From an uncultured Verrucomicrobiaceae bacterium (GTDB lineage Bacteria; Pseudomonadota; Gammaproteobacteria; Pseudomonadales; CAMLJR01): a stretch of 64,000 bases of DNA. The DNA lies in assembly GCA_964386045.1 (NCBI GenBank), contig CAYLRA010000011.1, positions 7,311-71,310 of the forward strand, written 5' to 3'. Each line of letters starts with the position of its first letter. The first letter of the stretch is position 1. This document shows positions 1 to 64,000 of this stretch, one piece after another. The position numbers and the translations under genes are program-made. Under the pieces are notes generated by a model. The model saw nothing but the letters and a program-made list of their open reading frames with translations. It searched no databases and was not told where the DNA came from.

Positions 1-204
1 CCAGCCACAACCGGCATCAAGTACCGTGCCGCGTTTGCGCAGCGGATTTTCCAGCAGGAAATCCATCAGCAGGTCGGCCGATGGCCAGTGCTTGTTGCCG
101 TGGATGGAGGGGATGTTGCCGTCGCGGCGCAGCTTGCGCATGACCGGATGGGCGGAGTGCAGGCGGTGAATACCGAAGCGTTCGCTGGTGGCTTTTGCGG
201 GCAA
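1..204 (-). CDS. SAM-dependent methyltransferase, N-terminal fragment (gene runs off the left edge of the window)
   Basis: Reverse-strand translation reads ...ERFGIHRLHSAHPVMRKLRRDGNIPSIHGNKHWPSADLLMDFLLENPLRKRGTVLDAGCGW, ending in a VLDxGCGxG-type SAM motif I. An in-frame stop lies just upstream. The start is either TTG at 204 or ATG at 141. Not in the ORF track because it is truncated. Confidence 0.4.
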   Translation of the reverse strand, partial: MPAKATSERFGIHRLHSAHPVMRKLRRDGNIPSIHGNKHWPSADLLMDFLLENPLRKRGTVLDAGCGW

Positions 205-342
205 GGGCGTGAACTCGTTGGCGGGGTGGAGGGCGCTGTCATCTTAGAGGGCGGTGCTAGAATTGCAAAATTTCGCGTCGAGACGACCGATTTTATTTGC
301 GCAGCATTACAAATTTAAGAAGCCTCTGAAAAACGCATATCG

Positions 343-366
343 CCCCTCTCCCTGAAGGGAGAGGGG
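343..366. repeat. REP-like polypyrimidine/polypurine hairpin (CCCCTCTCCC-tgaa-GGGAGAGGGG)
   Basis: Perfect 10-bp stem with a 4-nt loop, read directly in the intergenic DNA upstream of rfbD. Compositionally similar to the hairpins at 2365-2499. Confidence 0.6.
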
Positions 367-397
367 ACTTGATCAGAGGTTCCTTGATTCTGGAGGA

Positions 398-1282
398 GTG
401 ATATTGAGGATTCTTGTTACCGGCGCCGCCGGTCAGCTGGGCCAGACACTGGTGGCAACGGCGCCGGCCGACGCGCAGGTCATAGCGCTCGATTCGCGTC
501 AGTTCGATCTCACCGCCGCTGACATCGCGGCGCAACTGGATGCGCTCGATGTCGATCTGGTGGTGAACGCCGCCGCCTACACGGCGGTCGACAAGGCCGA
601 GGGCGACGACGGACGGCTGCGCGCCGAGCAGGTCAATGCGATTGGCGCCGGTGCTCTGGCGCAGGCCTGCGCGGCGAAAGGCGCGCGCCTGCTGCATGTC
701 TCCACCGATTTTGTCTTCGATGGCACGCGCTCGACACCTTATCCGAGCGATGCGCCCTGCGCGCCGCTCGGCCAGTACGGGTTGACGAAAAGGCGTGGCG
801 AGCAGCACGTGCTGGCGGCGCTGCCGGGGGCGGTGGTACTGCGTACTGCCTGGGTCTATTCGCGCTACGGCAACAATTTCCTGAAGACCATGCTGCGCCT
901 GATGGCGGAGCGCGATGCGATCGGTGTCGTCGCCGACCAGGTCGGCACGCCCACCTCGACGATGACACTGGCGCAGACCCTCTGGCAGTTCGCGCAGCGT
1001 CCCTCCTTGCATGGCATCTATCACTGCACCGACGCCGGTGTCGCCAGCTGGTACGACTTCGCGCTGGCGATCCAGGAGGAGGCGCTGGCGCGCGGGTTGT
1101 TGTCGCGCCAGATTCCGGTGCGACCGATTGCCACGGCCGACTATCCGACGCCGGCGCGGCGCCCCGCCTACAGCGTGCTCGACAAAACCGCGACCTGGCG
1201 CGATCTGGAGCTTGAACCCCAACACTGGCGCACGGCACTGCGCCAGGTGCTCGACGACTTCAAGGAAATTTCGCATGGCTAA
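398..1282 (+). CDS. rfbD: dTDP-4-dehydrorhamnose reductase
   Basis: N-terminal Rossmann motif ILVTGAAGQLG, about 290 aa, directly followed by rfbB with an 8-nt overlap. The start may be TTG at 404, which has a GGAGGAG RBS at 392-398. Confidence 0.85.
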   Translation: MILRILVTGAAGQLGQTLVATAPADAQVIALDSRQFDLTAADIAAQLDALDVDLVVNAAAYTAVDKAEGDDGRLRAEQVNAIGAGALAQACAAKGARLLHVSTDFVFDGTRSTPYPSDAPCAPLGQYGLTKRRGEQHVLAALPGAVVLRTAWVYSRYGNNFLKTMLRLMAERDAIGVVADQVGTPTSTMTLAQTLWQFAQRPSLHGIYHCTDAGVASWYDFALAIQEEALARGLLSRQIPVRPIATADYPTPARRPAYSVLDKTATWRDLELEPQHWRTALRQVLDDFKEISHG

Positions 1283-2360
1283 TCTGCTCGTCACCGGTGG
1301 TGCCGGTTTCATCGGCGCCAATTTCGTGCACCACTGGAACGCCAGGCACCCCGATGATCGCGTGGTGGTGCTCGATGCACTGACCTATGCCGGCAACCGC
1401 CACAATCTCGATGCCGTTCTTGGTGGCGATGATCGGTCCGGACGGTGCCAGCTCGTCGTGGGCGACATCAATGACACGTCACTGGTCGAGACGCTGCTGC
1501 GCGAGCACGCTATCGACACGCTGGTCCACTTCGCGGCGGAGAGCCATGTCGATCGCTCGATCACCGGTCCGGATGCGTTTGTCAGCACCAACGTGATTGG
1601 CACGCATAGCCTGCTGAAAGCGGCGCGCACGGTGTGGCTGGCCGGTAGCGGCACGCCGCACCGTTTCCACCACATCTCGACCGACGAGGTGTTCGGTTCG
1701 CTGACACCGGAGGCGCCGGCGTTCACGGAGAGCCATCAGTACCAGCCCAACAGCCCCTATTCCGCGAGCAAGGCGGCCTCCGACCATCTGGTGCGCGCCT
1801 ATCACCACACCTACGGCCTGCAGGTGACCACCAGCAACTGCTCCAACAACTATGGGCCGTACCATTTCCCGGAAAAACTGATCCCGCTCTGCATCACCAA
1901 CCTGCTGCTCGGCAAGCCGCTGCCGGTCTACGGCAACGGCAGCAATGTGCGCGACTGGCTCTACGTCGAGGATCATGCGCGCGGCATCGAATGCGTGCTG
2001 CGGCGCGGTGTGGTTGGCGAGACCTACAACATCGGCGGCAACAACGAGTGGAACAACCTCGATGTGGTCGGTGAGTTGTGCCGCGTCGTGGATGAGATGT
2101 TTGCCGCGGATGCGTCGCTGGCGCAGCGCTTCCCGGCGGCGCTCGCCAGTCAGGGGAGGGAGAGTCGCGAGGCGATCACTTTCGTCACCGATCGCCCCGG
2201 CCACGATCTGCGCTACGCGATCGACGCAACCCGATCGCGCGATGAACTGGGCTACGCGCCACAGGAGAGCTTCGCCACCGGGCTGCGCAAGACGGTGCGC
2301 TGGTATCTCGACAACGACGGCTGGTGGCGCGCGGTGCTGGATGGCAGTTACCGCGCCTGA
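1275..2360 (+). CDS. rfbB: dTDP-glucose 4,6-dehydratase
   Basis: MANLLVTGGAGFIGANFV..., YSASKAASDHLVRAY (YxxxK catalytic motif), 361 aa. The ORF-track entry 1011..2360 is an upstream extension of the same frame. Confidence 0.93.
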   Translation: MANLLVTGGAGFIGANFVHHWNARHPDDRVVVLDALTYAGNRHNLDAVLGGDDRSGRCQLVVGDINDTSLVETLLREHAIDTLVHFAAESHVDRSITGPDAFVSTNVIGTHSLLKAARTVWLAGSGTPHRFHHISTDEVFGSLTPEAPAFTESHQYQPNSPYSASKAASDHLVRAYHHTYGLQVTTSNCSNNYGPYHFPEKLIPLCITNLLLGKPLPVYGNGSNVRDWLYVEDHARGIECVLRRGVVGETYNIGGNNEWNNLDVVGELCRVVDEMFAADASLAQRFPAALASQGRESREAITFVTDRPGHDLRYAIDATRSRDELGYAPQESFATGLRKTVRWYLDNDGWWRAVLDGSYRA

Positions 2361-2364
2361 TGCG

Positions 2365-2499
2365 CCCAGGTCCTCCCCTGCGAAGTAGGGGAGGTGCCGA
2401 GCGTAGCGAGGCGGAGGGGTCCGGGGTTGAACGTGCTGAAGAGCTTGACCCCTCCGCCCCTGCGGGGCACCTCCCCTATTGCACAGGGGAGGACCTGGG
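2365..2499. repeat. Composite imperfect inverted repeat (REP/BIME-like) between the convergent rfbB and rfbC genes; probable bidirectional terminator
   Basis: The left arm (2365-2421) and right arm (2447-2499) share three perfectly complementary blocks: cccaggtcctcccctg, ggggaggtgcc and ggcggaggggtc. Each arm also folds on itself (CCTCCCCT...AGGGGAGG). Confidence 0.7.
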
Positions 2500-2500
2500 C

Positions 2501-3046
2501 CTAGAACTTCGGCGCCGCCTCGAACGACAACCCCACCGCATCCTTGGCCGACAGTTGTGGCGCGACGCCGTCGACCAGCGGCCAGTCGATCGCCAGCGCC
2601 GGGTCGTCCCAGCGCAGCGATATTTCCGAGGCCGGGTGGTAGAAGTCGGTGCACTTGTAGATGAAGTCGGCATCGATGCTGGTGACGTAGAAGCCGTGCG
2701 CAAAACCGGGCGGCACCCACAGCATCCGCTTGTTCTGCTCGCTCAGTTCGATGCCGAACCACTGGCCGAAGCTCGGCGAACTGCGGCGCAGGTCGACGGC
2801 GACGTCGAAGACGCTGCCACGAATCACGCGCACCAGTTTCCCCTGGGTCTGCTCCATCTGGTAGTGCAGCCCGCGCAGGATTCCCTGGCGCGAGCGGCTG
2901 TGGTTGTCCTGCACGAAGTCGATGTCGATGCCGGCCTCGGCGAAGGCGCGCCGGTTCCAGCTCTCGAAGAAGAAGCCGCGCTCGTCGCCAAACACGCGCG
3001 GTTCGATCAGCAGCAGGTCCTGCAATGGCGTCGTTTCAATCTTCAT
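2501..3046 (-). CDS. rfbC: dTDP-4-dehydrorhamnose 3,5-epimerase
   Basis: [31 protein letters not shown]... is a typical RmlC N-terminus. 181 aa. Confidence 0.93.
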
Positions 3047-3941
3047 CGAGCGATGACCGTGGCTGTTCGTGGATGATCTTGCTCAGGTACTGGCCATAGC
3101 CGCTCTTCTTCAGCGGTTCGGCGAGACGCAGCACCTGCCCGGCGTCGATGAAGCCCATGCGGAAGGCGATCTCCTCCGGGCAGGCAATCTTCAATCCCTG
3201 GCGCTCCTCGACGACACGAATGAAGTTGGCGGCATCGAGCAGCGAGTTGTGGGTGCCGGTGTCGAGCCAGGCGGTACCGCGATTCAGCACCTGCACGTTG
3301 AGTTCGCCGCGCGCCAGGTAGACGCGATTGCAGTCGGTGATCTCCAGCTCGCCGCGCGGCGATGGCCTGATCCCTTTGGCGATCTCGATGATCTGGTTGT
3401 CGTAGAAGTAGAGGCCGGTGACGGCGTAAGAGGAGCGCGGATTGGCCGGTTTCTCCTCGATGTCAATCGCCTTGCCCTGCTTGTCGAAGGCGACGACACC
3501 GTAGCGCTCCGGGTCCTGCACGTAGTAGGCGAAGACAGTGGCGCCCTGCTGTTTGCGCGCAGCGGCCTGCAGTTTTTTGGAGAGGCCGCCGCCGTAGAAG
3601 ATGTTGTCGCCGAGCACCAGCGCGACCGGATGGTCGCCGATGAACGTCTTGCCGATCAGGAAGGCCTGCGCCAGCCCTTCGGGTTCCGGCTGCACGGCGT
3701 AGCTGATCTCGATGCCCCACTGGTGGCCGTCGCCAAGCAGCAGTTCGAAGGCGGCGCGGTCGCGCGGCGTGGTGATCACCAGTACTTCGCGAATGCCGGC
3801 CAGCATCAGTGTCGACAGCGGGTAGTAGATCATTGGCTTGTCGTAGACCGGCATCAGCTGCTTGCTGACCGCCGCGGTCAGCGGGTGCAGGCGCGTGCCC
3901 GACCCGCCGGCAAGGATGATTCCCTTGTAGGCTTTCTCCAT
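3036..3941 (-). CDS. rfbA: glucose-1-phosphate thymidylyltransferase
   Basis: [17 protein letters not shown] nucleotidyltransferase motif, 301 aa, overlaps rfbC by 11 nt. Confidence 0.93.
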
Positions 3942-4151
3942 GGTGGAAACTCTCCTTGCCCTCTTTCAAAGGGGCGCGATTCAAGCACAGCGGGGTGGGT
4001 GCTGCAATTCCAGGCTTCGGCTCGACAGTATCCGTGTGACGCCGGTATAACACGCGCTTTCCGGTCGCCGCTGTCGAGCGAGTGCGTTCCGGGCCAGCTC
4101 AAGCCACCAGTCTCGCAGGTTGGCTGAAAAATGAATGAAGGGGGGAGGCAG

Positions 4152-4856
4152 ATGAGTGAGTCGGCGGCCATTCGGCGCGACGCGGTGAAGCTGGAACCGG
4201 GCTGGCTGCGGGTCGTCGGTGATCAGTTCGAGCAGCCCTACATGGTCGAGCTGAAGGCATTCCTGCAGGCCGAGCGACGCGCCGGCAAGGAGATCTACCC
4301 GCCGGCTGCGCGCTGGTTCAACGCGCTGGACTCGACGCCGTTCGAGGCGGTCAAGGTGGTGATCCTCGGGCAGGACCCCTACCACGGCCCCGGGCAGGCG
4401 CACGGACTCTGTTTCTCGGTGCAGCCGGGTGTGCCGAAGCCGCCGTCGCTGGTCAATATCTTCAACGAGCTGCAGAGCGATCTCGGCATTCCGCCGAGTG
4501 CGCACGGCTGCCTGCAGCACTGGGCCGAGCAGGGTGTGTTGCTGCTCAACAGCGTGCTGACGGTGGAACGGGGGCTGGCGGCCTCCCATCAGGGGCGCGG
4601 CTGGGAGCATTTCACCGATGCCTGCATCGACCATCTCAATCGCGATCGCGACGGACTGGTCTTCCTGCTGTGGGGCAGTTATGCGCAGAAGAAGGGGGCG
4701 TTGATCGATCGCAAGCGTCACTGCGTATTGCAGGCGCCGCACCCGTCGCCGCTGTCGGCGCACCGGGGCTTCCTCGGCTGTCGACACTTCTCGAAAACAA
4801 ACGCGTATCTGGAAGGGCGCGGGCAGACGCCTGTCGACTGGGCGCTGCCGCAGTGA
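4152..4856 (+). CDS. ung: uracil-DNA glycosylase
   Basis: [22 protein letters not shown] catalytic motif and HPSPLSA motif. GGAGG lies 5 nt before the ATG at 4152. The ATG at 4131 is an alternative start. Confidence 0.92.
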
Positions 4857-4865
4857 TCGACCCCG

Positions 4866-5702
4866 CTATTGCAGCAGGGCCATGGCCGCTTCCATCTCGG
4901 CGCTCAGATCTTCCTCTTCGGCGGTGTCGACTTCCGGCGACAGACCGATGCGGGCGAAGGCGCTGATCGGCTTCCAGTCCATCCGGGTCAACGGGTGGTC
5001 GCTGCCGATGTAGCTCTGCAGGTTGGCGACCATGATCAGGTCGGCGTAATCGGCCTTGGCCACCACACGACCGAAGTTCCGATGCTCCTCCGGTACGATC
5101 ACCAGTTCCGGCGGGAAATCCCAGGTCTCCAGAATGCGGCGGCCGATGGTCGGGTGCAGTTCGTCGATCAGTTCATCGAGGGCGGTGGTGTCGCGCAACA
5201 GGGCGCGATGATCCTCGGCGTAGGTGAGGATCGGCAGCACGCCGATGCGGTGGACGATGCCGGCCAGCGTCGCCTGGTCCGGCTTGAGTTTGGTGTAGTG
5301 GCGCGCCAGCACATGGGCGATGCCGGCCACCTCGGTGCTGCGTTGCCAGGTTTCGCGCATGCGCTGGTCGATGGCGTCCGAGGTGGCCTGGAACATCTGC
5401 TGCATCGCCAGGCTGGTGGCGAGGTTCGAGGTGTAGTTGATGCCGAGCCGCGACACCGCACTTTTCAGATCCTCGATGACACGGCTGGCGCGCAGCAGCG
5501 GGCTGTTGGCCACCTTGATGATGCGCGCCGACATGGCGGTGTCGTTCTCGAGCGCCTTCGACAGCTTTACCACGTCGGCGTCCGGGTCGGAGGCAATCTC
5601 GCGCACGCGCAGCGCCACTTCCGGCAGCGTCGGCAACACCAGCTGGTCGTTGTCGATGGCTTTCAGCAGTGCCTGGCGGACCTGCTCGATCTGGTCACTC
5701 AT
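4866..5702 (-). CDS. HDOD domain-containing signalling protein
   Basis: LPTLPEVALRVREIASDPDADVVKLSKALENDTAMSARIIKVANSPLLR is the characteristic HDOD N-terminal region. 278 aa. Confidence 0.75.
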   Translation of the reverse strand: MSDQIEQVRQALLKAIDNDQLVLPTLPEVALRVREIASDPDADVVKLSKALENDTAMSARIIKVANSPLLRASRVIEDLKSAVSRLGINYTSNLATSLAMQQMFQATSDAIDQRMRETWQRSTEVAGIAHVLARHYTKLKPDQATLAGIVHRIGVLPILTYAEDHRALLRDTTALDELIDELHPTIGRRILETWDFPPELVIVPEEHRNFGRVVAKADYADLIMVANLQSYIGSDHPLTRMDWKPISAFARIGLSPEVDTAEEEDLSAEMEAAMALLQ

Positions 5703-5819
5703 GCGGGGTACCTGTAACGCGGGAACAAATTCATTAGAAGTGGGGCAGCGCCTTCCGCCTCGGTGACGAACGTGTCATCTCGGTAACCGGCGCGTGGCGA
5801 CGGCGCGGTAGTTATAGCA

Positions 5820-6794
5820 CTAGCTCGCCGGCAGCGCCTGCAGCAGCTGGCCGTTTCCGGTGCGCAGGTGGTCGGTGTCGCCGACCACGGCCAGCAGCTC
5901 GCAGAAACCGTCGGTCAGGGCGACGGCGTCGACCACCTGGCCGGCGCCGCGGCCATTGGCATCCTGCAGCTCGCTGCCGGCTGCCGGCGCCGGGGCGTCG
6001 CAGCGGGCGCAAATCAGATGGCGCTTGACCTGACCCCGATAGTGGGCGCGGGCGACGATCTCCTGGCCGGTGTAGCACCCCTTGCTGAAGCTGACCGCCC
6101 CCAGTTCGGGATAGTTGACCATCTGCGGGATGAACAGCTCGCTGGTTGCGGCGCACAGTTCGGCGACGCCGGCGCGGATCTGCAGCCAGCGCCAGCAGTC
6201 GCCGCTGGCGGCGACCAGTCTCGCCGCCAGCGCGGCCTGCCACAGACCGGTGGCCGCCTCGACCGGCAGCCAGCACTCGAAGCGCGCTCCTGCCTCATCC
6301 AGCTGAATCAGTTGGGCCTCGCCGACAATACGAGCTGCCTGCCGGCTGTCGGGACAGGTGCCGAAATGCGTTCGCAGCAGGGCAGCGGCGCCAGCGCCGG
6401 CCAGACCAAAGGCGACATGGCCGTCGAGCGCCGACAGCTTCGCCTTGCGGTAGAGCGGCAGGTATTTGCCGAACTGGCGACCGGTCAGCTCGGCGAGGTC
6501 GGCGCGCAGTCGCAGCCAGAAGCCGTCATCGCCGCGTCGGGCCAGTTCGAATGTCGTCACCATGCGTCCCTTGGGGGTGCAGTGGGCGGCGAGGCTGGCG
6601 CGCTCCAGCGTGAGAGATTCGACGTCGCAGGTCAGCTGCCCCTGCAGGAAACGGGCGCTGTCGCCACCCTCCAGCTGTAACAGTGAGCAGTGGTCGAGCG
6701 GGGCGATCAGCGACTGCTGCAACCGCTCGGGCGCCGGCTCGGCGAGGGCGGTACGGTCGACGACCTGGAAAAAAGCTGACCACGGGGTTGGCAT
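5820..6794 (-). CDS. ygfZ: tRNA-modifying folate-binding protein YgfZ
   Basis: LSLLQLEGGDSARFLQGQLTCDV..., C-terminal KGCYTGQEIVARAHYRG motif, 324 aa from the ATG at 6794. The track ORF 5820..7442 is an upstream extension. Divergent from sdhE as in enterobacteria. Confidence 0.88.
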   Translation of the reverse strand: MPTPWSAFFQVVDRTALAEPAPERLQQSLIAPLDHCSLLQLEGGDSARFLQGQLTCDVESLTLERASLAAHCTPKGRMVTTFELARRGDDGFWLRLRADLAELTGRQFGKYLPLYRKAKLSALDGHVAFGLAGAGAAALLRTHFGTCPDSRQAARIVGEAQLIQLDEAGARFECWLPVEAATGLWQAALAARLVAASGDCWRWLQIRAGVAELCAATSELFIPQMVNYPELGAVSFSKGCYTGQEIVARAHYRGQVKRHLICARCDAPAPAAGSELQDANGRGAGQVVDAVALTDGFCELLAVVGDTDHLRTGNGQLLQALPAS

Positions 6795-6896
6795 TGCGGT
6801 GTACTCGCTGGGGTAATTGGCGGATCGGGGCCGGTATAATGCCGGCTCTTTTTTCCCCGACCAAGCGCCGGTATCGGCGTGCGAGCGAGCGACCGA

Positions 6897-7157
6897 ATGT
6901 TCAGCGAAGACGAGTACAAGCGGATCTACTGGGCGAGCCGTCGCGGCATGCTGGAGCTCGACCTGGTGCTGATGCCGTTTGTCGAGCGTCGGCTGCGTCA
7001 GCTCGACGATGCCGACCAGCAGCGTTACCAGACGCTGCTGGAATGCGAGGACACGGAGCTGTTCGCCTGGTTCCTGCAACGCCAGATTCCGCAGGATGCG
7101 GAGCACGCCGCCATTGTCGAAAAGATCCTCGAATTCACCCACACCGCTGGCGCTTGA
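6897..7157 (+). CDS. sdhE: FAD assembly factor SdhE (YgfY/CptB family)
   Basis: RIYWASRRGMLELDLVLMPF contains the conserved RGxxE motif. About 86 aa. A GTG at 6879 is an alternative start. Confidence 0.88.
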   Translation: MFSEDEYKRIYWASRRGMLELDLVLMPFVERRLRQLDDADQQRYQTLLECEDTELFAWFLQRQIPQDAEHAAIVEKILEFTHTAGA

Positions 7158-7584
7158 GCTGCGCCCGTCGCGCTGGCTGGCCGCCGCGCAGATCGGCGCG
7201 GCGCTGCTGGCGCTGGCGGCATTGCTGCGCGGTGGCCTGCCGCTGTCGCTGAAACTGTTCGCCGTCGTTCTGCTGCCATTGGTAGTGCTGATGTCGCTGC
7301 GGTTGCAGGGGCTGCTCGGTGGTCGCGCCCCCTGTCGTGCGCTGCGCCGGGAGTCCGGACGCTGGTTGTGGATTGGCGCGGATGGCCGCAGCGTGGCGGT
7401 GCGCCTGCTTCGCGCCGTGGTCTGGCGCCACCTGGTTGTCATGCATTTCGAGGCGCCGGGCGGACGTCGCTCACTCTGCCTGCTGCCGGACAGCCTCGAC
7501 GCCGACGCGATGCGCCGCCTGCGCCTCAGCCTGCGCCACTTGCCGGTCTACGAAGGTTCCGATCCCGAGCTGCCGCCCCGGTAG
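7114..7584 (+). CDS. ygfX: YgfX/CptA-like inner-membrane protein (start codon uncertain)
   Basis: [23 protein letters not shown]...[13 protein letters not shown] gives two TM helices, then [11 protein letters not shown]...[15 protein letters not shown], which resembles E. coli YgfX. It immediately follows sdhE. There is no ATG or GTG ahead of TM1. The only in-frame candidate start is TTG at 7114. Confidence 0.5.
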
Positions 7585-9161
7585 CCGACGGGTGTCAGGA
7601 TCGTATCGATCGCCTGCGGCAGCTGCTCGGGATAGTCGAGCGTGAAGTGCAGGCCGCGGCTCTCCTTGCGCGCCAGCGCCGAGCGGATGATCAGCTCGGC
7701 CACCATGGTCAGGTTGCGCAGTTCGAGAATATCGTTGGTCACCTTGTAGTTGCTGTAGTACTCGGCGATCTCCTGCTTCAGCAATTCGACGCGGCGCAGC
7801 GCCCGCTGCAGTCGCTTGTCGGTGCGCACGATGCCGACGTAGTCCCACATGAAGCGGCGCAGCTCGTCCCAGTTGTGCGCGATCACCACATCCTCATCGG
7901 AATCGGTCACCTGCGATTCGTCCCACGGCGGCGTCGGTTGCGGCGGGGGCGCACTCGGCAGGCCGCGACGGATCGAGTCGGCGGCGGCGCGGCCGTAGAC
8001 CAGGCACTCCAGCAGCGAATTGCTGGCCATGCGGTTGGCACCGTGCAGGCCGGTGAAACTGCTTTCGCCGATGACGTGCAGATGGGGCAGGTCGGTGCGT
8101 CCCTCGAAGTCGACGATGACACCGCCGCAGGTGTAGTGCGCCGCCGGCACCACCGGGATCGGGTCGCGGGTGATGTCGATGCCGAGTTCGAGGCAGCGCG
8201 CCTTCACCGTCGGGAAGTGGTTGAGGATGAAGTCGGGCGACTTGTGGCTGATGTCGAGGTAGACGCAGTCGATCCCCAGCCGCTTCATCTCGTGGTCGAT
8301 GGCGCGTGCCACGATGTCGCGCGGCGCCAGTTCGCCGCGCGGGTCGTAGCGGGTCATGAATCGTTCGCCGCTGGGCAGCAGCAGTCGACCGCCTTCGCCG
8401 CGGATCGCCTCGGTGATCAGAAACGACTTCGCCTTCGGGTGGTAGAGGCAGGTCGGGTGAAACTGGTTGAACTCCATGTTGGCGACGCGACAGCCGGCGC
8501 GCCACGCCATCGAGATGCCGTCGCCGGTGGCGCCGTCGGGGTTCGAGGTGTAGAGGTAGACCTTGCTGGCGCCGCCGGTGGCGAGCACGGTGTACCTGGC
8601 CAGGAAGCGATCGATGGTGCCGCTCTGGCAGTCGAGCACGTAGGCGCCGTGGCAGCGGCCGTCGCGCACGATCAGGTCGATGGCGACGCGGCGTGAATAA
8701 ATATGTAGGTTGTCCGCTTCCAGCGCGCGCTCGGTCAGCGTTTCGGAGACGGCGCGGCCGGTGGCATCGGCGGAGTGGATGATGCGGCGGTGGCTGTGGC
8801 CGCCCTCGCGGGTCAGGTGGAAGCCGGTGCCGCCGCCGCGGTCGAAGGCGACGCCGAGCTCGACCAGCCACTCGACACTTTCGCGCGCGTGCTCGACAGT
8901 GAAGCGCACGGCATCTTCGTGGCAGAGACCGCCACCGGCGACCAGTGTGTCGGCGACGTGCGCCTCGACCGTGTCCCCTTCATCGAGCACGGCGGCGATG
9001 CCGCCCTGCGCCCACCAGGTCGAGCCGGTGTTGAGCTCGCCCTTGCAGATGACGGCGACGCTCGCATCCGGCGCCAGCCGCAGGGCGGTGGTGAGGCCGG
9101 CAGCGCCGCTGCCGATGATCAGTACGTCGTGTTCGATGGTCTGGGCGGGGGCGGGGTTCAT
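7548..9161 (-). CDS. nadB: L-aspartate oxidase
   Basis: [19 protein letters not shown] fold, 537 aa from the ATG at 9161 (alternative ATG at 9227). Divergent from rpoE as in many gammaproteobacteria. Confidence 0.92.
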
Positions 9162-9399
9162 CAGCTTCGCAGTTGCTCCGCGTCGAGGGCGAATATAACC
9201 TTCCGGCACGCTGGTAAGCGTCGACATGAGGCAGTTGCGTCGCCCGCGGTCGGTGGTCGAAAGGTGGAACTTAATTCGGGCGCGGCAATCATACCCGGCT
9301 TCAATTAGCGTGCACACGGGGGCGCTGGCCCGTCGAACTTCAGAGGCAGTTGATGGTCTATTGCGCAGTTTTATCGGGCGGAACGCCGCGGAGGCAGTG

Positions 9400-9993
9400 G
9401 TGAGCGACGCTGCCGAGGCCGACCGGCAGCTGGTTGCACGCGTACAGAAAGGCGACAAACGGGCTTTCGATCTGCTTGTGCTGAAGTACCAGCACCGCAT
9501 CCTGAGCCTGATCTCGCGTTATGTCCGCGATGCCGATGAGGTGCAGGACGTGGCGCAGGAGGCCTTCGTCAAGGCGTATCGTGCACTGCCCAATTTTCGC
9601 GGCGACAGTCAGTTCTACACCTGGCTCTACCGGATCGCGATCAACACGGCGAAGAATCACCTGGTGTCGCTGCAGCGGCGTCCGCCCGGTGTCGATATCG
9701 ATGTCGCGGACGCCGAGCATTTCGAAGGCGATTCGCGCCTGAAAGAGATCGAGAACCCGGAGAACCGATTGTTCGGCGAAGAGCTCGCAAGGGTCGTGCA
9801 GGAGGCGCTCACGGCGCTGCCCCGCGATCTGCGCACTGCAGTAACTTTGCGCGAGTTCGAGGGTCTGAGTTACGAGGATATCGCCAAGGCGATGGATTGC
9901 CCGGTGGGAACCGTGCGCAGCCGGATCTTCCGGGCGCGCGAATCGATCGACAAGTACATCAACGCGCAGATGAACGGTGAGGTGGTCGCATGA
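9400..9993 (+). CDS. rpoE: ECF sigma factor sigma-E (RpoE/AlgU)
   Basis: [24 protein letters not shown]...[15 protein letters not shown]...[15 protein letters not shown] is near-collinear with E. coli RpoE. GTG at 9400 lies 6 nt after GGAGG. Confidence 0.93.
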
Positions 9994-10586
9994 ATGACAG
10001 GCTGGGAGAGTCGGTCTCCGCTCTGGTCGATGGCGAAGCAAGCGAGCTGGAGTTGCGGCGACTGCTTGCCAACGATCGCTTCGATGAGGTTCGCAGGTTG
10101 TGGCAAGGTTTCCATCGTCTCGGCGATCGCGGTCCCGGCCTCGACACCCGGTTCGCGGCGATCGATCTTTCGGCGCGCGTGATGGCCGCGATCGATCAGG
10201 TCGAGCAGGAGCGTTCGCCGCGCTGGTGGCGACCGGTCGCCAGTGTCGCGGTGGCCGCGTCGGTGGCTGCGGTGGTGGCGGTGGGTGTGCGCAGTTTCGA
10301 TGGCGGCGGATTCAACGGAAATGGCGCCGAGATGCCGCTTCAGGTTGCCTCCGGCGCGGCGACCAAGGTTTTTCCTGCGACTTCAGCCTCTGGGGTTGCC
10401 AATGTCGCGGTCTCGGCGCAGGTCGCGCCTGGAGCAGCGGTAATGCGGCCGGTGGCGCTCGATGCCGATGAGCTGGCGCGGCAGCAGCTGGATCGCTACA
10501 TGCTGCGTCACACCGAGCGCGCCGCGCTGAGTGGCAATCAGGGTGTCGTCGGTTTTGCCCGGGTCACCCGCTTCGACAGTGAGTAG
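9990..10586 (+). CDS. rseA: anti-sigma-E factor RseA/MucA
   Basis: SALVDGEASELELRRLL N-terminal motif, ATGA overlap with the rpoE stop, central TM segment. Confidence 0.85.
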   Translation: MNDRLGESVSALVDGEASELELRRLLANDRFDEVRRLWQGFHRLGDRGPGLDTRFAAIDLSARVMAAIDQVEQERSPRWWRPVASVAVAASVAAVVAVGVRSFDGGGFNGNGAEMPLQVASGAATKVFPATSASGVANVAVSAQVAPGAAVMRPVALDADELARQQLDRYMLRHTERAALSGNQGVVGFARVTRFDSE

Positions 10587-10596
10587 TGTTCGTTCC

Positions 10597-11538
10597 ATGT
10601 CGCATCTGCGCGCAGTCCGGTTTCTGCTGATTGCCCTGTTCCTGCTGCCTGCGCTGGCTGTCGCTGCCGACAACGCCAGCGACGAGGCGGCGCAGTGGCT
10701 GGAGCGGCTGGCCAGCGCCGGCAGTGAGTTTGCCTATCGCGGCGTACTGGTCTTTGAGCGCGGAGACCACATCGAGTCGCTGCGCATCACCCACGGTTCG
10801 ATCGACGGCCGTCCCTATGACCACCTGGAGTATCTCGACGGCGATCGTCGTGAGGTGATTCGCACGGGTAGTTCGCTGGTCTGCGTCGATCCCGGTCAGC
10901 GCATCAATCGCCTGCTGCGTCAGCAGCAGCACAGCGGTGTGGCTGCGCTTGATGATCACTATCTGCTTCGCCTCGCCGGCGAAGGGCGTGTCGCGGGTCG
11001 TGAAACGGTGCTGCTGGAGCTGAGTCAGCGCGATGGTTTTCGTTACGGCTATCGCTTTGCGCTCGACCGCGTCACCGGGTTGCCACTGCGGTATGAGTTG
11101 ATCGATGAGGGCGAGCGTGTCCTCGAGCGCTTCCAGTTCACTGCGCTGGAGACCAGCAACGATCTTCGCCCGGAGTGGCGGCACCCCGGCAATCCCGAGG
11201 TGCCGGAGCCTGCGACATCGACCGTCGAACCCGCAATCCTGCCGGCGCGCTGGCAGCCGGTCTGGCTGCCGCCCGGTTTCTCGAAGGTGATCTCTGCCGA
11301 GAATGAGGACGCAGGCCAGACCTACAGCGATGGTCTCGCGATCCTGTCGATCTTCGTGGAAGAGGTCGAAGAGACTGGCAGTGCCGGTGGCAGCGCTCGT
11401 CAGGGGGCGACGGTAGCGCATACGGCGTCGTTGAGCCTCGGTGACAGGTCGTTCGTGGTGACGGTGATCGGTGAGGTGCCGTCGATCACCGCTCAGCGTG
11501 TTGCCGATGCGGTGGCATGGCGAGCGCCGGCATCATGA
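10597..11538 (+). CDS. rseB: sigma-E regulatory protein RseB/MucB
   Basis: Signal peptide MSHLRAVRFLLIALFLLPALAVA, then AAQWLERL...YRGVLVFERGDHIESLRITH. Position after rseA. Confidence 0.85.
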   Translation: MSHLRAVRFLLIALFLLPALAVAADNASDEAAQWLERLASAGSEFAYRGVLVFERGDHIESLRITHGSIDGRPYDHLEYLDGDRREVIRTGSSLVCVDPGQRINRLLRQQQHSGVAALDDHYLLRLAGEGRVAGRETVLLELSQRDGFRYGYRFALDRVTGLPLRYELIDEGERVLERFQFTALETSNDLRPEWRHPGNPEVPEPATSTVEPAILPARWQPVWLPPGFSKVISAENEDAGQTYSDGLAILSIFVEEVEETGSAGGSARQGATVAHTASLSLGDRSFVVTVIGEVPSITAQRVADAVAWRAPAS

Positions 11539-11999
11539 TGAGCGAGCGCGGGCGGGTGGTGGCGGTGGAGCCGGACGCAGTCTGGGTCGAAACCATTCGC
11601 CGCGGCAGCTGCCAGCGCTGCAGCGCGCGCAAGGGGTGCGGCCACGGTCTGCTCGAGAGCATGGGTGCCGGCCGTCCCAATCACGTGCGGGCGTTGCCGG
11701 GCGACTGTGATCCCGCCGACATCCAGGTCGATGACACGGTTGAAATCAGCGTGCCCGAGCAGGTCGTGCTGACGGGCATCGCCGTGGTCTACCTGCTGCC
11801 GCTGCTGAGCATGGTCGGCGGACTGCTGCTGGGCGGGCGCTGGGGTGACGCCGGCGCACTGGCCGGTGCGCTGCTCGGCCTGCTGGCCGGGCTCGGGCTG
11901 ACGCGCCTGCATGCGCGGCTGATCCGCAATGACCAGCGCTACCAGCCGGTGGTGGTGGCCTGCCATCCGGCGCTGGCTCCGCACTGTCCGAAACTTTGA
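11535..11999 (+). CDS. rseC: SoxR-reducing system protein RseC
   Basis: GRVVAVEPDAVWVETIRRGSCQRCSARKGCG, then two TM helices. Start overlaps the rseB stop (ATGATGA). Confidence 0.82.
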   Translation: MMSERGRVVAVEPDAVWVETIRRGSCQRCSARKGCGHGLLESMGAGRPNHVRALPGDCDPADIQVDDTVEISVPEQVVLTGIAVVYLLPLLSMVGGLLLGGRWGDAGALAGALLGLLAGLGLTRLHARLIRNDQRYQPVVVACHPALAPHCPKL

Positions 12000-12112
12000 C
12001 GCCCCCTCGGGCTCGCGCCCGACCTTCATAGCTTCGACCCCTCCCCTGGGCTACAATCGCCGCCTTTTCAGACGCCCCTCGTCCGCCGGGGCGCCTTCAG
12101 GCTGGTATCCGC

Positions 12113-13912
<1,800 letters not shown>

Positions 13913-13948
13913 GGACGAGCGGACCTTGTCCGTAAGGATTAAACAGAG

Positions 13949-15001
13949 ATGGTGAACTTGCTATTGATTGCGCTCTGCGCGCTGACACTGGTGGTGTGGC
14001 TGGTACAGGAGCTGTTCGGACGCGGCCAGCAGGAGCGGCGCGTGTTGCGGCAACTGGAGCAGGGCGGTGCGCTGACACTGGATGACGGCGGCGTCGAGCC
14101 GGGCTGGTCCGATTGGCTGTTTCGCGCACTGCTGTTGCTGTGGCTCGGCTGGCTGGTCGCCGCAGTGATGATCAAGGATGGCGATTTCGCGCTGGTGCTG
14201 GTGTTGTTGACGCTGCTCTCGGGGGTGGTCGTCGGTCTGGACCGCCTGCTGTTCGAGGCGCGCCGCCGCCGTTTCGCCGACAACCGCCCGGTTGCCGATT
14301 TCCTGCAGCGCTTCCCCGAGCCGCAGCGCGAGGAGACGCAGGTCAAGCTGGTCGGCGAGCGCGCCGTCGCCGAGTACAGCCGCTCCTTCTTCCCGGTGCT
14401 GGCGCTGGTGCTGGTGCTGCGTTCGTTCATCGTCGAGCCGTTCCAGATTCCGTCGTCGTCGATGGTGCCGACGCTGGAGGTGGGCGACTACATCCTGGTC
14501 AACAAGTTCGCCTACGGGCTGCGCCTGCCGGTGCTGCAGACCAAGATCCTCGAGGTCGGCGAGCCGCAGCGCGGCGACGTGATGGTCTTCTTCCCGCCCG
14601 ATGACAAGCGCTACTTCATCAAGCGATTGGTTGGGTTGCCCGGCGATCGGCTCGAGTATCGCGACAAGGTGCTCTACATCAACGGGGAGAAGGCGCCGCA
14701 GACGCTGCTTGCCGCGCTGCCGCCGGGGCGGCCGACGATCGAGATGGTGGCTGAGAGGCTCGGCGATCGCGAACACCTGATCCACAAGAGCACCCAGGGG
14801 GCCGGCAAGGAGGGGGCCTGGGTCGTGCAGCCGGGGCACTACTTCCTGATGGGCGACAATCGCGACAACAGCCACGATTCGCGTTACTGGGGTGCCCAGG
14901 TACCGGAGCGCAATATCGTCGGCAAGGCCTTTGCGATCTGGATGCACTGGGAGTCGTTCCGCGAGCTGCCGAGCTTCTCCCGGGCCGGTTCCATCAACTG
15001 A
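13949..15001 (+). CDS. lepB: signal peptidase I
   Basis: IPSSSMVPTL (catalytic Ser), GDNRDNSHDSRYWG box E, immediately after lepA. Confidence 0.93.
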   Translation: MVNLLLIALCALTLVVWLVQELFGRGQQERRVLRQLEQGGALTLDDGGVEPGWSDWLFRALLLLWLGWLVAAVMIKDGDFALVLVLLTLLSGVVVGLDRLLFEARRRRFADNRPVADFLQRFPEPQREETQVKLVGERAVAEYSRSFFPVLALVLVLRSFIVEPFQIPSSSMVPTLEVGDYILVNKFAYGLRLPVLQTKILEVGEPQRGDVMVFFPPDDKRYFIKRLVGLPGDRLEYRDKVLYINGEKAPQTLLAALPPGRPTIEMVAERLGDREHLIHKSTQGAGKEGAWVVQPGHYFLMGDNRDNSHDSRYWGAQVPERNIVGKAFAIWMHWESFRELPSFSRAGSIN

Positions 15002-15080
15002 TGGCTGGGGGTGGCGGCTGACGAGGCCCGACTCCCGGTCATGAGCTAACCTCTAGCGCGTCAAATTCCAATTTGAGGAG

Positions 15081-15461
15081 ATGATCATGCGTTTGCGTTC
15101 ACGGCAGGGCGGTCTGGGTGCGCTGGGCTGGCTGGTGGTGCTGGGCGTTGCCGCTTTTTTCCTGTTGTGCGCCTTCAGGGTGGGCCCGATCTATCTGGAG
15201 CAGATGCAGGTGAAGGCGGTGCTCGATGAGGCGTTTGCATCGACGCGAGGTGGCATGTCGCGGCACGAACTGCTGGAGTCGATCCGCAAGCGTTTCGAGG
15301 TGAACGGGATCGAGGTGCTGTCGACGCGTGACATCAAGTTCGTTGAGTCGCGCGAAGGGATAACCGTCGACTGCAACTATGAAAAGCGCGTGCCGCTGAT
15401 CGCCAATATCGACGTCGTCGTCAAGTTCGACAACCTCAAGTACACGCTGCCTCCCCGCTGA
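15081..15461 (+). CDS. DUF4845-like small membrane-anchored protein
   Basis: N-terminal TM segment ([20 protein letters not shown]) and the conserved position between lepB and rnc seen in pseudomonads. Confidence 0.6.
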
Positions 15462-16147
15462 TGCCCACCTCCGTCGCCAAGCCACTGCTCGCCCGCCGCC
15501 TCGGTTACGAGTTCCGCGATTTCAACCTGGCCGAGCAGGCGCTGACCCACCGTTCGTTCGGCAGCACGCACAACGAGCGGTTCGAATTCCTCGGCGACTC
15601 GCTGCTCAACTTCCTCATCGCCGAAGCGCTGTTCCAGCGCTTCCCGACGGTGCGCGAGGGCGATCTGAGCCGGATGCGGGCGAAGCTGGTGAAGGGGGAG
15701 ACACTGGCCGAGATCGCCCGCGAGTTCGATCTCGGCGAGTGGCTCAATCTCGGCCCGGGCGAACTGAAGAGCGGTGGCCACCGCCGCGAGTCGATTCTCG
15801 CTGACGCGCTGGAAGCGCTGATCGGTGCCATCTATCTCGATAGCGGTATCGAACACTGTCGCGAGCGGGTACTGGCCTGGTTCGGTCCCCGCCTGCACGC
15901 CGTGAGCCCCGGCGAAGTCAACAAGGATCCGAAGACGCGGCTGCAGGAGTTGCTGCAGGCGCGGCAGCGGCCGCTGCCGATCTACCACCTTGTCGACACC
16001 CTGGGTGAGGCGCACAGTCAGCAGTTCGCGATCGAGTGCGAGCTGGTGTCGCTGGGGCTGCGCTTTTCCGGCACCGGCAACAGTCGCCGCAGTGCCGAAC
16101 AGACCGCCGCACAGGCGGCCATCGACCATCTGCAGTCGCGCTCGTGA
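15461..16147 (+). CDS. rnc: ribonuclease III
   Basis: [21 protein letters not shown] RNase III signature, C-terminal dsRBD. Confidence 0.95.
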
Positions 16148-16190
16148 GGGCGTCCCTGCTTCCACTCCGCATTCCGGCGAGGTACCTGCC

Positions 16191-17129
16191 ATGAGCGACG
16201 ATGCCGGCTCCGACCAGCGCGACGCCGAACCCTCCGTCTCGACGCGCTGCGGCTATGTCGCGCTGGTGGGGCGTCCCAATGTCGGCAAGTCGACGCTGCT
16301 GAACCATCTGCTCGGGCAGAAGATCAGCATCACCTCGCGCAAGCCGCAGACCACCCGCCATCGCGTGCTCGGCATCAAGACCGAGGGTGATACACAGATC
16401 ATCTACGTCGATACGCCCGGGTTGCATCGCAGTGAACCGAAGGCGATCAACCGCCTGATGAACCAGGCGGCGAGCCAGGCGATCCAGGATGTCGACCTGG
16501 TGCTGTTCGTGGTCGATCGCACGCGCTGGACCGACGGTGACGAGTGGGTGCTGCAGAAGCTGCGCGGCGCCCACTGCCCGGTGATGCTGGTGGTCAACAA
16601 GGTCGATCTGCAGGAGGAGAAGGCGCAGCTGTTGCCGTTCATGCAGAAGCTGGGTGAGCAGTTCCCGTTCGCCGAGTTTTTTCCGCTGTCGGCGCTGCGC
16701 GGCCACAACCTCGATGCGCTGGAGACGGCGATCCGCAAATATTTGCCGCACAACGCCTTCTTCTATGACGAGGAGCAGATCACCGATCGCAGCGAACGTT
16801 TTCTTGTGGCCGAACTGGTGCGCGAGAAGATCATGCGTCAGCTCGGTGACGAGGTGCCCTATTCGATGGCCGTCGAGATCGAGTCGTTCAAGCGCGAGGG
16901 ACGCGCGCTGCATATCCACGCGCTGATCCTGGTCGAGCGCGAAGGGCAGAAGAAGATCGTCATCGGCACCGGCGGCGAGCGGCTGAAGCTGATCGGCGAA
17001 GAGGCGCGCAAGGACATCGAGAAGCTGCTCGACAGCAAGGTGATGCTGAAGCTGTGGGTCAAGGTCAAATCGGGTTGGTCCGACGACGAGCGCGCGCTGC
17101 GCAGTCTCGGCTACGACGACCGTACCTGA
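16191..17129 (+). CDS. era: GTPase Era
   Basis: [19 protein letters not shown]-loop, DTPG, NKVD, C-terminal KH domain. ATG at 16191 lies within track ORF 15990..17129. Confidence 0.95.
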
Positions 17130-17136
17130 CGCCGGC

Positions 17137-17832
17137 GTGGAGACGCTGCACCCCGCCTTCCTGTTGCACACCCGCGACTTTCGCGACACCAGCCTGTTGA
17201 TCGAACTGTTCACCCCCGAGGCCGGGCGCATCGGTGCGGTGGCGCGCGGCGTGCGCGGACAACGCCGCGGCACGAGCCAGCGCGCGCTGCTGCAGCCACT
17301 GGTGCCACTCTGGGTCAGCTGGGGCGGACGCGGCGAACTGAAGAACCTGCAACAGATCGAGGCGCGCGCACCGATGCTGGCGCTGCGGGGACCGGCGTTG
17401 TTCAGTGTGCTCTATCTCAACGAACTGCTCTGTCGGCTGCTGCCGCGCGACGATCCCCACCCCGACCTGTTCGGCGACTACGAGGCTGCGCTCGCTGCGC
17501 TGGCGGTTGCCATCCATATCGATCTGCCGCTGCGCCGTTTCGAATTGCGACTGCTGGAGTCGCTCGGTTATGGCATCGACCTGCAGGTCGATGCCGACGG
17601 TGAGCCGCTGAGCGGCGATGGCTGGTACCGATTCGACGCGGGTGTGGGGCTGCGCCGTTTGCCGGCACCCGCCGCGGGTGCATTGGCGGGGAGTGAACTG
17701 CTGGCGTTCGACGTGGCCGCGGAAAGCAGCAGTGAAGCGGCTCGGCGCTGCCTGAAACGGTTGTGCCGACAAGCGCTGCAGCCGCACCTCGGCGAGCGAC
17801 CGTTGAAGAGCCGTCAGCTGTTCTTCACATGA
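17137..17832 (+). CDS. recO: DNA repair protein RecO
   Basis: AFLLHTRDFRDTSLLIELFTPEAGRIGAVARGVR is a typical RecO N-terminus. Follows era. GTG start. Confidence 0.9.
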   Translation: METLHPAFLLHTRDFRDTSLLIELFTPEAGRIGAVARGVRGQRRGTSQRALLQPLVPLWVSWGGRGELKNLQQIEARAPMLALRGPALFSVLYLNELLCRLLPRDDPHPDLFGDYEAALAALAVAIHIDLPLRRFELRLLESLGYGIDLQVDADGEPLSGDGWYRFDAGVGLRRLPAPAAGALAGSELLAFDVAAESSSEAARRCLKRLCRQALQPHLGERPLKSRQLFFT

Positions 17833-17937
17833 GCCGTCAGCTGTTTTCTTCTTGAGGAGCCTTCAGCGGTTTTTTCTTGAAGAACCGTCAGCGGTTTTTT
17901 TGTTGAAGAGCTCGTCGACAGCTCGCTGTGTGTTGAA
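17804..17937. repeat. Tandem array of about five degenerate ~26-nt units (TTGAAGAGCCGTCAGCKGTTTTTYY) that begins in the last codons of recO
   Basis: Read directly: ttgaagagccgtcagctgttcttcaca / tgagccgtcagctgttttcttc / ttgaggagccttcagcggttttttc / ttgaagaaccgtcagcggtttttttg / ttgaagagctcgtcgacagctcg. Several units form a short hairpin followed by a T-run. The array fills the recO-gacS convergent spacer. Confidence 0.8.
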
Positions 17938-17946
17938 TCTCGCCGG

Positions 17947-20700
17947 TTACGCTTCGCTGGTGTCGAACAGGCTGCTCAGGTCGTGTTGGCCGCGCCAGGC
18001 GATCAGTTCGTCGATGGCGGCGATCAGTGCCTGCGTGGCAGTAGTCACTTCGCCCCGGTTCTCCTCCGGTCTGCGTTTCAGCAAGCCCTCCAGTGCGTCA
18101 GCGCGATGCTGCAATCGCGGTACGCCGCTGTAGCAACAGATGCCGTGCAATTTGTGGGTGCTGTCGAGCAGCTCGGCGAAATCACCCTGTTCAAGTTGCA
18201 TGGCCAGTTGCCGCGACAGTGTCGGCAGGGTGTCGAGCAGGCCGTCGAGCAGCTCGCGGGCCAGATCCGGTTTGCGTTGTGCCCGCTGCAGGCAGAGCGC
18301 CAGCTCGACCGGGCGCTCCAGCGATGCATCCTCGGCGGCGGCGGGTAGTGACTGCGGCAGCTCGCGATTGAGTAGCTGGGTCAGCTGTTCTTCGGTGATC
18401 GGTTTGGTCAGACAGAGGTCGAAGCCGGCCGCCAGCAGCTGGCGCTGCTCTTCGGGCAGCAGGTGGGCGGTCAGCGCGACGATGCGGCAGTCGCGATTCT
18501 GGTTGCCGCCGCCGCGAATCAGCTGCATTACCTGCAGGCCGTTCAGCTCCGGCATCTGGATATCCATCAGGATCAGGTCGAAGCGTTGTCGATCACAGAG
18601 GCCGAGCGCCTGGCGGCCGCTGCCGACCAGATGGGGCAGGGCGCCCAGCTCTTCAAGCAGCACGCCCAGCAGTTTCAGATTGATCGGATTGTCATCGACC
18701 GCCAGCACCTGTTGCGCACCGTAGTGCGGTGGCGGCGGTTCGCCGATCCGCGTGCTCGGCGCGGCGCGTGCGGCCAGTGCATCGCAGAGGCTGTCGTAGA
18801 GCGGCAGGTGGCCGACGGGTTTGGCCAGCAGCCGGTAATCCGGTGGCAGGTTGCCGGGCGTCAGCAGGCCGGGCAACAGCAGCCAGGTCGGTCGCGACGG
18901 CGGCGGCAGTTGATCGAGCCGAGCTTCGTCCAGCGCCTGCTGGGTCAGGCTGATGATGCAGCCGTCGAATTCGCCATCGTGCTGCAACCGCTGCAGCAAG
19001 GTCTCCCAGTCATCGCAGGGGGTCACCGTCGCGCCCCAGGCTTCGAGCTGCCGGGCCAGCGCCAGCTGTGACAGCGGGCTGCCGTCGTGCAGCAGCAGTT
19101 GTCGCCTGGCCAACTGGTCGAAGCTGCGCGCCTCGAGCGGGTTGGGCTGGCGCCGCAGCCGCAACGATACCCAGAAGGTCGAGCCCTGGCCGGGCTGGCT
19201 GTCGAGGCCGATCTCCCCGCCCATCTGCTCCACCAGTCGCTTGCTGATGGCGAGCCCGAGGCCGGTGCCGCCGAACAGCCGCGAGGTCGATGCGTCGGCC
19301 TGCGCGAACGCCTTGAACAGCTGGCGCTGCTGCGCTTCGGTCAGGCCGATACCGGTGTCGCTGACGCTGATCCGCAACGGGATGCGCACGCCGACATCCC
19401 CGGTCAGCGAGACGCGCACGACGATGTGGCCGCTGGCGGTGAACTTGATGCCGTTGCTGATCAGGTTGGTGAGGATCTGGCGCAGCCGCAACGGATCACC
19501 GACCAGGTTTGGCGGTACCTCGCCGTCGTAGAGCAGCACCAGGTCGAGTCCCTTCTCGTGGGCGCTTGGCGCCAGCATCGCCAGCGTCTCCTCGATCAGG
19601 TCGCGCAGGTTCAGCGGCACGTTGTCGAGCACCAGCTTGCCCGCTTCGATCTTCGAGAAGTCGAGGATGTCGTTGATGATGGTCAGCAGGTTTTCGGCCG
19701 AGTAGCGGATCGTCTCCAGGTACTCGCGCTGGCGGGCGTCGAGGCTGCTTTTCAGCAGCAGCTTGGTGAAGCCGATGATGCCGTTCAGCGGCGTGCGCAG
19801 CTCATGGCTGGTATTGGCGAGGAACTCCGACTTGATGCGGCTCGCCTCCAGCGCCTCGCGCCGCGCCAGGTCGAGCTCGATGTTCTGGATCTCGACCGTA
19901 TCGAGCGATTCGCGCAGATCCCGGTTGCTCTGTTCGAGGTTGCGCTGGAATTCGATGAAGTCGTTCTGCACCTTGCGCGCCAGCGCGTTGATCTCCTCCG
20001 CGAGTGGCACCAGCTCACTGCCGCCGTGCAGACGAATCGGCGTATCGAAGCGACCGGCGTAGAGCCGTTCGAGGCCGTCGCGCAAGGCATCGACATCGCG
20101 TGCCAGGCGGCGACTGGCGTAGACCGCGGTCGCCGCGGCGGCGATCACCGCCAGCAGCGTCAACAGGCCGGCTACCAGCATCGACTCGTAGCGCTGCAGC
20201 TCGTAGGGGTGGCGTGAATACTCCAGCGCCACCCAGCCGAGCGGTTCATGGCGAGCAGTCGCGGTGGCATCGTCCGGTCGTGCACCGAGGCTGACGGCGT
20301 AGTAGTCGGCAGGGTAGACCGGCTGCACGAAGCGCAGGTGGTCGTCGAGGCGGCGCACCGTTCGCGCCGTGTCGAGCTCCGCGGTGTCGAGTTCCCGCAG
20401 TCGCGGCCCGGCATGGCCCAGCACGCTGCCATCGGCGGCAAACAGTGCGGCGGCGCGCACGCCGCGCTCCTCCAGCGCCAGCGCCGCCAGCTCCTGCAGC
20501 AGGGCGGCGTCGGCCTGCTCCAGCGGAGCGCGCATCGCCACTGCCAGTTGCTGCGCGGCAGCACTGCCGCGCTCCTGCAGCAGTCGTTCGATGTCATGGC
20601 CGCGCGCGCTGCCCAGATAGAGGCCGAGACCGATGGTGATCAGCAGCGATGGAATCAGCGCCGTGGCGATGACCAGCAGTTTCAGATCGCGATTTTGCAT
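17947..20700 (-). CDS. gacS: hybrid sensor histidine kinase/response regulator with Hpt domain (GacS/BarA type)
   Basis: Two N-terminal TM segments, HAMP, H-box SEFLANTSHELRTPLN, N/G boxes (GTGLGLAISKRL), receiver domain (DLILMDIQMP), C-terminal Hpt (HKLHGICCYSG). 917 aa from the ATG at 20700. Divergent from cysM as in Pseudomonas. Confidence 0.9.
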   Translation of the reverse strand: MQNRDLKLLVIATALIPSLLITIGLGLYLGSARGHDIERLLQERGSAAAQQLAVAMRAPLEQADAALLQELAALALEERGVRAAALFAADGSVLGHAGPRLRELDTAELDTARTVRRLDDHLRFVQPVYPADYYAVSLGARPDDATATARHEPLGWVALEYSRHPYELQRYESMLVAGLLTLLAVIAAAATAVYASRRLARDVDALRDGLERLYAGRFDTPIRLHGGSELVPLAEEINALARKVQNDFIEFQRNLEQSNRDLRESLDTVEIQNIELDLARREALEASRIKSEFLANTSHELRTPLNGIIGFTKLLLKSSLDARQREYLETIRYSAENLLTIINDILDFSKIEAGKLVLDNVPLNLRDLIEETLAMLAPSAHEKGLDLVLLYDGEVPPNLVGDPLRLRQILTNLISNGIKFTASGHIVVRVSLTGDVGVRIPLRISVSDTGIGLTEAQQRQLFKAFAQADASTSRLFGGTGLGLAISKRLVEQMGGEIGLDSQPGQGSTFWVSLRLRRQPNPLEARSFDQLARRQLLLHDGSPLSQLALARQLEAWGATVTPCDDWETLLQRLQHDGEFDGCIISLTQQALDEARLDQLPPPSRPTWLLLPGLLTPGNLPPDYRLLAKPVGHLPLYDSLCDALAARAAPSTRIGEPPPPHYGAQQVLAVDDNPINLKLLGVLLEELGALPHLVGSGRQALGLCDRQRFDLILMDIQMPELNGLQVMQLIRGGGNQNRDCRIVALTAHLLPEEQRQLLAAGFDLCLTKPITEEQLTQLLNRELPQSLPAAAEDASLERPVELALCLQRAQRKPDLARELLDGLLDTLPTLSRQLAMQLEQGDFAELLDSTHKLHGICCYSGVPRLQHRADALEGLLKRRPEENRGEVTTATQALIAAIDELIAWRGQHDLSSLFDTSEA

Positions 20701-20870
20701 CCAGGGCCTGCGGGTGCCTGCGTCGGAGCGGTTATTATCGGTGCCCCCGGTGACGGTCGCCACCGCCGGTGGTCGGCGCGCTGCCCGTTTCGGTTGCGCT
20801 GCGGCCATCGGACCTGTGTGGCCGCACCGGGGTCGCCACGCCTCACACCCGTTTGCCCGGATCCCGATCG

Positions 20871-21833
20871 ATGACTGTTTCCCGTGACCCTCGTTCAGCT
20901 GACCGCCGCGCCGGCCTCGATCTTCCCATCGTCGACCACTGGCCAACCATCGAAAGCCTGATCGGCGAGACACCGCTGGTGCGGCTGCAGCGCCTGCCGG
21001 GCCAGACCAGCAATGTCGTGCTGGTGAAACTGGAGGGCAACAATCCCGCCGGCTCGGTCAAGGATCGACCGGCGCTGTCGATGATCCGCAACGCCGAGCT
21101 GCGCGGCGAGATCCGCCCCGGCGACACGCTGATCGAGGCGACCAGCGGCAACACCGGCATCGCGCTGGCCATGGTGGCGGCGATCATGGGTTACCGCATG
21201 GTGCTGATCATGCCGTCGCACATGAGCGACGAGCGCAAGCTGGCGATGGCGGCCTACGGTGCCGAGCTGATCGAGGTGAGTCGGGAAGCGGGGATGGAGG
21301 GCGCGCGCGACCTGGCGCTGAAGATGCAGGCGGAGGGTAAAGGCAAGGTGCTCGACCAGTTCGCCAATCCCGACAATCCACGTGCGCACTACGAGGGAAC
21401 GGGTCCGGAGATCTGGCGTCAAACCGGCGGCCGCGTCACCCACTTCGTCAGCTCGATGGGCACCACCGGCACCATCATGGGGACGTCGCGCTACCTTAAG
21501 GAGCGCAACCCGGCGATCGAAATCGTCGGCCTGCAGCCGCAGGACGGTTCCAGCATCCCCGGCATCCGGCGCTGGCCCGAGGCCTACCTGCCGAAGATAT
21601 TCGAGCGCCAGCGCGTCGACCGCATCATCGACGTCGACCAGCAGGCGGCGGAGTGGACGATGCGCGAGCTGGCGATGCGCGAGGGCATCCTGTGCGGCGT
21701 CTCCTCCGGTGGCGCGGTGGCCGGCGCGCTGCGGATCAGCGCCGAGGTCGAGAACGCGGTGATCGTCGCCATCATCTGCGACCGCGGCGACCGCTATCTC
21801 TCCACCGGCGTGTTCGACCCGACGCCGAACTAG
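20871..21833 (+). CDS. cysM: cysteine synthase B
   Basis: TPLVRLQRL...KLEGNNPAGSVKDRPA (CysM-type PLP lysine motif). An N-terminal extension makes the start uncertain. Confidence 0.88.
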   Translation: MTVSRDPRSADRRAGLDLPIVDHWPTIESLIGETPLVRLQRLPGQTSNVVLVKLEGNNPAGSVKDRPALSMIRNAELRGEIRPGDTLIEATSGNTGIALAMVAAIMGYRMVLIMPSHMSDERKLAMAAYGAELIEVSREAGMEGARDLALKMQAEGKGKVLDQFANPDNPRAHYEGTGPEIWRQTGGRVTHFVSSMGTTGTIMGTSRYLKERNPAIEIVGLQPQDGSSIPGIRRWPEAYLPKIFERQRVDRIIDVDQQAAEWTMRELAMREGILCGVSSGGAVAGALRISAEVENAVIVAIICDRGDRYLSTGVFDPTPN

Positions 21834-21919
21834 CCGCGCGAGCCGGAACGCTGCCGCGCGCGACGAATCACCGAGGACCGCGCCGGGCGCGGCCCGCGAC
21901 AGAGGGAACGGAACGACAG

Positions 21920-24169
21920 ATGGTCAAGGTTCGCGAGGAACACCCCGAGAAGGCCGACGGCAGCATCGACCTCGAACGCTGGGTCGCGCGGCTGCCGGTG
22001 CCGGCCGGCATCAGCCGCGACGCATTGCTGCACGCGGCCGATGTCGCCCGTGACGCCGAGGCGCGCGCGCGCACCGACGCCGAGCATGGCTGGGGCGACA
22101 GCAGTTTGCGCACCGGCCTCGAAATGGCCGAGATCCTCGCCGACCTGCATCTCGACCAGGATGGGCTGGTGGCGGCGATCCTCTACCGCGCCGTGCGCGA
22201 GGGCAAGCTGACGCTGGCGCGTATCGACGCCGAATTCGGCGCCGCCATCGCCAAACTGATCGAGGGCGTGCTGCGGATGGCGGCGATCAGCCGCGTCAAC
22301 GGCAGCGGACGTGGAGCGGTGCTCGGCCAGGTCGAGGATCAGAGCGAGATGATCCGCAAGATGCTGGTGGCGATGGTCGACGACGTCCGCGTCGCGCTGA
22401 TCAAGCTGGCCGAACGCACCTGCGCGATCCGTGCACTGAAGGAGGCGCCGGAGGAGAAGCGCCAGCGCGTCGCGCGCGAGGTGGCCGACGTCTACGCGCC
22501 GCTGGCGCACCGGCTCGGCATCGGTCACATCAAGTGGGAGCTGGAGGATCTGTCGTTCCGCTACCTGCAGCCCGACGCCTACAAGAAGATCGCCAAGCTG
22601 CTCGACGAGCGCCGCCTCGACCGCCAGGGCTACATCGAGGCGGTGATGGACGAGCTGCGCGCGGCACTGGCGCGGTCCGGCATCGACGCCGAGCTGTCCG
22701 GTCGCGCCAAGCACATCTACAGCATCTGGCGGAAGATGCAGCGCAAGGGCATCGGCTTCTCGCAGGTCTACGACATCCGCGCCGTGCGCATCCTGGTGCC
22801 GGAGCTGCGCGACTGCTACGCCGCGCTCGGCATCGTGCACGGCCTGTGGCGCAACATTCCGAACGAGTTCGACGACTACGTCGCCAACCCGAAGGACAAC
22901 GGCTACCGCTCGCTGCACACCGCCGTGATCGGCCCGCAGGGCAAGGTGCTCGAAGTGCAGATACGCACCTTCGACATGCACGAGGAGGCCGAGCTCGGCG
23001 TCTGCGCGCACTGGCGCTACAAGGGCGCGGATGCCAGCTCGAAGGGCGTCTCCAGCTACGAGGAGAAGATCGCCTGGCTGCGGCAGGTGCTGGCGTGGCA
23101 CGAGGAGACCGGCGCCGTCGGCGCGGTGCAGGAGCAGTTCGCGCGCGCGCAGGACCGTGTCTATGTGTTCACGCCGGACGGTCACGTCGTCACGCTGGCG
23201 CAGGGGTCGACGCCGCTCGATTTCGCCTACCACATCCACACCGAGGTCGGGCACCGCTGCCGCGGCGCCAAGGTCAACGGCCGCATCGTGCCGCTGACCT
23301 ACCCGCTGCAGACCGGCGAGCAGGTCGAGATTCTGACCGGCAAGGAGAACGCGCCGCGCCGCGACTGGATGCAGGCCAACCTCGGCTTCCTGAAGAGTGC
23401 GCGTGCGCGCGCCAAGATTCAGCAATGGTTCCGGCTGCAGGCGCGCGATGAAAATGTCGCTGCGGGCCGCGCGCTGGTCGAGAAGGAGTTCCGCCGCATG
23501 GCGCTGACCAGCCTCGACTACAAGGCAGTGGCGGAGCGGCTGAAACAGTCGACCATGGATGATCTCTATGCGGCTGTCGGCAGCGGCGATATCAGCGTCG
23601 CCCAGGTGTTGCATACGGCGCAGATGCTGGTCTCCGGGGTGACGCACAGCGAGCCGCCGGTGGCGCCGGTGCTGCGCAAGCGCTCCACCGCCGATGCGCG
23701 CGATGCAATCCAGATCCAGGGGGTCGGCAACCTGCTGACGCACATCGCCGGTTGCTGTCGACCGGTGCCGGGCGATGCCATCGTCGGCTACATCACGGTC
23801 GGTCGCGGTGTCAGTGTGCACCGGCAGGATTGCCAGAAGCTGCTGCAACTGCAATACGCCGAGCCGGAGCGGATCGTGCAGGTCAACTGGGGCGAGGCGG
23901 AGCGCAGCACCTACCCGGTCGAGATTGCGATCCTCGCCTACGATCGCCAGGGGCTGCTGCGCGACATCACGCAGATGCTGGCCGCCGAGCATGTCAACGT
24001 GCTGGCGATGAACACCCGTTCCGATGTCGCCAACCATACGGCAGCGATGCACTTCACCGTCGAGATCACCGACCTCGATGCGCTCGCGCAGCTGCTGGTG
24101 CGGGTCAACAACCTGCCCAATGTCATCTCCGCAACGCGTGTGCGCGAAGGTGAGCGGCGAGACCACTGA
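21920..24169 (+). CDS. relA: GTP pyrophosphokinase RelA
   Basis: RelA/SpoT synthetase region (YRSLHTAVIGPQGKVLEVQIRT), TGS and ACT regions, 749 aa, followed by mazG. Confidence 0.93.
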   Translation: MVKVREEHPEKADGSIDLERWVARLPVPAGISRDALLHAADVARDAEARARTDAEHGWGDSSLRTGLEMAEILADLHLDQDGLVAAILYRAVREGKLTLARIDAEFGAAIAKLIEGVLRMAAISRVNGSGRGAVLGQVEDQSEMIRKMLVAMVDDVRVALIKLAERTCAIRALKEAPEEKRQRVAREVADVYAPLAHRLGIGHIKWELEDLSFRYLQPDAYKKIAKLLDERRLDRQGYIEAVMDELRAALARSGIDAELSGRAKHIYSIWRKMQRKGIGFSQVYDIRAVRILVPELRDCYAALGIVHGLWRNIPNEFDDYVANPKDNGYRSLHTAVIGPQGKVLEVQIRTFDMHEEAELGVCAHWRYKGADASSKGVSSYEEKIAWLRQVLAWHEETGAVGAVQEQFARAQDRVYVFTPDGHVVTLAQGSTPLDFAYHIHTEVGHRCRGAKVNGRIVPLTYPLQTGEQVEILTGKENAPRRDWMQANLGFLKSARARAKIQQWFRLQARDENVAAGRALVEKEFRRMALTSLDYKAVAERLKQSTMDDLYAAVGSGDISVAQVLHTAQMLVSGVTHSEPPVAPVLRKRSTADARDAIQIQGVGNLLTHIAGCCRPVPGDAIVGYITVGRGVSVHRQDCQKLLQLQYAEPERIVQVNWGEAERSTYPVEIAILAYDRQGLLRDITQMLAAEHVNVLAMNTRSDVANHTAAMHFTVEITDLDALAQLLVRVNNLPNVISATRVREGERRDH

Positions 24170-24177
24170 GATGTGCG

Positions 24178-25029
24178 ATGAACAGTGAAACCGCGATGAA
24201 TGGTGAAGCCCGTTATGGCATGGCCGACCTGCTCGCCGTGATGGCGCGCTTGCGCGATCCCGAGCGCGGCTGCCCGTGGGATCTGCAGCAGAGCTTCGCG
24301 ACCATCGCGCCGCACACGCTGGAAGAGTGCTACGAGCTGGTCGACGCGATCGAGCGCGGCGACCACGCGCAGATTCGCGAAGAGCTCGGCGATGTGTTGT
24401 TCCAGGTGATCTTCTACGCCCAGCTCGGGCGCGAACAGCAGCTGTTCAGCTTCGACGAGCTGGTGCACAACCTGGTGGCGAAACTGCTGCGCCGCCATCC
24501 GCACGTTTTTCCGGCTGGCGACCTCAGCGAGGGACGTACCGAGGTGTCGGTCAGTGATGTCGGTGTCACCTGGGAGCGGGTCAAGCAGGAAGAGCGCGGC
24601 GCCAAACAGCAACACGGCGTGCTCGACGACGTACCGCTGGCGCTGCCGGCACTGTCGCGCGCGGCCAAGTTGCAGAAACGCGCGGCGCGGGTCGGCTTCG
24701 ACTGGGAGCACTGGCGACAGGTCGTGGCGAAGCTGCAGGAGGAGTGCGGCGAGGTCGAGGAAGCCGTTGCCGACGGTGATGCCGCGGCGGTGACCGAAGA
24801 GATCGGCGACCTGCTGTTCGTCTGCGTCAATCTCGCCCGCTCTCTCGATGTCGATCCCGAGCTGGCATTGCGCGGCGCCAATCGCAAATTCGAGCGCCGC
24901 TTTCGTTACATCGAACAGGTGCTGGCCGGACAGGGGCGCACGCCGGAGCAGTCGACACTGGCCGAGATGGATGCGTTGTGGGATGAGGCGAAGCGAAGGG
25001 AAAAAGGCGGCGAGCTGCCGCTGGCCTGA
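24178..25029 (+). CDS. mazG: nucleoside triphosphate pyrophosphohydrolase MazG
   Basis: Tandem MazG domains (LEECYELVDAIE...EELGDVLFQV and EECGEVEEAV...EEIGDLLFVCVNLAR). Confidence 0.92.
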   Translation: MNSETAMNGEARYGMADLLAVMARLRDPERGCPWDLQQSFATIAPHTLEECYELVDAIERGDHAQIREELGDVLFQVIFYAQLGREQQLFSFDELVHNLVAKLLRRHPHVFPAGDLSEGRTEVSVSDVGVTWERVKQEERGAKQQHGVLDDVPLALPALSRAAKLQKRAARVGFDWEHWRQVVAKLQEECGEVEEAVADGDAAAVTEEIGDLLFVCVNLARSLDVDPELALRGANRKFERRFRYIEQVLAGQGRTPEQSTLAEMDALWDEAKRREKGGELPLA

Positions 25030-25092
25030 GCGCGCTGCCGACCGCCCGCAACAGAAGATGTCATGCGGGTGGTCGGGATGCCTGCCCGCCGA

Positions 25093-25434
25093 TCAGTGCC
25101 GGCCGCCGTTGTTCAGCCGGTAGCGTTCGAGGTGTTTGCGGGTCAGCGTCAGGAAGCGCGGCGTCGGGCCGACATCCTCGTAAATCGGGTCACCCTCCTC
25201 ATCGGTGGCGACGACGTTGCTGCCGCGCACGTAGGGCAGGGAGGCCTCCACCTCGGTCAGTGCCGCCGAGAGCAGGTCGGTGATCAGCTCCTCCGGCGAG
25301 CGCCGCGGGTACATTTCAGCCAGCGCGTTCAGGCGCGCGGCATCTTCCACCGGCAAGCGCACGGCGAACTGTTCAACGGTCAGTTCGCCGCCGGCGGTTT
25401 TCTCCCAGATCGAAAGCAGGTCGCGTACGTTCAT
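25093..25434 (-). CDS. conserved hypothetical protein, possible ribbon-helix-helix fold
   Basis: 113 aa with strong GC3 bias. The segment FAVRLPVEDAARLNALAEMYPRRSPEELITDLLSAAL has a strand-helix-helix pattern. I cannot name a family with certainty. Confidence 0.55.
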   Translation of the reverse strand: MNVRDLLSIWEKTAGGELTVEQFAVRLPVEDAARLNALAEMYPRRSPEELITDLLSAALTEVEASLPYVRGSNVVATDEEGDPIYEDVGPTPRFLTLTRKHLERYRLNNGGRH

Positions 25435-25720
25435 TTCGCTCTACTCCTCTTTACGGCAGATATCCGCAACCACGGTTTGCCTTTTCACTATAGATCGGCC
25501 TTCCGGGTTGCGCCTTTTGGCCATGGGTGGAATCTGCCGGGCGGTGGATGAATCGGGCCTGAACGGTATGGCGAGCCTCTTCGGAGGTCGTCGGCGACGC
25601 CGTTTCCCGCACTTGTGCTGTGGAAATCGCCCGTGTAAGGTTGGCCGCTTTCTGTTTCGGGTGGCCTGTTGTCACCCCGTGCAAACCTGCAGTCGCTCAG
25701 GGCGGAGTGGCGGGGTCTGA

Positions 25721-26392
<672 letters not shown>

Positions 26393-26408
26393 ACGCCTGC
26401 CATTGTCG

Positions 26409-26437
26409 AAAAGGCCCCGCTCAGCGGGGCCTTTTTG
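26409..26437 (+). terminator. rho-independent terminator of adk
   Basis: aaaaGGCCCCGCtcaGCGGGGCCttttt. Confidence 0.85.
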
Positions 26438-26584
26438 TTTCCGGGTACCGTGCCCGAGTGGCGGGAGAGCGGTCTTGAATAAAGAGTCCATCCGCTGCGG
26501 CTAGAATGCGTCGGGCTGCAAACCATTGACGAGGCGGTTGCGTAGACCAGCGTTGCGATTGATGACTGATCCGGGAGAAAACTG

Positions 26585-27571
26585 ATGCGGCGCGCTGTGG
26601 TGCTGATGAACCTGGGAACACCGGCCGCGCCGACAGCGGCAGCGGTGCGCAGTTACCTGCGAGAGTTCCTGAGTGACCCGCGCGTGGTCGAGATTCCGCG
26701 TGCGTTCTGGTATCCGATTCTCTATGGGGTAATTCTGACGCTGAGGCCGCGTCGTGTTGCGCGCGGTTATCAGGCGATGTGGGATCACCATGGCGATTCG
26801 CCGCTGCGCCTGATCACCCGCCAGCAGGTGAGTGCGCTGGAAACCTTCCTTCAGCAGCGTGACGGTGATGCGGCACCGCGGGTCTGTTATGCGATGACTT
26901 ACGGAAAGCCTGGCCTGGCAGAGGTGATTGCTCAGCTGCGAGAGGAGGGGGTCGAGCACACGCTGGTGCTACCGCTCTATCCGCAATATTCGGCGACCAC
27001 CACGGGCGCCATCAGCGATCAGATAGCTCGACTGCTGCAGGCGAGCCGCGATATTCCCTCGATCAGCCTGGTCAAGCACTACTGCCATCATCCGCTGTAT
27101 ATCGAGGCGCTGGCGCGATCGGTCGAAACGTTCTGGCAGCGAGAGGGTCGCGCCGAGCGGCTGCTGCTGTCGTTTCACGGCATTCCGCGTCGCAATGTCG
27201 ATCTCGGCGATCCCTACGAGCGCGAGTGTCTCGCAACGGCAGCGGCACTGGCCGACCGGTTGCAGTTGTCGCGCGAGCAGTGGCTCGTCAGTTTTCAATC
27301 GCGGCTCGGCAGGGCCGAGTGGTTGCAGCCTTACACCAGCGCCACGTTGCAGCAGTGGGGGCGGGAGAAGCTTGCGTCCGTGGATGTCATCTGCCCGGCA
27401 TTTTCCGCGGATTGTCTTGAGACGCTGGAAGAGATCGCGGTGGAGAATCGCGATCTCTTTCGCGCGGCCGGTGGTGGCGACTATCGATACATACCCTGTC
27501 TGAATGCCGATTCAGCACATATCCAATTGCTCGCTGCTCTGATCGATCAGTTCATGCCGCGTCATGTTTGA
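26585..27571 (+). CDS. hemH: ferrochelatase
   Basis: VVLMNLGTPAAPT..., LPLYPQYSATTTG, SFHGIP motifs. 328 aa. Confidence 0.93.
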   Translation: MRRAVVLMNLGTPAAPTAAAVRSYLREFLSDPRVVEIPRAFWYPILYGVILTLRPRRVARGYQAMWDHHGDSPLRLITRQQVSALETFLQQRDGDAAPRVCYAMTYGKPGLAEVIAQLREEGVEHTLVLPLYPQYSATTTGAISDQIARLLQASRDIPSISLVKHYCHHPLYIEALARSVETFWQREGRAERLLLSFHGIPRRNVDLGDPYERECLATAAALADRLQLSREQWLVSFQSRLGRAEWLQPYTSATLQQWGREKLASVDVICPAFSADCLETLEEIAVENRDLFRAAGGGDYRYIPCLNADSAHIQLLAALIDQFMPRHV

Positions 27572-27679
27572 TGGCGGCGGGCATTGCGCTTTTGGTTGTC
27601 GTTGCGTGGTTGTTGTTCATTTTCTGTGCTACGGTTTCCGCCGAGGTTCGTTTCAAACCTTGACCTGGAGATAAGGAAG

Positions 27680-28612
27680 ATGGCGAAAGCACCCATGGTA
27701 AAAGCAGCTGTGAAGAAGCGCGCGTCGGCGAAGCGTCCCGCTGCAAAGCGAGCAACCAAAGTACGAGCAGCGAAAAAGACGACACGCGCAGCGAAAGTGA
27801 CAGCGCGAGTACCGGCTGTTGTACCAGCCGCGATAGCGCGTCAGGAAGCGGCGCTGGAGAAGCTTGAGCTGGCACTTGCTGCTGAACGCTCCGCGGTAGC
27901 AGAGAAGCGCAAGGCAGTGCAGGCAGCGCGCAGTCGAGCTGTGAAAAGCGGCAAGGCTGCGGATCGTAATGCCGTAAAACGCACGCAACTGGCGACGGCG
28001 AAATCGTCGGAGAAAGTGCGCAAGCTGCGTGGACAGATCGGGGAGGCCAAACTGAAGTTGTCGCTGGCGAAGGCCGAGGCGATGCTGAAGGGTGATGCCG
28101 AACTCCTCAAGAGTGCCTTGCAGTCGCGCGTGACGGCACTGGGCAAGAAGGCAGAGGGCGATCTCGCGGCCGCCGTCGAGAAATTCAAGGAGGCGTGGAA
28201 CAAGAAGCGCGAGGCGATCGATACGCGCAAATTGAAGGCGGCCGAGCGCAAGTTGCGAACCAAGGCCAAGGCCGAGGTGAAGAAGAAGGTTGCCAAGCTG
28301 AAGGCTGCGCAGAAGCGTGCTGCGGCCAAACTGCGTGCTGCGGAGCGCAAGGCAGCAGCAAAAGCCAAGGCGGTCGAGCGTCGTGCGGCGAAACAGGCCA
28401 GGCGTGCTGTGAAAGTCGTGAAGACGGCGGTTGCTGCGCCCAAACGCAAGGCGGCCGTCAAGGCGCCCAGGCGCAAGAAGGTTGCGACACGACGCAAGGC
28501 GGCTGTTGCAGTGACCCGCAAGACAACCGCGACACGCAAGGCTGTCGTGCGCAAAGTGCCTGCACGCAAGAAAGCGACACCCGCACGCAAGAAGGCTGCG
28601 CGTCGCCGCTGA
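27680..28612 (+). CDS. lysine/alanine-rich histone-H1-like (AlgP/PhaF-tail-like) basic protein
   Basis: 310 aa from the ATG at 27680 (AAGGAAG RBS). The N- and C-terminal thirds are AAKK/KRKAA-type basic repeats. The centre is a heptad-like charged helix. The antisense ORF 27841..28590 is a compositional artefact. Confidence 0.7.
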   Translation: MAKAPMVKAAVKKRASAKRPAAKRATKVRAAKKTTRAAKVTARVPAVVPAAIARQEAALEKLELALAAERSAVAEKRKAVQAARSRAVKSGKAADRNAVKRTQLATAKSSEKVRKLRGQIGEAKLKLSLAKAEAMLKGDAELLKSALQSRVTALGKKAEGDLAAAVEKFKEAWNKKREAIDTRKLKAAERKLRTKAKAEVKKKVAKLKAAQKRAAAKLRAAERKAAAKAKAVERRAAKQARRAVKVVKTAVAAPKRKAAVKAPRRKKVATRRKAAVAVTRKTTATRKAVVRKVPARKKATPARKKAARRR

Positions 28613-28650
28613 CGCAGCGCTCGCGGGCGTCTTTCGAGACGCGCTGCACC

Positions 28651-28683
28651 AAAGCCACCGGCGGTTGCCGGTGGCTTTTTTGT
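28651..28683 (+). terminator. rho-independent terminator (possibly bidirectional, shared with mobA)
   Basis: aaAGCCACCGGCggttGCCGGTGGCTtttttttg, a 10-bp perfect stem. Confidence 0.85.
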
Positions 28684-28708
28684 TTGAGTGCTGTGTCGGC
28701 GCGGCGGT

Positions 28709-29347
28709 TTATCGACGATGCAGCAGTGTGTCGAGCTCGGCAGACGAGTTGATGTTCAGAAAGGCATCAGCCTCGTCATCGAAGGCGACGCACCGGTTAT
28801 TGTGCGTCGCCATCCAGCGGTGAACGGCGCGCCTGCCTTGTTGCAGCCCGTCCTGTTGCGGCTCGTCCTGTTGCAGGTAGGCGCGCAGGTCGTCACGCAG
28901 CGAGCGATGCAGCAGGCAGAACAGGTAGTGGTGATCGTTGCCGGTGCCGGCATGGGCAATCATCGTGTCGTCATCGACGGCAGCCCACAGCCGCTGCGCG
29001 AGATCGGCGGCGGGTTGTGGGCAGTCGCAGGGCAGGAACAGCACCCAGTCATGTGCGGCCGCTTCCAGCCCCGCCAGCACGCCGGCCAGCGGACCGCGTT
29101 GCTCCGGCCACGGGTCGCCAATGATGGGAAGGCCGAGTGCCGGATAGGGGTTCGGGCGATTGCTGTTGATCAGTATCTCCGCAGCCTGTGGTGCGACGCG
29201 CTCTACGATGTGATCGATAAAACTGCGCCCCTGCCACGGCAGCAGAGCCTTGTCGACGCCACCCATCCGCGTGCCGCTGCCGCCGGCGAGGATCACGGCG
29301 GTGAGTGGTGGCATTGGGCGTGGTGCAGTTGTCGAGGCAGTGGTCAT
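28709..29347 (-). CDS. mobA: molybdenum cofactor guanylyltransferase
   Basis: [26 protein letters not shown] is the MobA signature. 212 aa. Confidence 0.88.
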   Translation of the reverse strand: MTTASTTAPRPMPPLTAVILAGGSGTRMGGVDKALLPWQGRSFIDHIVERVAPQAAEILINSNRPNPYPALGLPIIGDPWPEQRGPLAGVLAGLEAAAHDWVLFLPCDCPQPAADLAQRLWAAVDDDTMIAHAGTGNDHHYLFCLLHRSLRDDLRAYLQQDEPQQDGLQQGRRAVHRWMATHNNRCVAFDDEADAFLNINSSAELDTLLHRR

Positions 29348-29486
29348 GTTGGCTCACGCACGATGGCAGTGCTTCAAGTGACGTCAATGGGCAGTCGTCA
29401 ATGATGTGGTGTTGATGAGATTGTAGCGTTTGCCCCGCTGCCGCGGCGTCGTTACCATGCCCGCTCGCCCGCCTGCCGTGACCTTC

Positions 29487-30176
29487 ATGCCCCGTCTGTT
29501 AGCCGTCGATACCGCCACCGAAGCCTGTTCCGTTGCCCTTGGCAACAGTGGACGGGTCGTCGAGGAGCACCTCTATGGCCCGCGCGAACATATGCAGCAA
29601 TTGCTGCCGATGATCGAAGCGCTGCTCGATGAGGCGGGCGTGTCGCTGCGCGATCTCGATGCGATTGCTTTCGGTCGCGGTCCCGGTTCGTTCACCGGTG
29701 TGCGCATCGGTCTCGGTGTGGTGCAGGGGCTGGCATTTGCCACACAGCTGCCGCTGATTCCGGTGTCGACACTGGCGACGCTGGCACAGAGCGCGGTGAA
29801 CGATGAGCTGCAGCCCAGCGATCGCATCCTTGCCGCGATCGATGCCCGTATGGACGAGGTCTACTGGGGTTGGTTCGAGCTGAATGCGGAGCGGCGTGTC
29901 GTTGCGGTCGGTGAGGAGCGGGTGTCGCCACCGCAGCTGGTTACTCCAGCGGAGGCGGGTGTCGATTGGATCGGCGTTGGCAGTGGTTGGCGACATGCCA
30001 GCCGGCTGCCCACCGGTGCGCGCCGAATCGATGCCGAACTGCTGCCGCATGCCAGCGCGCTGCTGCATCTCGCGCTGCCGCTGTGGGAGCAGGGGCAGAC
30101 CGTATCGGCCGAAGCGGCGGTGCCGGTCTATCTGCGTGACGATGTCGCCTGGCCGCAGGGCCAGGGAAACAAATAA
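29487..30176 (+). CDS. tsaB: tRNA t6A biosynthesis protein TsaB (YeaZ)
   Basis: LLAVDTATEACSVAL...FGRGPGSFTGVRIG. 229 aa from the ATG at 29487. Confidence 0.88.
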   Translation: MPRLLAVDTATEACSVALGNSGRVVEEHLYGPREHMQQLLPMIEALLDEAGVSLRDLDAIAFGRGPGSFTGVRIGLGVVQGLAFATQLPLIPVSTLATLAQSAVNDELQPSDRILAAIDARMDEVYWGWFELNAERRVVAVGEERVSPPQLVTPAEAGVDWIGVGSGWRHASRLPTGARRIDAELLPHASALLHLALPLWEQGQTVSAEAAVPVYLRDDVAWPQGQGNK

Positions 30177-30257
30177 CCGCCTGGCCACAGGGCCAGAAAC
30201 AAATAACCGCCTGGCCGCAGGGCCAGAAACAAATAACCGCCTGGCCACAGGGCCAGG
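30148..30257. repeat. 3.5 tandem copies of a 30-bp unit (CCTGGCCRCAGGGCCAGAAACAAATAACCG); the first copy is the 3-prime end plus stop codon of tsaB
   Basis: Read directly at 30148-30179, 30180-30209, 30210-30239 and 30240-30257. Each unit holds a 7-bp hairpin (CCTGGCC-rcag-GGCCAGG) and the AAATAA stop context. Confidence 0.9.
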
Positions 30258-30287
30258 CTGAACACTGGCGGACGGGAGAGAAGGCGC

Positions 30288-31124
30288 ATGGATATCCTGC
30301 TGATGTTGAAAGCGCTGGTGATGGCGGTGGTCGAGGGGCTGACCGAGTTCCTGCCGATCTCCAGTACCGGCCACCTGATCCTGACCGGCGCGCTGATCGG
30401 TTTTCACGACGACAAGGCCAAGCTGTTCGACGTGGTGATCCAGGCCGGCGCCATTCTCGCCGTCTGCTGGGAGTATCGCCGTCGCCTGCTGCTGGTGACG
30501 CTGGGTCTGCCGAACGACCGCGTGGCGCAGCGGTTCGCGCTGAACGTCGTCATCGCCTTCCTGCCGCTGGCCGTGCTCGGGGTGCTGTTCCACAGCCAGA
30601 TCAAGCAGTTCCTGTTCGCACCGGTGCCGGTGGCGGCGGCCTTCATCGTCGGCGGCATCCTGATCCTGTGGGTGGAGCAGCTGTACGCGCGCCGCGACGA
30701 GTCGGCGATGGTGCGGGAGATGGAGGCGATGAGCTGGCGCCACGCGCTGAAGATCGGGCTGATCCAGGCGCTGGCGCTGATTCCCGGCACCTCGCGCGCC
30801 GGTGCCTCGATCGTCGGCGGCATGGCGCTGGGCCTGTCGCGCCGCACCGCCACCGAGTTCTCCTTCTTCGTCGGCATCCCGACGCTGATCGGCGCCGCCG
30901 TCTACGACCTCTATAAACAGGGGCATCTGCTGACGATGGCGGACCTGCCGCACTTCTCGGTCGGCTTCGTCGGCGCCTTCGTCAGTGCCTTCCTCTGTAT
31001 GCGCTGGCTGCTGCGCTTCGTCGAGCGCCACACGCTGAACGGCTTCGCCTGGTACCGGATCGCCTTCGGCGCGCTGGTGCTGGTGACCGACTACAGCGGC
31101 CTGGTCGACTGGTACCAGGGCTGA
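30288..31124 (+). CDS. uppP: undecaprenyl-diphosphate phosphatase
   Basis: VVEGLTEFLPISSTGHL and PGTSRAGASI BacA motifs. 278 aa. Confidence 0.93.
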   Translation: MDILLMLKALVMAVVEGLTEFLPISSTGHLILTGALIGFHDDKAKLFDVVIQAGAILAVCWEYRRRLLLVTLGLPNDRVAQRFALNVVIAFLPLAVLGVLFHSQIKQFLFAPVPVAAAFIVGGILILWVEQLYARRDESAMVREMEAMSWRHALKIGLIQALALIPGTSRAGASIVGGMALGLSRRTATEFSFFVGIPTLIGAAVYDLYKQGHLLTMADLPHFSVGFVGAFVSAFLCMRWLLRFVERHTLNGFAWYRIAFGALVLVTDYSGLVDWYQG

Positions 31125-31203
31125 CCCGACACGGGCACGGAAGACCGGGTTCAGGGGCGCGGTGCTATACTCGCCGCGTTCCTGAACCCGGAATTCCGCC
31201 GCC

Positions 31204-31473
31204 GTGCAGATCCGCAGCAATCACAGCTACCTTCCCAGCCCGGAGTACCGGCGCGACCGCGCGGTCGATGCGCCGGCCGCCGCCGTGCGCGGGGAGGAGC
31301 AGGGCGGCCGCGCGCGCGAAGTGACGCGGATCGTGCGCAGCCCGGTGGCCGACGAGGCGCTGGCCGGGCTGGCGCCGCAGGTACGCGGCGCGCTGCAGAG
31401 CTACCTCAGCAACGGCCCCACGCTCAGTGAGCGCTACGGCGTCGAACTGGCCGGCGTCGACCTCTTCGTCTGA
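31204..31473 (+). CDS. hypothetical small protein (89 aa, GTG start)
   Basis: Almost every codon ends in G or C, matching real genes here. No recognisable motif and a weak RBS. Confidence 0.45.
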   Translation: MQIRSNHSYLPSPEYRRDRAVDAPAAAVRGEEQGGRAREVTRIVRSPVADEALAGLAPQVRGALQSYLSNGPTLSERYGVELAGVDLFV

Positions 31474-31583
31474 GCGGTGAGCCCGGTCGTCGTGCTCCAT
31501 TCACCACTTCCACCACCTCCCCGATTCCCTTTGCCCTGCGCCGCGATGGTGTCGTATCCCGTCGCGCGTCCACAGGAAGCGCC

Positions 31584-32876
31584 ATGAGCGAACAACAGCA
31601 GTTTCTCGATCGATTCCTCCAGTTTCTGCGCCGGGCACCGACGCCGTATCACGCAGTGCAGGTACTGGTCGAGCGGCTGAATGATTCCGGATTCACCCGA
31701 CTGGAGGAGGGCGAGCGCTGGAGCCTGAAGCCCTCCGGGCGGCATTACGTGATTCGCAACGGCTCCTCGCTGTTCGCTTTTGCGCTGGGTGCCGGCGACC
31801 CGGTAGAGCAGGGCGTGCACCTGATGGGCGCCCACACCGACAGCCCCTGCCTGAAGGTGAAACCGCAGCCGGAGCTGCTGCGCAACGGCTACTTCCAGCT
31901 CGGTGTCGAGGTCTACGGCGGCGTGCTGCAGAACCCGTGGTTCGATCGCGACCTGTCGATGGCCGGGCGTGTCACCGGTGTCGACGGCGACGGCAGGCTG
32001 GTCAGCCACCTGATCGACTTCGAGCGGCCGGTCGCCGTCATTCCGAGTCTTGCCATCCACCTCGACCGCGGCGTCAACGAATCGCGCTCGATCAACGCGC
32101 AGAACCACCTGCCGCCGGTGCTGATGTGTGCGGCGATGGAGAGCCAGCAGAGTTTTCGCGCGATGCTGCTGGCGCAACTGCGTCAACAGCAGCCGGGTGT
32201 CGAATTGCGCGAGCTGCTCGATTACGAGATCTGCCTCTACGACACGCAACCGGCGGCACAAGTCGGCATCGACGGCGAGTTCGTTGCCGGTGCGCGGCTC
32301 GATAACCTGCTCTCCTGCTTTATCGGCATCGAGGCACTGCTCGCCGCCGACGATGGCTGCGCGCGCGCTGCGGTGCTGACCGATCACGAAGAGGTTGGCT
32401 CCAGCTCGATTGCCGGGGCAGGCGGCACGCTGATGCAGTCGGTGCTGCAACGTATCGCCGGCAGCCACGAAGATTATGTTCGTATGCTCGACCGCTCGCT
32501 GATGGTGTCGTGCGACAACGCCCACGGCATCCATCCGAACTACGCCGACCGCCACGACGGCAACCACGGTCCGCTGCTGAACGGTGGCCCTGTCATCAAG
32601 GTCAACGCCAACCAGCGCTACGCTACCAGCTCGGAGACGGCGGCGCTGTTCCGCCATCTGTGCCAGCTCGAACAGGTGCCGGTGCAGAGCTTCGTCGTGC
32701 GCAGCGACATGGCCTGCGGCTCGACCATCGGCCCGATCGCCGCCACCGAACTCGGCGTGCGCACCGTCGATGTCGGCGTGCCGCAGTGGGCGATGCACTC
32801 GATCCGCGAGGTGGCCGGCAGCCGCGACTGCTGGTACCTGTTCCGCGTGCTGAGCCGTTTCTTCCGCTTTTCCTGA
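31584..32876 (+). CDS. apeB: M18 family aminopeptidase (aspartyl aminopeptidase-like)
   Basis: [12 protein letters not shown]..., [13 protein letters not shown], and a C-terminal MHSIRE motif are typical of M18. 430 aa. Confidence 0.88.
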
Positions 32877-32928
32877 GGCGCGGTTCGCCCGACGCTCTCT
32901 CCGTTTCGCCAAAAGGTTTTCGTTCGCC

Positions 32929-33930
32929 ATGACCCAGCAGCCCCGCGTTCTCACCGGCATCACCACCACCGGCACGCCGCACCTCGGCAACTACGTCGGC
33001 GCCATTCGCCCGGCGATCGAGGCGAGCCGTGCGCCCGATGCCAACGCGTTCTATTTCCTCGCCGACTACCACGCGCTGATCAAGTGCCAGGACCCGGCAC
33101 TGGTGCGCCAGTCGGCGCGCGAGATCGCCGCCACCTGGCTGGCGCTCGGGCTCGATACCGAGCGCGCGACGTTCTACCGCCAGTCCGACGTGCCGGAAAT
33201 TCTCGAACTGAGCTGGGTGCTCACTTGCGTGGCGGCCAAAGGCCTGATGAACCGCGCGCACGCCTATAAGGACGCGGTGCAGAAGAACATCGACGCACAG
33301 GAGGACCCCGACTTCGGCATCACGATGGGGCTGTTCAGCTACCCGATCCTGATGGCCGCCGACATCCTGATGTTCAACGGCGCAAGGATTCCGGTCGGTC
33401 GCGACCAGATCCAGCACATCGAAATGGCGCGCGACATCGCGCAGCGTTTCAACTTCATCTACGGCGATACCTTCGTGTTGCCGGAGGCGATGATCGACGA
33501 CAACGTCGCCGTGCTGCAGGGGCTCGACGGCCGCAAGATGAGCAAGAGCTACGGCAATACCATTCCACTGTTTTTGCCGGAAAAACAGCTGCAGAAGTCG
33601 ATCAACAAGATCGTTACCAACCTGCAGGAGCCAGGCGAGCCGAAGGATGCGGACAGCTCGACCGTATTTCAGATATGGAAGGCGTTCGCGACGCCCGAGC
33701 AGACTGCCTACATGCGCGAACAGTTCGCCGCCGGTATCGGCTGGGGGCAGGCGAAGAAGGAGTTGTGCGCGCTGATCAACGATGAAGTGAAGGAGGCACG
33801 CGAGCGTTACAACGAACTGCTCGCCAATCCGGATCACGTCGATGCGGTACTGAAAAAAGGTGCGGAGAAGGCCCGCGCCGAAGCATCAAAACGACTGGCC
33901 CAGGTACGCAGGGCGGTCGGTATCGTTTGA
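32929..33930 (+). CDS. trpS: tryptophan--tRNA ligase
   Basis: [13 protein letters not shown] (HIGH-type) and KMSKS motifs. 333 aa. Confidence 0.93.
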
Positions 33931-33951
33931 TTCAATGCCGCAAGTCAGGGG

Positions 33952-33980
33952 TTGACAGCAACGTCGTCATCCCAAAGACT
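33952..33980 (+). promoter_or_regulatory. candidate sigma-70 promoter for the riboswitch-led transcript
   Basis: TTGACA at 33952-33957, a 17-nt spacer, then AAGACT at 33975-33980, about 10 nt before the riboswitch P1 stem. The -10 element is weak. Confidence 0.35.
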
Positions 33981-33989
33981 TGCCGCCGC

Positions 33990-34188
33990 TTCAGAAGGTG
34001 CCCGCCGATCTTTCGGTCGGTGGGTGAAACGGGAAGTCCGGTGACGCGCGAGGTTTTACTACCTCCGCCACTCCGGCGCAGCCCCCGCTGCTGTAAGCCT
34101 GACGAGACTGTTCGACCGCCACTGTGGAAACACGGGAAGGCAAGGGACAGTCGAGGATGACGGCGAGCCAGAAGACCGGCCTTCTGAA
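33990..34188 (+). promoter_or_regulatory. cobalamin (B12) riboswitch
   Basis: P1 pairing TTCAGAAGG (33990-33998) with CCTTCTGAA (34180-34188). Conserved core strings are GGTGAAACGGGAAGTCCGGTGA, GCCCCCGCTGCTGTAAG and GCCACTG...GGGAAGGC. The B12 box is GAGCCAGAAGACCGGCC. A ~250-nt expression platform precedes the receptor ATG. Confidence 0.9.
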
Positions 34189-34438
34189 CGAAATGATGGT
34201 GCGAAATCCGGGGTGTGGTTTCGTTCGTCGGCTGGATTTTCGATAAGTGTTCGCAGCGTCAGGCGAGATGGATAGCCATGTCCATCGCCGTGCGTTTGCA
34301 TGACTGTTGCCGAAATTTTCTGACCTGCGAATCCCTGCCTCGACCCGGCCACATGGAGTGGCATGGGTGTTCGTGCCATTGCCTTTTTTCGATTTGTCGC
34401 CGGGTGGGCGCGGTCGGTAGTTGCAGGGGTTTTGGCAA

Positions 34439-36550
34439 ATGGCCAGAAAGTATGTGTGCAGTGCGTTCCTGATTTTTGCATCGATGGCATCGCAACCGTT
34501 GTTGGCGGAGTCGGCGCCGGTCAACCTGCCGCCGGTGAAAGTGGAGGCGGAGGGTGAGCAGGGACTCAACCTGAAGCGACTGACGACCGGTGGCAGCCGG
34601 CTGAACTTGCCGCCGCTGGAGACGCCGGCCAGCATCGAAGTGATTCGTGGTGAGACGATTCGTGAGCGCGGTGATGCCGATCTTATCGGCGCTCTCACCC
34701 GCGCCACCGGCATCACCGACGTTTCCAGCCCCGGCAACGGCGGCACTGCGCTGGCGGCGCGCGGCTTCTCCGGCCACAACTCGGTCATGTATCTCTATGA
34801 CGGCAGCCGTCTCTATGTCGGCTCAGGCACGATTACCTTTCCGTTCGACCCGTGGTCGGTCGAGCGCATCGAAGCACTGCATGGCCCGGCCTCGGTGCTG
34901 TACGGCGAAGGTGCCATTGGCGGTGCGGTCAACATCGTGCCGAAGAAACCGAGCCGCAAGGCTGGCTACGAAGGGCGTATCGCCTTGGGCAGCGACGATA
35001 TTCGCCGCGCCGCGTTCGGTGCCACCGGACCGCTGGGCGAGCGCTTCGCCTATCGTTTCGATATCAGCCACAACCACAGCAACGGTTGGGTCGACAACGG
35101 CGATTCCGAAAGCCTGATGGTGGCGGGCGCCGTGCGCTGGGATCTCTCTGACGAACTGGCGCTGACGCTGTCGCACGACGATGGTCGTCAGCAGCCTATG
35201 CGCTACTTCGGCGTGCCGCTGCGCGATGGTCGGCTCGACTCGTCGCTGGAGGAGCGAAACTTCAACGTCGTCGACAGTGTGCTCGACTATCACGACAAAT
35301 GGACCCGCCTCAATCTGGCCTGGACGCCGAGCAAAAGCGTCACGCTGAGCAACGAACTCTATCGTCTCGAAAGCGATCGTCACTGGCGCAATGCGGAGAG
35401 CTTCTCGTTCACGCCGACAGGGCTGGTACAGCGCGGCGTTTTCCTTGAAATTCTGCACGAGCAGGAGCAGGTTGGTAACCGCTTCAACACAGCCCTGTTG
35501 CACACGCTGTTCGGGTTCGAGAACGAATTCTCGTTCGGGTTCGACATCAACCGGATCGACTTCAGGCACATCAACAACTCGCCCTGTTCCGGTACGTCGC
35601 TGGTCGATCCCTCCGCGCCGACGCCCGGCTATTTCACCGATGTGGCCTGCACAACGACGCCGGGGGTCAAGAACGATACCGCGCAGCACTCGCTGTTCTT
35701 CGAGGATCGATTCAAGGTCTCGGAGCGGTTGGCGCTGGTGGCCGGCGCGCGCTACGACAGCATTGAGCTGGAGCGCAGAGACCTGCGCAACCCGGCGGCG
35801 AGCTTCGACAAGAACTTCTACACGACCAGCTGGCGCCTCGGCACCGTCTACGATCTGGCCGAGGACCTGGTGGTCTATACCCAGTACGCCACGGGTTCCG
35901 ATCACTTGGGTTCGCTGATCACGACCTCCGTCGCGCAAGCCGATTTCGATCTCTCGACTGGTGAGCAGTGGGAGATCGGTCTGAAGCAATCGCTGCTGAA
36001 CGGGCGCGGGCAATGGACGCTGGCGTACTACGACATCGTCAAGAAGAAGCTACTGTCGCGCGATGCCGACAACCCGGCCATCCAGGTACAGATTGGCGAG
36101 CGCTCGTCGCGCGGTGTTGAGGGCTCCATCGCGTTCGATCTCGGTGCGGGCTGGCGCGTCGATGCCAACGTGGCCGTTCTCGAAGCGCGCTTCGACGACT
36201 TCAAGGAGTCGGTCGGCGGTGTGCTGATTTCGCGCGATGGCAATGTGCCGAACGGTGTGCCGCAGAAAACCGCCAACCTGTGGCTGACCTGGCAGTTCGC
36301 CAATGACTGGCGTGCCAACGCTGGTGCACGCTACGTCGGTGAGCGTTACTCGAACACTGCCAACACGATCAGCGTCGACTCCTACACCGTGTTCGACACC
36401 GGCCTGCACTGGCAGACGACGAAGAACATCGGCACGGCACTGCGTGTGTTCAACGTCACCGACGAGGTCTACACCACGTCGAGCAGTTCGACGCAGTGGC
36501 GACTGGCGCAGCCGCGCACGTTCGAGCTGGCGGTGGACTTCCGCTACTGA
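34439..36550 (+). CDS. TonB-dependent receptor, siderophore-receptor-like architecture
   Basis: Signal peptide MARKYVCSAFLIFASMASQPLLA, plug region ETPASIEVIRGETIRERGDADLIGALTRATGI, barrel ending ...FELAVDFRY. About 703 aa. Confidence 0.9.
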   Translation: MARKYVCSAFLIFASMASQPLLAESAPVNLPPVKVEAEGEQGLNLKRLTTGGSRLNLPPLETPASIEVIRGETIRERGDADLIGALTRATGITDVSSPGNGGTALAARGFSGHNSVMYLYDGSRLYVGSGTITFPFDPWSVERIEALHGPASVLYGEGAIGGAVNIVPKKPSRKAGYEGRIALGSDDIRRAAFGATGPLGERFAYRFDISHNHSNGWVDNGDSESLMVAGAVRWDLSDELALTLSHDDGRQQPMRYFGVPLRDGRLDSSLEERNFNVVDSVLDYHDKWTRLNLAWTPSKSVTLSNELYRLESDRHWRNAESFSFTPTGLVQRGVFLEILHEQEQVGNRFNTALLHTLFGFENEFSFGFDINRIDFRHINNSPCSGTSLVDPSAPTPGYFTDVACTTTPGVKNDTAQHSLFFEDRFKVSERLALVAGARYDSIELERRDLRNPAASFDKNFYTTSWRLGTVYDLAEDLVVYTQYATGSDHLGSLITTSVAQADFDLSTGEQWEIGLKQSLLNGRGQWTLAYYDIVKKKLLSRDADNPAIQVQIGERSSRGVEGSIAFDLGAGWRVDANVAVLEARFDDFKESVGGVLISRDGNVPNGVPQKTANLWLTWQFANDWRANAGARYVGERYSNTANTISVDSYTVFDTGLHWQTTKNIGTALRVFNVTDEVYTTSSSSTQWRLAQPRTFELAVDFRY

Positions 36551-36564
36551 GCGGTCGTGTCGTG

Positions 36565-38124
36565 ATGAAACTGCGCTGGAAACGCTGGCTCTACCTGTCG
36601 CACCGCTGGTTTGGCATAGCGCTGTGCCTGCTGTTCGTGGCGTGGTTCGTCAGCGGCATCGTCATGATGTACGTCGGCTTTCCGCAACTCGATCGTGACG
36701 AGCGGCTGACCGGGTTGCCGGCGCTCGACTTCTCGTCGGCGCGGCTGTCGCCGGTCGAGGCGGTGGCGAGATTGCGCGATGCCGATTTCTCTGTCGTCGG
36801 CGCGCCCGAACGCAACCTGCCGCGCGACGGCGTCGGCGACACGGTGTCGCCGACGGTGGTGCGGCTCGGCATGTTGCAGGGGCGCCCGGTCTATCACCTG
36901 CATCTCGGCGGCGCTATTCAGCCGCGCACGGTATTTGCCGACGATGGCGAACTGTTGCAGCGGGTGACGTTGGCGATGGCGCTGCAGACGGCGGTCGATT
37001 TCGCGCAGCGGCAGCGCGGTATGGCCTTCGCCGACGCGCGTCATGCGGAGCTGCTGCAGACCGATCAGTGGACGCTGTCGGCGGCGATGAACATTCACCG
37101 CCCGCTGCATCGCGTCGAACTCGGCGATGCGCATGGCAGTGAGCTCTACGTCTCGTCGACCACCGGCGAAGTGGTGCGCGACACCGCGCGCAGCGAGCGC
37201 TTGCTGAACTATGTCGGTGCGGTGACACACTGGATCTATCCGACGGTGATTCGGCGTCATCCGGAGCTATGGGCCTGGCTGGTCGATATTCTGGCTGCCG
37301 CTGGCGTGGTGCTCGCGCTGACCGGATTGTGGATCGGAGTGCTGCGCTGGAAGCGTCGGCCGAAGCCGGGAAAGCCGGCGGTTCCCTATCGTGGGCTGAT
37401 GCGGTGGCACTACTTCAGCGGGATTGTGTTTGGTGGCTTCGCATTGACCTGGGTTTTCAGCGGCTGGTTGTCGATGAATCCCGGGGGGTTGAATCCATCT
37501 CGGGCGGTCAGTGCACAAGAACGATCGGCGCTCAGTGGTGTACCGACGATATTGCGGGTAGCTGATTTCGTGCAACCGGTGCCGGTGTTCGATGGGCAGA
37601 CGGTTGAGGCGGAGTTGCTGCATGTCGATGGGGTCGCGGCTTATCTGATGTCGCGGCGCGATGGTTCTCGCCAGCTGGTTTCGGCGAATGATGGCAGTCT
37701 ATTCACTGTCGACCTGCCGAGACTGCGAGCATTGCTGCCGGCGCTGATGCCTCAGTCGACACTGAATCAGGTGCAGCTGCTGACAGGTTATGACAACTAC
37801 TATTACAGCCGTCATCCAGAGCGTGGTGACAAGCCACTTCCCACACTGCGTGCGATGTTTGCCGATGACGCCGCAACTTGGTTTCACGTTGATGTGGCGA
37901 CCGGACAGTTACTGGATCGCAGTACTGCCACCAATCGTCTCTATCGTTGGCTCTACAACGGCCTTCACTCGTGGGATATCTATTGGTTATGGCAGCGGCG
38001 GCCGCTGTGGGATATTGCCCTGATCAGCTTTTCGTTGGGAGGGGTATTGTTGTCGGGGCTTGGCGTTGTGGTTGGGTGGCGGCGACTTGGCGATGGACGC
38101 AGGCGGGGTCGTGCCAGAGTCTGA
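36565..38124 (+). CDS. PepSY-associated TM-helix protein (PiuB/iron-regulated membrane protein family)
   Basis: KRWLYLSHRWFGIALCLLFVAWFVSGIVMMY is the typical N-terminus. Further TM helices follow, including LYNGLHSWDI... 519 aa. Starts 15 nt after the receptor stop. Confidence 0.8.
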   Translation: MKLRWKRWLYLSHRWFGIALCLLFVAWFVSGIVMMYVGFPQLDRDERLTGLPALDFSSARLSPVEAVARLRDADFSVVGAPERNLPRDGVGDTVSPTVVRLGMLQGRPVYHLHLGGAIQPRTVFADDGELLQRVTLAMALQTAVDFAQRQRGMAFADARHAELLQTDQWTLSAAMNIHRPLHRVELGDAHGSELYVSSTTGEVVRDTARSERLLNYVGAVTHWIYPTVIRRHPELWAWLVDILAAAGVVLALTGLWIGVLRWKRRPKPGKPAVPYRGLMRWHYFSGIVFGGFALTWVFSGWLSMNPGGLNPSRAVSAQERSALSGVPTILRVADFVQPVPVFDGQTVEAELLHVDGVAAYLMSRRDGSRQLVSANDGSLFTVDLPRLRALLPALMPQSTLNQVQLLTGYDNYYYSRHPERGDKPLPTLRAMFADDAATWFHVDVATGQLLDRSTATNRLYRWLYNGLHSWDIYWLWQRRPLWDIALISFSLGGVLLSGLGVVVGWRRLGDGRRRGRARV

Positions 38125-38180
38125 TCCGAAACGTTAAATCAGCCCGGCACCTGCTGGCCGGACAGTTATCTGCAGGCGAT

Positions 38181-38888
38181 TCAGCCAGCGCTGTGGATAC
38201 CGCGGCGCACCGCCTGTTGCAGCTGGCTCAGCGTGACGCTGCGGGCGATCGACTGGCTTTTGCGAATGTGGTCGATCATCGCCTTGCGCGCACGCCGTAC
38301 ATTGCCTGCCTGAATCAGCAGGCAGAGTTCGTGGTGCTCTTCGTAGGTTTCCACCACCGCCTGCCGGTCGGGAAAGCCGAGCCGCCGCAGGATGCGGATG
38401 TGGTGGTTGATGTCGCGCAGGTAGTCGGCCAGCACCGGGTTGCCGCTGCCGACCGCGATGCTGATGTGGAAGGCCTCCTCCAGCGTCTTGATCTCATCCA
38501 TGTTGACGCTTTTCCTGACGCGCGCCGGGTTCCATAACTCGGTCAGTGCGTCCAGCGCTTCGCGATTCATCTGCCTGCAGGCGCGTTCGATCGCCTCGGC
38601 CTCCAGGCAGACGCGCACGTCGTAAAACTGCGTGATTCGCTCGATGTCGACCGGCCGCACGAAGCAGCCCTGCTTCGGCAGGATGGTGATATGCCCCTCG
38701 ACCTCCAGCCGCTGCAACGCCGCGCGCACCGGTGTGCGGCTGACGTTGAATTCGGTCGCCAGCTCCGATTCGGTGACGCGGGTGCCGGGGTAGAGTTCGA
38801 ATTCGAGAATCTTGCGGCGCAGCTGTTCGTAGATCTTCTGCGAGGAGAACTGGCTTTTCTGCAATGCATTTTCTCCAGAGATAGCCAC
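38181..38888 (-). CDS. GntR-family (FadR/FCD subfamily) transcriptional regulator
   Basis: Winged HTH ESELATEFNVSRTPVRAALQRLEVEGHI, then an all-helical FCD-like C-terminal domain. 235 aa. Confidence 0.88.
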   Translation of the reverse strand: MAISGENALQKSQFSSQKIYEQLRRKILEFELYPGTRVTESELATEFNVSRTPVRAALQRLEVEGHITILPKQGCFVRPVDIERITQFYDVRVCLEAEAIERACRQMNREALDALTELWNPARVRKSVNMDEIKTLEEAFHISIAVGSGNPVLADYLRDINHHIRILRRLGFPDRQAVVETYEEHHELCLLIQAGNVRRARKAMIDHIRKSQSIARSVTLSQLQQAVRRGIHSAG

Positions 38889-39097
38889 ATCTGAATTTAC
38901 CTTGGCACGTTAGTGCAGGCTCCGGGTCGTGTAAAGCGCCTCACGGTTGTGGTGCGCACTGCGCTGTTTGCGGGCGCAATGACATCTGCCCCCTTTAATA
39001 TCGTTCCTCTCGCTTCCCGGCACTTTTCCCAACCTGTTGTTTTTCAATCCCGTCGCCGAGCTCGGCATGTCTCGGCATGGATGATGCTTTATACCCA

Positions 39098-39113
39098 TCG
39101 TTGTATACAACGA
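39098..39113. promoter_or_regulatory. perfect 16-bp palindrome TCGTTGTATACAACGA, candidate GntR operator
   Basis: Its core TTGTATACAA fits the GntR/FadR-type (t)nGT-n-AC(a) palindrome rule. It lies in the divergent region between the GntR gene and the tsx-like gene. Confidence 0.6.
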
Positions 39114-39192
39114 CAAATACAAAGTGGTGCTCGCGGCGATGAGTGCGCGGCGACATCGAATGATGGCGACAGCTTCAAACAAGGGGATGGCG

Positions 39193-39993
39193 ATGGAGGC
39201 ACGGGAGAAAGGGCTGCTTCAGCAGCGTTGTGGCGGCGCGGTCAAGGGCGGCGTAATCAACATGTTCGGCCTGCCACTGATGGCGTTAATGCTGCCGATG
39301 GCGGCACAGGCCGGTAGTGCGCAGTGGAGTTCGACCAATATCCAGTATTTGCATGGCACGAACTATGAATTGGGTGACGACACGCGCTCGATCGTCACCC
39401 TTGAGCACGCCAACGGCTGGAAGTATGGCGACAATTTCTTCTTCGTTGACATTACCAATCCGGATCGCGACGGGGAGAACACCGGCACCGAGTTCTACGG
39501 CGAGATCTCGCCGCGACTCAGTTTCAGCAAGATCAGCGGTCGCGACCTGTCGTTCGGCATCGTGCAGGATTTCCTGATCACGACCACGGTCGAGATCGGC
39601 GACGCCGGCTCCGGCTTCCACAACTATCTGTACGGTCTGGCGGTCGACCTGAAACTGCCGGGCTTCGCCTTCTTCCAGGTCAACTGGTACGTGCGCAACG
39701 AGGTGACGGCGGGCACCGATCTCGGCCAGCAGGTGACGCTGGTGTGGCTGGTGCCGTTTTCGATCGGCCCGGTCGACTTCGCCTTCGAAGGCTTTCTCGA
39801 TTACGCCTATGGCAACGATCCGTCCGAGGACAACCTGCTGACGGCGCCGCGCCTGCTGGTCGATGTCGGCAAGTTCTTCGGTGCGCCGGGTGCGCTGCAG
39901 GCCGGTGTCGAATACCAGATCTGGCGCAACAAGTTCGGTATAGACGGTATTGACGAAGATGTGGCGCAACTGATGGTGAAGTGGGTCTGGTAG
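39193..39993 (+). CDS. Tsx/OmpK-family outer-membrane nucleoside-type channel
   Basis: FYGEISPRLSFSKISGRDLSFGIVQDF aligns by eye with E. coli Tsx [27 protein letters not shown]. Signal peptide ...LMALMLPMAAQA, aromatic C-terminus ...VKWVW. The start could be 39187, 39193 or 39262. Confidence 0.75.
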   Translation: MEAREKGLLQQRCGGAVKGGVINMFGLPLMALMLPMAAQAGSAQWSSTNIQYLHGTNYELGDDTRSIVTLEHANGWKYGDNFFFVDITNPDRDGENTGTEFYGEISPRLSFSKISGRDLSFGIVQDFLITTTVEIGDAGSGFHNYLYGLAVDLKLPGFAFFQVNWYVRNEVTAGTDLGQQVTLVWLVPFSIGPVDFAFEGFLDYAYGNDPSEDNLLTAPRLLVDVGKFFGAPGALQAGVEYQIWRNKFGIDGIDEDVAQLMVKWVW

Positions 39994-40023
39994 CTGCCGG
40001 TCAGTTTTTTCGAGGAGGAGAAC

Positions 40024-40695
40024 ATGGCTGCGATCACGCTGGCGGCGGAACCCGCCGCAATCGATCTCGATCTGGCGCGCACTGCGCTGCTGATCATCGA
40101 CATGCAGCGCGACTTCGTGTTGCCCGGCGGTTTTGGCGAAACGCTGGGAAACGATGTGTCGTTGTTGCGCAGTGCGATCGGGCCATGTGCGCAGGTGCTG
40201 GCTGCGGCGCGCGCGCTGAGGATGGCGGTGATCCATACCCGCGAGGGCCACCGTCCCGATCTCGGCGATGCGCCGCCGGCGAAACTGCAGCGAGGCGTGC
40301 CGAGTAAACGTATCGGCGATTTCGGTCCGATGGGGCGCATCCTGATTCGCGGTGAGCCGGGGCACGACATCATCCCCGAACTCTATCCGCTGGCGGACGA
40401 GCCGGTGGTCGACAAGCCGGGCAAGGGCTCCTTTTACGGCACCGATCTCGAACTGCTGCTGATCAATCGCCGTATCGAAAACCTGCTGGTCTGCGGCGTC
40501 ACCACCGAGGTGTGCGTGCACACGACGGTGCGCGAAGCCAACGATCGCGGCTACCGCTGCGTGGTACTTGGTGATTGCTGCGCCTCCTACTTCCCGGAGT
40601 TTCACCGTGTCGCGCTGCAGATGGTGTCGGCGCAGGGCGGCATTTTTGGCTGGGTATCGAGTTCGGAAAAGTTTCTCGCGGCAGTTGAATCCTGA
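40024..40695 (+). CDS. cysteine hydrolase (isochorismatase-like amidohydrolase) paralog 1
   Basis: D-K-C triad context: [33 protein letters not shown]. 223 aa. Confidence 0.82.
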   Translation: MAAITLAAEPAAIDLDLARTALLIIDMQRDFVLPGGFGETLGNDVSLLRSAIGPCAQVLAAARALRMAVIHTREGHRPDLGDAPPAKLQRGVPSKRIGDFGPMGRILIRGEPGHDIIPELYPLADEPVVDKPGKGSFYGTDLELLLINRRIENLLVCGVTTEVCVHTTVREANDRGYRCVVLGDCCASYFPEFHRVALQMVSAQGGIFGWVSSSEKFLAAVES

Positions 40696-40718
40696 ATCGT
40701 TTGAGAGGGGATCGGATC

Positions 40719-42302
40719 ATGAGTGGATCGGCACTGTTCAAGCCGCGGCTGTGGACGCCCGGCGACTGGAATGCCCTGTTCGGGTTTGGCACCAACATCC
40801 TGGTCAACCTGCTGGTGTTGACCGGTCTGCTGTTGTACGTGGTGAAGATGCCGGAGGAGATCGTGTTCGGTCGCATCCTGCCGGCGACCGGATTGATGCT
40901 GTTCCTCAGTACGGTCTACTACGCGTGGCTGGCCTATCGACTGGCGCAGAAGACCGGCCGCAGCGATGTCTGCGCGCTGCCGTCTGGTGTCAGCGTGCCG
41001 CATATGTTTGTCGTCACCTTCGTCATCATGTTGCCGATCTCCTTGTCGACCGGTGACCCGATTCGCGGTTGGGAAGCGGGGCTGACCTGGGTGTTCATCC
41101 AGAGTTTCGTGTTGATGATCGGCGCCTTCATTGCCCCCTGCATTCGCAGGATCACGCCGCGCGCCGCGCTGCTCGGCACGCTGGCCGGTGTCTCCGTCGC
41201 GTTCATCTCGCTGCGGCCGGCGCTGGAGATGTACATGACGCCGGTGATCGGCGTGGTCTGCTTCGCCATCATCCTGCTGAGCTGGTTTGGTGGCGTGCGT
41301 TATTTCAAGGGAGTTCCCGCCGGGCTGGTCGCCATCGCCGTCGGCACGCTGATCGCGTGGGGCAGCACGGCGATGGGGATTGGCATTGGTGGCATGAGCC
41401 TGGAGAAGGTGGCACAGGCGGTAACGAGTTTCGGATTCTCGGTGCCGGTGCCTGCGTTTGGTCACGTCTTCTCCGGCTTTGAGTTCCTCGGCATCATCCT
41501 CGTCACCGCGATTCCGTTCGGCATCTACGATCTGGTCGAGGCGATGGACAATGTCGAGAGTGCTGCCGTCGCCGGCGACAGTTTTCCGACCACGCGCGTG
41601 CTCTCTGCCGACGGTGTTGTCAGCCTGATCGGTTGCCTGATGGGCAATCCCTTCATCAATGCCGTCTATATCGGTCATCCGGGCTGGAAGGCGATGGGCG
41701 GGCGCATCGGTTATTCGGCGGCGACCGGCATCATCGTGTTGTTGTTGGCCTGGTTCGGTGTCATCGCGCTGATGAGTGCGTTGATTCCGGTGGTCGCCAT
41801 CTCGCCCATCCTGCTCTACATCGGCATGTTGATCGGCGCGCAGGCGTTCCAGGAGACGCCGAAGAGTCATGCGCCGGCGATCATTCTCGCGCTGATGCCG
41901 CACCTCGCTGCGTGGGGAAAACTGCAGATAGACAACGCACTGGGCGCGGCAGGCACCAGCGCGGCTGCGGTTGGCTTCGACAAGCTCGGTCAGACCGGTG
42001 TGTTGTATGAAGGGTTGGCGGTGTTGGGTGGCGGCGCAATTCTCGGCGGTCTGGTGCTGGGGGCGATCGCCGCGTTTGTCATCGAGCGGCAGTTGTGGCG
42101 TGCAGCGGCATTCGCGCTGGCCGGTGCCGCACTGACCTTCTTCGGTTTCATGCACGGCGAGCAGGTCGGTATTGCCGAGTCACCGATGGTGGCGCTGGCC
42201 TATCTGCTGGTGGCAGCGACACTGGCTGCCTGCGCGAAGTTCGTCAATGTCGACAGCCTGGCACCACTGCCGGTGCATGGCGAAGCCGAAGCGACGGCAT
42301 AG
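40719..42302 (+). CDS. divergent AzgA/NCS2-like nucleobase-type permease (527 aa)
   Basis: About 13 predicted hydrophobic segments. The region VESAAVAGD...[40 protein letters not shown] is collinear with the AzgA/AdeP core (...SVTGSFIGTSSVTAYIESSSGVSVGGRTGLTA). ATG at 40719. Confidence 0.7.
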
Positions 42303-42313
42303 GGAGAGCGGAG

Positions 42314-42994
42314 ATGACGCGTTATCTCGACAGCACACCCTACGCCTGGCCATTCGACGGCAATCTGCAGCCGGACAACACCGCGCTGATCATCATCGAC
42401 ATGCAGACCGATTTCTGCGGCGAGGGTGGTTACGTCGACAGCATGGGTTACGACATCGCACTGACGCGCGCGCCGATCGAACCGATCGGCCGCGTGTTGC
42501 AGCGATTGCGCGAACTCGGCTTCTTCATCATCCACACCCGCGAGGGGCACCGCCCCGATCTCGCCGACCTGCCGGCCAACAAACGCTGGCGCTCGCGCCA
42601 GATCGGCGCCGGCATCGGCGATGCCGGACCGTGCGGGCGCATTCTGGTCAGGGGCGAGCCGGGCTGGGAGATCATCCCGGAGCTGGCTCCGCTGCCGGGC
42701 GAGGTGATCATCGACAAGCCGGGCAAGGGCTCGTTCTGTGCCACCGACCTCGATCTGATCCTGCGCACGCAGGGCATTCGCAACCTGATCCTGACCGGCA
42801 TCACCACCGATGTCTGCGTGCATACGACGATGCGCGAGGGCAACGATCGCGGCTTTGAGTGTGTGCTGCTGGCCGATTGCTGCGCCGCCACCGATCAGGC
42901 GAACCACGCGGCGGCGCTACATATGATTCACATGCAGGGTGGCGTGTTCGGCGCGGTATCAAACTCGACGGCGTTGCTGTCGACACTGGAGTAA
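42314..42994 (+). CDS. cysteine hydrolase (isochorismatase-like amidohydrolase) paralog 2
   Basis: [33 protein letters not shown]. It shares the long block [10 protein letters not shown]...[17 protein letters not shown] with paralog 1. 226 aa. Confidence 0.82.
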
Positions 42995-43001
42995 CCGACT
43001 C

Positions 43002-43352
43002 ATGGCGAGCGAGCTGCTGTTATGGCGCGACCTGTTGCGCCTCGATCCGGATGATCCGCATCTGGCATGGCAACCCTTTCGCGATGGCGTCGAGATGGTG
43101 CCGCTGCACAGTGTCGAGGGGCGCGGCGTCTGTTGTGCGTTGCTGCGGTATGCCGCCGGCGCATCGGTGCCGAGCCATACCCACACCGGGCTGGAGTATC
43201 TGCTGGTTCTGCGCGGCGATCAGCGCGACGATCGCGCCAGCTACACCGCCGGCGCCCTGCTGATCAACGAGCCGGGCTCGGTGCATCAGGTCAGCAGCGA
43301 TGGCGGTTGCATCGTACTGGCGATCTGGGAGGGGCCGGTGCGCTTCGATTGA
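43002..43352 (+). CDS. cupin-domain protein (ChrR-like cupin)
   Basis: YAAGASVPSHTHTGLEYLLVLRG...EPGSVHQV has the two-motif cupin metal-site pattern. 116 aa. Confidence 0.7.
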   Translation: MASELLLWRDLLRLDPDDPHLAWQPFRDGVEMVPLHSVEGRGVCCALLRYAAGASVPSHTHTGLEYLLVLRGDQRDDRASYTAGALLINEPGSVHQVSSDGGCIVLAIWEGPVRFD

Positions 43353-43397
43353 GTCGGCAGCGTCACCTGTCCGGCGTTCGCGCGGTGTGACGCGGCT

Positions 43398-44864
43398 TCA
43401 GTAGACATCCCGACGATAGCGACCCTGTTCGGTCAGCTGTTCCACGCGCTCCTCGCCCAGCAGTTCGTTCAGCACCGTGTGCACCGCTGGCGCCATGCCC
43501 TGCAGGCTGCCGCAGACATAGATCGCAGCGCCATCGTCGACCCATTGCTGCAGGGCTTTGCCGGCTTCGCGCAGGCGTTGCTGCACGTAGGCAGAATCTT
43601 CGTCGCGAGAGAAGGCGAGATCGACGCGGGTGAGGTGACCGCTTTGTTGCCACTGCTCGATTTCTTCGCGAAAGAAGTAGTCGTGCGCCGCGCTGCGCTC
43701 GCCGAACAGCAACCAGTTGTTGTGCTGGCCGCGCTGTTCGCGCGCCTGCAGCAGTGCGCGCAGGCCGGCGATGCCGGTGCCGTTGCCAATCAGGATCAGC
43801 GGGCAGTCGCTCGCCGGGGGATGGAAGTTGGCGTTGCTGCGCACGCGCAGGTCGACTTCGTCGCCGATGGCTGCGATGGCGGTCAGATAACCGGAGCCGA
43901 GGCCGAGGCTGCCGTCGGGGTGCCGATGCTGTCGTACTAACAGTTCAACTCTACCGCTCGCCCTCAGCGATGCGATGGAGTATTCGCGGTGCGGCAGCGG
44001 TGCGAGTGTATCCGTCGTCCTGCTTTCCCGACGCGGGCCGATCTCGGCGATGTCGCCGGCTTCCCAGGCGGCGTCGCCATCGAGCGGTTCCAGTGCGATG
44101 AAAAAGGCGGGCGCGCCGGCGCTGCCGGAATTTACGCAGCGGCGCGTGACGAGTCGCCAGCGGCCATAACCCGGGGCCTGCCAATCGGCCAGATCGGTGC
44201 GACCGCCGAGCAGGCCGAGATGGTGTTGCCAGTGACGCAGCGCGCCGCCGTCGCCGTTGTCGACTTCTACGGGGTCGAACAGCGGTTCGGCGCCCTGTGT
44301 CCGCAGCCAGTGGCCGAGACTTCGACCGAAACCGCAGTAGTCGCGGTAGCTGCTGTCGCCGAGTGACAGCAGACCGAACTGCAGCCGGTGCAGATCGGGT
44401 GCCTGCGTCATGACACGCCGCGCGAATGCGGCGGCCTGGTCGGGCGGGTCGCCCTCACCGTAGGTGCTGACGATGAACAGCGCGCGCTGGCAGTCGCGCA
44501 GCGTGTCGCCATCCAGCGCCGCCAGCGGCAGTAATCGCACCGGCAGTTGTGCCTGTTGCAACGCTTCGGCACTTTGCCAGGCGAGGCGTTCGGCGGTGCC
44601 GGTCTGGCTGGCGTAAGCGATCAACAGTGGCGCGGTATCGCCGCGGTCGCCTTTCATCAATGCCTGCACCGCATCGCGTTCACGCTGTTGTCGATGTCGG
44701 TGGCGCAGCCAGATCACACCGCAAAAGGCGAGATAGCCGGCGGTGGCGGTCGCCGCGCCGGTGTGGCGCAGGGCGGTATCGCTCAGAGCGAGCGCCGCCG
44801 GGCTGGTTGCAAGCAGCGGCAGCGCCAGCAGGCGCGATGCAAATTCGAGGAGTGCGGAGGGCAT
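43398..44864 (-). CDS. membrane-anchored flavodoxin/FAD/NAD(P)H oxidoreductase (CysJ/PiuB C-terminal-like)
   Basis: Two N-terminal hydrophobic segments. FMN motif LIAYASQTGTAE, FAD motif HREYSIAS, NAD(P)H motif LIGNGTGIAGLRA, C-terminal ...RYRRDVY. 488 aa. Confidence 0.85.
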   Translation of the reverse strand: MPSALLEFASRLLALPLLATSPAALALSDTALRHTGAATATAGYLAFCGVIWLRHRHRQQRERDAVQALMKGDRGDTAPLLIAYASQTGTAERLAWQSAEALQQAQLPVRLLPLAALDGDTLRDCQRALFIVSTYGEGDPPDQAAAFARRVMTQAPDLHRLQFGLLSLGDSSYRDYCGFGRSLGHWLRTQGAEPLFDPVEVDNGDGGALRHWQHHLGLLGGRTDLADWQAPGYGRWRLVTRRCVNSGSAGAPAFFIALEPLDGDAAWEAGDIAEIGPRRESRTTDTLAPLPHREYSIASLRASGRVELLVRQHRHPDGSLGLGSGYLTAIAAIGDEVDLRVRSNANFHPPASDCPLILIGNGTGIAGLRALLQAREQRGQHNNWLLFGERSAAHDYFFREEIEQWQQSGHLTRVDLAFSRDEDSAYVQQRLREAGKALQQWVDDGAAIYVCGSLQGMAPAVHTVLNELLGEERVEQLTEQGRYRRDVY

Positions 44865-44909
44865 GGCGGAGGTGAGTGTGCGCCGCCGGTCTCCCGGCGG
44901 CGCAGCCCG

Positions 44910-45731
44910 TTACTGCGGCAGCACTTCAAACGTCGCGACGTAGCTGCCGCGCCGCTGGGTCGCCGGCTTCTGCGCCTTGTCGTCCTGGTACTGCGCTTCC
45001 AGGAAATACTGGCCGGCGGTCGGCCAGGTGATGGCGAAACGCCCCTGCCTGTCGGCGACCGCCTCGATCGCCTGCTGGCCGTCGCGGTAGCGCATCCCGG
45101 CCGGCAGCACGGTGACCTTGGCGCCGACGGCGGGCTGGCCGTCGATCAGCAGCGCGAAGGTGGCGGCCTCGCCGGCGAACAGGTCGTTGGGGTGGGTGAC
45201 CGGTGCCAGTTCGAGCCCCTGGCCGGTCGGCTTCAGCACGGCGTCGCTCGGGTTGCCGGCGGTGACGAAGGTCTCCAGCCGCCGCGACGACTGCGTGACG
45301 CGCAGGTTATCGGCCTTCTTCGGCACGGCCTTGTCGAAGCCCTCCTGGGTGAACGGCGTGCCGCGCTGCGGCCACATCTTGCGCTGGCCATTCTCTTCCC
45401 ACATGGCGTTCAGGCCGCTGCTGGCGGAGAAGACCTTGTAGGTGCCTTTCTGCGGCAGTTGCAGGTCGAAGGTGCTGCGGTGCTTGCCGGAGGCCGCGTT
45501 CTGCAACGGCACCTCCTTGCCGTCCGGCCCCACCGCCTTGACGCCTTCGAGGCGCATGGCGTGGTGGTCGGGGTGGAAGATGTCGTTGGAGATGGCGGCG
45601 TCGAAGGTGACCCACGGCTCGTCGCTGGAGAGCACGGTGGCGGCCGGCACGATCCAGGCGCGGTGCGCGTGGGCGGCGAACGGCAGGGTGAGCGCCAGTG
45701 CGATGGCGGCGGGTTTGACGAAACGTTTCAT
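44910..45731 (-). CDS. DUF4198-family periplasmic protein
   Basis: Signal peptide MKRFVKPAAIALALTLPFAAHA, then HRAWIVPAATVLSSDEPWVTFDAAISNDIF, typical of DUF4198. 273 aa. The rest of track ORF 44910..46388 is an upstream artefact. Confidence 0.75.
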   Translation of the reverse strand: MKRFVKPAAIALALTLPFAAHAHRAWIVPAATVLSSDEPWVTFDAAISNDIFHPDHHAMRLEGVKAVGPDGKEVPLQNAASGKHRSTFDLQLPQKGTYKVFSASSGLNAMWEENGQRKMWPQRGTPFTQEGFDKAVPKKADNLRVTQSSRRLETFVTAGNPSDAVLKPTGQGLELAPVTHPNDLFAGEAATFALLIDGQPAVGAKVTVLPAGMRYRDGQQAIEAVADRQGRFAITWPTAGQYFLEAQYQDDKAQKPATQRRGSYVATFEVLPQ

Positions 45732-45784
45732 GGACGGACTCCTGGTGTGGGGTGTCGTGTGTGGCCGGCGCGAATCGCGGCGGC

Positions 45785-46315
45785 TCAGGGTTTCAGTTCG
45801 ACGGTGATGGCGCCGAGCTCGCTGCTGCCTTTGCCCTCCAGCTTCTGCGGTGCCTTCGGCGGCCACTGGAACGGGATCTCGACCAGCTCGCGACCACCGA
45901 CCTCGCGCGCCGCCTCGACCAGCAATCGGTAGCTGCCGGCGGGCAGGTCGCCGAGCGGTGCCTTGCCACTGCTGAACGAGACGGTGTGGCTGCCCGGCGC
46001 GCGGGTGGCGCCGCTGACGCCGTCGATCGGCAGGTCGAGTTCGCGGCCGCTGCGGCGCCACCACTGGCGCATGTCCTTCAGCCACTTCTCGCCCTCGTCG
46101 TTCTTCATCTTCACGTCGTACCAGATGGCGAGGTTGGCGGCGACGCTGCGGTCCTCGCGCTCGATCCAGATCGCGGTGTAGGGGCGGTGGTACTCCGCCA
46201 CCTGCAGGCGCGGAATCTCCACCGTCACCGAAAGCTCGGTGGCCTGCGCCGGCAGCGCCAGTGACAGGCCGAGCAGCGGTGCGGCAAGGGCGGTGAAGCG
46301 GAAGGTACTGGTCAT
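45785..46315 (-). CDS. DUF2271-family periplasmic protein with an SGAT flavinylation-type motif
   Basis: Signal peptide MTSTFRFTALAAPLLGLSLALPAQA. AEYHRPYTAIWIE matches the DUF2271 hallmark as I remember it. DGVSGAT is at residues 98-104 (nt 46004-46024). 176 aa. Confidence 0.75.
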   Translation of the reverse strand: MTSTFRFTALAAPLLGLSLALPAQATELSVTVEIPRLQVAEYHRPYTAIWIEREDRSVAANLAIWYDVKMKNDEGEKWLKDMRQWWRRSGRELDLPIDGVSGATRAPGSHTVSFSSGKAPLGDLPAGSYRLLVEAAREVGGRELVEIPFQWPPKAPQKLEGKGSSELGAITVELKP

Positions 46316-46341
46316 GGTGTTCCCCCGGTCGTGTGAAAAGG

Positions 46342-46983
46342 TCAGGCGTGAATGAAAAGCAGTGCCAGCAGCAGCGGCGCCAGCACACCGAGGCCGACCA
46401 CCGGCCAGGTGGCGGGGCGGTGGCCGCCGTGCAGCTGCAGCAGCACCAGCCCGGTCAGGCAGAACACCAGGCAGGCACCGGCGAAGATGTCGAGGAACCA
46501 GCTCCAGGCGGTGCCGGTGTTGCGCCCCTTGTGCAGGTCGTTGAGGTAGGAAACCCAGCCACGATCGGTGCGCTCGAACAGCACCTCGCCGCTGTCGCGG
46601 TCGATGCTGAGCCAGGCATCGCCGCCGGGGCGCGGCAGCGGCAGGTAGATCTCGCCGTCGGACCACTCCGCCACCCGGCTGCCGACGTCGACCGCCAGCG
46701 TCTCGCCAATCCAGTCGCGCAGTGCGGCGGGCAGCGCGGCCTCGCCGCTGTCGGCTTCGGCGCGCAGCGCGTCGAGCAGCGCGGCCGGCAGCGTGCCCTC
46801 GCGGCTCTCGATACGCGGCTTGGCCTCGATCTGCGCGGCATGGTTCAGCGTGATGCCGGTGATGGCGAACAGGATCATGCCGACCAGACAGAGGGCCGAG
46901 CTGATCCAGTGCCACTGGTGCAGCGTTTTCAGCCAGTAACCGCGGCGGGCGGCATCGGAGGGAGCGTGAGAGGTATCGGGCAT
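46342..46983 (-). CDS. short PepSY-associated TM-helix protein
   Basis: RGYWLKTLHQWHWISSALCLVGMILFAITGITLNH..., a central periplasmic segment, then LNDLHKGRNTG..WSWFLDIFAGACLVFCLTGLVL. 213 aa from the ATG at 46983. Confidence 0.75.
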   Translation of the reverse strand: MPDTSHAPSDAARRGYWLKTLHQWHWISSALCLVGMILFAITGITLNHAAQIEAKPRIESREGTLPAALLDALRAEADSGEAALPAALRDWIGETLAVDVGSRVAEWSDGEIYLPLPRPGGDAWLSIDRDSGEVLFERTDRGWVSYLNDLHKGRNTGTAWSWFLDIFAGACLVFCLTGLVLLQLHGGHRPATWPVVGLGVLAPLLLALLFIHA

Positions 46984-47093
46984 GGAAGTCGGGCGGGAAG
47001 ATGTCAGGTGCGCTACTCCATCACGAGTGAGAATGAGTCGCAATAAGTGATTGGTGCTTTCCCACTTTTTCCATAGTTTGGTGACTCCGAAGG

Positions 47094-47121
47094 TCGACGG
47101 GCAGCCATGCGGCTGCCCGTC
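47094..47121 (-). other. perfect 12-bp stem-loop just downstream of the receptor stop codon (intra-operon hairpin)
   Basis: CGACGGGCAGCC-atgc-GGCTGCCCGTCG. No U-tract follows on the coding (minus) strand. Confidence 0.6.
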
Positions 47122-47130
47122 GATCGATCG

Positions 47131-49563
47131 TCAGAACTGCACGTTGACGCTCATCCAGAAGCTGCGGGCCGCATCCTTGTTGTTGTAGTCGTCGAAGTAG
47201 AGAATCTCGTTGGTGCTGCTGCCATAGACACCATCACCATCCAGATCGCGGAACTCGGTCCGGTAGGTGGTGAAGTCCTTGTCCAGCAGGTTGTTGACCC
47301 GGCCGTTGATCTTGATGTTATCGGTCAGCTGGTAGCCGATGCCGAGGTGGAGCACCTCGTAGTCCTTGTAGTACAGCGCCTCGTCGGTCAGCGTGTGCTG
47401 GCCGCGATAGCGCCTGGAGCGGGCCTCCATGGTCAGGAACAGGTTCAACGGCTCCAGCACCTGCCAGTCCAGCGTCACGTTGGCCATGTGCTTGGCGCTG
47501 TTGCCGAGCGGCTGGCCCTTGTTGGCACCGCTCTTCTGCTCGCTGTCGGTGTAGGTGTAGTTGGCGCGCAATGCCCAGTTGTCGAGGAACTGCCAGCGAC
47601 CGGCCAGCTCCACGCCGTCGATCACCACTTCGTCGATATTGACCGTCCGGTTGCTCGACGAGTAGCCGAGGTCGGCGAACTCCCCACTGCTGGCGCAGGC
47701 AAGGGCCGTACCGCCGCCGCAGGGTTGCGAGGCGATCTTGTCCTCGAACTCGTTGCGGAACACGGTGGCGTTGAAGTTGTGGCCGTTCGGGTGCTGCCAG
47801 TAGACGGCTGCCTCGGTGGTGACGCTGGTTTCCGGCTCCAGGTCGGGGTTGCCGAACATCGGCGAGGTGCCCTGGCTGCCGAAGCCGGTGATGCCGTCGT
47901 AGAGCTGGGTGGTCTTCGGCGTCTTGTAGCCGGTGCTGACACCGCCCTTGACCGTCCACTGCGCGTTGACGGTGTAGACGCCATACAGGCGCGGGCTCAG
48001 CTGTTCGCCGAACACCTCGTGGTCGTCATGGCGCAGGCCGAAGGTGATGGCCAGCGGCTCGATGACATACCAGGTGTCCTCGGCGAACAGCGACCACATG
48101 TTGTGTTCCTGTACCTGACCGGGGGTGCCCTCTTCCATGCCGAACACGCCGTCTTCCAGTTCGCCCCGGATCACCTGGGTGCCGACCACCAGAATGTGCT
48201 GTCCTGCCAGTTCGAACGGCATGTCCAGCTTGGCGTCCAGCGTGTACTGGTTGCTCTCCATGGTGCGCTTGGGGCGTGGCAGGAAGGTCGACTCGGCCAG
48301 TGCCTTGCGCTCGTCGGTGGTCATGCCGGCATAGGCGCCGGTGCCGTCGAACATGGCCAGCAGGTGTTCGCGCTCGGCCACGGTGAAGGGCAGGGTACGG
48401 CCTTCGTTGTTGGTCTCGACATAGGCCAGCGAGACGAAGCTGTTGCCGAAATCCCAGGTACCGTCGTGGGTCAGCGCCCAGCTGTCGCGGGTGAACTCCT
48501 GGGTGGGGGCGTAGCCCGCGCGCGGGTTGGCGCGGCGCGACCAGGTGCCGCCATTGCCGGTGCAGGCGCCGGCATTGTTGCCGGCGGCGCCCAGACAGAA
48601 GTTGCCCGCTGTCCAGATGGCGTCGATGTTGTCCACCGTGCCGACCGGGTACTCCAGCACGCCGGCGTCGTTGGTCTTGATCTTGTTGTCGTACTCCTGT
48701 TTCGACGTATCCCAGTCCAGCGTCACGGTCTGGTTCCCGGTCGGTGTCCAGACCAGGCTGATACCGCCGGCGACATTGGTGTTGTCGACGGTCTTGCCGC
48801 CGCCGCCGAAACTCATGGGGCGGATATGCGCGGCGCCGGCCGGATCGGTGATGGGGGCGTAGGTCGGGTTGGAGGCGTCGCTCTCGTAGCGGCTGCCGCG
48901 CAGCGTCAGGTTCAGCAGGCCGGGTACCAGCGGGCCGGAGAGGAAGGCGTCCAGCGTGTTGTCGTCACCGAAGGCGTCGTCCGACTGCGCGGTGTAGCCG
49001 GCGGTGATCGAGGCGCTCCACTTCTCTGCATTCTTCTTGGTGATGATGTTGATGACACCGCCCATGGCATCGGCGCCATACAGCGTCGAGGCGGGGCCGC
49101 GGATCACTTCGATGCGCTCGATCGCATCCAGCGGCGGGATGTGGTTGAACTGGTTGCCGCCAAAGCTGTTCGGATAGATGTCGCCGTGGTTGCTCTGGCG
49201 TTTGCCGTCCACCAGGATCAGCGTGTAGTCGGAGCCCATGCCACGCAGGGAGATGGTGCCCTGGCCGGTCTTGTCGCGGGTTTCGCCGACATCCACCCCC
49301 TCCAGGTCGCGCACCGCGTCCAGCAGCGTCGTGTAGGGGCGCTTGCTCAGCTCCTTCTGTTCGATGACCGAGATACTGGCCGGTGCGTCGACCAGCTTCT
49401 GCTCGAAACCGGCGGCGCTGACCACCTTGACCGGTTCCAGCGTGACCGTCGCCGCGTCGTCCGCCGCCGCCGGCGCGGCGAGCAGGATCTGGGAGAGCAG
49501 GGCGGCGGATGTGGCGGCGACCAGCGGGCGCACGCGGTGTGCCTGGGCAAAGATAAGAGTCAT
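47131..49563 (-). CDS. TonB-dependent receptor (CirA/catecholate-type architecture, no N-terminal signalling domain)
   Basis: Signal peptide, plug region DAPASISVIEQKELSKRPYTTLLDAVRDLEGVDV...ISLRGMGSDYTLILVDGKR, IEVIRGPASTLYGADAMGGVINIITKK, C-terminal ...SFWMSVNVQF. 810 aa. RBS GAGGAAG. Confidence 0.92.
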   Translation of the reverse strand: MTLIFAQAHRVRPLVAATSAALLSQILLAAPAAADDAATVTLEPVKVVSAAGFEQKLVDAPASISVIEQKELSKRPYTTLLDAVRDLEGVDVGETRDKTGQGTISLRGMGSDYTLILVDGKRQSNHGDIYPNSFGGNQFNHIPPLDAIERIEVIRGPASTLYGADAMGGVINIITKKNAEKWSASITAGYTAQSDDAFGDDNTLDAFLSGPLVPGLLNLTLRGSRYESDASNPTYAPITDPAGAAHIRPMSFGGGGKTVDNTNVAGGISLVWTPTGNQTVTLDWDTSKQEYDNKIKTNDAGVLEYPVGTVDNIDAIWTAGNFCLGAAGNNAGACTGNGGTWSRRANPRAGYAPTQEFTRDSWALTHDGTWDFGNSFVSLAYVETNNEGRTLPFTVAEREHLLAMFDGTGAYAGMTTDERKALAESTFLPRPKRTMESNQYTLDAKLDMPFELAGQHILVVGTQVIRGELEDGVFGMEEGTPGQVQEHNMWSLFAEDTWYVIEPLAITFGLRHDDHEVFGEQLSPRLYGVYTVNAQWTVKGGVSTGYKTPKTTQLYDGITGFGSQGTSPMFGNPDLEPETSVTTEAAVYWQHPNGHNFNATVFRNEFEDKIASQPCGGGTALACASSGEFADLGYSSSNRTVNIDEVVIDGVELAGRWQFLDNWALRANYTYTDSEQKSGANKGQPLGNSAKHMANVTLDWQVLEPLNLFLTMEARSRRYRGQHTLTDEALYYKDYEVLHLGIGYQLTDNIKINGRVNNLLDKDFTTYRTEFRDLDGDGVYGSSTNEILYFDDYNNKDAARSFWMSVNVQF

Positions 49564-49664
49564 TACTACTTCCTCTTGATAATAGTTCTCGTTTGTAACA
49601 GAGAGGAAGACGAACCACCCGAAGAAACCCGTAACGCGCCGGGAAAAAAGTGGTCGCCCCGGGT

Positions 49665-50240
49665 TCAGCGCTCCAGCCGTGCGCGCAGATGATCCAGGGC
49701 GCGCGCCGTCTGTTTTTCCACTGTGCTCAGCGAGACGCCCAGTTCGCGCGCGATCTGCGGGTGGGTTACGCCGTGCAGGCGTGAGGACTGAAAGATGCGC
49801 TGCGTCTGCGGCGGCAGCTCCGCCAGCGCCCGCGCCAGCAGCTCCAGCTCCTGCCGTGCAGCGACCACGCTGTCGAGCTCGGGGCTTTCGCCGGTCACTT
49901 CGTACAGGTAGGCGAGGCTTTCATCCAGCACCGAGCGCCTCCCGTGAATGCGCTGGTGGTCGATGGCCAGATTGCGGGCGATGCGGAAGATGAACGCGCG
50001 CAGGTCGTCGATCGGCTGGCCCGCGTGCGCGACCAGGCGCAGGTAGGTCTCCTGGACGAGATCCGCGGCGGTCTGGGTGCAGTGCAGCTGCCCGCGCAGG
50101 AACTGGCGCACCTCCAGCGCGTGGGTGCGGAAGGCGTTGTTCAACTGTTCGGCGCTCAAGGAGGAGGTGTTGGCCACGGCAGAGGGTTCGGCAACGGGTG
50201 TTCGACAACCTGGGAGGTCTGGAAGGACCTTTAGATACAC
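49665..50240 (-). CDS. ECF-type sigma-70 family factor (iron-starvation type); start codon uncertain
   Basis: Region 2 DLVQETYLRLV...FIFRIARNLAIDHQR and region 4 RIFQSSRLHGVTHPQIARELGVSLSTVEKQ. The ATG at 50240 lies only 6 nt from the Fur box, so a downstream start such as GTG at 50177 is possible. Confidence 0.82.
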   Translation of the reverse strand: MYLKVLPDLPGCRTPVAEPSAVANTSSLSAEQLNNAFRTHALEVRQFLRGQLHCTQTAADLVQETYLRLVAHAGQPIDDLRAFIFRIARNLAIDHQRIHGRRSVLDESLAYLYEVTGESPELDSVVAARQELELLARALAELPPQTQRIFQSSRLHGVTHPQIARELGVSLSTVEKQTARALDHLRARLER

Positions 50241-50245
50241 GAAGC

Positions 50246-50264
50246 ACTAATGATAATCAATATT
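50246..50264. promoter_or_regulatory. Fur box
   Basis: ACTAATGATAATCAATATT matches the 19-mer consensus GATAATGATAATCATTATC at 15 of 19 positions. It sits in the only AT-rich patch nearby, immediately upstream of the ECF sigma gene. Confidence 0.75.
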
Positions 50265-50310
50265 ATTATTAAAAGTGGCTGCCAAATTGGGTGTGGGCGG
50301 TGGACAGGGG

Positions 50311-50338
50311 CAAAAAAAAGCCGCCTTTCGGCGGCGTC
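50311..50338 (-). terminator. rho-independent terminator of the 50417-50698 gene
   Basis: On the minus strand, GCCGCC-gaaa-GGCGGC is followed by TTTTTTTT. Confidence 0.8.
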
Positions 50339-50416
50339 ACAGTCTCATCATCGATGAGCTGATCCGAACAACAACGTCGAGAGTGCCATGGGTGGAAATC
50401 TTGAAAGCCGCGAAAG

Positions 50417-50698
50417 TTAGAAACGCTTGTTGAAACCAATTCCGGCGCCGACGACGCCCCACACCAGCGAGCGCCCTTCAGTCCGGTTGCCGCTGTCGCC
50501 GAAACTGGCGGTCGGCGTGTCGCCGCGTTGCTCGCCAAAGCTGCGCTGCGCAACCTGCAGTGGTTCGCGGGTGCGGTTTGGCAGAATGACGATCGATTGC
50601 AGCGAAATGATGTTGCGTTCGCGGGGGCGCTCGGGTTCGCCGAGGCAGAAGTCGCTGCCGGTCAGCAGCACAGTGGCGATCAGCATCTGTTTCAGCAT
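50417..50698 (-). CDS. hypothetical small exported protein (93 aa)
   Basis: Hydrophobic N-terminus MLKQMLIATVLLTGSDFC, C-terminal ...GAGIGFNKRF, its own terminator. No family recognised. Confidence 0.45.
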   Translation of the reverse strand: MLKQMLIATVLLTGSDFCLGEPERPRERNIISLQSIVILPNRTREPLQVAQRSFGEQRGDTPTASFGDSGNRTEGRSLVWGVVGAGIGFNKRF

Positions 50699-51076
50699 CG
50701 CGGAGCCCCCCCGTGCCGACTGGCGGCGACAACTTCGGTTGAAAAACTTGTCTGGTTGAAAAAACCTGGTTGACTCGACTATAGCAACGCCCTGTGCCAG
50801 CGCCGTGACAGTTGCTCAGGTTGTGATTGTCCCCACAGCCGGCGCGGACCTGCCCCGTTTGGCGAGTGTCGGGTTGTGGGTGAAAAGTCGTCAGGCTGCA
50901 TCGACTTACGGTGGGTTTTTTGCGCTCCGTCCGCTGCGCCAAGGATTCGTCGGCGGATACTTCGGGGTTCGACTGCTGCCGGTTTTGCCAGTGATGTTGG
51001 CCCGTTTCGCGCTTTGGGGGGCAGCGGCGCGGTGGATACACTCGGCCTCTCTTCCAATCAGCCAGGGTTGCTGCCG

Positions 51077-51739
51077 ATGTCTGTCGCAGATCTACTTCAA
51101 CGTCGTTATTCGGTCAGGGCCTTTCGTCCTGATCCCATCCCGGTCGAGCAACTGACGCGGCTCTTCGAGCAGGCGCAGCGCGCTCCGTCGAACTGCAATG
51201 TGCAGTCGTGGCAGGTTTTTGTCGTCTCTGGTCGAACCCGCGATCGCCTCGCCGAGCGGCTGTTGACTGACCTGCGCGCCGGCGCGCAGCCGGCACCCGA
51301 TTTCGATTGGCACATGGGTTATGCCGGCGAGTATCGAGAGCGACAGATCGGTGCGGCGATGGCGCTCTACGGCGCGCTGGGCATCGGTCGGGAGGATCGC
51401 GAGGCGCGCACCGAGGCGATGGTGCGCAACTGGGACTTCTTCGGCGCGCCGCACGCTGTATTTTTCGCCATGGACAAGACCCACACCTATCGCGGAGCCG
51501 TCGATCTCGGCATCTATGCACTGAGCCTGGCGCTGTTGCTGGAGGAGAATGGCTTCGCCTGCTGCATGCAGGGCGCGCTGAACCAGTATCCGGGGCCGGT
51601 GCGCGAACTGCTGGAGATCCCCGACCATCTCGGCATCCTGTTCGGCATGTCTTTCGGTTATGCCGATCCCGATGCGCCAGCCAACCGCACGCGCACGGTA
51701 CGGGAGCCGCTGGGCAACGCGGTGACGTTCTACGACTGA
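51077..51739 (+). CDS. nitroreductase-family NAD(P)H oxidoreductase
   Basis: LLQRRYSVRAFRPDPIP...LFEQAQRAPSNCNVQSW is the classic nitroreductase N-terminus. 220 aa. The in-frame stretch upstream of 51077 loses GC3 bias. Confidence 0.85.
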   Translation: MSVADLLQRRYSVRAFRPDPIPVEQLTRLFEQAQRAPSNCNVQSWQVFVVSGRTRDRLAERLLTDLRAGAQPAPDFDWHMGYAGEYRERQIGAAMALYGALGIGREDREARTEAMVRNWDFFGAPHAVFFAMDKTHTYRGAVDLGIYALSLALLLEENGFACCMQGALNQYPGPVRELLEIPDHLGILFGMSFGYADPDAPANRTRTVREPLGNAVTFYD

Positions 51740-51759
51740 GTGGTTGCTGGAGCGAGTGG

Positions 51760-51846
51760 TGGTGCCCGGGGTCGGACTCGAACCGACATGTTGTCACCAA
51801 CGGCGGATTTTGAATCCGCTGCGTCTACCGATTTCGCCACCCGGGC
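51760..51846 (-). tRNA. tRNA-Leu (anticodon CAA)
   Basis: Minus-strand sequence GCCCGGGTGGCGAAATCGGTAGACGCAGCGGATTCAAAATCCGCCGTTGGTGACAACATGTCGGTTCGAGTCCGACCCCGGGCACCA. It has a 7-bp acceptor stem, anticodon loop TTCAAAA, a long variable arm, TTCGAGTCC T-loop and encoded CCA. Confidence 0.95.
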
Positions 51847-51982
51847 GGGGGAGGGGTGCTCGAAGAGGCCGGCGATTATAGCAACCGGCCGAGAGCGGTC
51901 AACGCCGGCGGTGGAGTGGGGGGCGCTTTTTCGTTAACCTTGCGCCCCTGTTCAAGCCACCCCGCCTGCCTGCTGCCCTTTC

Positions 51983-54171
<2,189 letters not shown>

Positions 54172-54189
54172 TTCGAGGGAGGGCGCCCG

Positions 54190-54501
54190 ATGTACAAACT
54201 CTGCGTCTACGTGCCGGAAAGCCATCTCGATGTGGTCAAGCAGGCACTGTTCGAGGCGGGTGCCGGTCGTATCGGCGACTACGACAGCTGCTGCTGGCAG
54301 GTGGCGGGGCAGGGGCAGTTCCGGCCGCTGGCCGGGGCCGATCCGTTCGTCGGCACGGTTGGCGCCGTGGAGACGGTGGTCGAGTACAAGGTCGAGCTGG
54401 TCTGTGACGATGCGCTGATCGGCGCTGCGGTGGCGGCACTGAAGGCGGCGCATCCCTATGAGGAGCCGGCCTGGCAGGTGTGGCGGCTGGAACCATTCTG
54501 A
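54190..54501 (+). CDS. small Nif3/YqfO C-terminal-domain-like protein
   Basis: MYKLCVYVPESHLDVVKQALFEAGAGRIGDYDSCCW...HPYEEPA. 103 aa. Family assignment is from memory. Confidence 0.6.
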   Translation: MYKLCVYVPESHLDVVKQALFEAGAGRIGDYDSCCWQVAGQGQFRPLAGADPFVGTVGAVETVVEYKVELVCDDALIGAAVAALKAAHPYEEPAWQVWRLEPF

Positions 54502-54508
54502 GCCGCGT

Positions 54509-54868
54509 TCAGCCGTCGAGCTCTCTGGAATCTCGGCGATGCCCGGCGGAAAAGGTCAGCACTTTCGCCGCGCGCGGTGGTGGCTGCGGGCGTGGCCAGT
54601 CGGTCAGCGCGTGGTGCAGATGCTCCAGCGTTTCGTGCATCATGCCGGAGACGGCGATGCAGGCGGCGACCGGGTTGGGTGCCAGTCGCAGGCGCGCCTC
54701 GATCTGGAACTGCAGCCCGCGCAGCCGGCGCTGCGAGCGCTCCGGCGCATTGGCGATCAGCCGTTCGGTGAGTCGGTGCCGCAGCTGCTCCAGCCGTTCC
54801 GGATCGGTTTCGGCCAGTTGCCGCAGCGTTTCGAATCCCGGCAACTCTTCTCGGATCATGGTTATCAC
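54509..54868 (-). CDS. DUF3135-like protein
   Basis: LPGFETLRQLAETDPERLEQLRHRLTERLI...RLRGLQFQI pattern. 119 aa. Confidence 0.55.
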   Translation of the reverse strand: MITMIREELPGFETLRQLAETDPERLEQLRHRLTERLIANAPERSQRRLRGLQFQIEARLRLAPNPVAACIAVSGMMHETLEHLHHALTDWPRPQPPPRAAKVLTFSAGHRRDSRELDG

Positions 54869-55001
54869 TCCTGTGCCCCTGCCGCGCGTGCTGGGAAGCC
54901 TTCCTGGCGGCTGGTCACGGTTTGACCATGGTTCGATGGTAATGCAGCGTTGTCGCCCGTTGCACGGGTGAACCGACGATCGGTCAAAGGGGGCAAAAGC
55001 G

Positions 55002-55583
55002 GTGCCTGAACTGCGGACGCGGCTGCGTCGTTCACTGGCGCAGGAGCGCTATCCACTCGATGCGGGTGTTCGTGCCGCCGCCGTGGCGCTGGCGCTGACC
55101 GACGAGGCCGAACCCCGTTTGCTGCTGATTCGGCGCAGCCTGGCGCTGCTGCTGAACCCGGGTGAGCTCGCCTTTCCCGGCGGCAAGTCGGAGGCCGGCG
55201 ACCCCGATCTCTTTACCACGGCGCTGCGCGAGGCAGAGGAAGAGGTGGCGCTGCCACCCGCCTGTTTCGACTTCTGCGGCAGCCTGCCGCACCGGACCAC
55301 CCTTTCCGGCATCAGCGTGGTCGGCATGGTGGGGGTGATCCCGCCGGATCTGGCGTTGGTGCCCAATCCCGGTGAGGTGTCGGCGCTGTTGCATGTGCCG
55401 GTGGCGCGCTTCGCCGGGCGCGGCGCGCTGCAGGTCGACCGCCTCTGGTCGAAGGGGGAGTCGAGGCTGCTGGCGCGCTACGAACTCGGCGACTGCATGA
55501 TCTGGGGCATGACCGCCGGCTTGATTGTTGAGCTGGTCAATCGTCTTTATGATGCCGGCCTTCCCGAAGGCATCTATCAATAG
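55002..55583 (+). CDS. NUDIX hydrolase (CoA pyrophosphatase-like)
   Basis: Nudix box FPGGKSEAGDPDLFTTALREAEEEVAL. GTG start. Confidence 0.82.
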   Translation: MPELRTRLRRSLAQERYPLDAGVRAAAVALALTDEAEPRLLLIRRSLALLLNPGELAFPGGKSEAGDPDLFTTALREAEEEVALPPACFDFCGSLPHRTTLSGISVVGMVGVIPPDLALVPNPGEVSALLHVPVARFAGRGALQVDRLWSKGESRLLARYELGDCMIWGMTAGLIVELVNRLYDAGLPEGIYQ

Positions 55584-55594
55584 GGCTGCAAATC

Positions 55595-56155
55595 ATGATT
55601 TTTTCGCTGGGTGATCTGCGGGTGAAGGTCACTTCGGACAACTTCTTCGTCGCGCACAACGCCACCGTGGTTGGCGATGTGGAGATCGGCGAGGGGGTCA
55701 ACATCTGGTTCAACGCCGTGGTGCGCGCCGACTGCGATCGCATCGTCATCGGCGATGAATCGAACGTGCAGGATGGCGCGATGATCCACACCGATCCGGG
55801 CTCGCCGACCATTCTCGGGCGCGGTGTCACGGTTGGGCATCACGCCGTTGTCCACGGTTGCACCGTCGGCGACTACAGCCTGATCGGCATCAACGCGGTG
55901 GTGTTGACTGGCGCGAAGATCGGCAAACGCTGCCTGATCGGTGCCAACGCGCTGGTGCCCGAGGGGATGGTGATTCCCGACGGCTCGCTGGTGGTCGGTT
56001 CGCCGGCGGTGATCAAGCGTCAGCTCGACGAGAAGTACCAGAAAGGGCTGGAGCTGAGTGCCAGCCACTATGTCCAGAACGGCATCCGGTTTCGCGACAC
56101 GATGGAGGTCGATGAACGATTCGATGCGTGTGACGACGATTGCTGCGGGGAGTGA
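55595..56155 (+). CDS. gamma-carbonic-anhydrase-family (left-handed beta-helix, YrdA/PaaY-like) protein
   Basis: Hexapeptide repeats, NIWFNAVVRAD...IGDESNVQDGAMIHTD. Unusual acidic, Cys-rich tail ...DACDDDCCGE. Confidence 0.85.
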   Translation: MIFSLGDLRVKVTSDNFFVAHNATVVGDVEIGEGVNIWFNAVVRADCDRIVIGDESNVQDGAMIHTDPGSPTILGRGVTVGHHAVVHGCTVGDYSLIGINAVVLTGAKIGKRCLIGANALVPEGMVIPDGSLVVGSPAVIKRQLDEKYQKGLELSASHYVQNGIRFRDTMEVDERFDACDDDCCGE

Positions 56156-56158
56156 GTC

Positions 56159-56344
56159 GTGACGGAGGTGGCTTCACCCTGCATTTCGGTGTGCGCGTTG
56201 GATGACGAGGGTGTCTGCACCGGTTGCTGGCGTCACGTCGACGAGATCGCCGCGTGGCGTCAACTCGACAATGAGCAGCGTCGCGAGGTGTTGCGGCGTT
56301 CGGCGCAGCGTTGCCGCGATGCCAGTCCCTGGCAGCTGAGCTGA
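56159..56344 (+). CDS. DUF1289 (YdhL-like) Cys-rich small protein
   Basis: SPCISVCALDDEGVCTGCWRHVDEIAAW is the DUF1289 signature. 61 aa. GTG start 4 nt after the preceding stop. Confidence 0.75.
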   Translation: MTEVASPCISVCALDDEGVCTGCWRHVDEIAAWRQLDNEQRREVLRRSAQRCRDASPWQLS

Positions 56345-56353
56345 CGCGGTGGC

Positions 56354-57610
56354 CTAGCCGACGCGGCGCGACGCGCGCGCGCTGCGGATCACCCGGCCAT
56401 CCAGTTCAAGGCGGTCGAAGCGGTAATTGCCGAACTGCACGCCGACCGCACCCTCCGGAAAGTGCTCCAGCCACTCCAGCAGCAGGCCGCTCAATGTCTT
56501 CGGCCCCTCGGTCGGCAGTTCCCAGCGCAGGCGGCGATTGATCTCGCGCACGTTGGTGGTGCCGTCGATCAGGTAGGCGCCATCGCCGGTCGGCGCGATG
56601 TCCTTCGGGTCGGGCGCGCTGCCTGCCCCCAGCTCCCCGGCCACCCGCTCGAAAATGTCTTCGCGTGTCACCAGGCCGCGCACGCCGCCGTATTCATCGA
56701 CAACGATGCCAAGGCGGCGCCGCTCACGCTGGAAGTTCGCCAGTTGCGTGTGCAGTGGCGTCGATTCCGGCACGTAGTAGGGTTCGTAGATATCCGCCGC
56801 CAGCACGCCGCGATCGAGCGCGGCCGGTCCGATCAGGCAGCGGGCGATGGCGCGCACGTGCAGGATGCCGACGCTGTTGTCAGCGCTGCCCTGCCAGACG
56901 GGTACGCGCGAATAGGTGCATTCGCGCAAGCGTGCGATCAACACTTCATCGTCGTCGGCCAGGTCGATGCCGAACATCTCGGCGCGCGGCACCATGACGT
57001 CGGTCACCGTCAATTGCTCCAGCTCCAGCAGCTTGGTGACAAGCCCGAGGTGCTGGTGCGGAATCGGCTGGCCGGTGTCGGCGATGATGTTGCGCAGCTC
57101 GTCGCCCTGGGGGTGTGGCGTGCCTGGCGCGCGCGCGCCGCAGCGCTCCAGCAGCCACGAGGTGAGGGTGTCGACCAGCTTGATCAGCGGTGTCAGCAGG
57201 CGTGTCAGTGGCATCAGCACGGCGCTGGCCGGCAAAGCGATGCGCTCGGGATAGTGGGCGCCGATATTGCGCGGCACGATCGCAGCCAGCACCAGCAGCA
57301 GCGGCGTCAGCAACAGCAGCGCGATAACCGCGCCGGTGGCGCCGCCGAGTTGCTGCCCCATCAGCGCGGCGATGGCGGCGGCGGCGATGATCGCGGCGCT
57401 GTGACAGAAGAAGAGCGCGCTGCGCAGACGTGCCGGGTGTTTCAGCAGTCGCTTGACGCGGCGGGCGTTGCGGCTGCCGGTGGTCTGCAGCTCCCGCAGA
57501 CGCTGCAGGCTCAGCGAGGCAATGGCGGCTTCCGCGGCCGAGAAGAAGGCGCAGACGATGATCGATAGCGGTAACAGGATCGACAGCAGGTCTAGCGGGG
57601 AGTGGTTCAA
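56354..57610 (-). CDS. HlyC/CorC-family (CNNM/DUF21-CBS-CorC) transporter
   Basis: N-terminal DUF21 TM region with FFSAAEAAIASLS, CBS pair, C-terminal CorC_HlyC domain. yfjD-ypjD-ffh synteny. Confidence 0.85.
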   Translation of the reverse strand: MNHSPLDLLSILLPLSIIVCAFFSAAEAAIASLSLQRLRELQTTGSRNARRVKRLLKHPARLRSALFFCHSAAIIAAAAIAALMGQQLGGATGAVIALLLLTPLLLVLAAIVPRNIGAHYPERIALPASAVLMPLTRLLTPLIKLVDTLTSWLLERCGARAPGTPHPQGDELRNIIADTGQPIPHQHLGLVTKLLELEQLTVTDVMVPRAEMFGIDLADDDEVLIARLRECTYSRVPVWQGSADNSVGILHVRAIARCLIGPAALDRGVLAADIYEPYYVPESTPLHTQLANFQRERRRLGIVVDEYGGVRGLVTREDIFERVAGELGAGSAPDPKDIAPTGDGAYLIDGTTNVREINRRLRWELPTEGPKTLSGLLLEWLEHFPEGAVGVQFGNYRFDRLELDGRVIRSARASRRVG

Positions 57611-57640
57611 CGCGGTCGTTTCTCCACGAGGCGGGTGGCA

Positions 57641-58453
57641 TCAGCCGCCGCGATGCAGGATCAGTTCCAACACCAGCTTGGTGCCAAAGTAGGCCAGCAT
57701 CAGGGCGAAGAAGCCGCCGAGGGTCCAGCGCACGGCGGTCTGGCCGCGCCAGCCGAAACGGTGATGGCCGAGCAGCAGGCCGGCGAAGATCAGCCAGGCC
57801 AGCAGCGAGAAGACGGTCTTGTGAACCAGGTGCTGGGCGAGCAGGTCGTCGATATAGAAGGCGCCGGTGGCGATCGCCAGCGTCAGCAGCACGACACCGA
57901 CCCACAACATCTCGAACAGCAGCTCCTCCATCGTCTGCAGCGGTGGCAGTACGTGCAGGATGCCGCGCAGGTGGCGCTGCCGCAGCTCATGCTCCTGCAG
58001 CGCGAGTATCACCGCCTGCAGGGCGCACAGCGTGAACACGCTGTAGGCGAGGATGGAGAGCAGGATGTGGGCCAGCACGCCGCCGCTGATGCTCTGCAGG
58101 TAAGTGTCGGGGCCGGGCGTCGCGCTGGCGGTGACGATGGAAATGGCAGCCAGCGGAAAGAGCAGGGCCAGTGAGCTTTCGAGCGGTCGTTTCAGGTTGC
58201 TGAGCAGGCCGATCAGGCAGATGAACCAGAAGATCAGCGATGACACGCGGAAGAAACCGAGGTCGATCCCCTGCTGGGTCGAGATGGCCCCCCAGACGCT
58301 GAAGGCGTGCGCGATCACCGCCAGCCCGCCAAGCAGCATGAAACGCCCGCGCCGCGGTGCCTGTCGACTGCGGCCGATCAGGTAGAGCCCCTGGTAGATC
58401 GCGGCGGCGAGATAGAGCGCAACCGCTGCGAGGCTGGCGAGGGTGTGCGTCAT
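57641..58453 (-). CDS. YpjD/CcsA-like cytochrome c assembly family inner-membrane protein
   Basis: Eight hydrophobic segments. Divergent from ffh as E. coli ypjD is. Confidence 0.75.
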   Translation of the reverse strand: MTHTLASLAAVALYLAAAIYQGLYLIGRSRQAPRRGRFMLLGGLAVIAHAFSVWGAISTQQGIDLGFFRVSSLIFWFICLIGLLSNLKRPLESSLALLFPLAAISIVTASATPGPDTYLQSISGGVLAHILLSILAYSVFTLCALQAVILALQEHELRQRHLRGILHVLPPLQTMEELLFEMLWVGVVLLTLAIATGAFYIDDLLAQHLVHKTVFSLLAWLIFAGLLLGHHRFGWRGQTAVRWTLGGFFALMLAYFGTKLVLELILHRGG

Positions 58454-58571
58454 CGGGTCTCTTTAATGGATGTGGCGAGTTGGGGGTGGGCGTGAGGGCG
58501 GGTATACTTCACCAGCTTGCGCCGGCCTTTGCAAGGCTGCCTTCCCCGCCAAAAATCCGAGTCGAATCACG

Positions 58572-59945
58572 ATGTTTGAGAATCTCACCGAACGTTTGTC
58601 GAAAACGCTGCGCCACATTACCGGTCAGGCGCGGCTGACCGAGGAGAACATCGGCGAGGCGATGCGCGAGGTGCGCATGGCGCTGCTGGAGGCCGATGTC
58701 GCGCTGCCGGTGGTCAAGTCTTTCGTCGATGCGGTGAAACTGCGCGCGGTCGGCCAGGAGGTTGGCAAGAGCCTCAGCCCGGGCCAGATGTTCGTCAAGA
58801 TCGTTCGCGACGAACTTGAGCAACTGATGGGTGGCGTCAACGAGCAGCTCGATCTGAGCGTGCAGCCCCCAGCCGTGGTACTGATGGCTGGCCTTCAGGG
58901 TGCCGGCAAGACCACCTCGGCAGCCAAGTTGGCGCGCTACCTGAAAGAGCGCGAGAAGAAGTCGGTGCTGCTGGTCTCCACCGACATCTACCGCCCGGCG
59001 GCGATCAAACAGCTGGAGACACTGGCCGCTGAAGTGGGTGTCGGCTTCTTCCCCAGCACCACTGAGCAGAACCCGGTCGACATCGCTCGCGCCGCCATTG
59101 CACATGCGCGCATCAAATTTGCTGACGTCGTTATTGTCGACACCGCCGGCCGTCTGCATGTCGACACCGGCATGATGGATGAGATCAAGGCGCTGCACGC
59201 CGCTGTCAGCCCGGTCGAGACGCTGTTCGTGGTCGATGCCATGACCGGCCAGGATGCTGCCAACACCGCCAAAGCGTTCAGCGAAGCACTGCCGCTGACC
59301 GGTGTGGTGCTGACCAAGGTCGATGCCGATACCCGCGGCGGTGCTGCGCTGTCGGTGCGCCAGATCACCGGCAAGCCGATCAAGTTCCTCGGCGTTGGCG
59401 AGAAGACGACCGCACTCGACCCGTTCCACCCGGACCGGATCGCCTCACGCATCCTCGGCATGGGCGACATCCTGTCGCTGATCGAGGAGGCCGAGCAGAA
59501 GATCGACAAGGCCAAGGCCGAGAAGCTGGCCAAGAAGATCAAGAAGGGCAAGGGGTTTGATCTCGAAGACCTGCGTGACCAGCTGCAGCAGATGAAGAAC
59601 ATGGGTGGCATCACCTCGATGCTCGACAAGCTGCCCGGCATGGCCGGCATGAGCCAGCAGATCGCCCAGGCGCAGGTCGACACCAGGCAGTTCACCCGGA
59701 TGGAGGCGATCATCAGCTCGATGACGCCGGCCGAGCGCGCCGATCCCGAGATCCTCAACGGCTCGCGCAAGCGCCGTATCTGCCAGGGCTCCGGCACCGA
59801 TATCCAGGATCTGGCCCGCCTGCTGAAGCAGCACAAGCAGATGCAGAAGATGATGAAGAAGATGACCTCGAAGGGCGGCATGACCAACATGATGCGAGGC
59901 ATGGGCGGCATGATGGGACGTGGCGGAATGCCGCCGTTTCGCTGA
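58572..59945 (+). CDS. ffh: signal recognition particle protein Ffh
   Basis: MFENLTERLSKTLRHITGQARLTE..., GLQGAGKTT, DTAGR, TKVD motifs, Met-rich C-terminal M domain. 457 aa. Confidence 0.96.
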   Translation: MFENLTERLSKTLRHITGQARLTEENIGEAMREVRMALLEADVALPVVKSFVDAVKLRAVGQEVGKSLSPGQMFVKIVRDELEQLMGGVNEQLDLSVQPPAVVLMAGLQGAGKTTSAAKLARYLKEREKKSVLLVSTDIYRPAAIKQLETLAAEVGVGFFPSTTEQNPVDIARAAIAHARIKFADVVIVDTAGRLHVDTGMMDEIKALHAAVSPVETLFVVDAMTGQDAANTAKAFSEALPLTGVVLTKVDADTRGGAALSVRQITGKPIKFLGVGEKTTALDPFHPDRIASRILGMGDILSLIEEAEQKIDKAKAEKLAKKIKKGKGFDLEDLRDQLQQMKNMGGITSMLDKLPGMAGMSQQIAQAQVDTRQFTRMEAIISSMTPAERADPEILNGSRKRRICQGSGTDIQDLARLLKQHKQMQKMMKKMTSKGGMTNMMRGMGGMMGRGGMPPFR

Positions 59946-59969
59946 TTGACTGCAGCCTTCAGCATCGAC

Positions 59970-60000
59970 GCCGATGGAGGTTCCATCGGCTCTTCTTTTC
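59970..60000 (+). terminator. rho-independent terminator of ffh
   Basis: GCCGATGGA-ggt-TCCATCGGC followed by tcttcttttc. Confidence 0.7.
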
Positions 60001-60125
60001 CCGTACAATTCGCCGCCTTTCAGCCCGACCCCCCGGCATTTGGCCGGTTCCGGGGTCGAATCAGATTGCTAACGTGATCGGTGCCGGGCCATCCCGGCGC
60101 CGTTCGTAATTGGAAGAAGAGAGTA

Positions 60126-60374
60126 ATGGTAACGATTCGTCTGGCTCGCGGTGGCTCCAAGAAGCGTCCGTTCTATCACCTGGTCGTGACCAACAGCCGC
60201 AGCGCCCGCGACGGCCGTTTCATCGAGCGCGTCGGCTTTTTCAACCCGGTTGCCAATGCCAGGGAAGAGCGCCTGCGTATCGACAGCGAGCGCCTGAACT
60301 ACTGGATCGGCACTGGCGCCCAGGTGTCCGAGCGCGTTGCTTCGCTGGTCAAAGAGAGCCAGAAGGCCGCCTGA
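60126..60374 (+). CDS. rpsP: 30S ribosomal protein S16
   Basis: [21 protein letters not shown]... 82 aa. Confidence 0.97.
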
Positions 60375-60404
60375 GCCCCGGTTGTCTGATTCGAGAGCGC
60401 GTTG

Positions 60405-60941
60405 ATGGGTGTCAGTGAAGAGCTGGTGGTGGTTGGCCGGCTGCTGGCGCCGTACGGATTGCAGGGCTGGTTGAAGGTCTACTCCTTCACCGATCCGATG
60501 GAGAATCTGTTCGAGTACGACCATTGTCGCGTGCAGCGCAACGGCGTCTGGAGCGAGATCGAAGTCGAGGCGGCTCGCCCGCACGGCAAGGGGCTGGTGG
60601 TCAAGCTGCGCGGTGTCGAGACGCCGGAAGAGGCGCGCCTGTACACCAACTGCGAACTGGCCGTTCCGCTGTCGCAGATGCCCGCGCTCGAAGAGGGCGA
60701 GTTCTACTGGCGCCAGCTCGAAGGGCTGAAGGTGGTGGTGCGGGGCGAAAGCGGTGAACGACTGCTGGGCCGCGTCGATCACCTGCTGGAAACCGGCGCC
60801 AACGACGTGCTGGTGGTGGTGCCCTGCGAGGGCAGCATCGACCAGCGCGAGCGGTTGATCCCCTGGCTGCTGGAGCGGGTGGTCATGCATGTGGATCTCG
60901 ACGCGGGCGTCATCGCCGTCGACTGGGATCCGGAGTTTTGA
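60405..60941 (+). CDS. rimM: 16S rRNA processing protein RimM
   Basis: [18 protein letters not shown]..., PRC barrel C-terminus. Position after rpsP. Confidence 0.93.
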
Positions 60942-60987
60942 AGACGGAAGCAGCGCGCAGCTGATAGCGGACAAAAGGTCGCTCACG

Positions 60988-61767
60988 ATGAAGTTCGGTG
61001 TGGTGACGCTGTTTCCGGAGATGTTCGAGGCGGTGAGCCGATTCGGCGTCACCAGTCGCGCGGTGGAGCAGGAGCTGATCGGCCTGCAGTGCTGGAACCC
61101 GCGCGACCATGCCGTTGATCGCCATCGCACGGTGGACGACCGACCCTACGGCGGCGGTCCGGGCATGGTGATGAAGATCGAGCCGTTGCGCGATGCGATC
61201 CGCGATGCGCGAGCGGCACTGCCGGTTGCCAGGGTCATCTACCTGTCGCCGCAAGGGCGCAGGCTGGATCAGGCTGGTGTCGTCGAGCTGGCGCAGCGCG
61301 AGCAGGTGATCCTGGTCGCCGGGCGTTACGAAGGTGTCGACGAGCGGCTGATCGAGACCGAAGTCGATGAGGAGTGGTCGATCGGCGACTTCGTTCTCAG
61401 CGGCGGTGAGCTGGCGGCGATGGTGCTGATCGACGCGGTGGCGCGACTGGTACCCGGGGTGCTTGGGCACGAGGGTTCGGCGGAGCAGGACTCTTTCGCT
61501 GCCGGTCTGCTGGACTGCCCGCACTACACGCGGCCCGAGGAGTACGCCGGGCGGCGAGTGCCGGAGGTGCTGCGCAGCGGTGACCACGAACGAATACGGC
61601 GCTGGCGTTTGAAGCAGGCGCTGGGACGTACTCAGCAGCGCCGGCCCGATCTGCTCGCGGGTCGCGAGCTGAACAGGGAACAAAGCAAACTGCTGGCCGA
61701 ATATCTCCAGGAACAGGAGATGCCTGGCGAGCAGGGCGAGACGGAAACGGGTTCGCAGCCGCAGTGA
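60988..61767 (+). CDS. trmD: tRNA (guanine37-N1)-methyltransferase
   Basis: [13 protein letters not shown]..., [24 protein letters not shown] motifs. Confidence 0.96.
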
Positions 61768-61836
61768 CTGCGAAAGATTTTGACTGATTGATCCTTTAGC
61801 CGTGAGGCTAGGTTTGACTGAGACTAGGAGCTGGCC

Positions 61837-62187
61837 ATGGGCAACAAAATCATCGCGGAGCTGGAAGCCGAGCAACTGAAGAGCGATCTGCCGGAGTTCA
61901 GCCCCGGGGATACCGTGATTGTTCAGGTCAAGGTGAAAGAGGGCGAGCGCGAGCGCGTACAGGCGTTCGAGGGTGTCGTCATCGGCAAGCGCAACCGCGG
62001 TCTGAATTCCGCCTTCACCGTGCGCAAGATTTCGCACGGTGTGGGCGTGGAGCGTACCTTCCAGACCCACAGCCCGCTGGTCGACAGCGTCAAGCTGGTG
62101 CGTCGCGGCGATGTGCGCCAGGCCAAGCTGTACTACCTGCGCGAACTGAGCGGCAAGGCAGCTCGCATCAAGGAGAAGCTCAACTAA
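61837..62187 (+). CDS. rplS: 50S ribosomal protein L19
   Basis: [29 protein letters not shown]... 116 aa. Confidence 0.97.
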
Positions 62188-62210
62188 GCTGTGGCTGGTT
62201 GGGGCAACTG

Positions 62211-62236
62211 AAAAGGCAGCTTCGGCTGCCTTTTTC
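62211..62236 (+). terminator. rho-independent terminator of the rpsP-rplS operon
   Basis: aaaaGGCAGCttcgGCTGCCttttt. Confidence 0.88.
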
Positions 62237-62266
62237 ATTTGTGGCTGGAGCATGGGTGGGCGCGTC

Positions 62267-63184
62267 ATGTCGAAATCACGCGTAGATGCGGCGGCACCGG
62301 TCGACGAAGCGGACGCCGCGCTCATCGACCGTTTCCTCGATGCGCAGTGGCTCGAAAAAGGGTTGAGCCAGAACACGCTGGACGCCTATCGGCGCGACCT
62401 GCTGTTGTTGGCGCGCGCCCTGGCCGGTCGGCAGCACACGCTGATCGAGGCTGACAAGGCGGCGATTGGCGAGCTGCTCGCCGCGCGCGCCAACAGCCGT
62501 TCGATGGCACGCCTGCTCTCCTGCCTGCGCGGTTTTTATGGCTGGTTGGTGCGCGAGGGGCGGCTTGCCGACGATCCGACGCTCGACATCCAGAGTCCGA
62601 AGCTCGGGCGCCCGCTGCCGGGCACGCTCAGCGAAGGGGACGTCGAGTTGCTGCTGGCGACACCCGATGTCGATGATGCGGTGGAACTGCGCGACCGTGC
62701 CATGCTCGAACTGCTCTACGCCACCGGACTGCGCGTCAGCGAGCTGGTCGGGCTGACGCTGGATCGTGTCAGCGTGAACCAGGGGGTGGTGCGGGTGCTC
62801 GGCAAGGGCAGCAAGGAGCGGCTGGTGCCGGTGGGCGAGGAGGCGCTGCACTGGCTGCAGCGGTACCTTTTGCGGTCGCGGCCGATGCTGCTGGAGTCGT
62901 CGCTGTCGCCGCAGCTGTTCGTCACCCGGCGCGGTGGTGGCATGACGCGGCAGGCGTTCTGGTATCGTTTGCGGCACTACGCGCAGCGCGCCGGAATTTC
63001 CGCGCCGCTGTCGCCGCACACGCTGCGTCACGCCTTTGCCACGCACCTGATCAATCATGGCGCCGACCTGCGCGTGGTGCAGATGCTGCTCGGCCACAGC
63101 GATCTCAGTACGACGCAGATCTACACCCACGTCGCACGTGCGCGACTGCAGGCGCTGCACAGGCAGCACCACCCGCGCGGATGA
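62267..63184 (+). CDS. xerD: site-specific tyrosine recombinase XerD
   Basis: IDRFLDAQWLEKGLSQNTLDAYRRDL is collinear with E. coli XerD. Catalytic HTLRHAFATHL...LLGHSDLSTTQIYTHV. ATG at 62252 is an alternative start. Confidence 0.93.
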   Translation: MSKSRVDAAAPVDEADAALIDRFLDAQWLEKGLSQNTLDAYRRDLLLLARALAGRQHTLIEADKAAIGELLAARANSRSMARLLSCLRGFYGWLVREGRLADDPTLDIQSPKLGRPLPGTLSEGDVELLLATPDVDDAVELRDRAMLELLYATGLRVSELVGLTLDRVSVNQGVVRVLGKGSKERLVPVGEEALHWLQRYLLRSRPMLLESSLSPQLFVTRRGGGMTRQAFWYRLRHYAQRAGISAPLSPHTLRHAFATHLINHGADLRVVQMLLGHSDLSTTQIYTHVARARLQALHRQHHPRG

Positions 63185-63225
63185 TCCGGTGGCGGCTGAA
63201 ACGATTTCCCGAACAGGAGTGATGT

Positions 63226-63999
63226 GTGAACAAGCGATTCAAACGAGGCAGCAGACATCTGCTGGCGGCACTGCTGGTGCTCGCGGCGTGGTCCTGCGGC
63301 GCTGCCGAGACCACGGCGGAAAAGACCATTCGCGCGGCGTTCAAGCAGGTCAACCCGAAGCTGGTGGTGGAGGTGGTCAGCCCGAGCGAGATGCCGGGGC
63401 TCTATGCCGTTGAATTCGAGGGCGGTGAGCTCGCCTACGCCACGCCCGATGGCAAGTTCTTCCTGCTCGGCAACCTGTTCGGCATCGACAGCGGCCTGGT
63501 CAACTATACGGAGCGTCGCCACACCGCGGCCGAGGGCAAGCGCGGGGTCAAGCGCAAGGAGGAGCTGGACAGGCTCGACGCGAAGTCGACCATCGCCTTC
63601 AAGCCGAAGGGCGAGACCAGGGCGGTGGTCCACGTCTTCACCGACATCGACTGCTTCTACTGCCAGAAATTCCACGCCGACATGAACGGTTACAACCAGC
63701 TCGGCATCGAGGTGCGCTACCTCGCCTATCCGCGCGCCGGCATTCCGTCCGACTCCTACAACAAGCTGGCCACCGCCTGGTGCTCCAAGGACCAGCAGAC
63801 GGCGATGACCGAGCTGAAGCGGCGCCGGCCGGTGCCGACGATGGTCTGCCGGGAGAACCCGGTCGCCGATCACTACGCGCTGGGCGAGCGTTTCGGTATC
63901 AACGGCACCCCGGCGCTGATCACGCCCGACGGTCGCCTGGTGCCTGGTTACCTGCCGCCGGCGGAGCTGGCCAGGGAGATCGGCGTCGCGCCGAAGTGA
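63226..63999 (+). CDS. dsbC: thiol:disulfide interchange protein DsbC
   Basis: Signal peptide, FTDIDCFYCQKFH CxxC active site. xerD-dsbC synteny. GTG start after CAGGAG. Confidence 0.9.
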   Translation: MNKRFKRGSRHLLAALLVLAAWSCGAAETTAEKTIRAAFKQVNPKLVVEVVSPSEMPGLYAVEFEGGELAYATPDGKFFLLGNLFGIDSGLVNYTERRHTAAEGKRGVKRKEELDRLDAKSTIAFKPKGETRAVVHVFTDIDCFYCQKFHADMNGYNQLGIEVRYLAYPRAGIPSDSYNKLATAWCSKDQQTAMTELKRRRPVPTMVCRENPVADHYALGERFGINGTPALITPDGRLVPGYLPPAELAREIGVAPK

Positions 64000-64000
64000 C

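Follow-up and report, generated by a model that had tools for sequence, protein, structure and literature searches.

All six genes of the cluster were found on the minus strand of the window, i.e., the whole 64-kb stretch of DNA analyzed, based on its sequence and open reading frames. In the direction of transcription, they encode an ECF sigma factor, a TonB-dependent receptor (TBDR), a PepSY_TM_like_2 protein, a DUF2271 protein, a DUF4198 protein, and a membrane-anchored flavodoxin/FNR reductase. Each of the six proteins matched Pfam above gathering thresholds, with E-values from 1e-11 to 1e-87. From the sigma factor gene to the reductase gene, the intergenic spacers measure 101, 147, 26, 53, and 45 bp. 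An earlier note, made from the sequence alone, had described six minus-strand genes with short spacers and had proposed their families, to be checked by HMM searches; the gene coordinates, the spacing (26–147 bp), the families, and the claimed membrane and periplasmic locations of the proteins all held. Upstream, the cluster is bounded by the terminator of the preceding gene (hairpin and T-run, 50320–50335), and downstream by convergent plus-strand genes encoding an isochorismatase and a ChrR-type cupin. The six-gene cluster contains no Fe(II) transporter. Elsewhere in the window, a TBDR and PepSY_TM pair lies under a cobalamin riboswitch.

Regulatory region and sigma factor

A Fur-box-like operator, AATAATAATATTGATTATCATTAGT, is located upstream of the sigma factor gene (50246–50270, minus strand). 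Overlapping 19-mers at this location match the Fur consensus, GATAATGATAATCATTATC, at 14–15 of 19 positions, in two registers and on both strands. No other site in the 64-kb window reaches 14 matches, a level that shuffled windows attain at 0.11 sites on average; at three or fewer mismatches, the consensus has no site in the window. The sigma factor gene (49665–50177, minus strand) encodes a FecI-like protein of 170 aa if translated from the GTG at 50177; an alternative longer start is provided by the longest open reading frame, which begins at 50240. The protein matched Sigma70_r2, Sigma70_r4_2, and Sigma70_ECF, and its best NCBIfam scores were to FecI-type models, all under the equivalog cut-offs. 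It is 84% identical to the sigma factor of a related locus, L081, and 51–57% identical to those of Pseudomonas-type loci (L082–L104).

In front of the receptor gene lies a putative ECF-type promoter, TTACGGGT-N14-CGTCT (ACGGGT-N14-CGTCT; 49608–49634, minus strand). The window contains a single copy of the pattern ACGGKT-N14-CGTCT (0.05 expected). Of 24 loci with a close homologue of the window sigma factor, 18 likewise have one copy, in the corresponding place, and none of the 86 other loci searched has any. Between the window and L081, both blocks are conserved and the intervening spacer has diverged. Judged from this distribution of the motif, the predicted promoter is specific to this sigma factor clade.

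The relative L081 (~85% identical) has the arrangement FecI–FecR–TBDR with an STN domain. No FecR-type anti-sigma gene was found in the window beside the sigma factor gene, which is separated from the receptor gene by only 101 bp; at that place, L081 has a 305-aa FecR (DUF4880, FecR, and FecR_C), which is deleted in the window. The corresponding gap in L082–L104 is the size of a fecR gene. Pfam likewise detected no STN signaling domain in the window receptor. The orthologous receptor of L081 (85% identity) carries one at its N-terminus (E = 3e-14), and in the alignment of the two proteins an in-frame gap separates the signal peptide from the TonB-box region. The window has lost both fecR and the receptor signaling domain, leaving an orphan Fur-controlled sigma factor. 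With both absent, signaling from receptor to sigma factor cannot occur. Because some FecI-type sigma factors are active only in the presence of FecR, the window protein might function weakly or not at all. The Fur and ECF head described in the earlier note is present, but that note had overlooked that it is a degenerate cell-surface signaling unit. The locus resembles FecI–FecR–FecA-type signaling, intact in L081, in its FecI-like sigma factor, the clade-specific promoter before the TBDR gene, and Fur on top; it differs in lacking the anti-sigma gene and the STN domain.

TonB-dependent receptor

The receptor (47131–49563, minus strand) consists of a plug and a beta-barrel according to Pfam and is CirA/catecholate-like. 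Among relatives of known structure, CirA ranks first (E = 1.6e-89), ahead of PiuA, PfeA, PirA, and FepA. Matches to the NCBIfam catecholate-receptor models stayed under the equivalog cut-offs; for the CirA model NF007478, the score was 336 bits against a cut-off of 745. Given this score and the difference in length (810 aa versus 663 model positions), the receptor is a relative of CirA rather than an orthologue. Just past its stop codon, the sequence contains a GC-rich hairpin without a T-run, GGGCAGCC-GCAT-GGCTGCCC (47099–47118, minus strand), which may be an intercistronic attenuator or stabilizer. In view of this hairpin, co-transcription of the receptor gene with the four genes that follow stays a prediction.

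The four-gene core

The PepSY protein (46342–46983, minus strand) is a short inner-membrane protein of 213 aa that matched PF16357 (E = 8.2e-87) and PF03929 (E = 4.3e-10), both above the gathering score. Its AlphaFold2 (AF2) model (pLDDT 87.8) comprises three transmembrane (TM) helices (residues 10–44, 158–186, and 192–212) and one periplasmic alpha/beta domain. Five histidines (His25, His48, His151, His185, and His212) are 88–100% conserved, two of them at cytoplasmic and three at periplasmic helix ends. A Foldseek search of the model against the PDB gave no significant match, FoxB included, and hhalign comparison with PiuB-type proteins yielded weak similarity (39–69% probability over 38–55 residues), so it is from the conserved histidines that we infer haem binding: the pairs at both membrane faces would presumably coordinate b-type haems in the manner of FoxB. 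FoxB (PDB 7ABW) and HiuB are di-haem PepSY_TM ferri-siderophore reductases. Like them, the window protein is an inner-membrane PepSY-family protein encoded beside a siderophore receptor, with conserved TM-helix histidines and a proposed role in reductive iron release in the periplasm. Unlike the window protein, FoxB is a larger PepSY_TM protein whose operon encodes neither a dedicated NAD(P)H reductase nor a flavoprotein partner.

The DUF2271 gene (45785–46315, minus strand; PF10029, E = 2.8e-50) and the DUF4198 gene (44910–45731, minus strand; PF10670, E = 6e-56) encode exported proteins; their sequences show Sec signal peptides with the cleavage sites ALPAQA/TE and FAAHA/HR, the latter belonging to DUF4198. 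DUF2271 carries the ApbE flavinylation motif D98-G-V-S-G-A-T104, in which D98, G99, and T104 are 100% conserved among 82 sequences, including those from clusters without apbE. Both the motif and flavinylation by ApbE were demonstrated for an Amantichitinum homologue co-expressed with its ApbE (PMC8238504). The usual fifth gene of this cluster type is apbE, and the earlier note had overlooked its absence: a tblastn search of the 64-kb window with two ApbE sequences from related loci came up empty (best E = 1.6), and the same queries matched 58 of 80 related loci, between the DUF4198 and reductase genes. The gene is missing from that place in 16 other gamma-type loci as well. Flavinylation of the window DUF2271 hence depends on a gene not seen here.

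The mature DUF4198 protein opens with a histidine, His23, which is 100% conserved; H56 and H180 are conserved at 98% and 91%. Its AF2 model (pLDDT 86.7) matched the Zcp structures (9MHx; Foldseek E = 6e-15, TM-score 0.6–0.7). Two DUF4198 proteins, Zcp of N. gonorrhoeae (9MHI–9MHO) and IsDUF4198 of Ideonella sakaiensis, were shown in 2025 to be periplasmic binders of metal ions (PMC12663993, PMC12537917). The characterized members take bare ions (Zn, Ni, Co, Cu) through histidines that include the mature N-terminal one, with Zn bound by Zcp and Ni by IsDUF4198, and Zcp soaks showed no density for Fe. The earlier assignment of DUF4198 as a carrier of Fe(III) chelates finds no support in these properties. 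Pfam family, fold, periplasmic location, and the mature N-terminal histidine are shared with the window protein. Identity is only ~17–20%, however; H142, the third Zn ligand of Zcp, aligns with Asn160, H56 and H180 being conserved instead in the window subfamily, and His18 of IsDUF4198 has no obvious counterpart. The window subfamily also differs in being Fur-linked and always paired with DUF2271.

The last gene (43398–44864, minus strand) encodes a membrane-anchored, CysJ-like diflavin NAD(P)H reductase (Flavodoxin_1, E = 1.7e-24; NAD_binding_1, E = 1.1e-11). CysJ is its best relative in both NCBIfam and the PDB, over residues 284–488, and all scores fall under the cysJ equivalog cut-offs, meaning that the protein is not CysJ itself. 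It has the flavodoxin/FMN, FAD, and NAD(P)H domains typical of CysJ/CPR-type enzymes, with no separate Pfam FAD_binding_1 match; motifs read from the sequence are YASQTGTAE, REYS (the RxYS FAD motif), GNGTGIA, and a C-terminal DVY. At the N-terminus, hydrophobic segments are followed by RHRHRQQRER; the N-terminal TM helix is conserved, with an (A/G)YxxFC motif and an Arg-rich stretch after it.

Relation to known systems

The PepSY-like flavinylation-associated system was defined by Meheust et al. in 2021 (PMC8238504) by a PepSY-like protein (PF03929 or PF16357) together with ApbE or a substrate bearing [S/T]GA[S/T]. The window cluster has the former and, in S101-G-A-T104 of DUF2271, the latter; apbE in the cluster is frequent but not required by the definition. 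A survey of gene neighborhoods, which had been proposed along with the original observation, revealed that the order PepSY–DUF2271–DUF4198–(ApbE)–reductase is kept in 81 alpha-, beta-, and gammaproteobacterial loci. A TBDR gene lies directly upstream of this core in 12 apbE-less gamma-type loci and in L081. The suggested electron chain, from NAD(P)H through the diflavin reductase and PepSY to periplasmic DUF2271, is supported inasmuch as it coincides with the model published for PepSY-like systems (PMC8238504), and the fully conserved SGAT motif of DUF2271 and the five conserved PepSY histidines are in line with it.

The closest studied counterpart is Caulobacter crescentus CC3059–CC3063 (CCNA_03155–03159), which has the same gene set plus apbE. 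Lack of iron and mutation of fur derepress this operon 12–51-fold (PMC3751524), and its mutants lose fitness in EDTA (PMC12004947). Both loci encode, in the same order, a PF16357 PepSY protein, a DUF2271 protein with [S/T]GA[S/T], a DUF4198 protein, and a CysJ-like flavoprotein, and both have iron/Fur control and a proposed role in periplasmic Fe(III) reduction. In contrast to the Caulobacter operon, the window lacks apbE, has a receptor and an ECF sigma factor attached upstream, and appears to use Fur via the sigma factor rather than directly on the PepSY promoter. In Alteromonas, DUF2271 and DUF4198 genes beside TBDTs are induced by Fe limitation (PMC7190382).

The fusion of PepSY_TM and reductase parts that the earlier note ascribed to PiuB-type proteins was encountered in a PiuA/PiuB-type locus, L054, where an 840-aa protein with PepSY_TM, Flavodoxin, and NAD_binding domains is encoded beside a TBDR. 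The reductase region of this protein shares 45% identity with the window reductase, and this fusion supports a physical partnership of PepSY and reductase. Both arrangements place a catecholate-type receptor next to a membrane-embedded PepSY component and a CysJ-like reductase. The window differs in that it encodes these two components separately, has the short three-helix PF16357 form in the membrane, and includes DUF2271 and DUF4198 as additional members. Eukaryotic NOX/FRE ferric reductases and bacterial MsrQ/YedZ pass electrons from NAD(P)H through flavin and TM haems to an extracytoplasmic acceptor. The analogy is functional only, as the membrane folds are unrelated, and the window chain differs in being split over several polypeptides and ending in a covalently flavinylated periplasmic protein.

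Alternative explanations

The metal preferences of the characterized DUF4198 proteins, with Fe not seen in Zcp, raise the question of whether the core serves Ni, Co, Zn, or Cu instead of iron, e.g., by Cu(II)/Cu(I) or Co(III)/Co(II) reduction, with DUF4198 capturing the ion. Copper TBDT and PepSY_TM pairs do exist (CrtA), and the window itself holds the TBDR and PepSY_TM pair under the cobalamin riboswitch. Yet a Fur box heads the locus, the receptor is nearest to catecholate siderophore receptors, the orthologous operon of Caulobacter responds to iron and is repressed by Fur, and the third Zn ligand of Zcp is not conserved, which makes a non-iron metal unlikely. We give even less credence to the idea that PepSY is an inner-membrane siderophore permease, with the DUF proteins binding or escorting the chelate and the reductase acting on it in the cytoplasm. 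Older literature read TBDT-adjacent PepSY_TM proteins in this way (PMC7190382), and the catalytic domains of the reductase are indeed cytoplasmic; but three TM helices are too few for a chelate channel, the PepSY histidines are conserved at both membrane faces, the partner DUF2271 belongs to a family of proven periplasmic flavinylation substrates, and FoxB has been shown to be a reductase with haems.

It is also improbable that the sigma factor and receptor form one unit and the core merely an adjacent, independent operon, for instance one for general periplasmic reductant supply or repair. The 147-bp, hairpin-containing spacer between the receptor and PepSY genes would suit such a division, as would the 58 of 80 loci in which no receptor of this kind adjoins the core and the failure to detect a homologue of the window sigma factor in any of the 80. 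Against it, the receptor–PepSY adjacency recurs in the 12 gamma-type loci and L081, and a search of the spacer found no Fur box or other promoter-like site. As the core is Fur-regulated in Caulobacter, even two separate modules would belong to a common regulon.

Proposed mechanism

We therefore favor, with reasonable confidence, Fur-controlled iron acquisition by two joined modules: a FecI-type ECF sigma factor with its cognate promoter and a CirA-like catecholate-type receptor, and the four-gene core of the published PepSY-like extracytosolic electron-transfer system. Under iron limitation, Fur would leave the operator at 50246–50270, allowing the sigma factor to be made. Freed of ligand sensing by the loss of FecR and the receptor STN, it would act on the ACGGGT-N14-CGTCT promoter and transcribe the receptor gene, probably in a single operon with the four genes downstream. 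The receptor would import a ferric chelate, probably of the catecholate type, into the periplasm. In the cytoplasm, the reductase would oxidize NAD(P)H and pass electrons to the three-helix PepSY protein, from which they would reach periplasmic FMN bound covalently to Thr104 of DUF2271, attached by an ApbE presumably encoded elsewhere in the genome. The reduced flavin would convert Fe(III) to Fe(II), freeing the iron from its chelate. DUF4198 would most likely take up the metal ion directly, via the N-terminal His23 and His56/His180, and act as the site of reduction or as an Fe(II) acceptor and chaperone rather than as a chelate carrier; an unlinked Fe(II) importer would complete the uptake.

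The cluster had been put forward as an undescribed system, with no characterized function known for the DUF2271 and DUF4198 pair. Neither description can be upheld: the cluster type was defined in 2021 (PMC8238504), the orthologous Caulobacter operon is Fur-regulated and has a Tn-seq phenotype, DUF2271 flavinylation has been shown experimentally, and DUF4198 proteins were characterized in 2025. The cluster is sound as a find, though not new: it is a fresh example of the published PepSY-like system.

Gene content and boundaries

Listing of open reading frames (ORFs) and inspection of start codons, by which the gene limits were set, confirmed six minus-strand genes at 43398–50264. They encode an ECF sigma factor (49665–50177, longest ORF to 50240; Pfam Sigma70_r2, Sigma70_r4_2, and Sigma70_ECF), a TonB-dependent receptor (47131–49563; Plug and TonB beta-barrel), a PepSY protein (46342–46983; PepSY_TM_like_2, E 8e-87, and PepSY_TM), a DUF2271 protein (45785–46315; E 3e-50), a DUF4198 protein (44910–45731; E 6e-56), and a reductase (43398–44864; Flavodoxin_1 and NAD_binding_1). 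The Pfam search upheld all the family assignments that the earlier note had made from the raw sequence. From the sigma factor to the reductase, the spacers measure 101, 147, 26, 53, and 45 bp.

Upstream of the locus, a hairpin with a T-run (50320–50335) terminates a preceding small gene; downstream, the locus is bounded by convergent plus-strand genes for an isochorismatase-family protein and a ChrR-type cupin. Terminator-like matches numbered seven versus 4.5 expected, and those inside the DUF4198 and PepSY genes were attributed to chance, as they are in coding sequence and their T-tails are poor. The segment 50162–51072 spans ~900 bp versus only ~160 bp at its counterpart in L081, the closest related locus retrieved. 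It contains a strong terminator hairpin, the Fur box, and a 93-aa ORF (50417–50698, minus strand) without a family match. No Fe(II) importer was found linked to the locus.

Conservation of the core and relation to a published system

A genome scan with the DUF2271 protein as query yielded 80 loci in alpha-, beta-, and gammaproteobacteria. When these were searched with the six window proteins (tblastn), all 80 showed the PepSY, DUF2271, and DUF4198 genes side by side in the window's order. The reductase gene was located downstream in 66 of 81 loci, in the same orientation in 65. In most loci, the DUF4198 and reductase genes are separated by ~1.1 kb encoding ApbE, and an ApbE match was detected in this gap in 58 of the 80 loci. 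Sixteen gamma-type loci (Pseudomonas, Stutzerimonas, Azotobacter, Cellvibrionaceae, and others) share the window's direct succession of DUF4198 and reductase genes, and 12 of these possess a TonB-dependent receptor gene immediately upstream of the PepSY gene. The window represents this gamma-type sub-arrangement (receptor upstream, no apbE), which is common to Stutzerimonas, Pseudomonas, and Cellvibrionales loci. Among database homologues, at least 7,973 PepSY_TM_like_2 protein clusters were found.

The core is the same as the 'PepSY-like system' defined by Meheust et al. 2021 (PMC8238504). That survey comprised 3,220 clusters, 2,833 with DUF2271 and 1,500 with DUF4198; 1,077 PepSY-like genes had a NAD-binding domain, and 231 clusters included a TonB receptor. 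ApbE flavinylation of DUF2271 at the Thr of [S/T]GA[S/T] was shown experimentally in the same study, which also proposed that the system takes part in reducing iron outside the cytosol and assimilating it (PMC8238504). The trans-membrane electron-transfer chain for reductive metal uptake put forward in the earlier note coincides with this model. Its suggestion of an undescribed system did not hold, as the locus belongs to this published, flavinylation-associated class.

Apart from an additional apbE, the gene set of Caulobacter CC3059–CC3063 is that of the window core: a 'transporter' (the PepSY protein), DUF2271, DUF4198, ApbE, and a sulfite-reductase flavoprotein (PMC3751524). These genes, among the most strongly Fur-derepressed operons of Caulobacter, were derepressed 12–51-fold under iron limitation and in a fur mutant, and their Fur and iron dependence was confirmed by promoter-lacZ fusions (PMC3751524). 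Transposon insertions in them lower fitness in EDTA (PMC12004947). In Alteromonas, DUF2271/DUF4198 pairs next to TonB-dependent transporters are induced by iron limitation (PMC7190382). Several of the checks proposed for the locus, namely HMM searches, neighbourhood surveys, iron and fur responses, and mutant phenotypes, had already been done in orthologues (PMC8238504, PMC3751524, PMC12004947).

Conserved residues and predicted structures

We aligned the window proteins with proteins extracted from the loci and with database homologues. Residues D98, G99, and T104 of the DUF2271 motif DGVSGAT were invariant in 82 sequences, those from all apbE-less clusters included, as was His43 in the motif EYHRPY. 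No ApbE was found in the cluster or elsewhere in the 64-kb window, and flavinylation must therefore rely on a gene elsewhere. The invariance of the target Thr makes such dependence plausible. An ApbE serving NosR is present in Stutzerimonas stutzeri.

Five His residues of the PepSY protein are conserved, His25, His151, and His212 in 98–100% of sequences and His48 and His185 in 88%. An AlphaFold2 (AF2) model (pLDDT 87.8) has long helices at residues 10–44, 158–186, and 192–212 and one periplasmic alpha/beta domain (57–140). By the positive-inside rule, His25 and His185 are at cytoplasmic helix ends, and His48, His151, and His212 at periplasmic ones. By analogy with the di-haem ferri-siderophore reductase FoxB, we infer that this layout would suit a stacked pair of bis-His haems. 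A Foldseek search of the PDB with the model, in which FoxB was sought, gave no match at E ≤ 0.001, and PDB sequence searches with the PepSY and DUF2271 proteins gave nothing meaningful. The PepSY protein matched PF03929 above threshold; in profile comparison it resembled PiuB-type proteins weakly, chiefly around the LH motif and TM2.

The reductase is CysJ-like, with motifs for FMN (YASQTGTAE), FAD (REYS), and NADPH (GNGTGIA) and a C-terminal DVY. An (A/G)YxxFC motif is conserved in its N-terminal helix, and an Arg-rich stretch follows, which places the catalytic domains in the cytoplasm. The (A/G)YxxFC motif of this membrane anchor (window 44700–44760, residues ~36–55) recurs in alpha-, beta-, and gammaproteobacterial homologues and may be where the PepSY protein docks. 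It is unusual for a transmembrane helix to carry a conserved Cys and Tyr. We also considered a haem-ligating His in this helix that would complete a FoxB-like four-helix bundle and rejected it, the His of 'RHTG' being unconserved among 66 homologues. A direct PepSY–reductase partnership is supported by a natural PepSY_TM–flavodoxin–FNR fusion that adjoins a receptor gene in another retrieved locus (L054), the reductase part of which is 45% identical to the window's reductase. This fusion also bears out the statement of the earlier note that the two parts are joined in PiuB-type proteins. Compared with PiuB, the locus works like a split version with a periplasmic flavoprotein and a metal-binding protein added. 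Its likeness to NOX/FRE-type ferric reductases is in logic only.

In the DUF4198 protein, the residue following the predicted signal-peptide cleavage site (after AHA, before H23) was His in 100% of sequences; His56 and His180 were conserved in 98% and 91%, respectively. Its AF2 model (pLDDT 86.7) matched the structures of Zcp, a DUF4198 protein of N. gonorrhoeae, with E 6e-15 and TM 0.6–0.7; the Zcp ligand H142 aligns with Asn160 of the window protein. Zcp (2025) is a periplasmic homodimer that binds Zn via three His; it also binds Cu, Co, and Ni, and no Fe density was seen (PMC12663993). IsDUF4198 (2025) binds Ni via its mature N-terminal His and a second His (PMC12537917).

The closest solved relative of the receptor was CirA (E 1.6e-89), followed by PiuA, PfeA, PirA, and FepA, and the receptor scored under every NCBIfam equivalog cut-off. 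Judging from these relatives, its ligand is likely of the catecholate type. The receptor has 810 aa versus the 663 positions of the CirA model in NCBIfam, and no record of its exact sequence was found in public assemblies. Around residues 320–345 and 610–630 the translation contains two Cys-pair loops, NFCLGAAGNNAGAC and QPCGGGTALAC, which are probably disulfide-stapled extracellular loops specific to the receptor's clade.

Regulatory region

An AT-rich element, AATAATAATATTGATTATCATTAGT, at 50246–50270 matches the 19-bp Fur consensus at 14–15 of 19 positions, in overlapping registers on both strands. No other site in the window reaches 14 matches (0.11 expected in shuffles). With at most three mismatches to the E. 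coli Fur consensus permitted, a search of the window found no site; this element has four. A second Fur site is not claimed for the receptor 5′ leader, since a hand count gave only 12/19 matches in the window; the L081 counterpart has 13/19.

No homologue of the window's sigma factor was detected by tblastn in any of the 80 DUF2271 loci. With the sigma factor itself as query, the scan gave one close relative, the metagenome-assembled L081 (~85% DNA identity, syntenic from queA to the reductase gene), and 23 loci at 51–57% identity, nearly all labelled Pseudomonas. Where a downstream receptor gene was detected among these 23, the sigma–receptor gap was fecR-sized. L081 encodes, in order, the sigma factor, a 305-aa FecR (DUF4880, FecR, and FecR_C), a receptor with an N-terminal STN domain, PepSY, DUF2271, DUF4198, and the reductase. 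In a DNA alignment (window 49453–49659 versus L081 8516–9985), the window lacks two segments of L081: the fecR gene and, between the signal peptide and the TonB-box region of the receptor, the in-frame stretch encoding STN. The sigma gene is kept, as is the intergenic promoter of this sigma factor, in which the blocks CGTTACGGGTT and TCGTCT are conserved and the 14-nt spacer has diverged. A single match to ACGGKT-N14-CGTCT was found in the window (0.05 expected). Of the 24 loci with this sigma clade, 18 likewise have one match, at the equivalent position, and the 86 other loci compared have none.

Judged from these alignments, the head of the locus is a cell-surface signalling unit that has degenerated; it no longer counts as a FecIR-type system, since neither the FecR gene nor the STN domain, both defining features, was found. 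We read the hierarchy as Fur controlling the sigma gene and the sigma factor driving the receptor gene and probably also the four genes behind it. As ligand sensing is lost, the sigma factor would now act as an orphan, for which PvdS-style sigma factors offer a comparison.

Proposed mechanism and alternatives

The best-supported reading is that of a Fur/ECF-controlled reductive iron-uptake locus, with a plausible mechanism that has already been proposed in print. The receptor would import a ferric chelate, and NAD(P)H would reduce the diflavin reductase. Electrons would then pass to the PepSY protein, probably via haems, from there to the FMN on Thr104 of DUF2271, and finally to Fe(III). The earlier assignment of DUF4198 as a carrier of the chelate is not indicated. 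Because its mature form starts with a conserved His, and in view of how Zcp and IsDUF4198 behave, the protein more probably binds the metal ion itself, as reduction site or Fe(II) acceptor. A bolder proposal, which we regard as tentative and rather unlikely, is that DUF2271 and DUF4198 form a new kind of periplasmic metalloreductase in which the covalently bound FMN of DUF2271 would reduce the metal at the N-terminal-His site of DUF4198.

The Zn and Ni data on DUF4198 proteins, together with the existence of Cu- and B12-linked pairs of TonB-dependent transporters and PepSY proteins, would fit a locus that handles a different metal, but the Fur box, the catecholate-type receptor, and the Caulobacter data speak for iron and make this improbable. 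We give a similarly small chance to the genes forming two independent units that are merely adjacent. Least probable is the older reading of the PepSY protein as a permease, in place of the electron-transferring role assigned to it in the reductive iron-uptake reading.

Neighbouring features and host

A second PepSY arrangement is encoded on the plus strand. A cobalamin riboswitch (33979–34198; Rfam RF00174, 111 bits) lies directly upstream of a gene for a FhuA/FoxA-like TonB-dependent receptor (34421–36550), not a BtuB orthologue by NCBIfam, which overlaps the gene for a 542-aa PepSY_TM protein (36496–38124). The whole arrangement (33979–38124) is kept in L191, a locus from the same metagenome-assembled genome as L081, and in Steroidobacter/Peristeroidobacter loci (L192, L194, and L195). 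It may serve uptake of a corrinoid or cobalt chelate with a reductive step. Among the papers searched, none contained both 'PepSY' and 'cobalamin riboswitch', and this system may hold more novelty than the six-gene Fur/ECF locus.

The genes at 38181–43352 (GntR/FCD regulator, Tsx-like channel, isochorismatase, permease, isochorismatase, and ChrR-cupin) probably form a catabolic or uptake cluster. Its isochorismatase genes were considered as EntB-like siderophore biosynthesis genes and judged unrelated, given the opposite strand and the GntR/Tsx/permease context; only an isochorismatase domain was detected in them. The cluster also includes a 533-aa multi-spanning membrane protein gene of high GC3 (40701–42302, plus strand), without a Pfam match at E ≤ 1e-3.

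A tRNA gene (51763–51846, minus strand; Rfam, 58 bits) lies between the nitroreductase and queA genes. Porticoccus and Microbulbifer have Tgt proteins 81–82% identical to the one encoded in the window, and the nearest relatives of the DUF4198 protein are from Cellvibrio and Porticoccaceae; by these affinities, the host is a Cellvibrionales-like gammaproteobacterium. The contig carrying L081 and L191 (CAZEVP010000055.1) is labelled 'uncultured Verrucomicrobiaceae bacterium', though it is ~85% DNA-identical to and syntenic with the window; given this likeness and the window's Cellvibrionales affinities, the label is probably a binning error.

Implications

The PepSY-like cluster type is widespread, and any tractable example is of some value. 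A modest addition made here is that the flavinylation site is fully conserved even in clusters without their own apbE. A second is that the locus illustrates cleanly how, in nature, a cell-surface signalling unit can be reduced to an orphan sigma factor that is under Fur control and retains its promoter. Its remaining value lies in the biochemistry of the DUF2271–DUF4198 pair. If the metalloreductase reading were true, the His site of DUF4198 would be the true catalytic or hand-off centre, with PepSY only a transmembrane wire; the locus would show that the module can draw on an ApbE from another part of the genome, and that a signalling sigma factor, once decapitated, can persist as a simple Fur-driven amplifier.

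Follow-up and report, generated by a model that had tools for sequence, protein, structure and literature searches.

An exported DUF2271 protein encoded in a 64-kb stretch of bacterial DNA (hereafter the window) is marked by its sequence as a predicted target for covalent FMN at Thr104 (T104). We consider it very probable that this protein is an ordinary substrate of the flavin transferase ApbE carrying FMN on T104, that it works in a PepSY-like iron unit of the Fur/ECF type, and that apbE is supplied in trans. A first-pass annotation had singled out both the motif and the missing transferase gene. The evidence supports that interpretation, which nevertheless repeats a family property published in 2021, and the puzzle of a motif without a transferase is much reduced because DUF2271 flavinylation and the PepSY-like gene cluster have already been described (PMC8238504). 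As far as the related sequences indicate, a missing apbE is normal for this Pseudomonas-like lineage.

DUF2271 was identified as an ApbE substrate with a conserved [S/T]GA[S/T] site by Méheust et al. (2021, eLife, PMC8238504). The DUF2271 protein of Amantichitinum ursilacus (WP_053936890.1) was flavinylated when co-expressed with its cognate ApbE, giving a UV-visible band on SDS-PAGE, and a Thr-to-Ala mutant abolished this flavinylation (PMC8238504). The same study defines a PepSY-like system by a PF03929/PF16357 protein encoded at most five genes from a gene for an exported DUF2271, FMN-bind, DUF3570 or ApbE protein. Within such clusters, DUF2271 was counted in 2833, DUF4198 in 1500, an NAD-binding domain in 1077 and a TonB receptor in 231, and the proposed role is iron reduction and assimilation (PMC8238504). 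ApbE is not a defining component, because it is said there to be present 'frequently'.

The DUF2271 protein and its flavinylation site

The protein and the elements of its sequence that matter for flavinylation are located as follows.

45785 to 46315, minus strand: DUF2271 protein, 176 aa (Pfam PF10029); predicted periplasmic flavinylation substrate and electron carrier
46004 to 46024, minus strand: DGVSGAT, ApbE flavinylation motif, codons gac ggc gtc agc ggc gcc acc
46006 to 46004, minus strand: codon acc of T104, the predicted FMN acceptor
46241 to 46315, minus strand: predicted Sec signal peptide, residues 1-25, cleavage between AQA and TE, by inspection

The open reading frame runs from an ATG at 46315-46313 to a stop codon at 45787-45785, so that the motif occupies residues 98-104. 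Direct reading and the match to PF10029 (E = 2.8e-50; score 170 bits, cut-off 27.3; covering positions 2-135 of the 136 in the profile) confirm the motif and the family assignment made in the first-pass annotation. Its proposal of a Sec signal peptide holds as well on inspection: the N-terminus MTSTFRFTALAAPLLGLSLALPAQA, followed beyond the cleavage site by TE, shows the n, h and c regions expected of a Sec/SPase I signal peptide, A-Q-A occupying positions -3 to -1, and A25 (position -1) is at least 95% conserved among homologues. The residues D98-G-V-S-G-A-T104 conform to the general ApbE recognition sequence D-x-x-[S/T]-G-A-[S/T] (PMC12052999), again as had been proposed.

Across the 97,325 residues of all six-frame window ORFs of at least 50 aa, D..[ST]GA[ST] is matched a single time, at the DUF2271 site, and the DGVSGAT sequence in this protein exceeds chance expectation. 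AlphaFold2 (pLDDT 82.8) models the protein as a beta-sandwich and a single helix, with T104 in a loop between the strands 100-102 and 108-115. A sequence search found no solved DUF2271 structure. A Foldseek search with the model returned no PDB neighbour, the best hits (E 0.011, TM ~0.3) being generic beta-sandwich and C2-domain matches.

Operon genes and regulation

DUF2271 is part of a unit of six genes on the minus strand, spanning 6.9 kb (43398-50270). The other genes and the regulatory site are listed in the order of transcription.

50246 to 50270, no strand assigned: Fur box, two overlapping 19-mers, each matching 15/19 positions of GATAATGATAATCATTATC
49665 to 50240, minus strand: ECF (FecI-like) sigma factor, Pfam Sigma70_r2/r4_2/ECF; probable start GTG 50177
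47131 to 49563, minus strand: TonB-dependent outer-membrane receptor (TBDR), 810 aa, Pfam; plug and barrel, no STN domain
46342 to 47043, minus strand: PepSY_TM_like_2 inner-membrane protein (PF16357, E = 1.1e-86; PF03929); likely start ATG 46983, giving 213 aa
44910 to 45731, minus strand: exported DUF4198 protein, 273 aa (PF10670, E = 6.1e-56); putative periplasmic metal-binding partner
43398 to 44864, minus strand: flavodoxin and FNR-type NAD(P)H reductase, 488 aa (Pfam Flavodoxin_1, NAD_binding_1); putative cytoplasmic electron donor

The two Fur 19-mers lie directly upstream of the sigma gene and are the best matches in the whole window, in which four matches with at most 6 mismatches were observed against 0.75 expected from mononucleotide shuffles. 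An intrinsic terminator (50335-50320) precedes the Fur box and insulates the unit. The sigma factor has FecI-like similarity in NCBIfam and aligns with the 168-aa sigma factor of the closest relative, MAG contig L082 (GCA_964515735.1), whose DUF2271 is 96% identical to that of the window. The models nearest to the TBDR in NCBIfam are the catecholate-type receptors CirA, IreA and CfrA, every one of them scoring below its cut-off. The window TBDR (residues 39-810) and the STN-bearing receptor of L082 (residues 123-893) share 85.5% identity. This relative carries both FecR and an STN domain; the window unit, as searched with Pfam, has the sigma factor but neither a FecR gene nor a receptor STN domain. 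It is thus not a complete cell-surface signalling (CSS) system of the FecI/FecR/FecA type. A separate pair of a FoxB-like PepSY_TM protein and a TBDR is encoded elsewhere in the window (34421-38121).

The residues that would carry electrons or bind cofactors are well conserved in the remaining proteins. PepSY_TM_like_2 has three hydrophobic segments, and its H45, H68, H171 and H232, located at the membrane boundaries, show at least 95% conservation across 81 sequences. By analogy with FoxB, these histidines would suit a role as heme ligands, and we regard the protein as a putative transmembrane electron conduit. The DUF4198 protein has H23 (its first mature residue), H56, D44, D89, E153 and E174 conserved at the same level of at least 95%. 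The reductase gene starts 45 bp after the DUF4198 gene, with no remnant of a gene in between. Its product conserves, at 95% or more, the flavodoxin motifs, R293-x-Y295-S296, the C-terminal Y488, and G360, G362, G364, A366 and G367 of the Gly-rich NAD(P)H-binding motif 360-367; its CysJ-like similarity in NCBIfam is below cut-off. Read by eye, the N-terminus of the reductase is a possible membrane anchor, a reading that is unconfirmed because a KD window scan gave no hydrophobic segment above threshold. The operon holds no gene for an inner-membrane Fe(II) transporter, and none of the DUF2271, PF16357 and DUF4198 proteins is covered by a curated NCBIfam model.

With the PF16357 gene immediately upstream of DUF2271, the unit belongs to the PepSY-like systems as published. 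Of the known companions, it has DUF4198, a TBDR and a reductase of the flavodoxin/NAD_binding_1 type; ApbE is absent.

Search for ApbE in the window

The claim that no ApbE-like protein is encoded in the 64 kb withstood every search. Using E. coli Ftp/ApbE as query, neither phmmer nor tblastn found a match in the window (best E about 1-2). An HMM built from 64 ApbE sequences and run with --max against all six-frame window ORFs of at least 50 aa scored no better than E = 0.42 (5 bits), and no PF02424, FMN_bind, Nqr or Rnf family turned up when about 65 window ORFs were scanned with Pfam. The genes identified by Pfam (nadB, rseC, lepA, lepB, rnc, era, recO, relA, mazG, adk and tsaB, as well as uppP, trpS, queA, tgt, ffh, rpsP, rimM, trmD, rplS, xerD and dsbC) characterize the window as a normal stretch of gammaproteobacterial chromosome. 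Several window ORFs have no Pfam match. A remnant of apbE between the DUF4198 and reductase genes was considered and rejected because the gap measures only 45 bp.

Related loci with and without apbE

Scanning a single genome for each species yielded 80 related loci (56-71% identity), all of which share the gene order PepSY, DUF2271, DUF4198. In 64 of them, apbE follows directly 3' of DUF4198, usually with the reductase gene next, and three are cut by contig ends. The other 13 have no apbE within ±10 kb, and their reductase gene comes straight after DUF4198, which is the layout of the window. They derive from a Cellvibrionaceae MAG, three Stutzerimonas, five Pseudomonas, Serpens, Thiopseudomonas, Azorhizophilus and Oryzomicrobium. 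A TBDR is located just upstream in 9/13 apbE-less loci versus 7/64 apbE-bearing ones.

In a neighbor-joining tree of the three concatenated proteins, one clade comprises the window, 12 of the 13 apbE-less loci and a single apbE-bearing Moraxellaceae locus, and the apbE-less locus of Oryzomicrobium falls apart from it. The operon of the closest relative, L082, is likewise apbE-less, and no apbE was found in its 17.9-kb locus. The window operon thus appears to lack apbE because its sublineage, which is of Pseudomonadales type, lacks an operon-borne copy, and on present sampling the apbE-less, TBDR-linked layout with retained motif is a clade-level, Pseudomonadales-type feature.

These loci also bear on the idea that, in this clade, another transferase or an autocatalytic reaction places a flavin or other group on T104. 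The missing local apbE and the window ORFs without Pfam match would allow for such an enzyme. Against it, the apbE-less operons hold no additional conserved gene, their order being identical save for apbE; the DUF4198 and reductase genes of the window are 45 bp apart; and the motif remains of the canonical ApbE type. We know of no transferase other than ApbE for a site of this kind, and we count this against the idea as well. We therefore regard it as extremely improbable and retain modification by an ApbE-type enzyme as the preferred reading.

Where the flavin transferase may be encoded

For the search beyond the window, the ApbE of P. stutzeri (PDB 5MGY) was used as query, its sequence being recovered from alignments. 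It found FAD:protein FMN transferases named for Stutzerimonas nitrititolerans and S. azotifigens, two species whose DUF2271 operons (loci L031 and L074, respectively) are among those without apbE. The gene of the ApbE named for S. nitrititolerans (P0288) lies in an nqrA-B-C-D-E-F-apbE-nqrM locus (L086). The window comes from a metagenome-derived contig and is Spongiibacteraceae-like by its LepA, which matches Spongiibacteraceae MAGs at 87% and Spongiibacter, Zhongshania and Dasania at 83-84%. For Spongiibacter and Zhongshania, literature searches turned up nothing usable on nqr or ApbE.

Since an ApbE named for S. nitrititolerans is encoded at an nqr locus and the operon of that species has no apbE, flavinylation in trans would be the best explanation, and most likely DUF2271 is matured by a housekeeping, nqr-linked ApbE. 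The first-pass annotation had left a choice between an enzyme encoded elsewhere and a different use of the motif; the S. nitrititolerans case and the existence of a clade that keeps the motif without apbE favour the former. Published work offers parallels: the ApbE of P. stutzeri flavinylates NosR although the nosRZDFYL cluster has no apbE, and a tag of seven residues is sufficient for ApbE to modify heterologous proteins (PMC12052999).

Conservation of the acceptor site

A total of 5911 DUF2271 homologues was found at E ≤ 1e-5. The close set (n = 200) combined the best 120 of these 5911 with the 80 genomic relatives. To obtain the distant set, 1.84 billion cluster representatives (50% identity) were searched exhaustively with HMMER, which gave 893 clusters; counts refer to 109 of the 893 representatives, those with alignments spanning the motif, at 38-70% identity.

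Conservation of the acceptor threonine, which the first-pass annotation had put forward as a check, was borne out at both distances. T104 is invariant across the 200 close homologues, and position 104 is T in 102/109 and S in 2/109 distant representatives (T or S in 104/109). Among the best 120 of 5911, D98 and G99 are invariant too, and the motif takes the form SGAT in 90, TGAT in 10 and one of several Gly/Ala variants (SSAT, TSAT, SAAT, SSPT) in 19. The 80 genomic relatives conserve D98, G99, T104 and R105 to at least 95%. In the distant representatives, position 98 is D in 100/109, position 101 is S or T in 101/109, position 102 is G in 78/109 and S in 21/109, and position 103 is A in 87/109 and P in 19/109. 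The acceptor Thr is the best-conserved motif residue in DUF2271.

All 13 apbE-less loci keep the acceptor Thr together with D98 and G99, and 11 of the 13 have the canonical SGAT. Departures from the canonical motif (G102 to S/A, A103 to P) occur in 15/64 apbE-bearing loci versus 2/13 apbE-less ones; this difference is small, and we do not claim that such motifs are restricted to operons encoding an ApbE of their own. Between the window and its 96%-identical relative L082, dN/dS is 0.26 for DUF2271, 0.36 for the PepSY protein and 0.24 for DUF4198.

These data are relevant to a reading in which the motif is a relic: the operon would have lost its apbE, and DUF2271 would no longer be covalently flavinylated, because it binds flavin non-covalently, is free of flavin, or belongs to a decaying system. 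The lack of apbE across 64 kb and in the 17.9-kb locus of the relative fits this reading, as does the altered Gly or Ala of the motif in about a quarter of family members. The retention of Thr, D98 and G99 in 13/13 apbE-less loci across several genera argues against it, and so do the dN/dS of 0.26 for DUF2271, the intact state of every operon gene with conserved cofactor motifs, and the ApbE encoded at an nqr locus by relatives with the same operon layout. We judge a relic distinctly unlikely. The broader proposition that the apbE-less clade matures or uses T104 without any ApbE, through another transferase or as a carrier free of covalent flavin, strikes us as very improbable; if true, a conserved 'ApbE motif' would be kept for an ApbE-independent purpose. 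We favour a milder form, in which an iron-starvation reductase needs the respiratory, nqr-linked ApbE for its maturation.

Comparison with known systems

The closest characterized protein is the DUF2271 of A. ursilacus, compared here from its description. The two share the Pfam family, the [S/T]GA[S/T] site with Thr as acceptor and the form of a small exported domain. They differ in that the A. ursilacus cluster includes apbE and its flavinylation was demonstrated, whereas the window has no apbE in 64 kb and the modification of its protein is a sequence-based prediction.

At the level of the operon, the window resembles the PepSY-like clusters of Caulobacter (CCNA_03155-03159), Shewanella oneidensis and Alteromonas (MASE_17430/17435), with which it has in common the PepSY-like protein, DUF2271, DUF4198, an NAD(P)H flavin reductase and regulation by Fur or iron, as well as the neighbouring TBDR that a minority of such clusters possess. 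The Caulobacter operon is Fur-controlled and required under EDTA (PMC11870441), and in Alteromonas iron limitation induces the DUF2271/DUF4198 pairs that adjoin Fe-responsive TBDTs (PMC7190382). In contrast to these clusters, the window displays the split form, in which the reductase is a separate protein and not fused to PepSY; it lacks apbE, and it has its own ECF sigma factor without a FecR anti-sigma factor or receptor STN domain.

With NqrC, RnfG and NosR, the window DUF2271 shares a periplasm-facing position and a Thr in a D-x-x-[S/T]-G-A-[S/T] sequence, theirs being flavinylated by ApbE and that of DUF2271 being predicted to be. Their FMN_bind fold is unrelated to the DUF2271 beta-sandwich, and they belong to respiratory or N2O-reductase complexes, whereas the window DUF2271 belongs to an iron-uptake operon.

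FoxB of P. aeruginosa (PDB 7ABW) is a PepSY-type, two-heme siderophore reductase whose hemes are held by His pairs. Both FoxB and VciB of V. cholerae are ferric reductases of the inner membrane and share with the window protein the PepSY-associated transmembrane family, conserved His pairs and iron-regulated TonB receptor partners. They work without DUF2271 or flavinylation parts, whereas the window protein represents a shorter PF16357 subtype with three transmembrane segments.

Zcp of Neisseria gonorrhoeae (PDB 9MHI-9MHO) is the sole characterized DUF4198 member, a periplasmic metal-binding protein that binds Zn, not Fe, and in vitro also Co, Ni and Cu (PMC12663993). The window protein is of the same DUF4198 family, to which the metal-starvation-induced Zcp belongs, with a weak match (E = 8e-5) in the C-terminal part alone. 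Zcp is monocistronic, Zur-regulated and binds Zn via three His, whereas the window DUF4198 is encoded in a Fur-type redox operon.

Proposed electron path and its target

Once DUF2271 has been exported by Sec, an FAD:protein FMN transferase of the ApbE type would join FMN to Thr104 by a phosphoester bond; a housekeeping ApbE, encoded in relatives directly 3' of nqrF, would mature DUF2271 in trans. Electrons from cytoplasmic NAD(P)H would then pass via FAD to the FMN of the reductase, which is possibly membrane-anchored, traverse the membrane within the PepSY-like protein, probably by way of bis-His hemes, and reach the covalent FMN on the periplasmic DUF2271. From there, the flavinylated DUF2271 would reduce Fe(III) that has been admitted by the TBDR and is chelated or bound to the DUF4198 protein, and the resulting Fe(II) would be imported. 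Four points of this scheme are inferred: that an ApbE acts in trans in this organism, that hemes form the conduit, which way the electrons flow, and what finally accepts them. By analogy with the published PepSY-like clusters, the window operon may have a role in iron reduction and assimilation.

It is also conceivable that DUF2271 is flavinylated and that the chain serves a substrate other than iron, such as another metal (e.g., Cu(II) via DUF4198), a siderophore moiety or an oxidant. The metal range of Zcp, the DUF4198 prototype, which binds Zn as well as Co, Ni and Cu in vitro, would be in line with this, as would the TBDR matches in NCBIfam, all of which are below cut-off; moreover, one report ties some PepSY_TM proteins to copper and oxidase function (PMC13038864). 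The strong upstream Fur box, the FecI-like sigma factor and the catecholate-type receptor, however, all point to iron, homologous operons are controlled by Fur and required when iron is chelated, and FoxB and VciB reduce ferric iron. We consider a non-iron substrate unlikely and keep iron as the preferred target.

Meaning for the DUF2271 family

The unit at 43398-50270 can be named a Fur/ECF-controlled, PepSY-like ferric-reduction module with a predicted flavinylated DUF2271 carrier. The significance beyond annotation is small, given that the family property was already published, and the apbE-less, TBDR-linked clade with its conserved motif is only a modest addition to published knowledge. 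About one sixth of the sampled operons are without apbE, nearly all of them in one Pseudomonadales-type clade and most with an upstream TonB receptor. Such operons must use a transferase from elsewhere, probably the nqr-linked ApbE. It follows as a prediction that, in hosts such as Stutzerimonas, an iron-acquisition system would depend on the maturation factor of a respiratory complex. The absence of a neighbouring apbE is no ground to discount predicted flavinylation substrates.

Motif variants and reductase homologues

In roughly 16-28% of DUF2271 proteins the Gly of the flavinylation motif is replaced by Ser or Ala and/or the Ala by Pro, while the Thr is retained. The resulting forms are SSAT, TSAT, TSPT, SSPT and SAAT (e.g. 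the homologous proteins P0018, P0025 and P0086, and loci L012, L017, L033 and L043). According to mutational work cited in a review on ApbE, a G-to-A substitution in the motif reduces flavinylation (PMC12052999). Variant motifs were somewhat more common in operons with their own apbE (15/64) than in those without (2/13), a difference that was not significant.

Some apbE-less Pseudomonadales loci encode a second reductase homologue of ~800 aa nearby on the opposite strand, which, judged from its length, may be a PepSY-fused form. These homologues are located at:
L059, 2770-5247
L076, 2-2200
L081, 4349-6877

The DUF4198 protein

The predicted mature N-terminus of the DUF4198 protein (44910-45731) is His23 (AHA|HRAW), which is conserved in at least 95% of 81 sequences. 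The conservation of a His at the predicted first mature residue suggests that it serves as an N-terminal metal ligand. The protein matches PDB entries 9MHI-9MHO, whose chains are labeled 'Phosphoribosylglycinamide formyltransferase' in the PDB sequence copy. The depositing paper describes them as the DUF4198 zinc-capture protein Zcp (PMC12663993), and the chain label looks like a record naming error. A GC-rich hairpin that lacks a T-run (44870-44905; gcgccgccgg-gaga-ccggcggcgc) occupies the 45 bp separating the DUF4198 stop codon from the start of the reductase gene.

Comparison with the closest relative locus

A block of ~5.3 kb, located between the reductase gene and a PepSY_TM/TBDR (TonB-dependent receptor) pair, is missing from the MAG contig L082, the closest relative locus, in which the DUF2271 protein shares 96% identity with that of the window. 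The block resembles a small island for catabolism or transport that was inserted at this position. The block and the adjoining pair comprise:
38087-43393, GntR/FCD regulator, Tsx-like porin, two isochorismatase-family genes and a ChrR-type cupin
40701-42302, within the block, 533-aa ORF without Pfam match, by eye a putative membrane protein
34421-38121, TonB-dependent siderophore receptor (scoring above the TIGR01783 cut-off) and, after it, a long FoxB/PiuB-like PepSY_TM protein

The latter is a second iron-uptake pair, separate from the DUF2271 locus, and contains neither DUF2271 nor DUF4198.

Upstream of the sigma gene (50162-51072), ~890 bp separate the nitroreductase start from the sigma start, compared to ~160 bp in L082. 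This extra DNA includes the strong Fur box of the window, whereas the Fur-like sites of L082 are weaker (only 13/19 matches), as well as:
50417-50698, minus strand, 93-aa ORF with a signal-peptide-like N-terminus, no Pfam match
50335-50320, strong intrinsic terminator

L082 (4874-6856) encodes a full cell-surface-signaling set, consisting of an ECF sigma factor, FecR and an STN-domain TBDR of 893 aa. Compared with this region, the window (49452-50270) retains the homologous sigma factor and the receptor signal peptide, but neither fecR nor the STN domain: ~0.2 kb stands in place of ~1.47 kb of L082, resulting in a receptor of 810 aa. Because both fecR and the STN domain are absent, the ECF sigma factor of the window is an orphan, apparently controlled by Fur alone.
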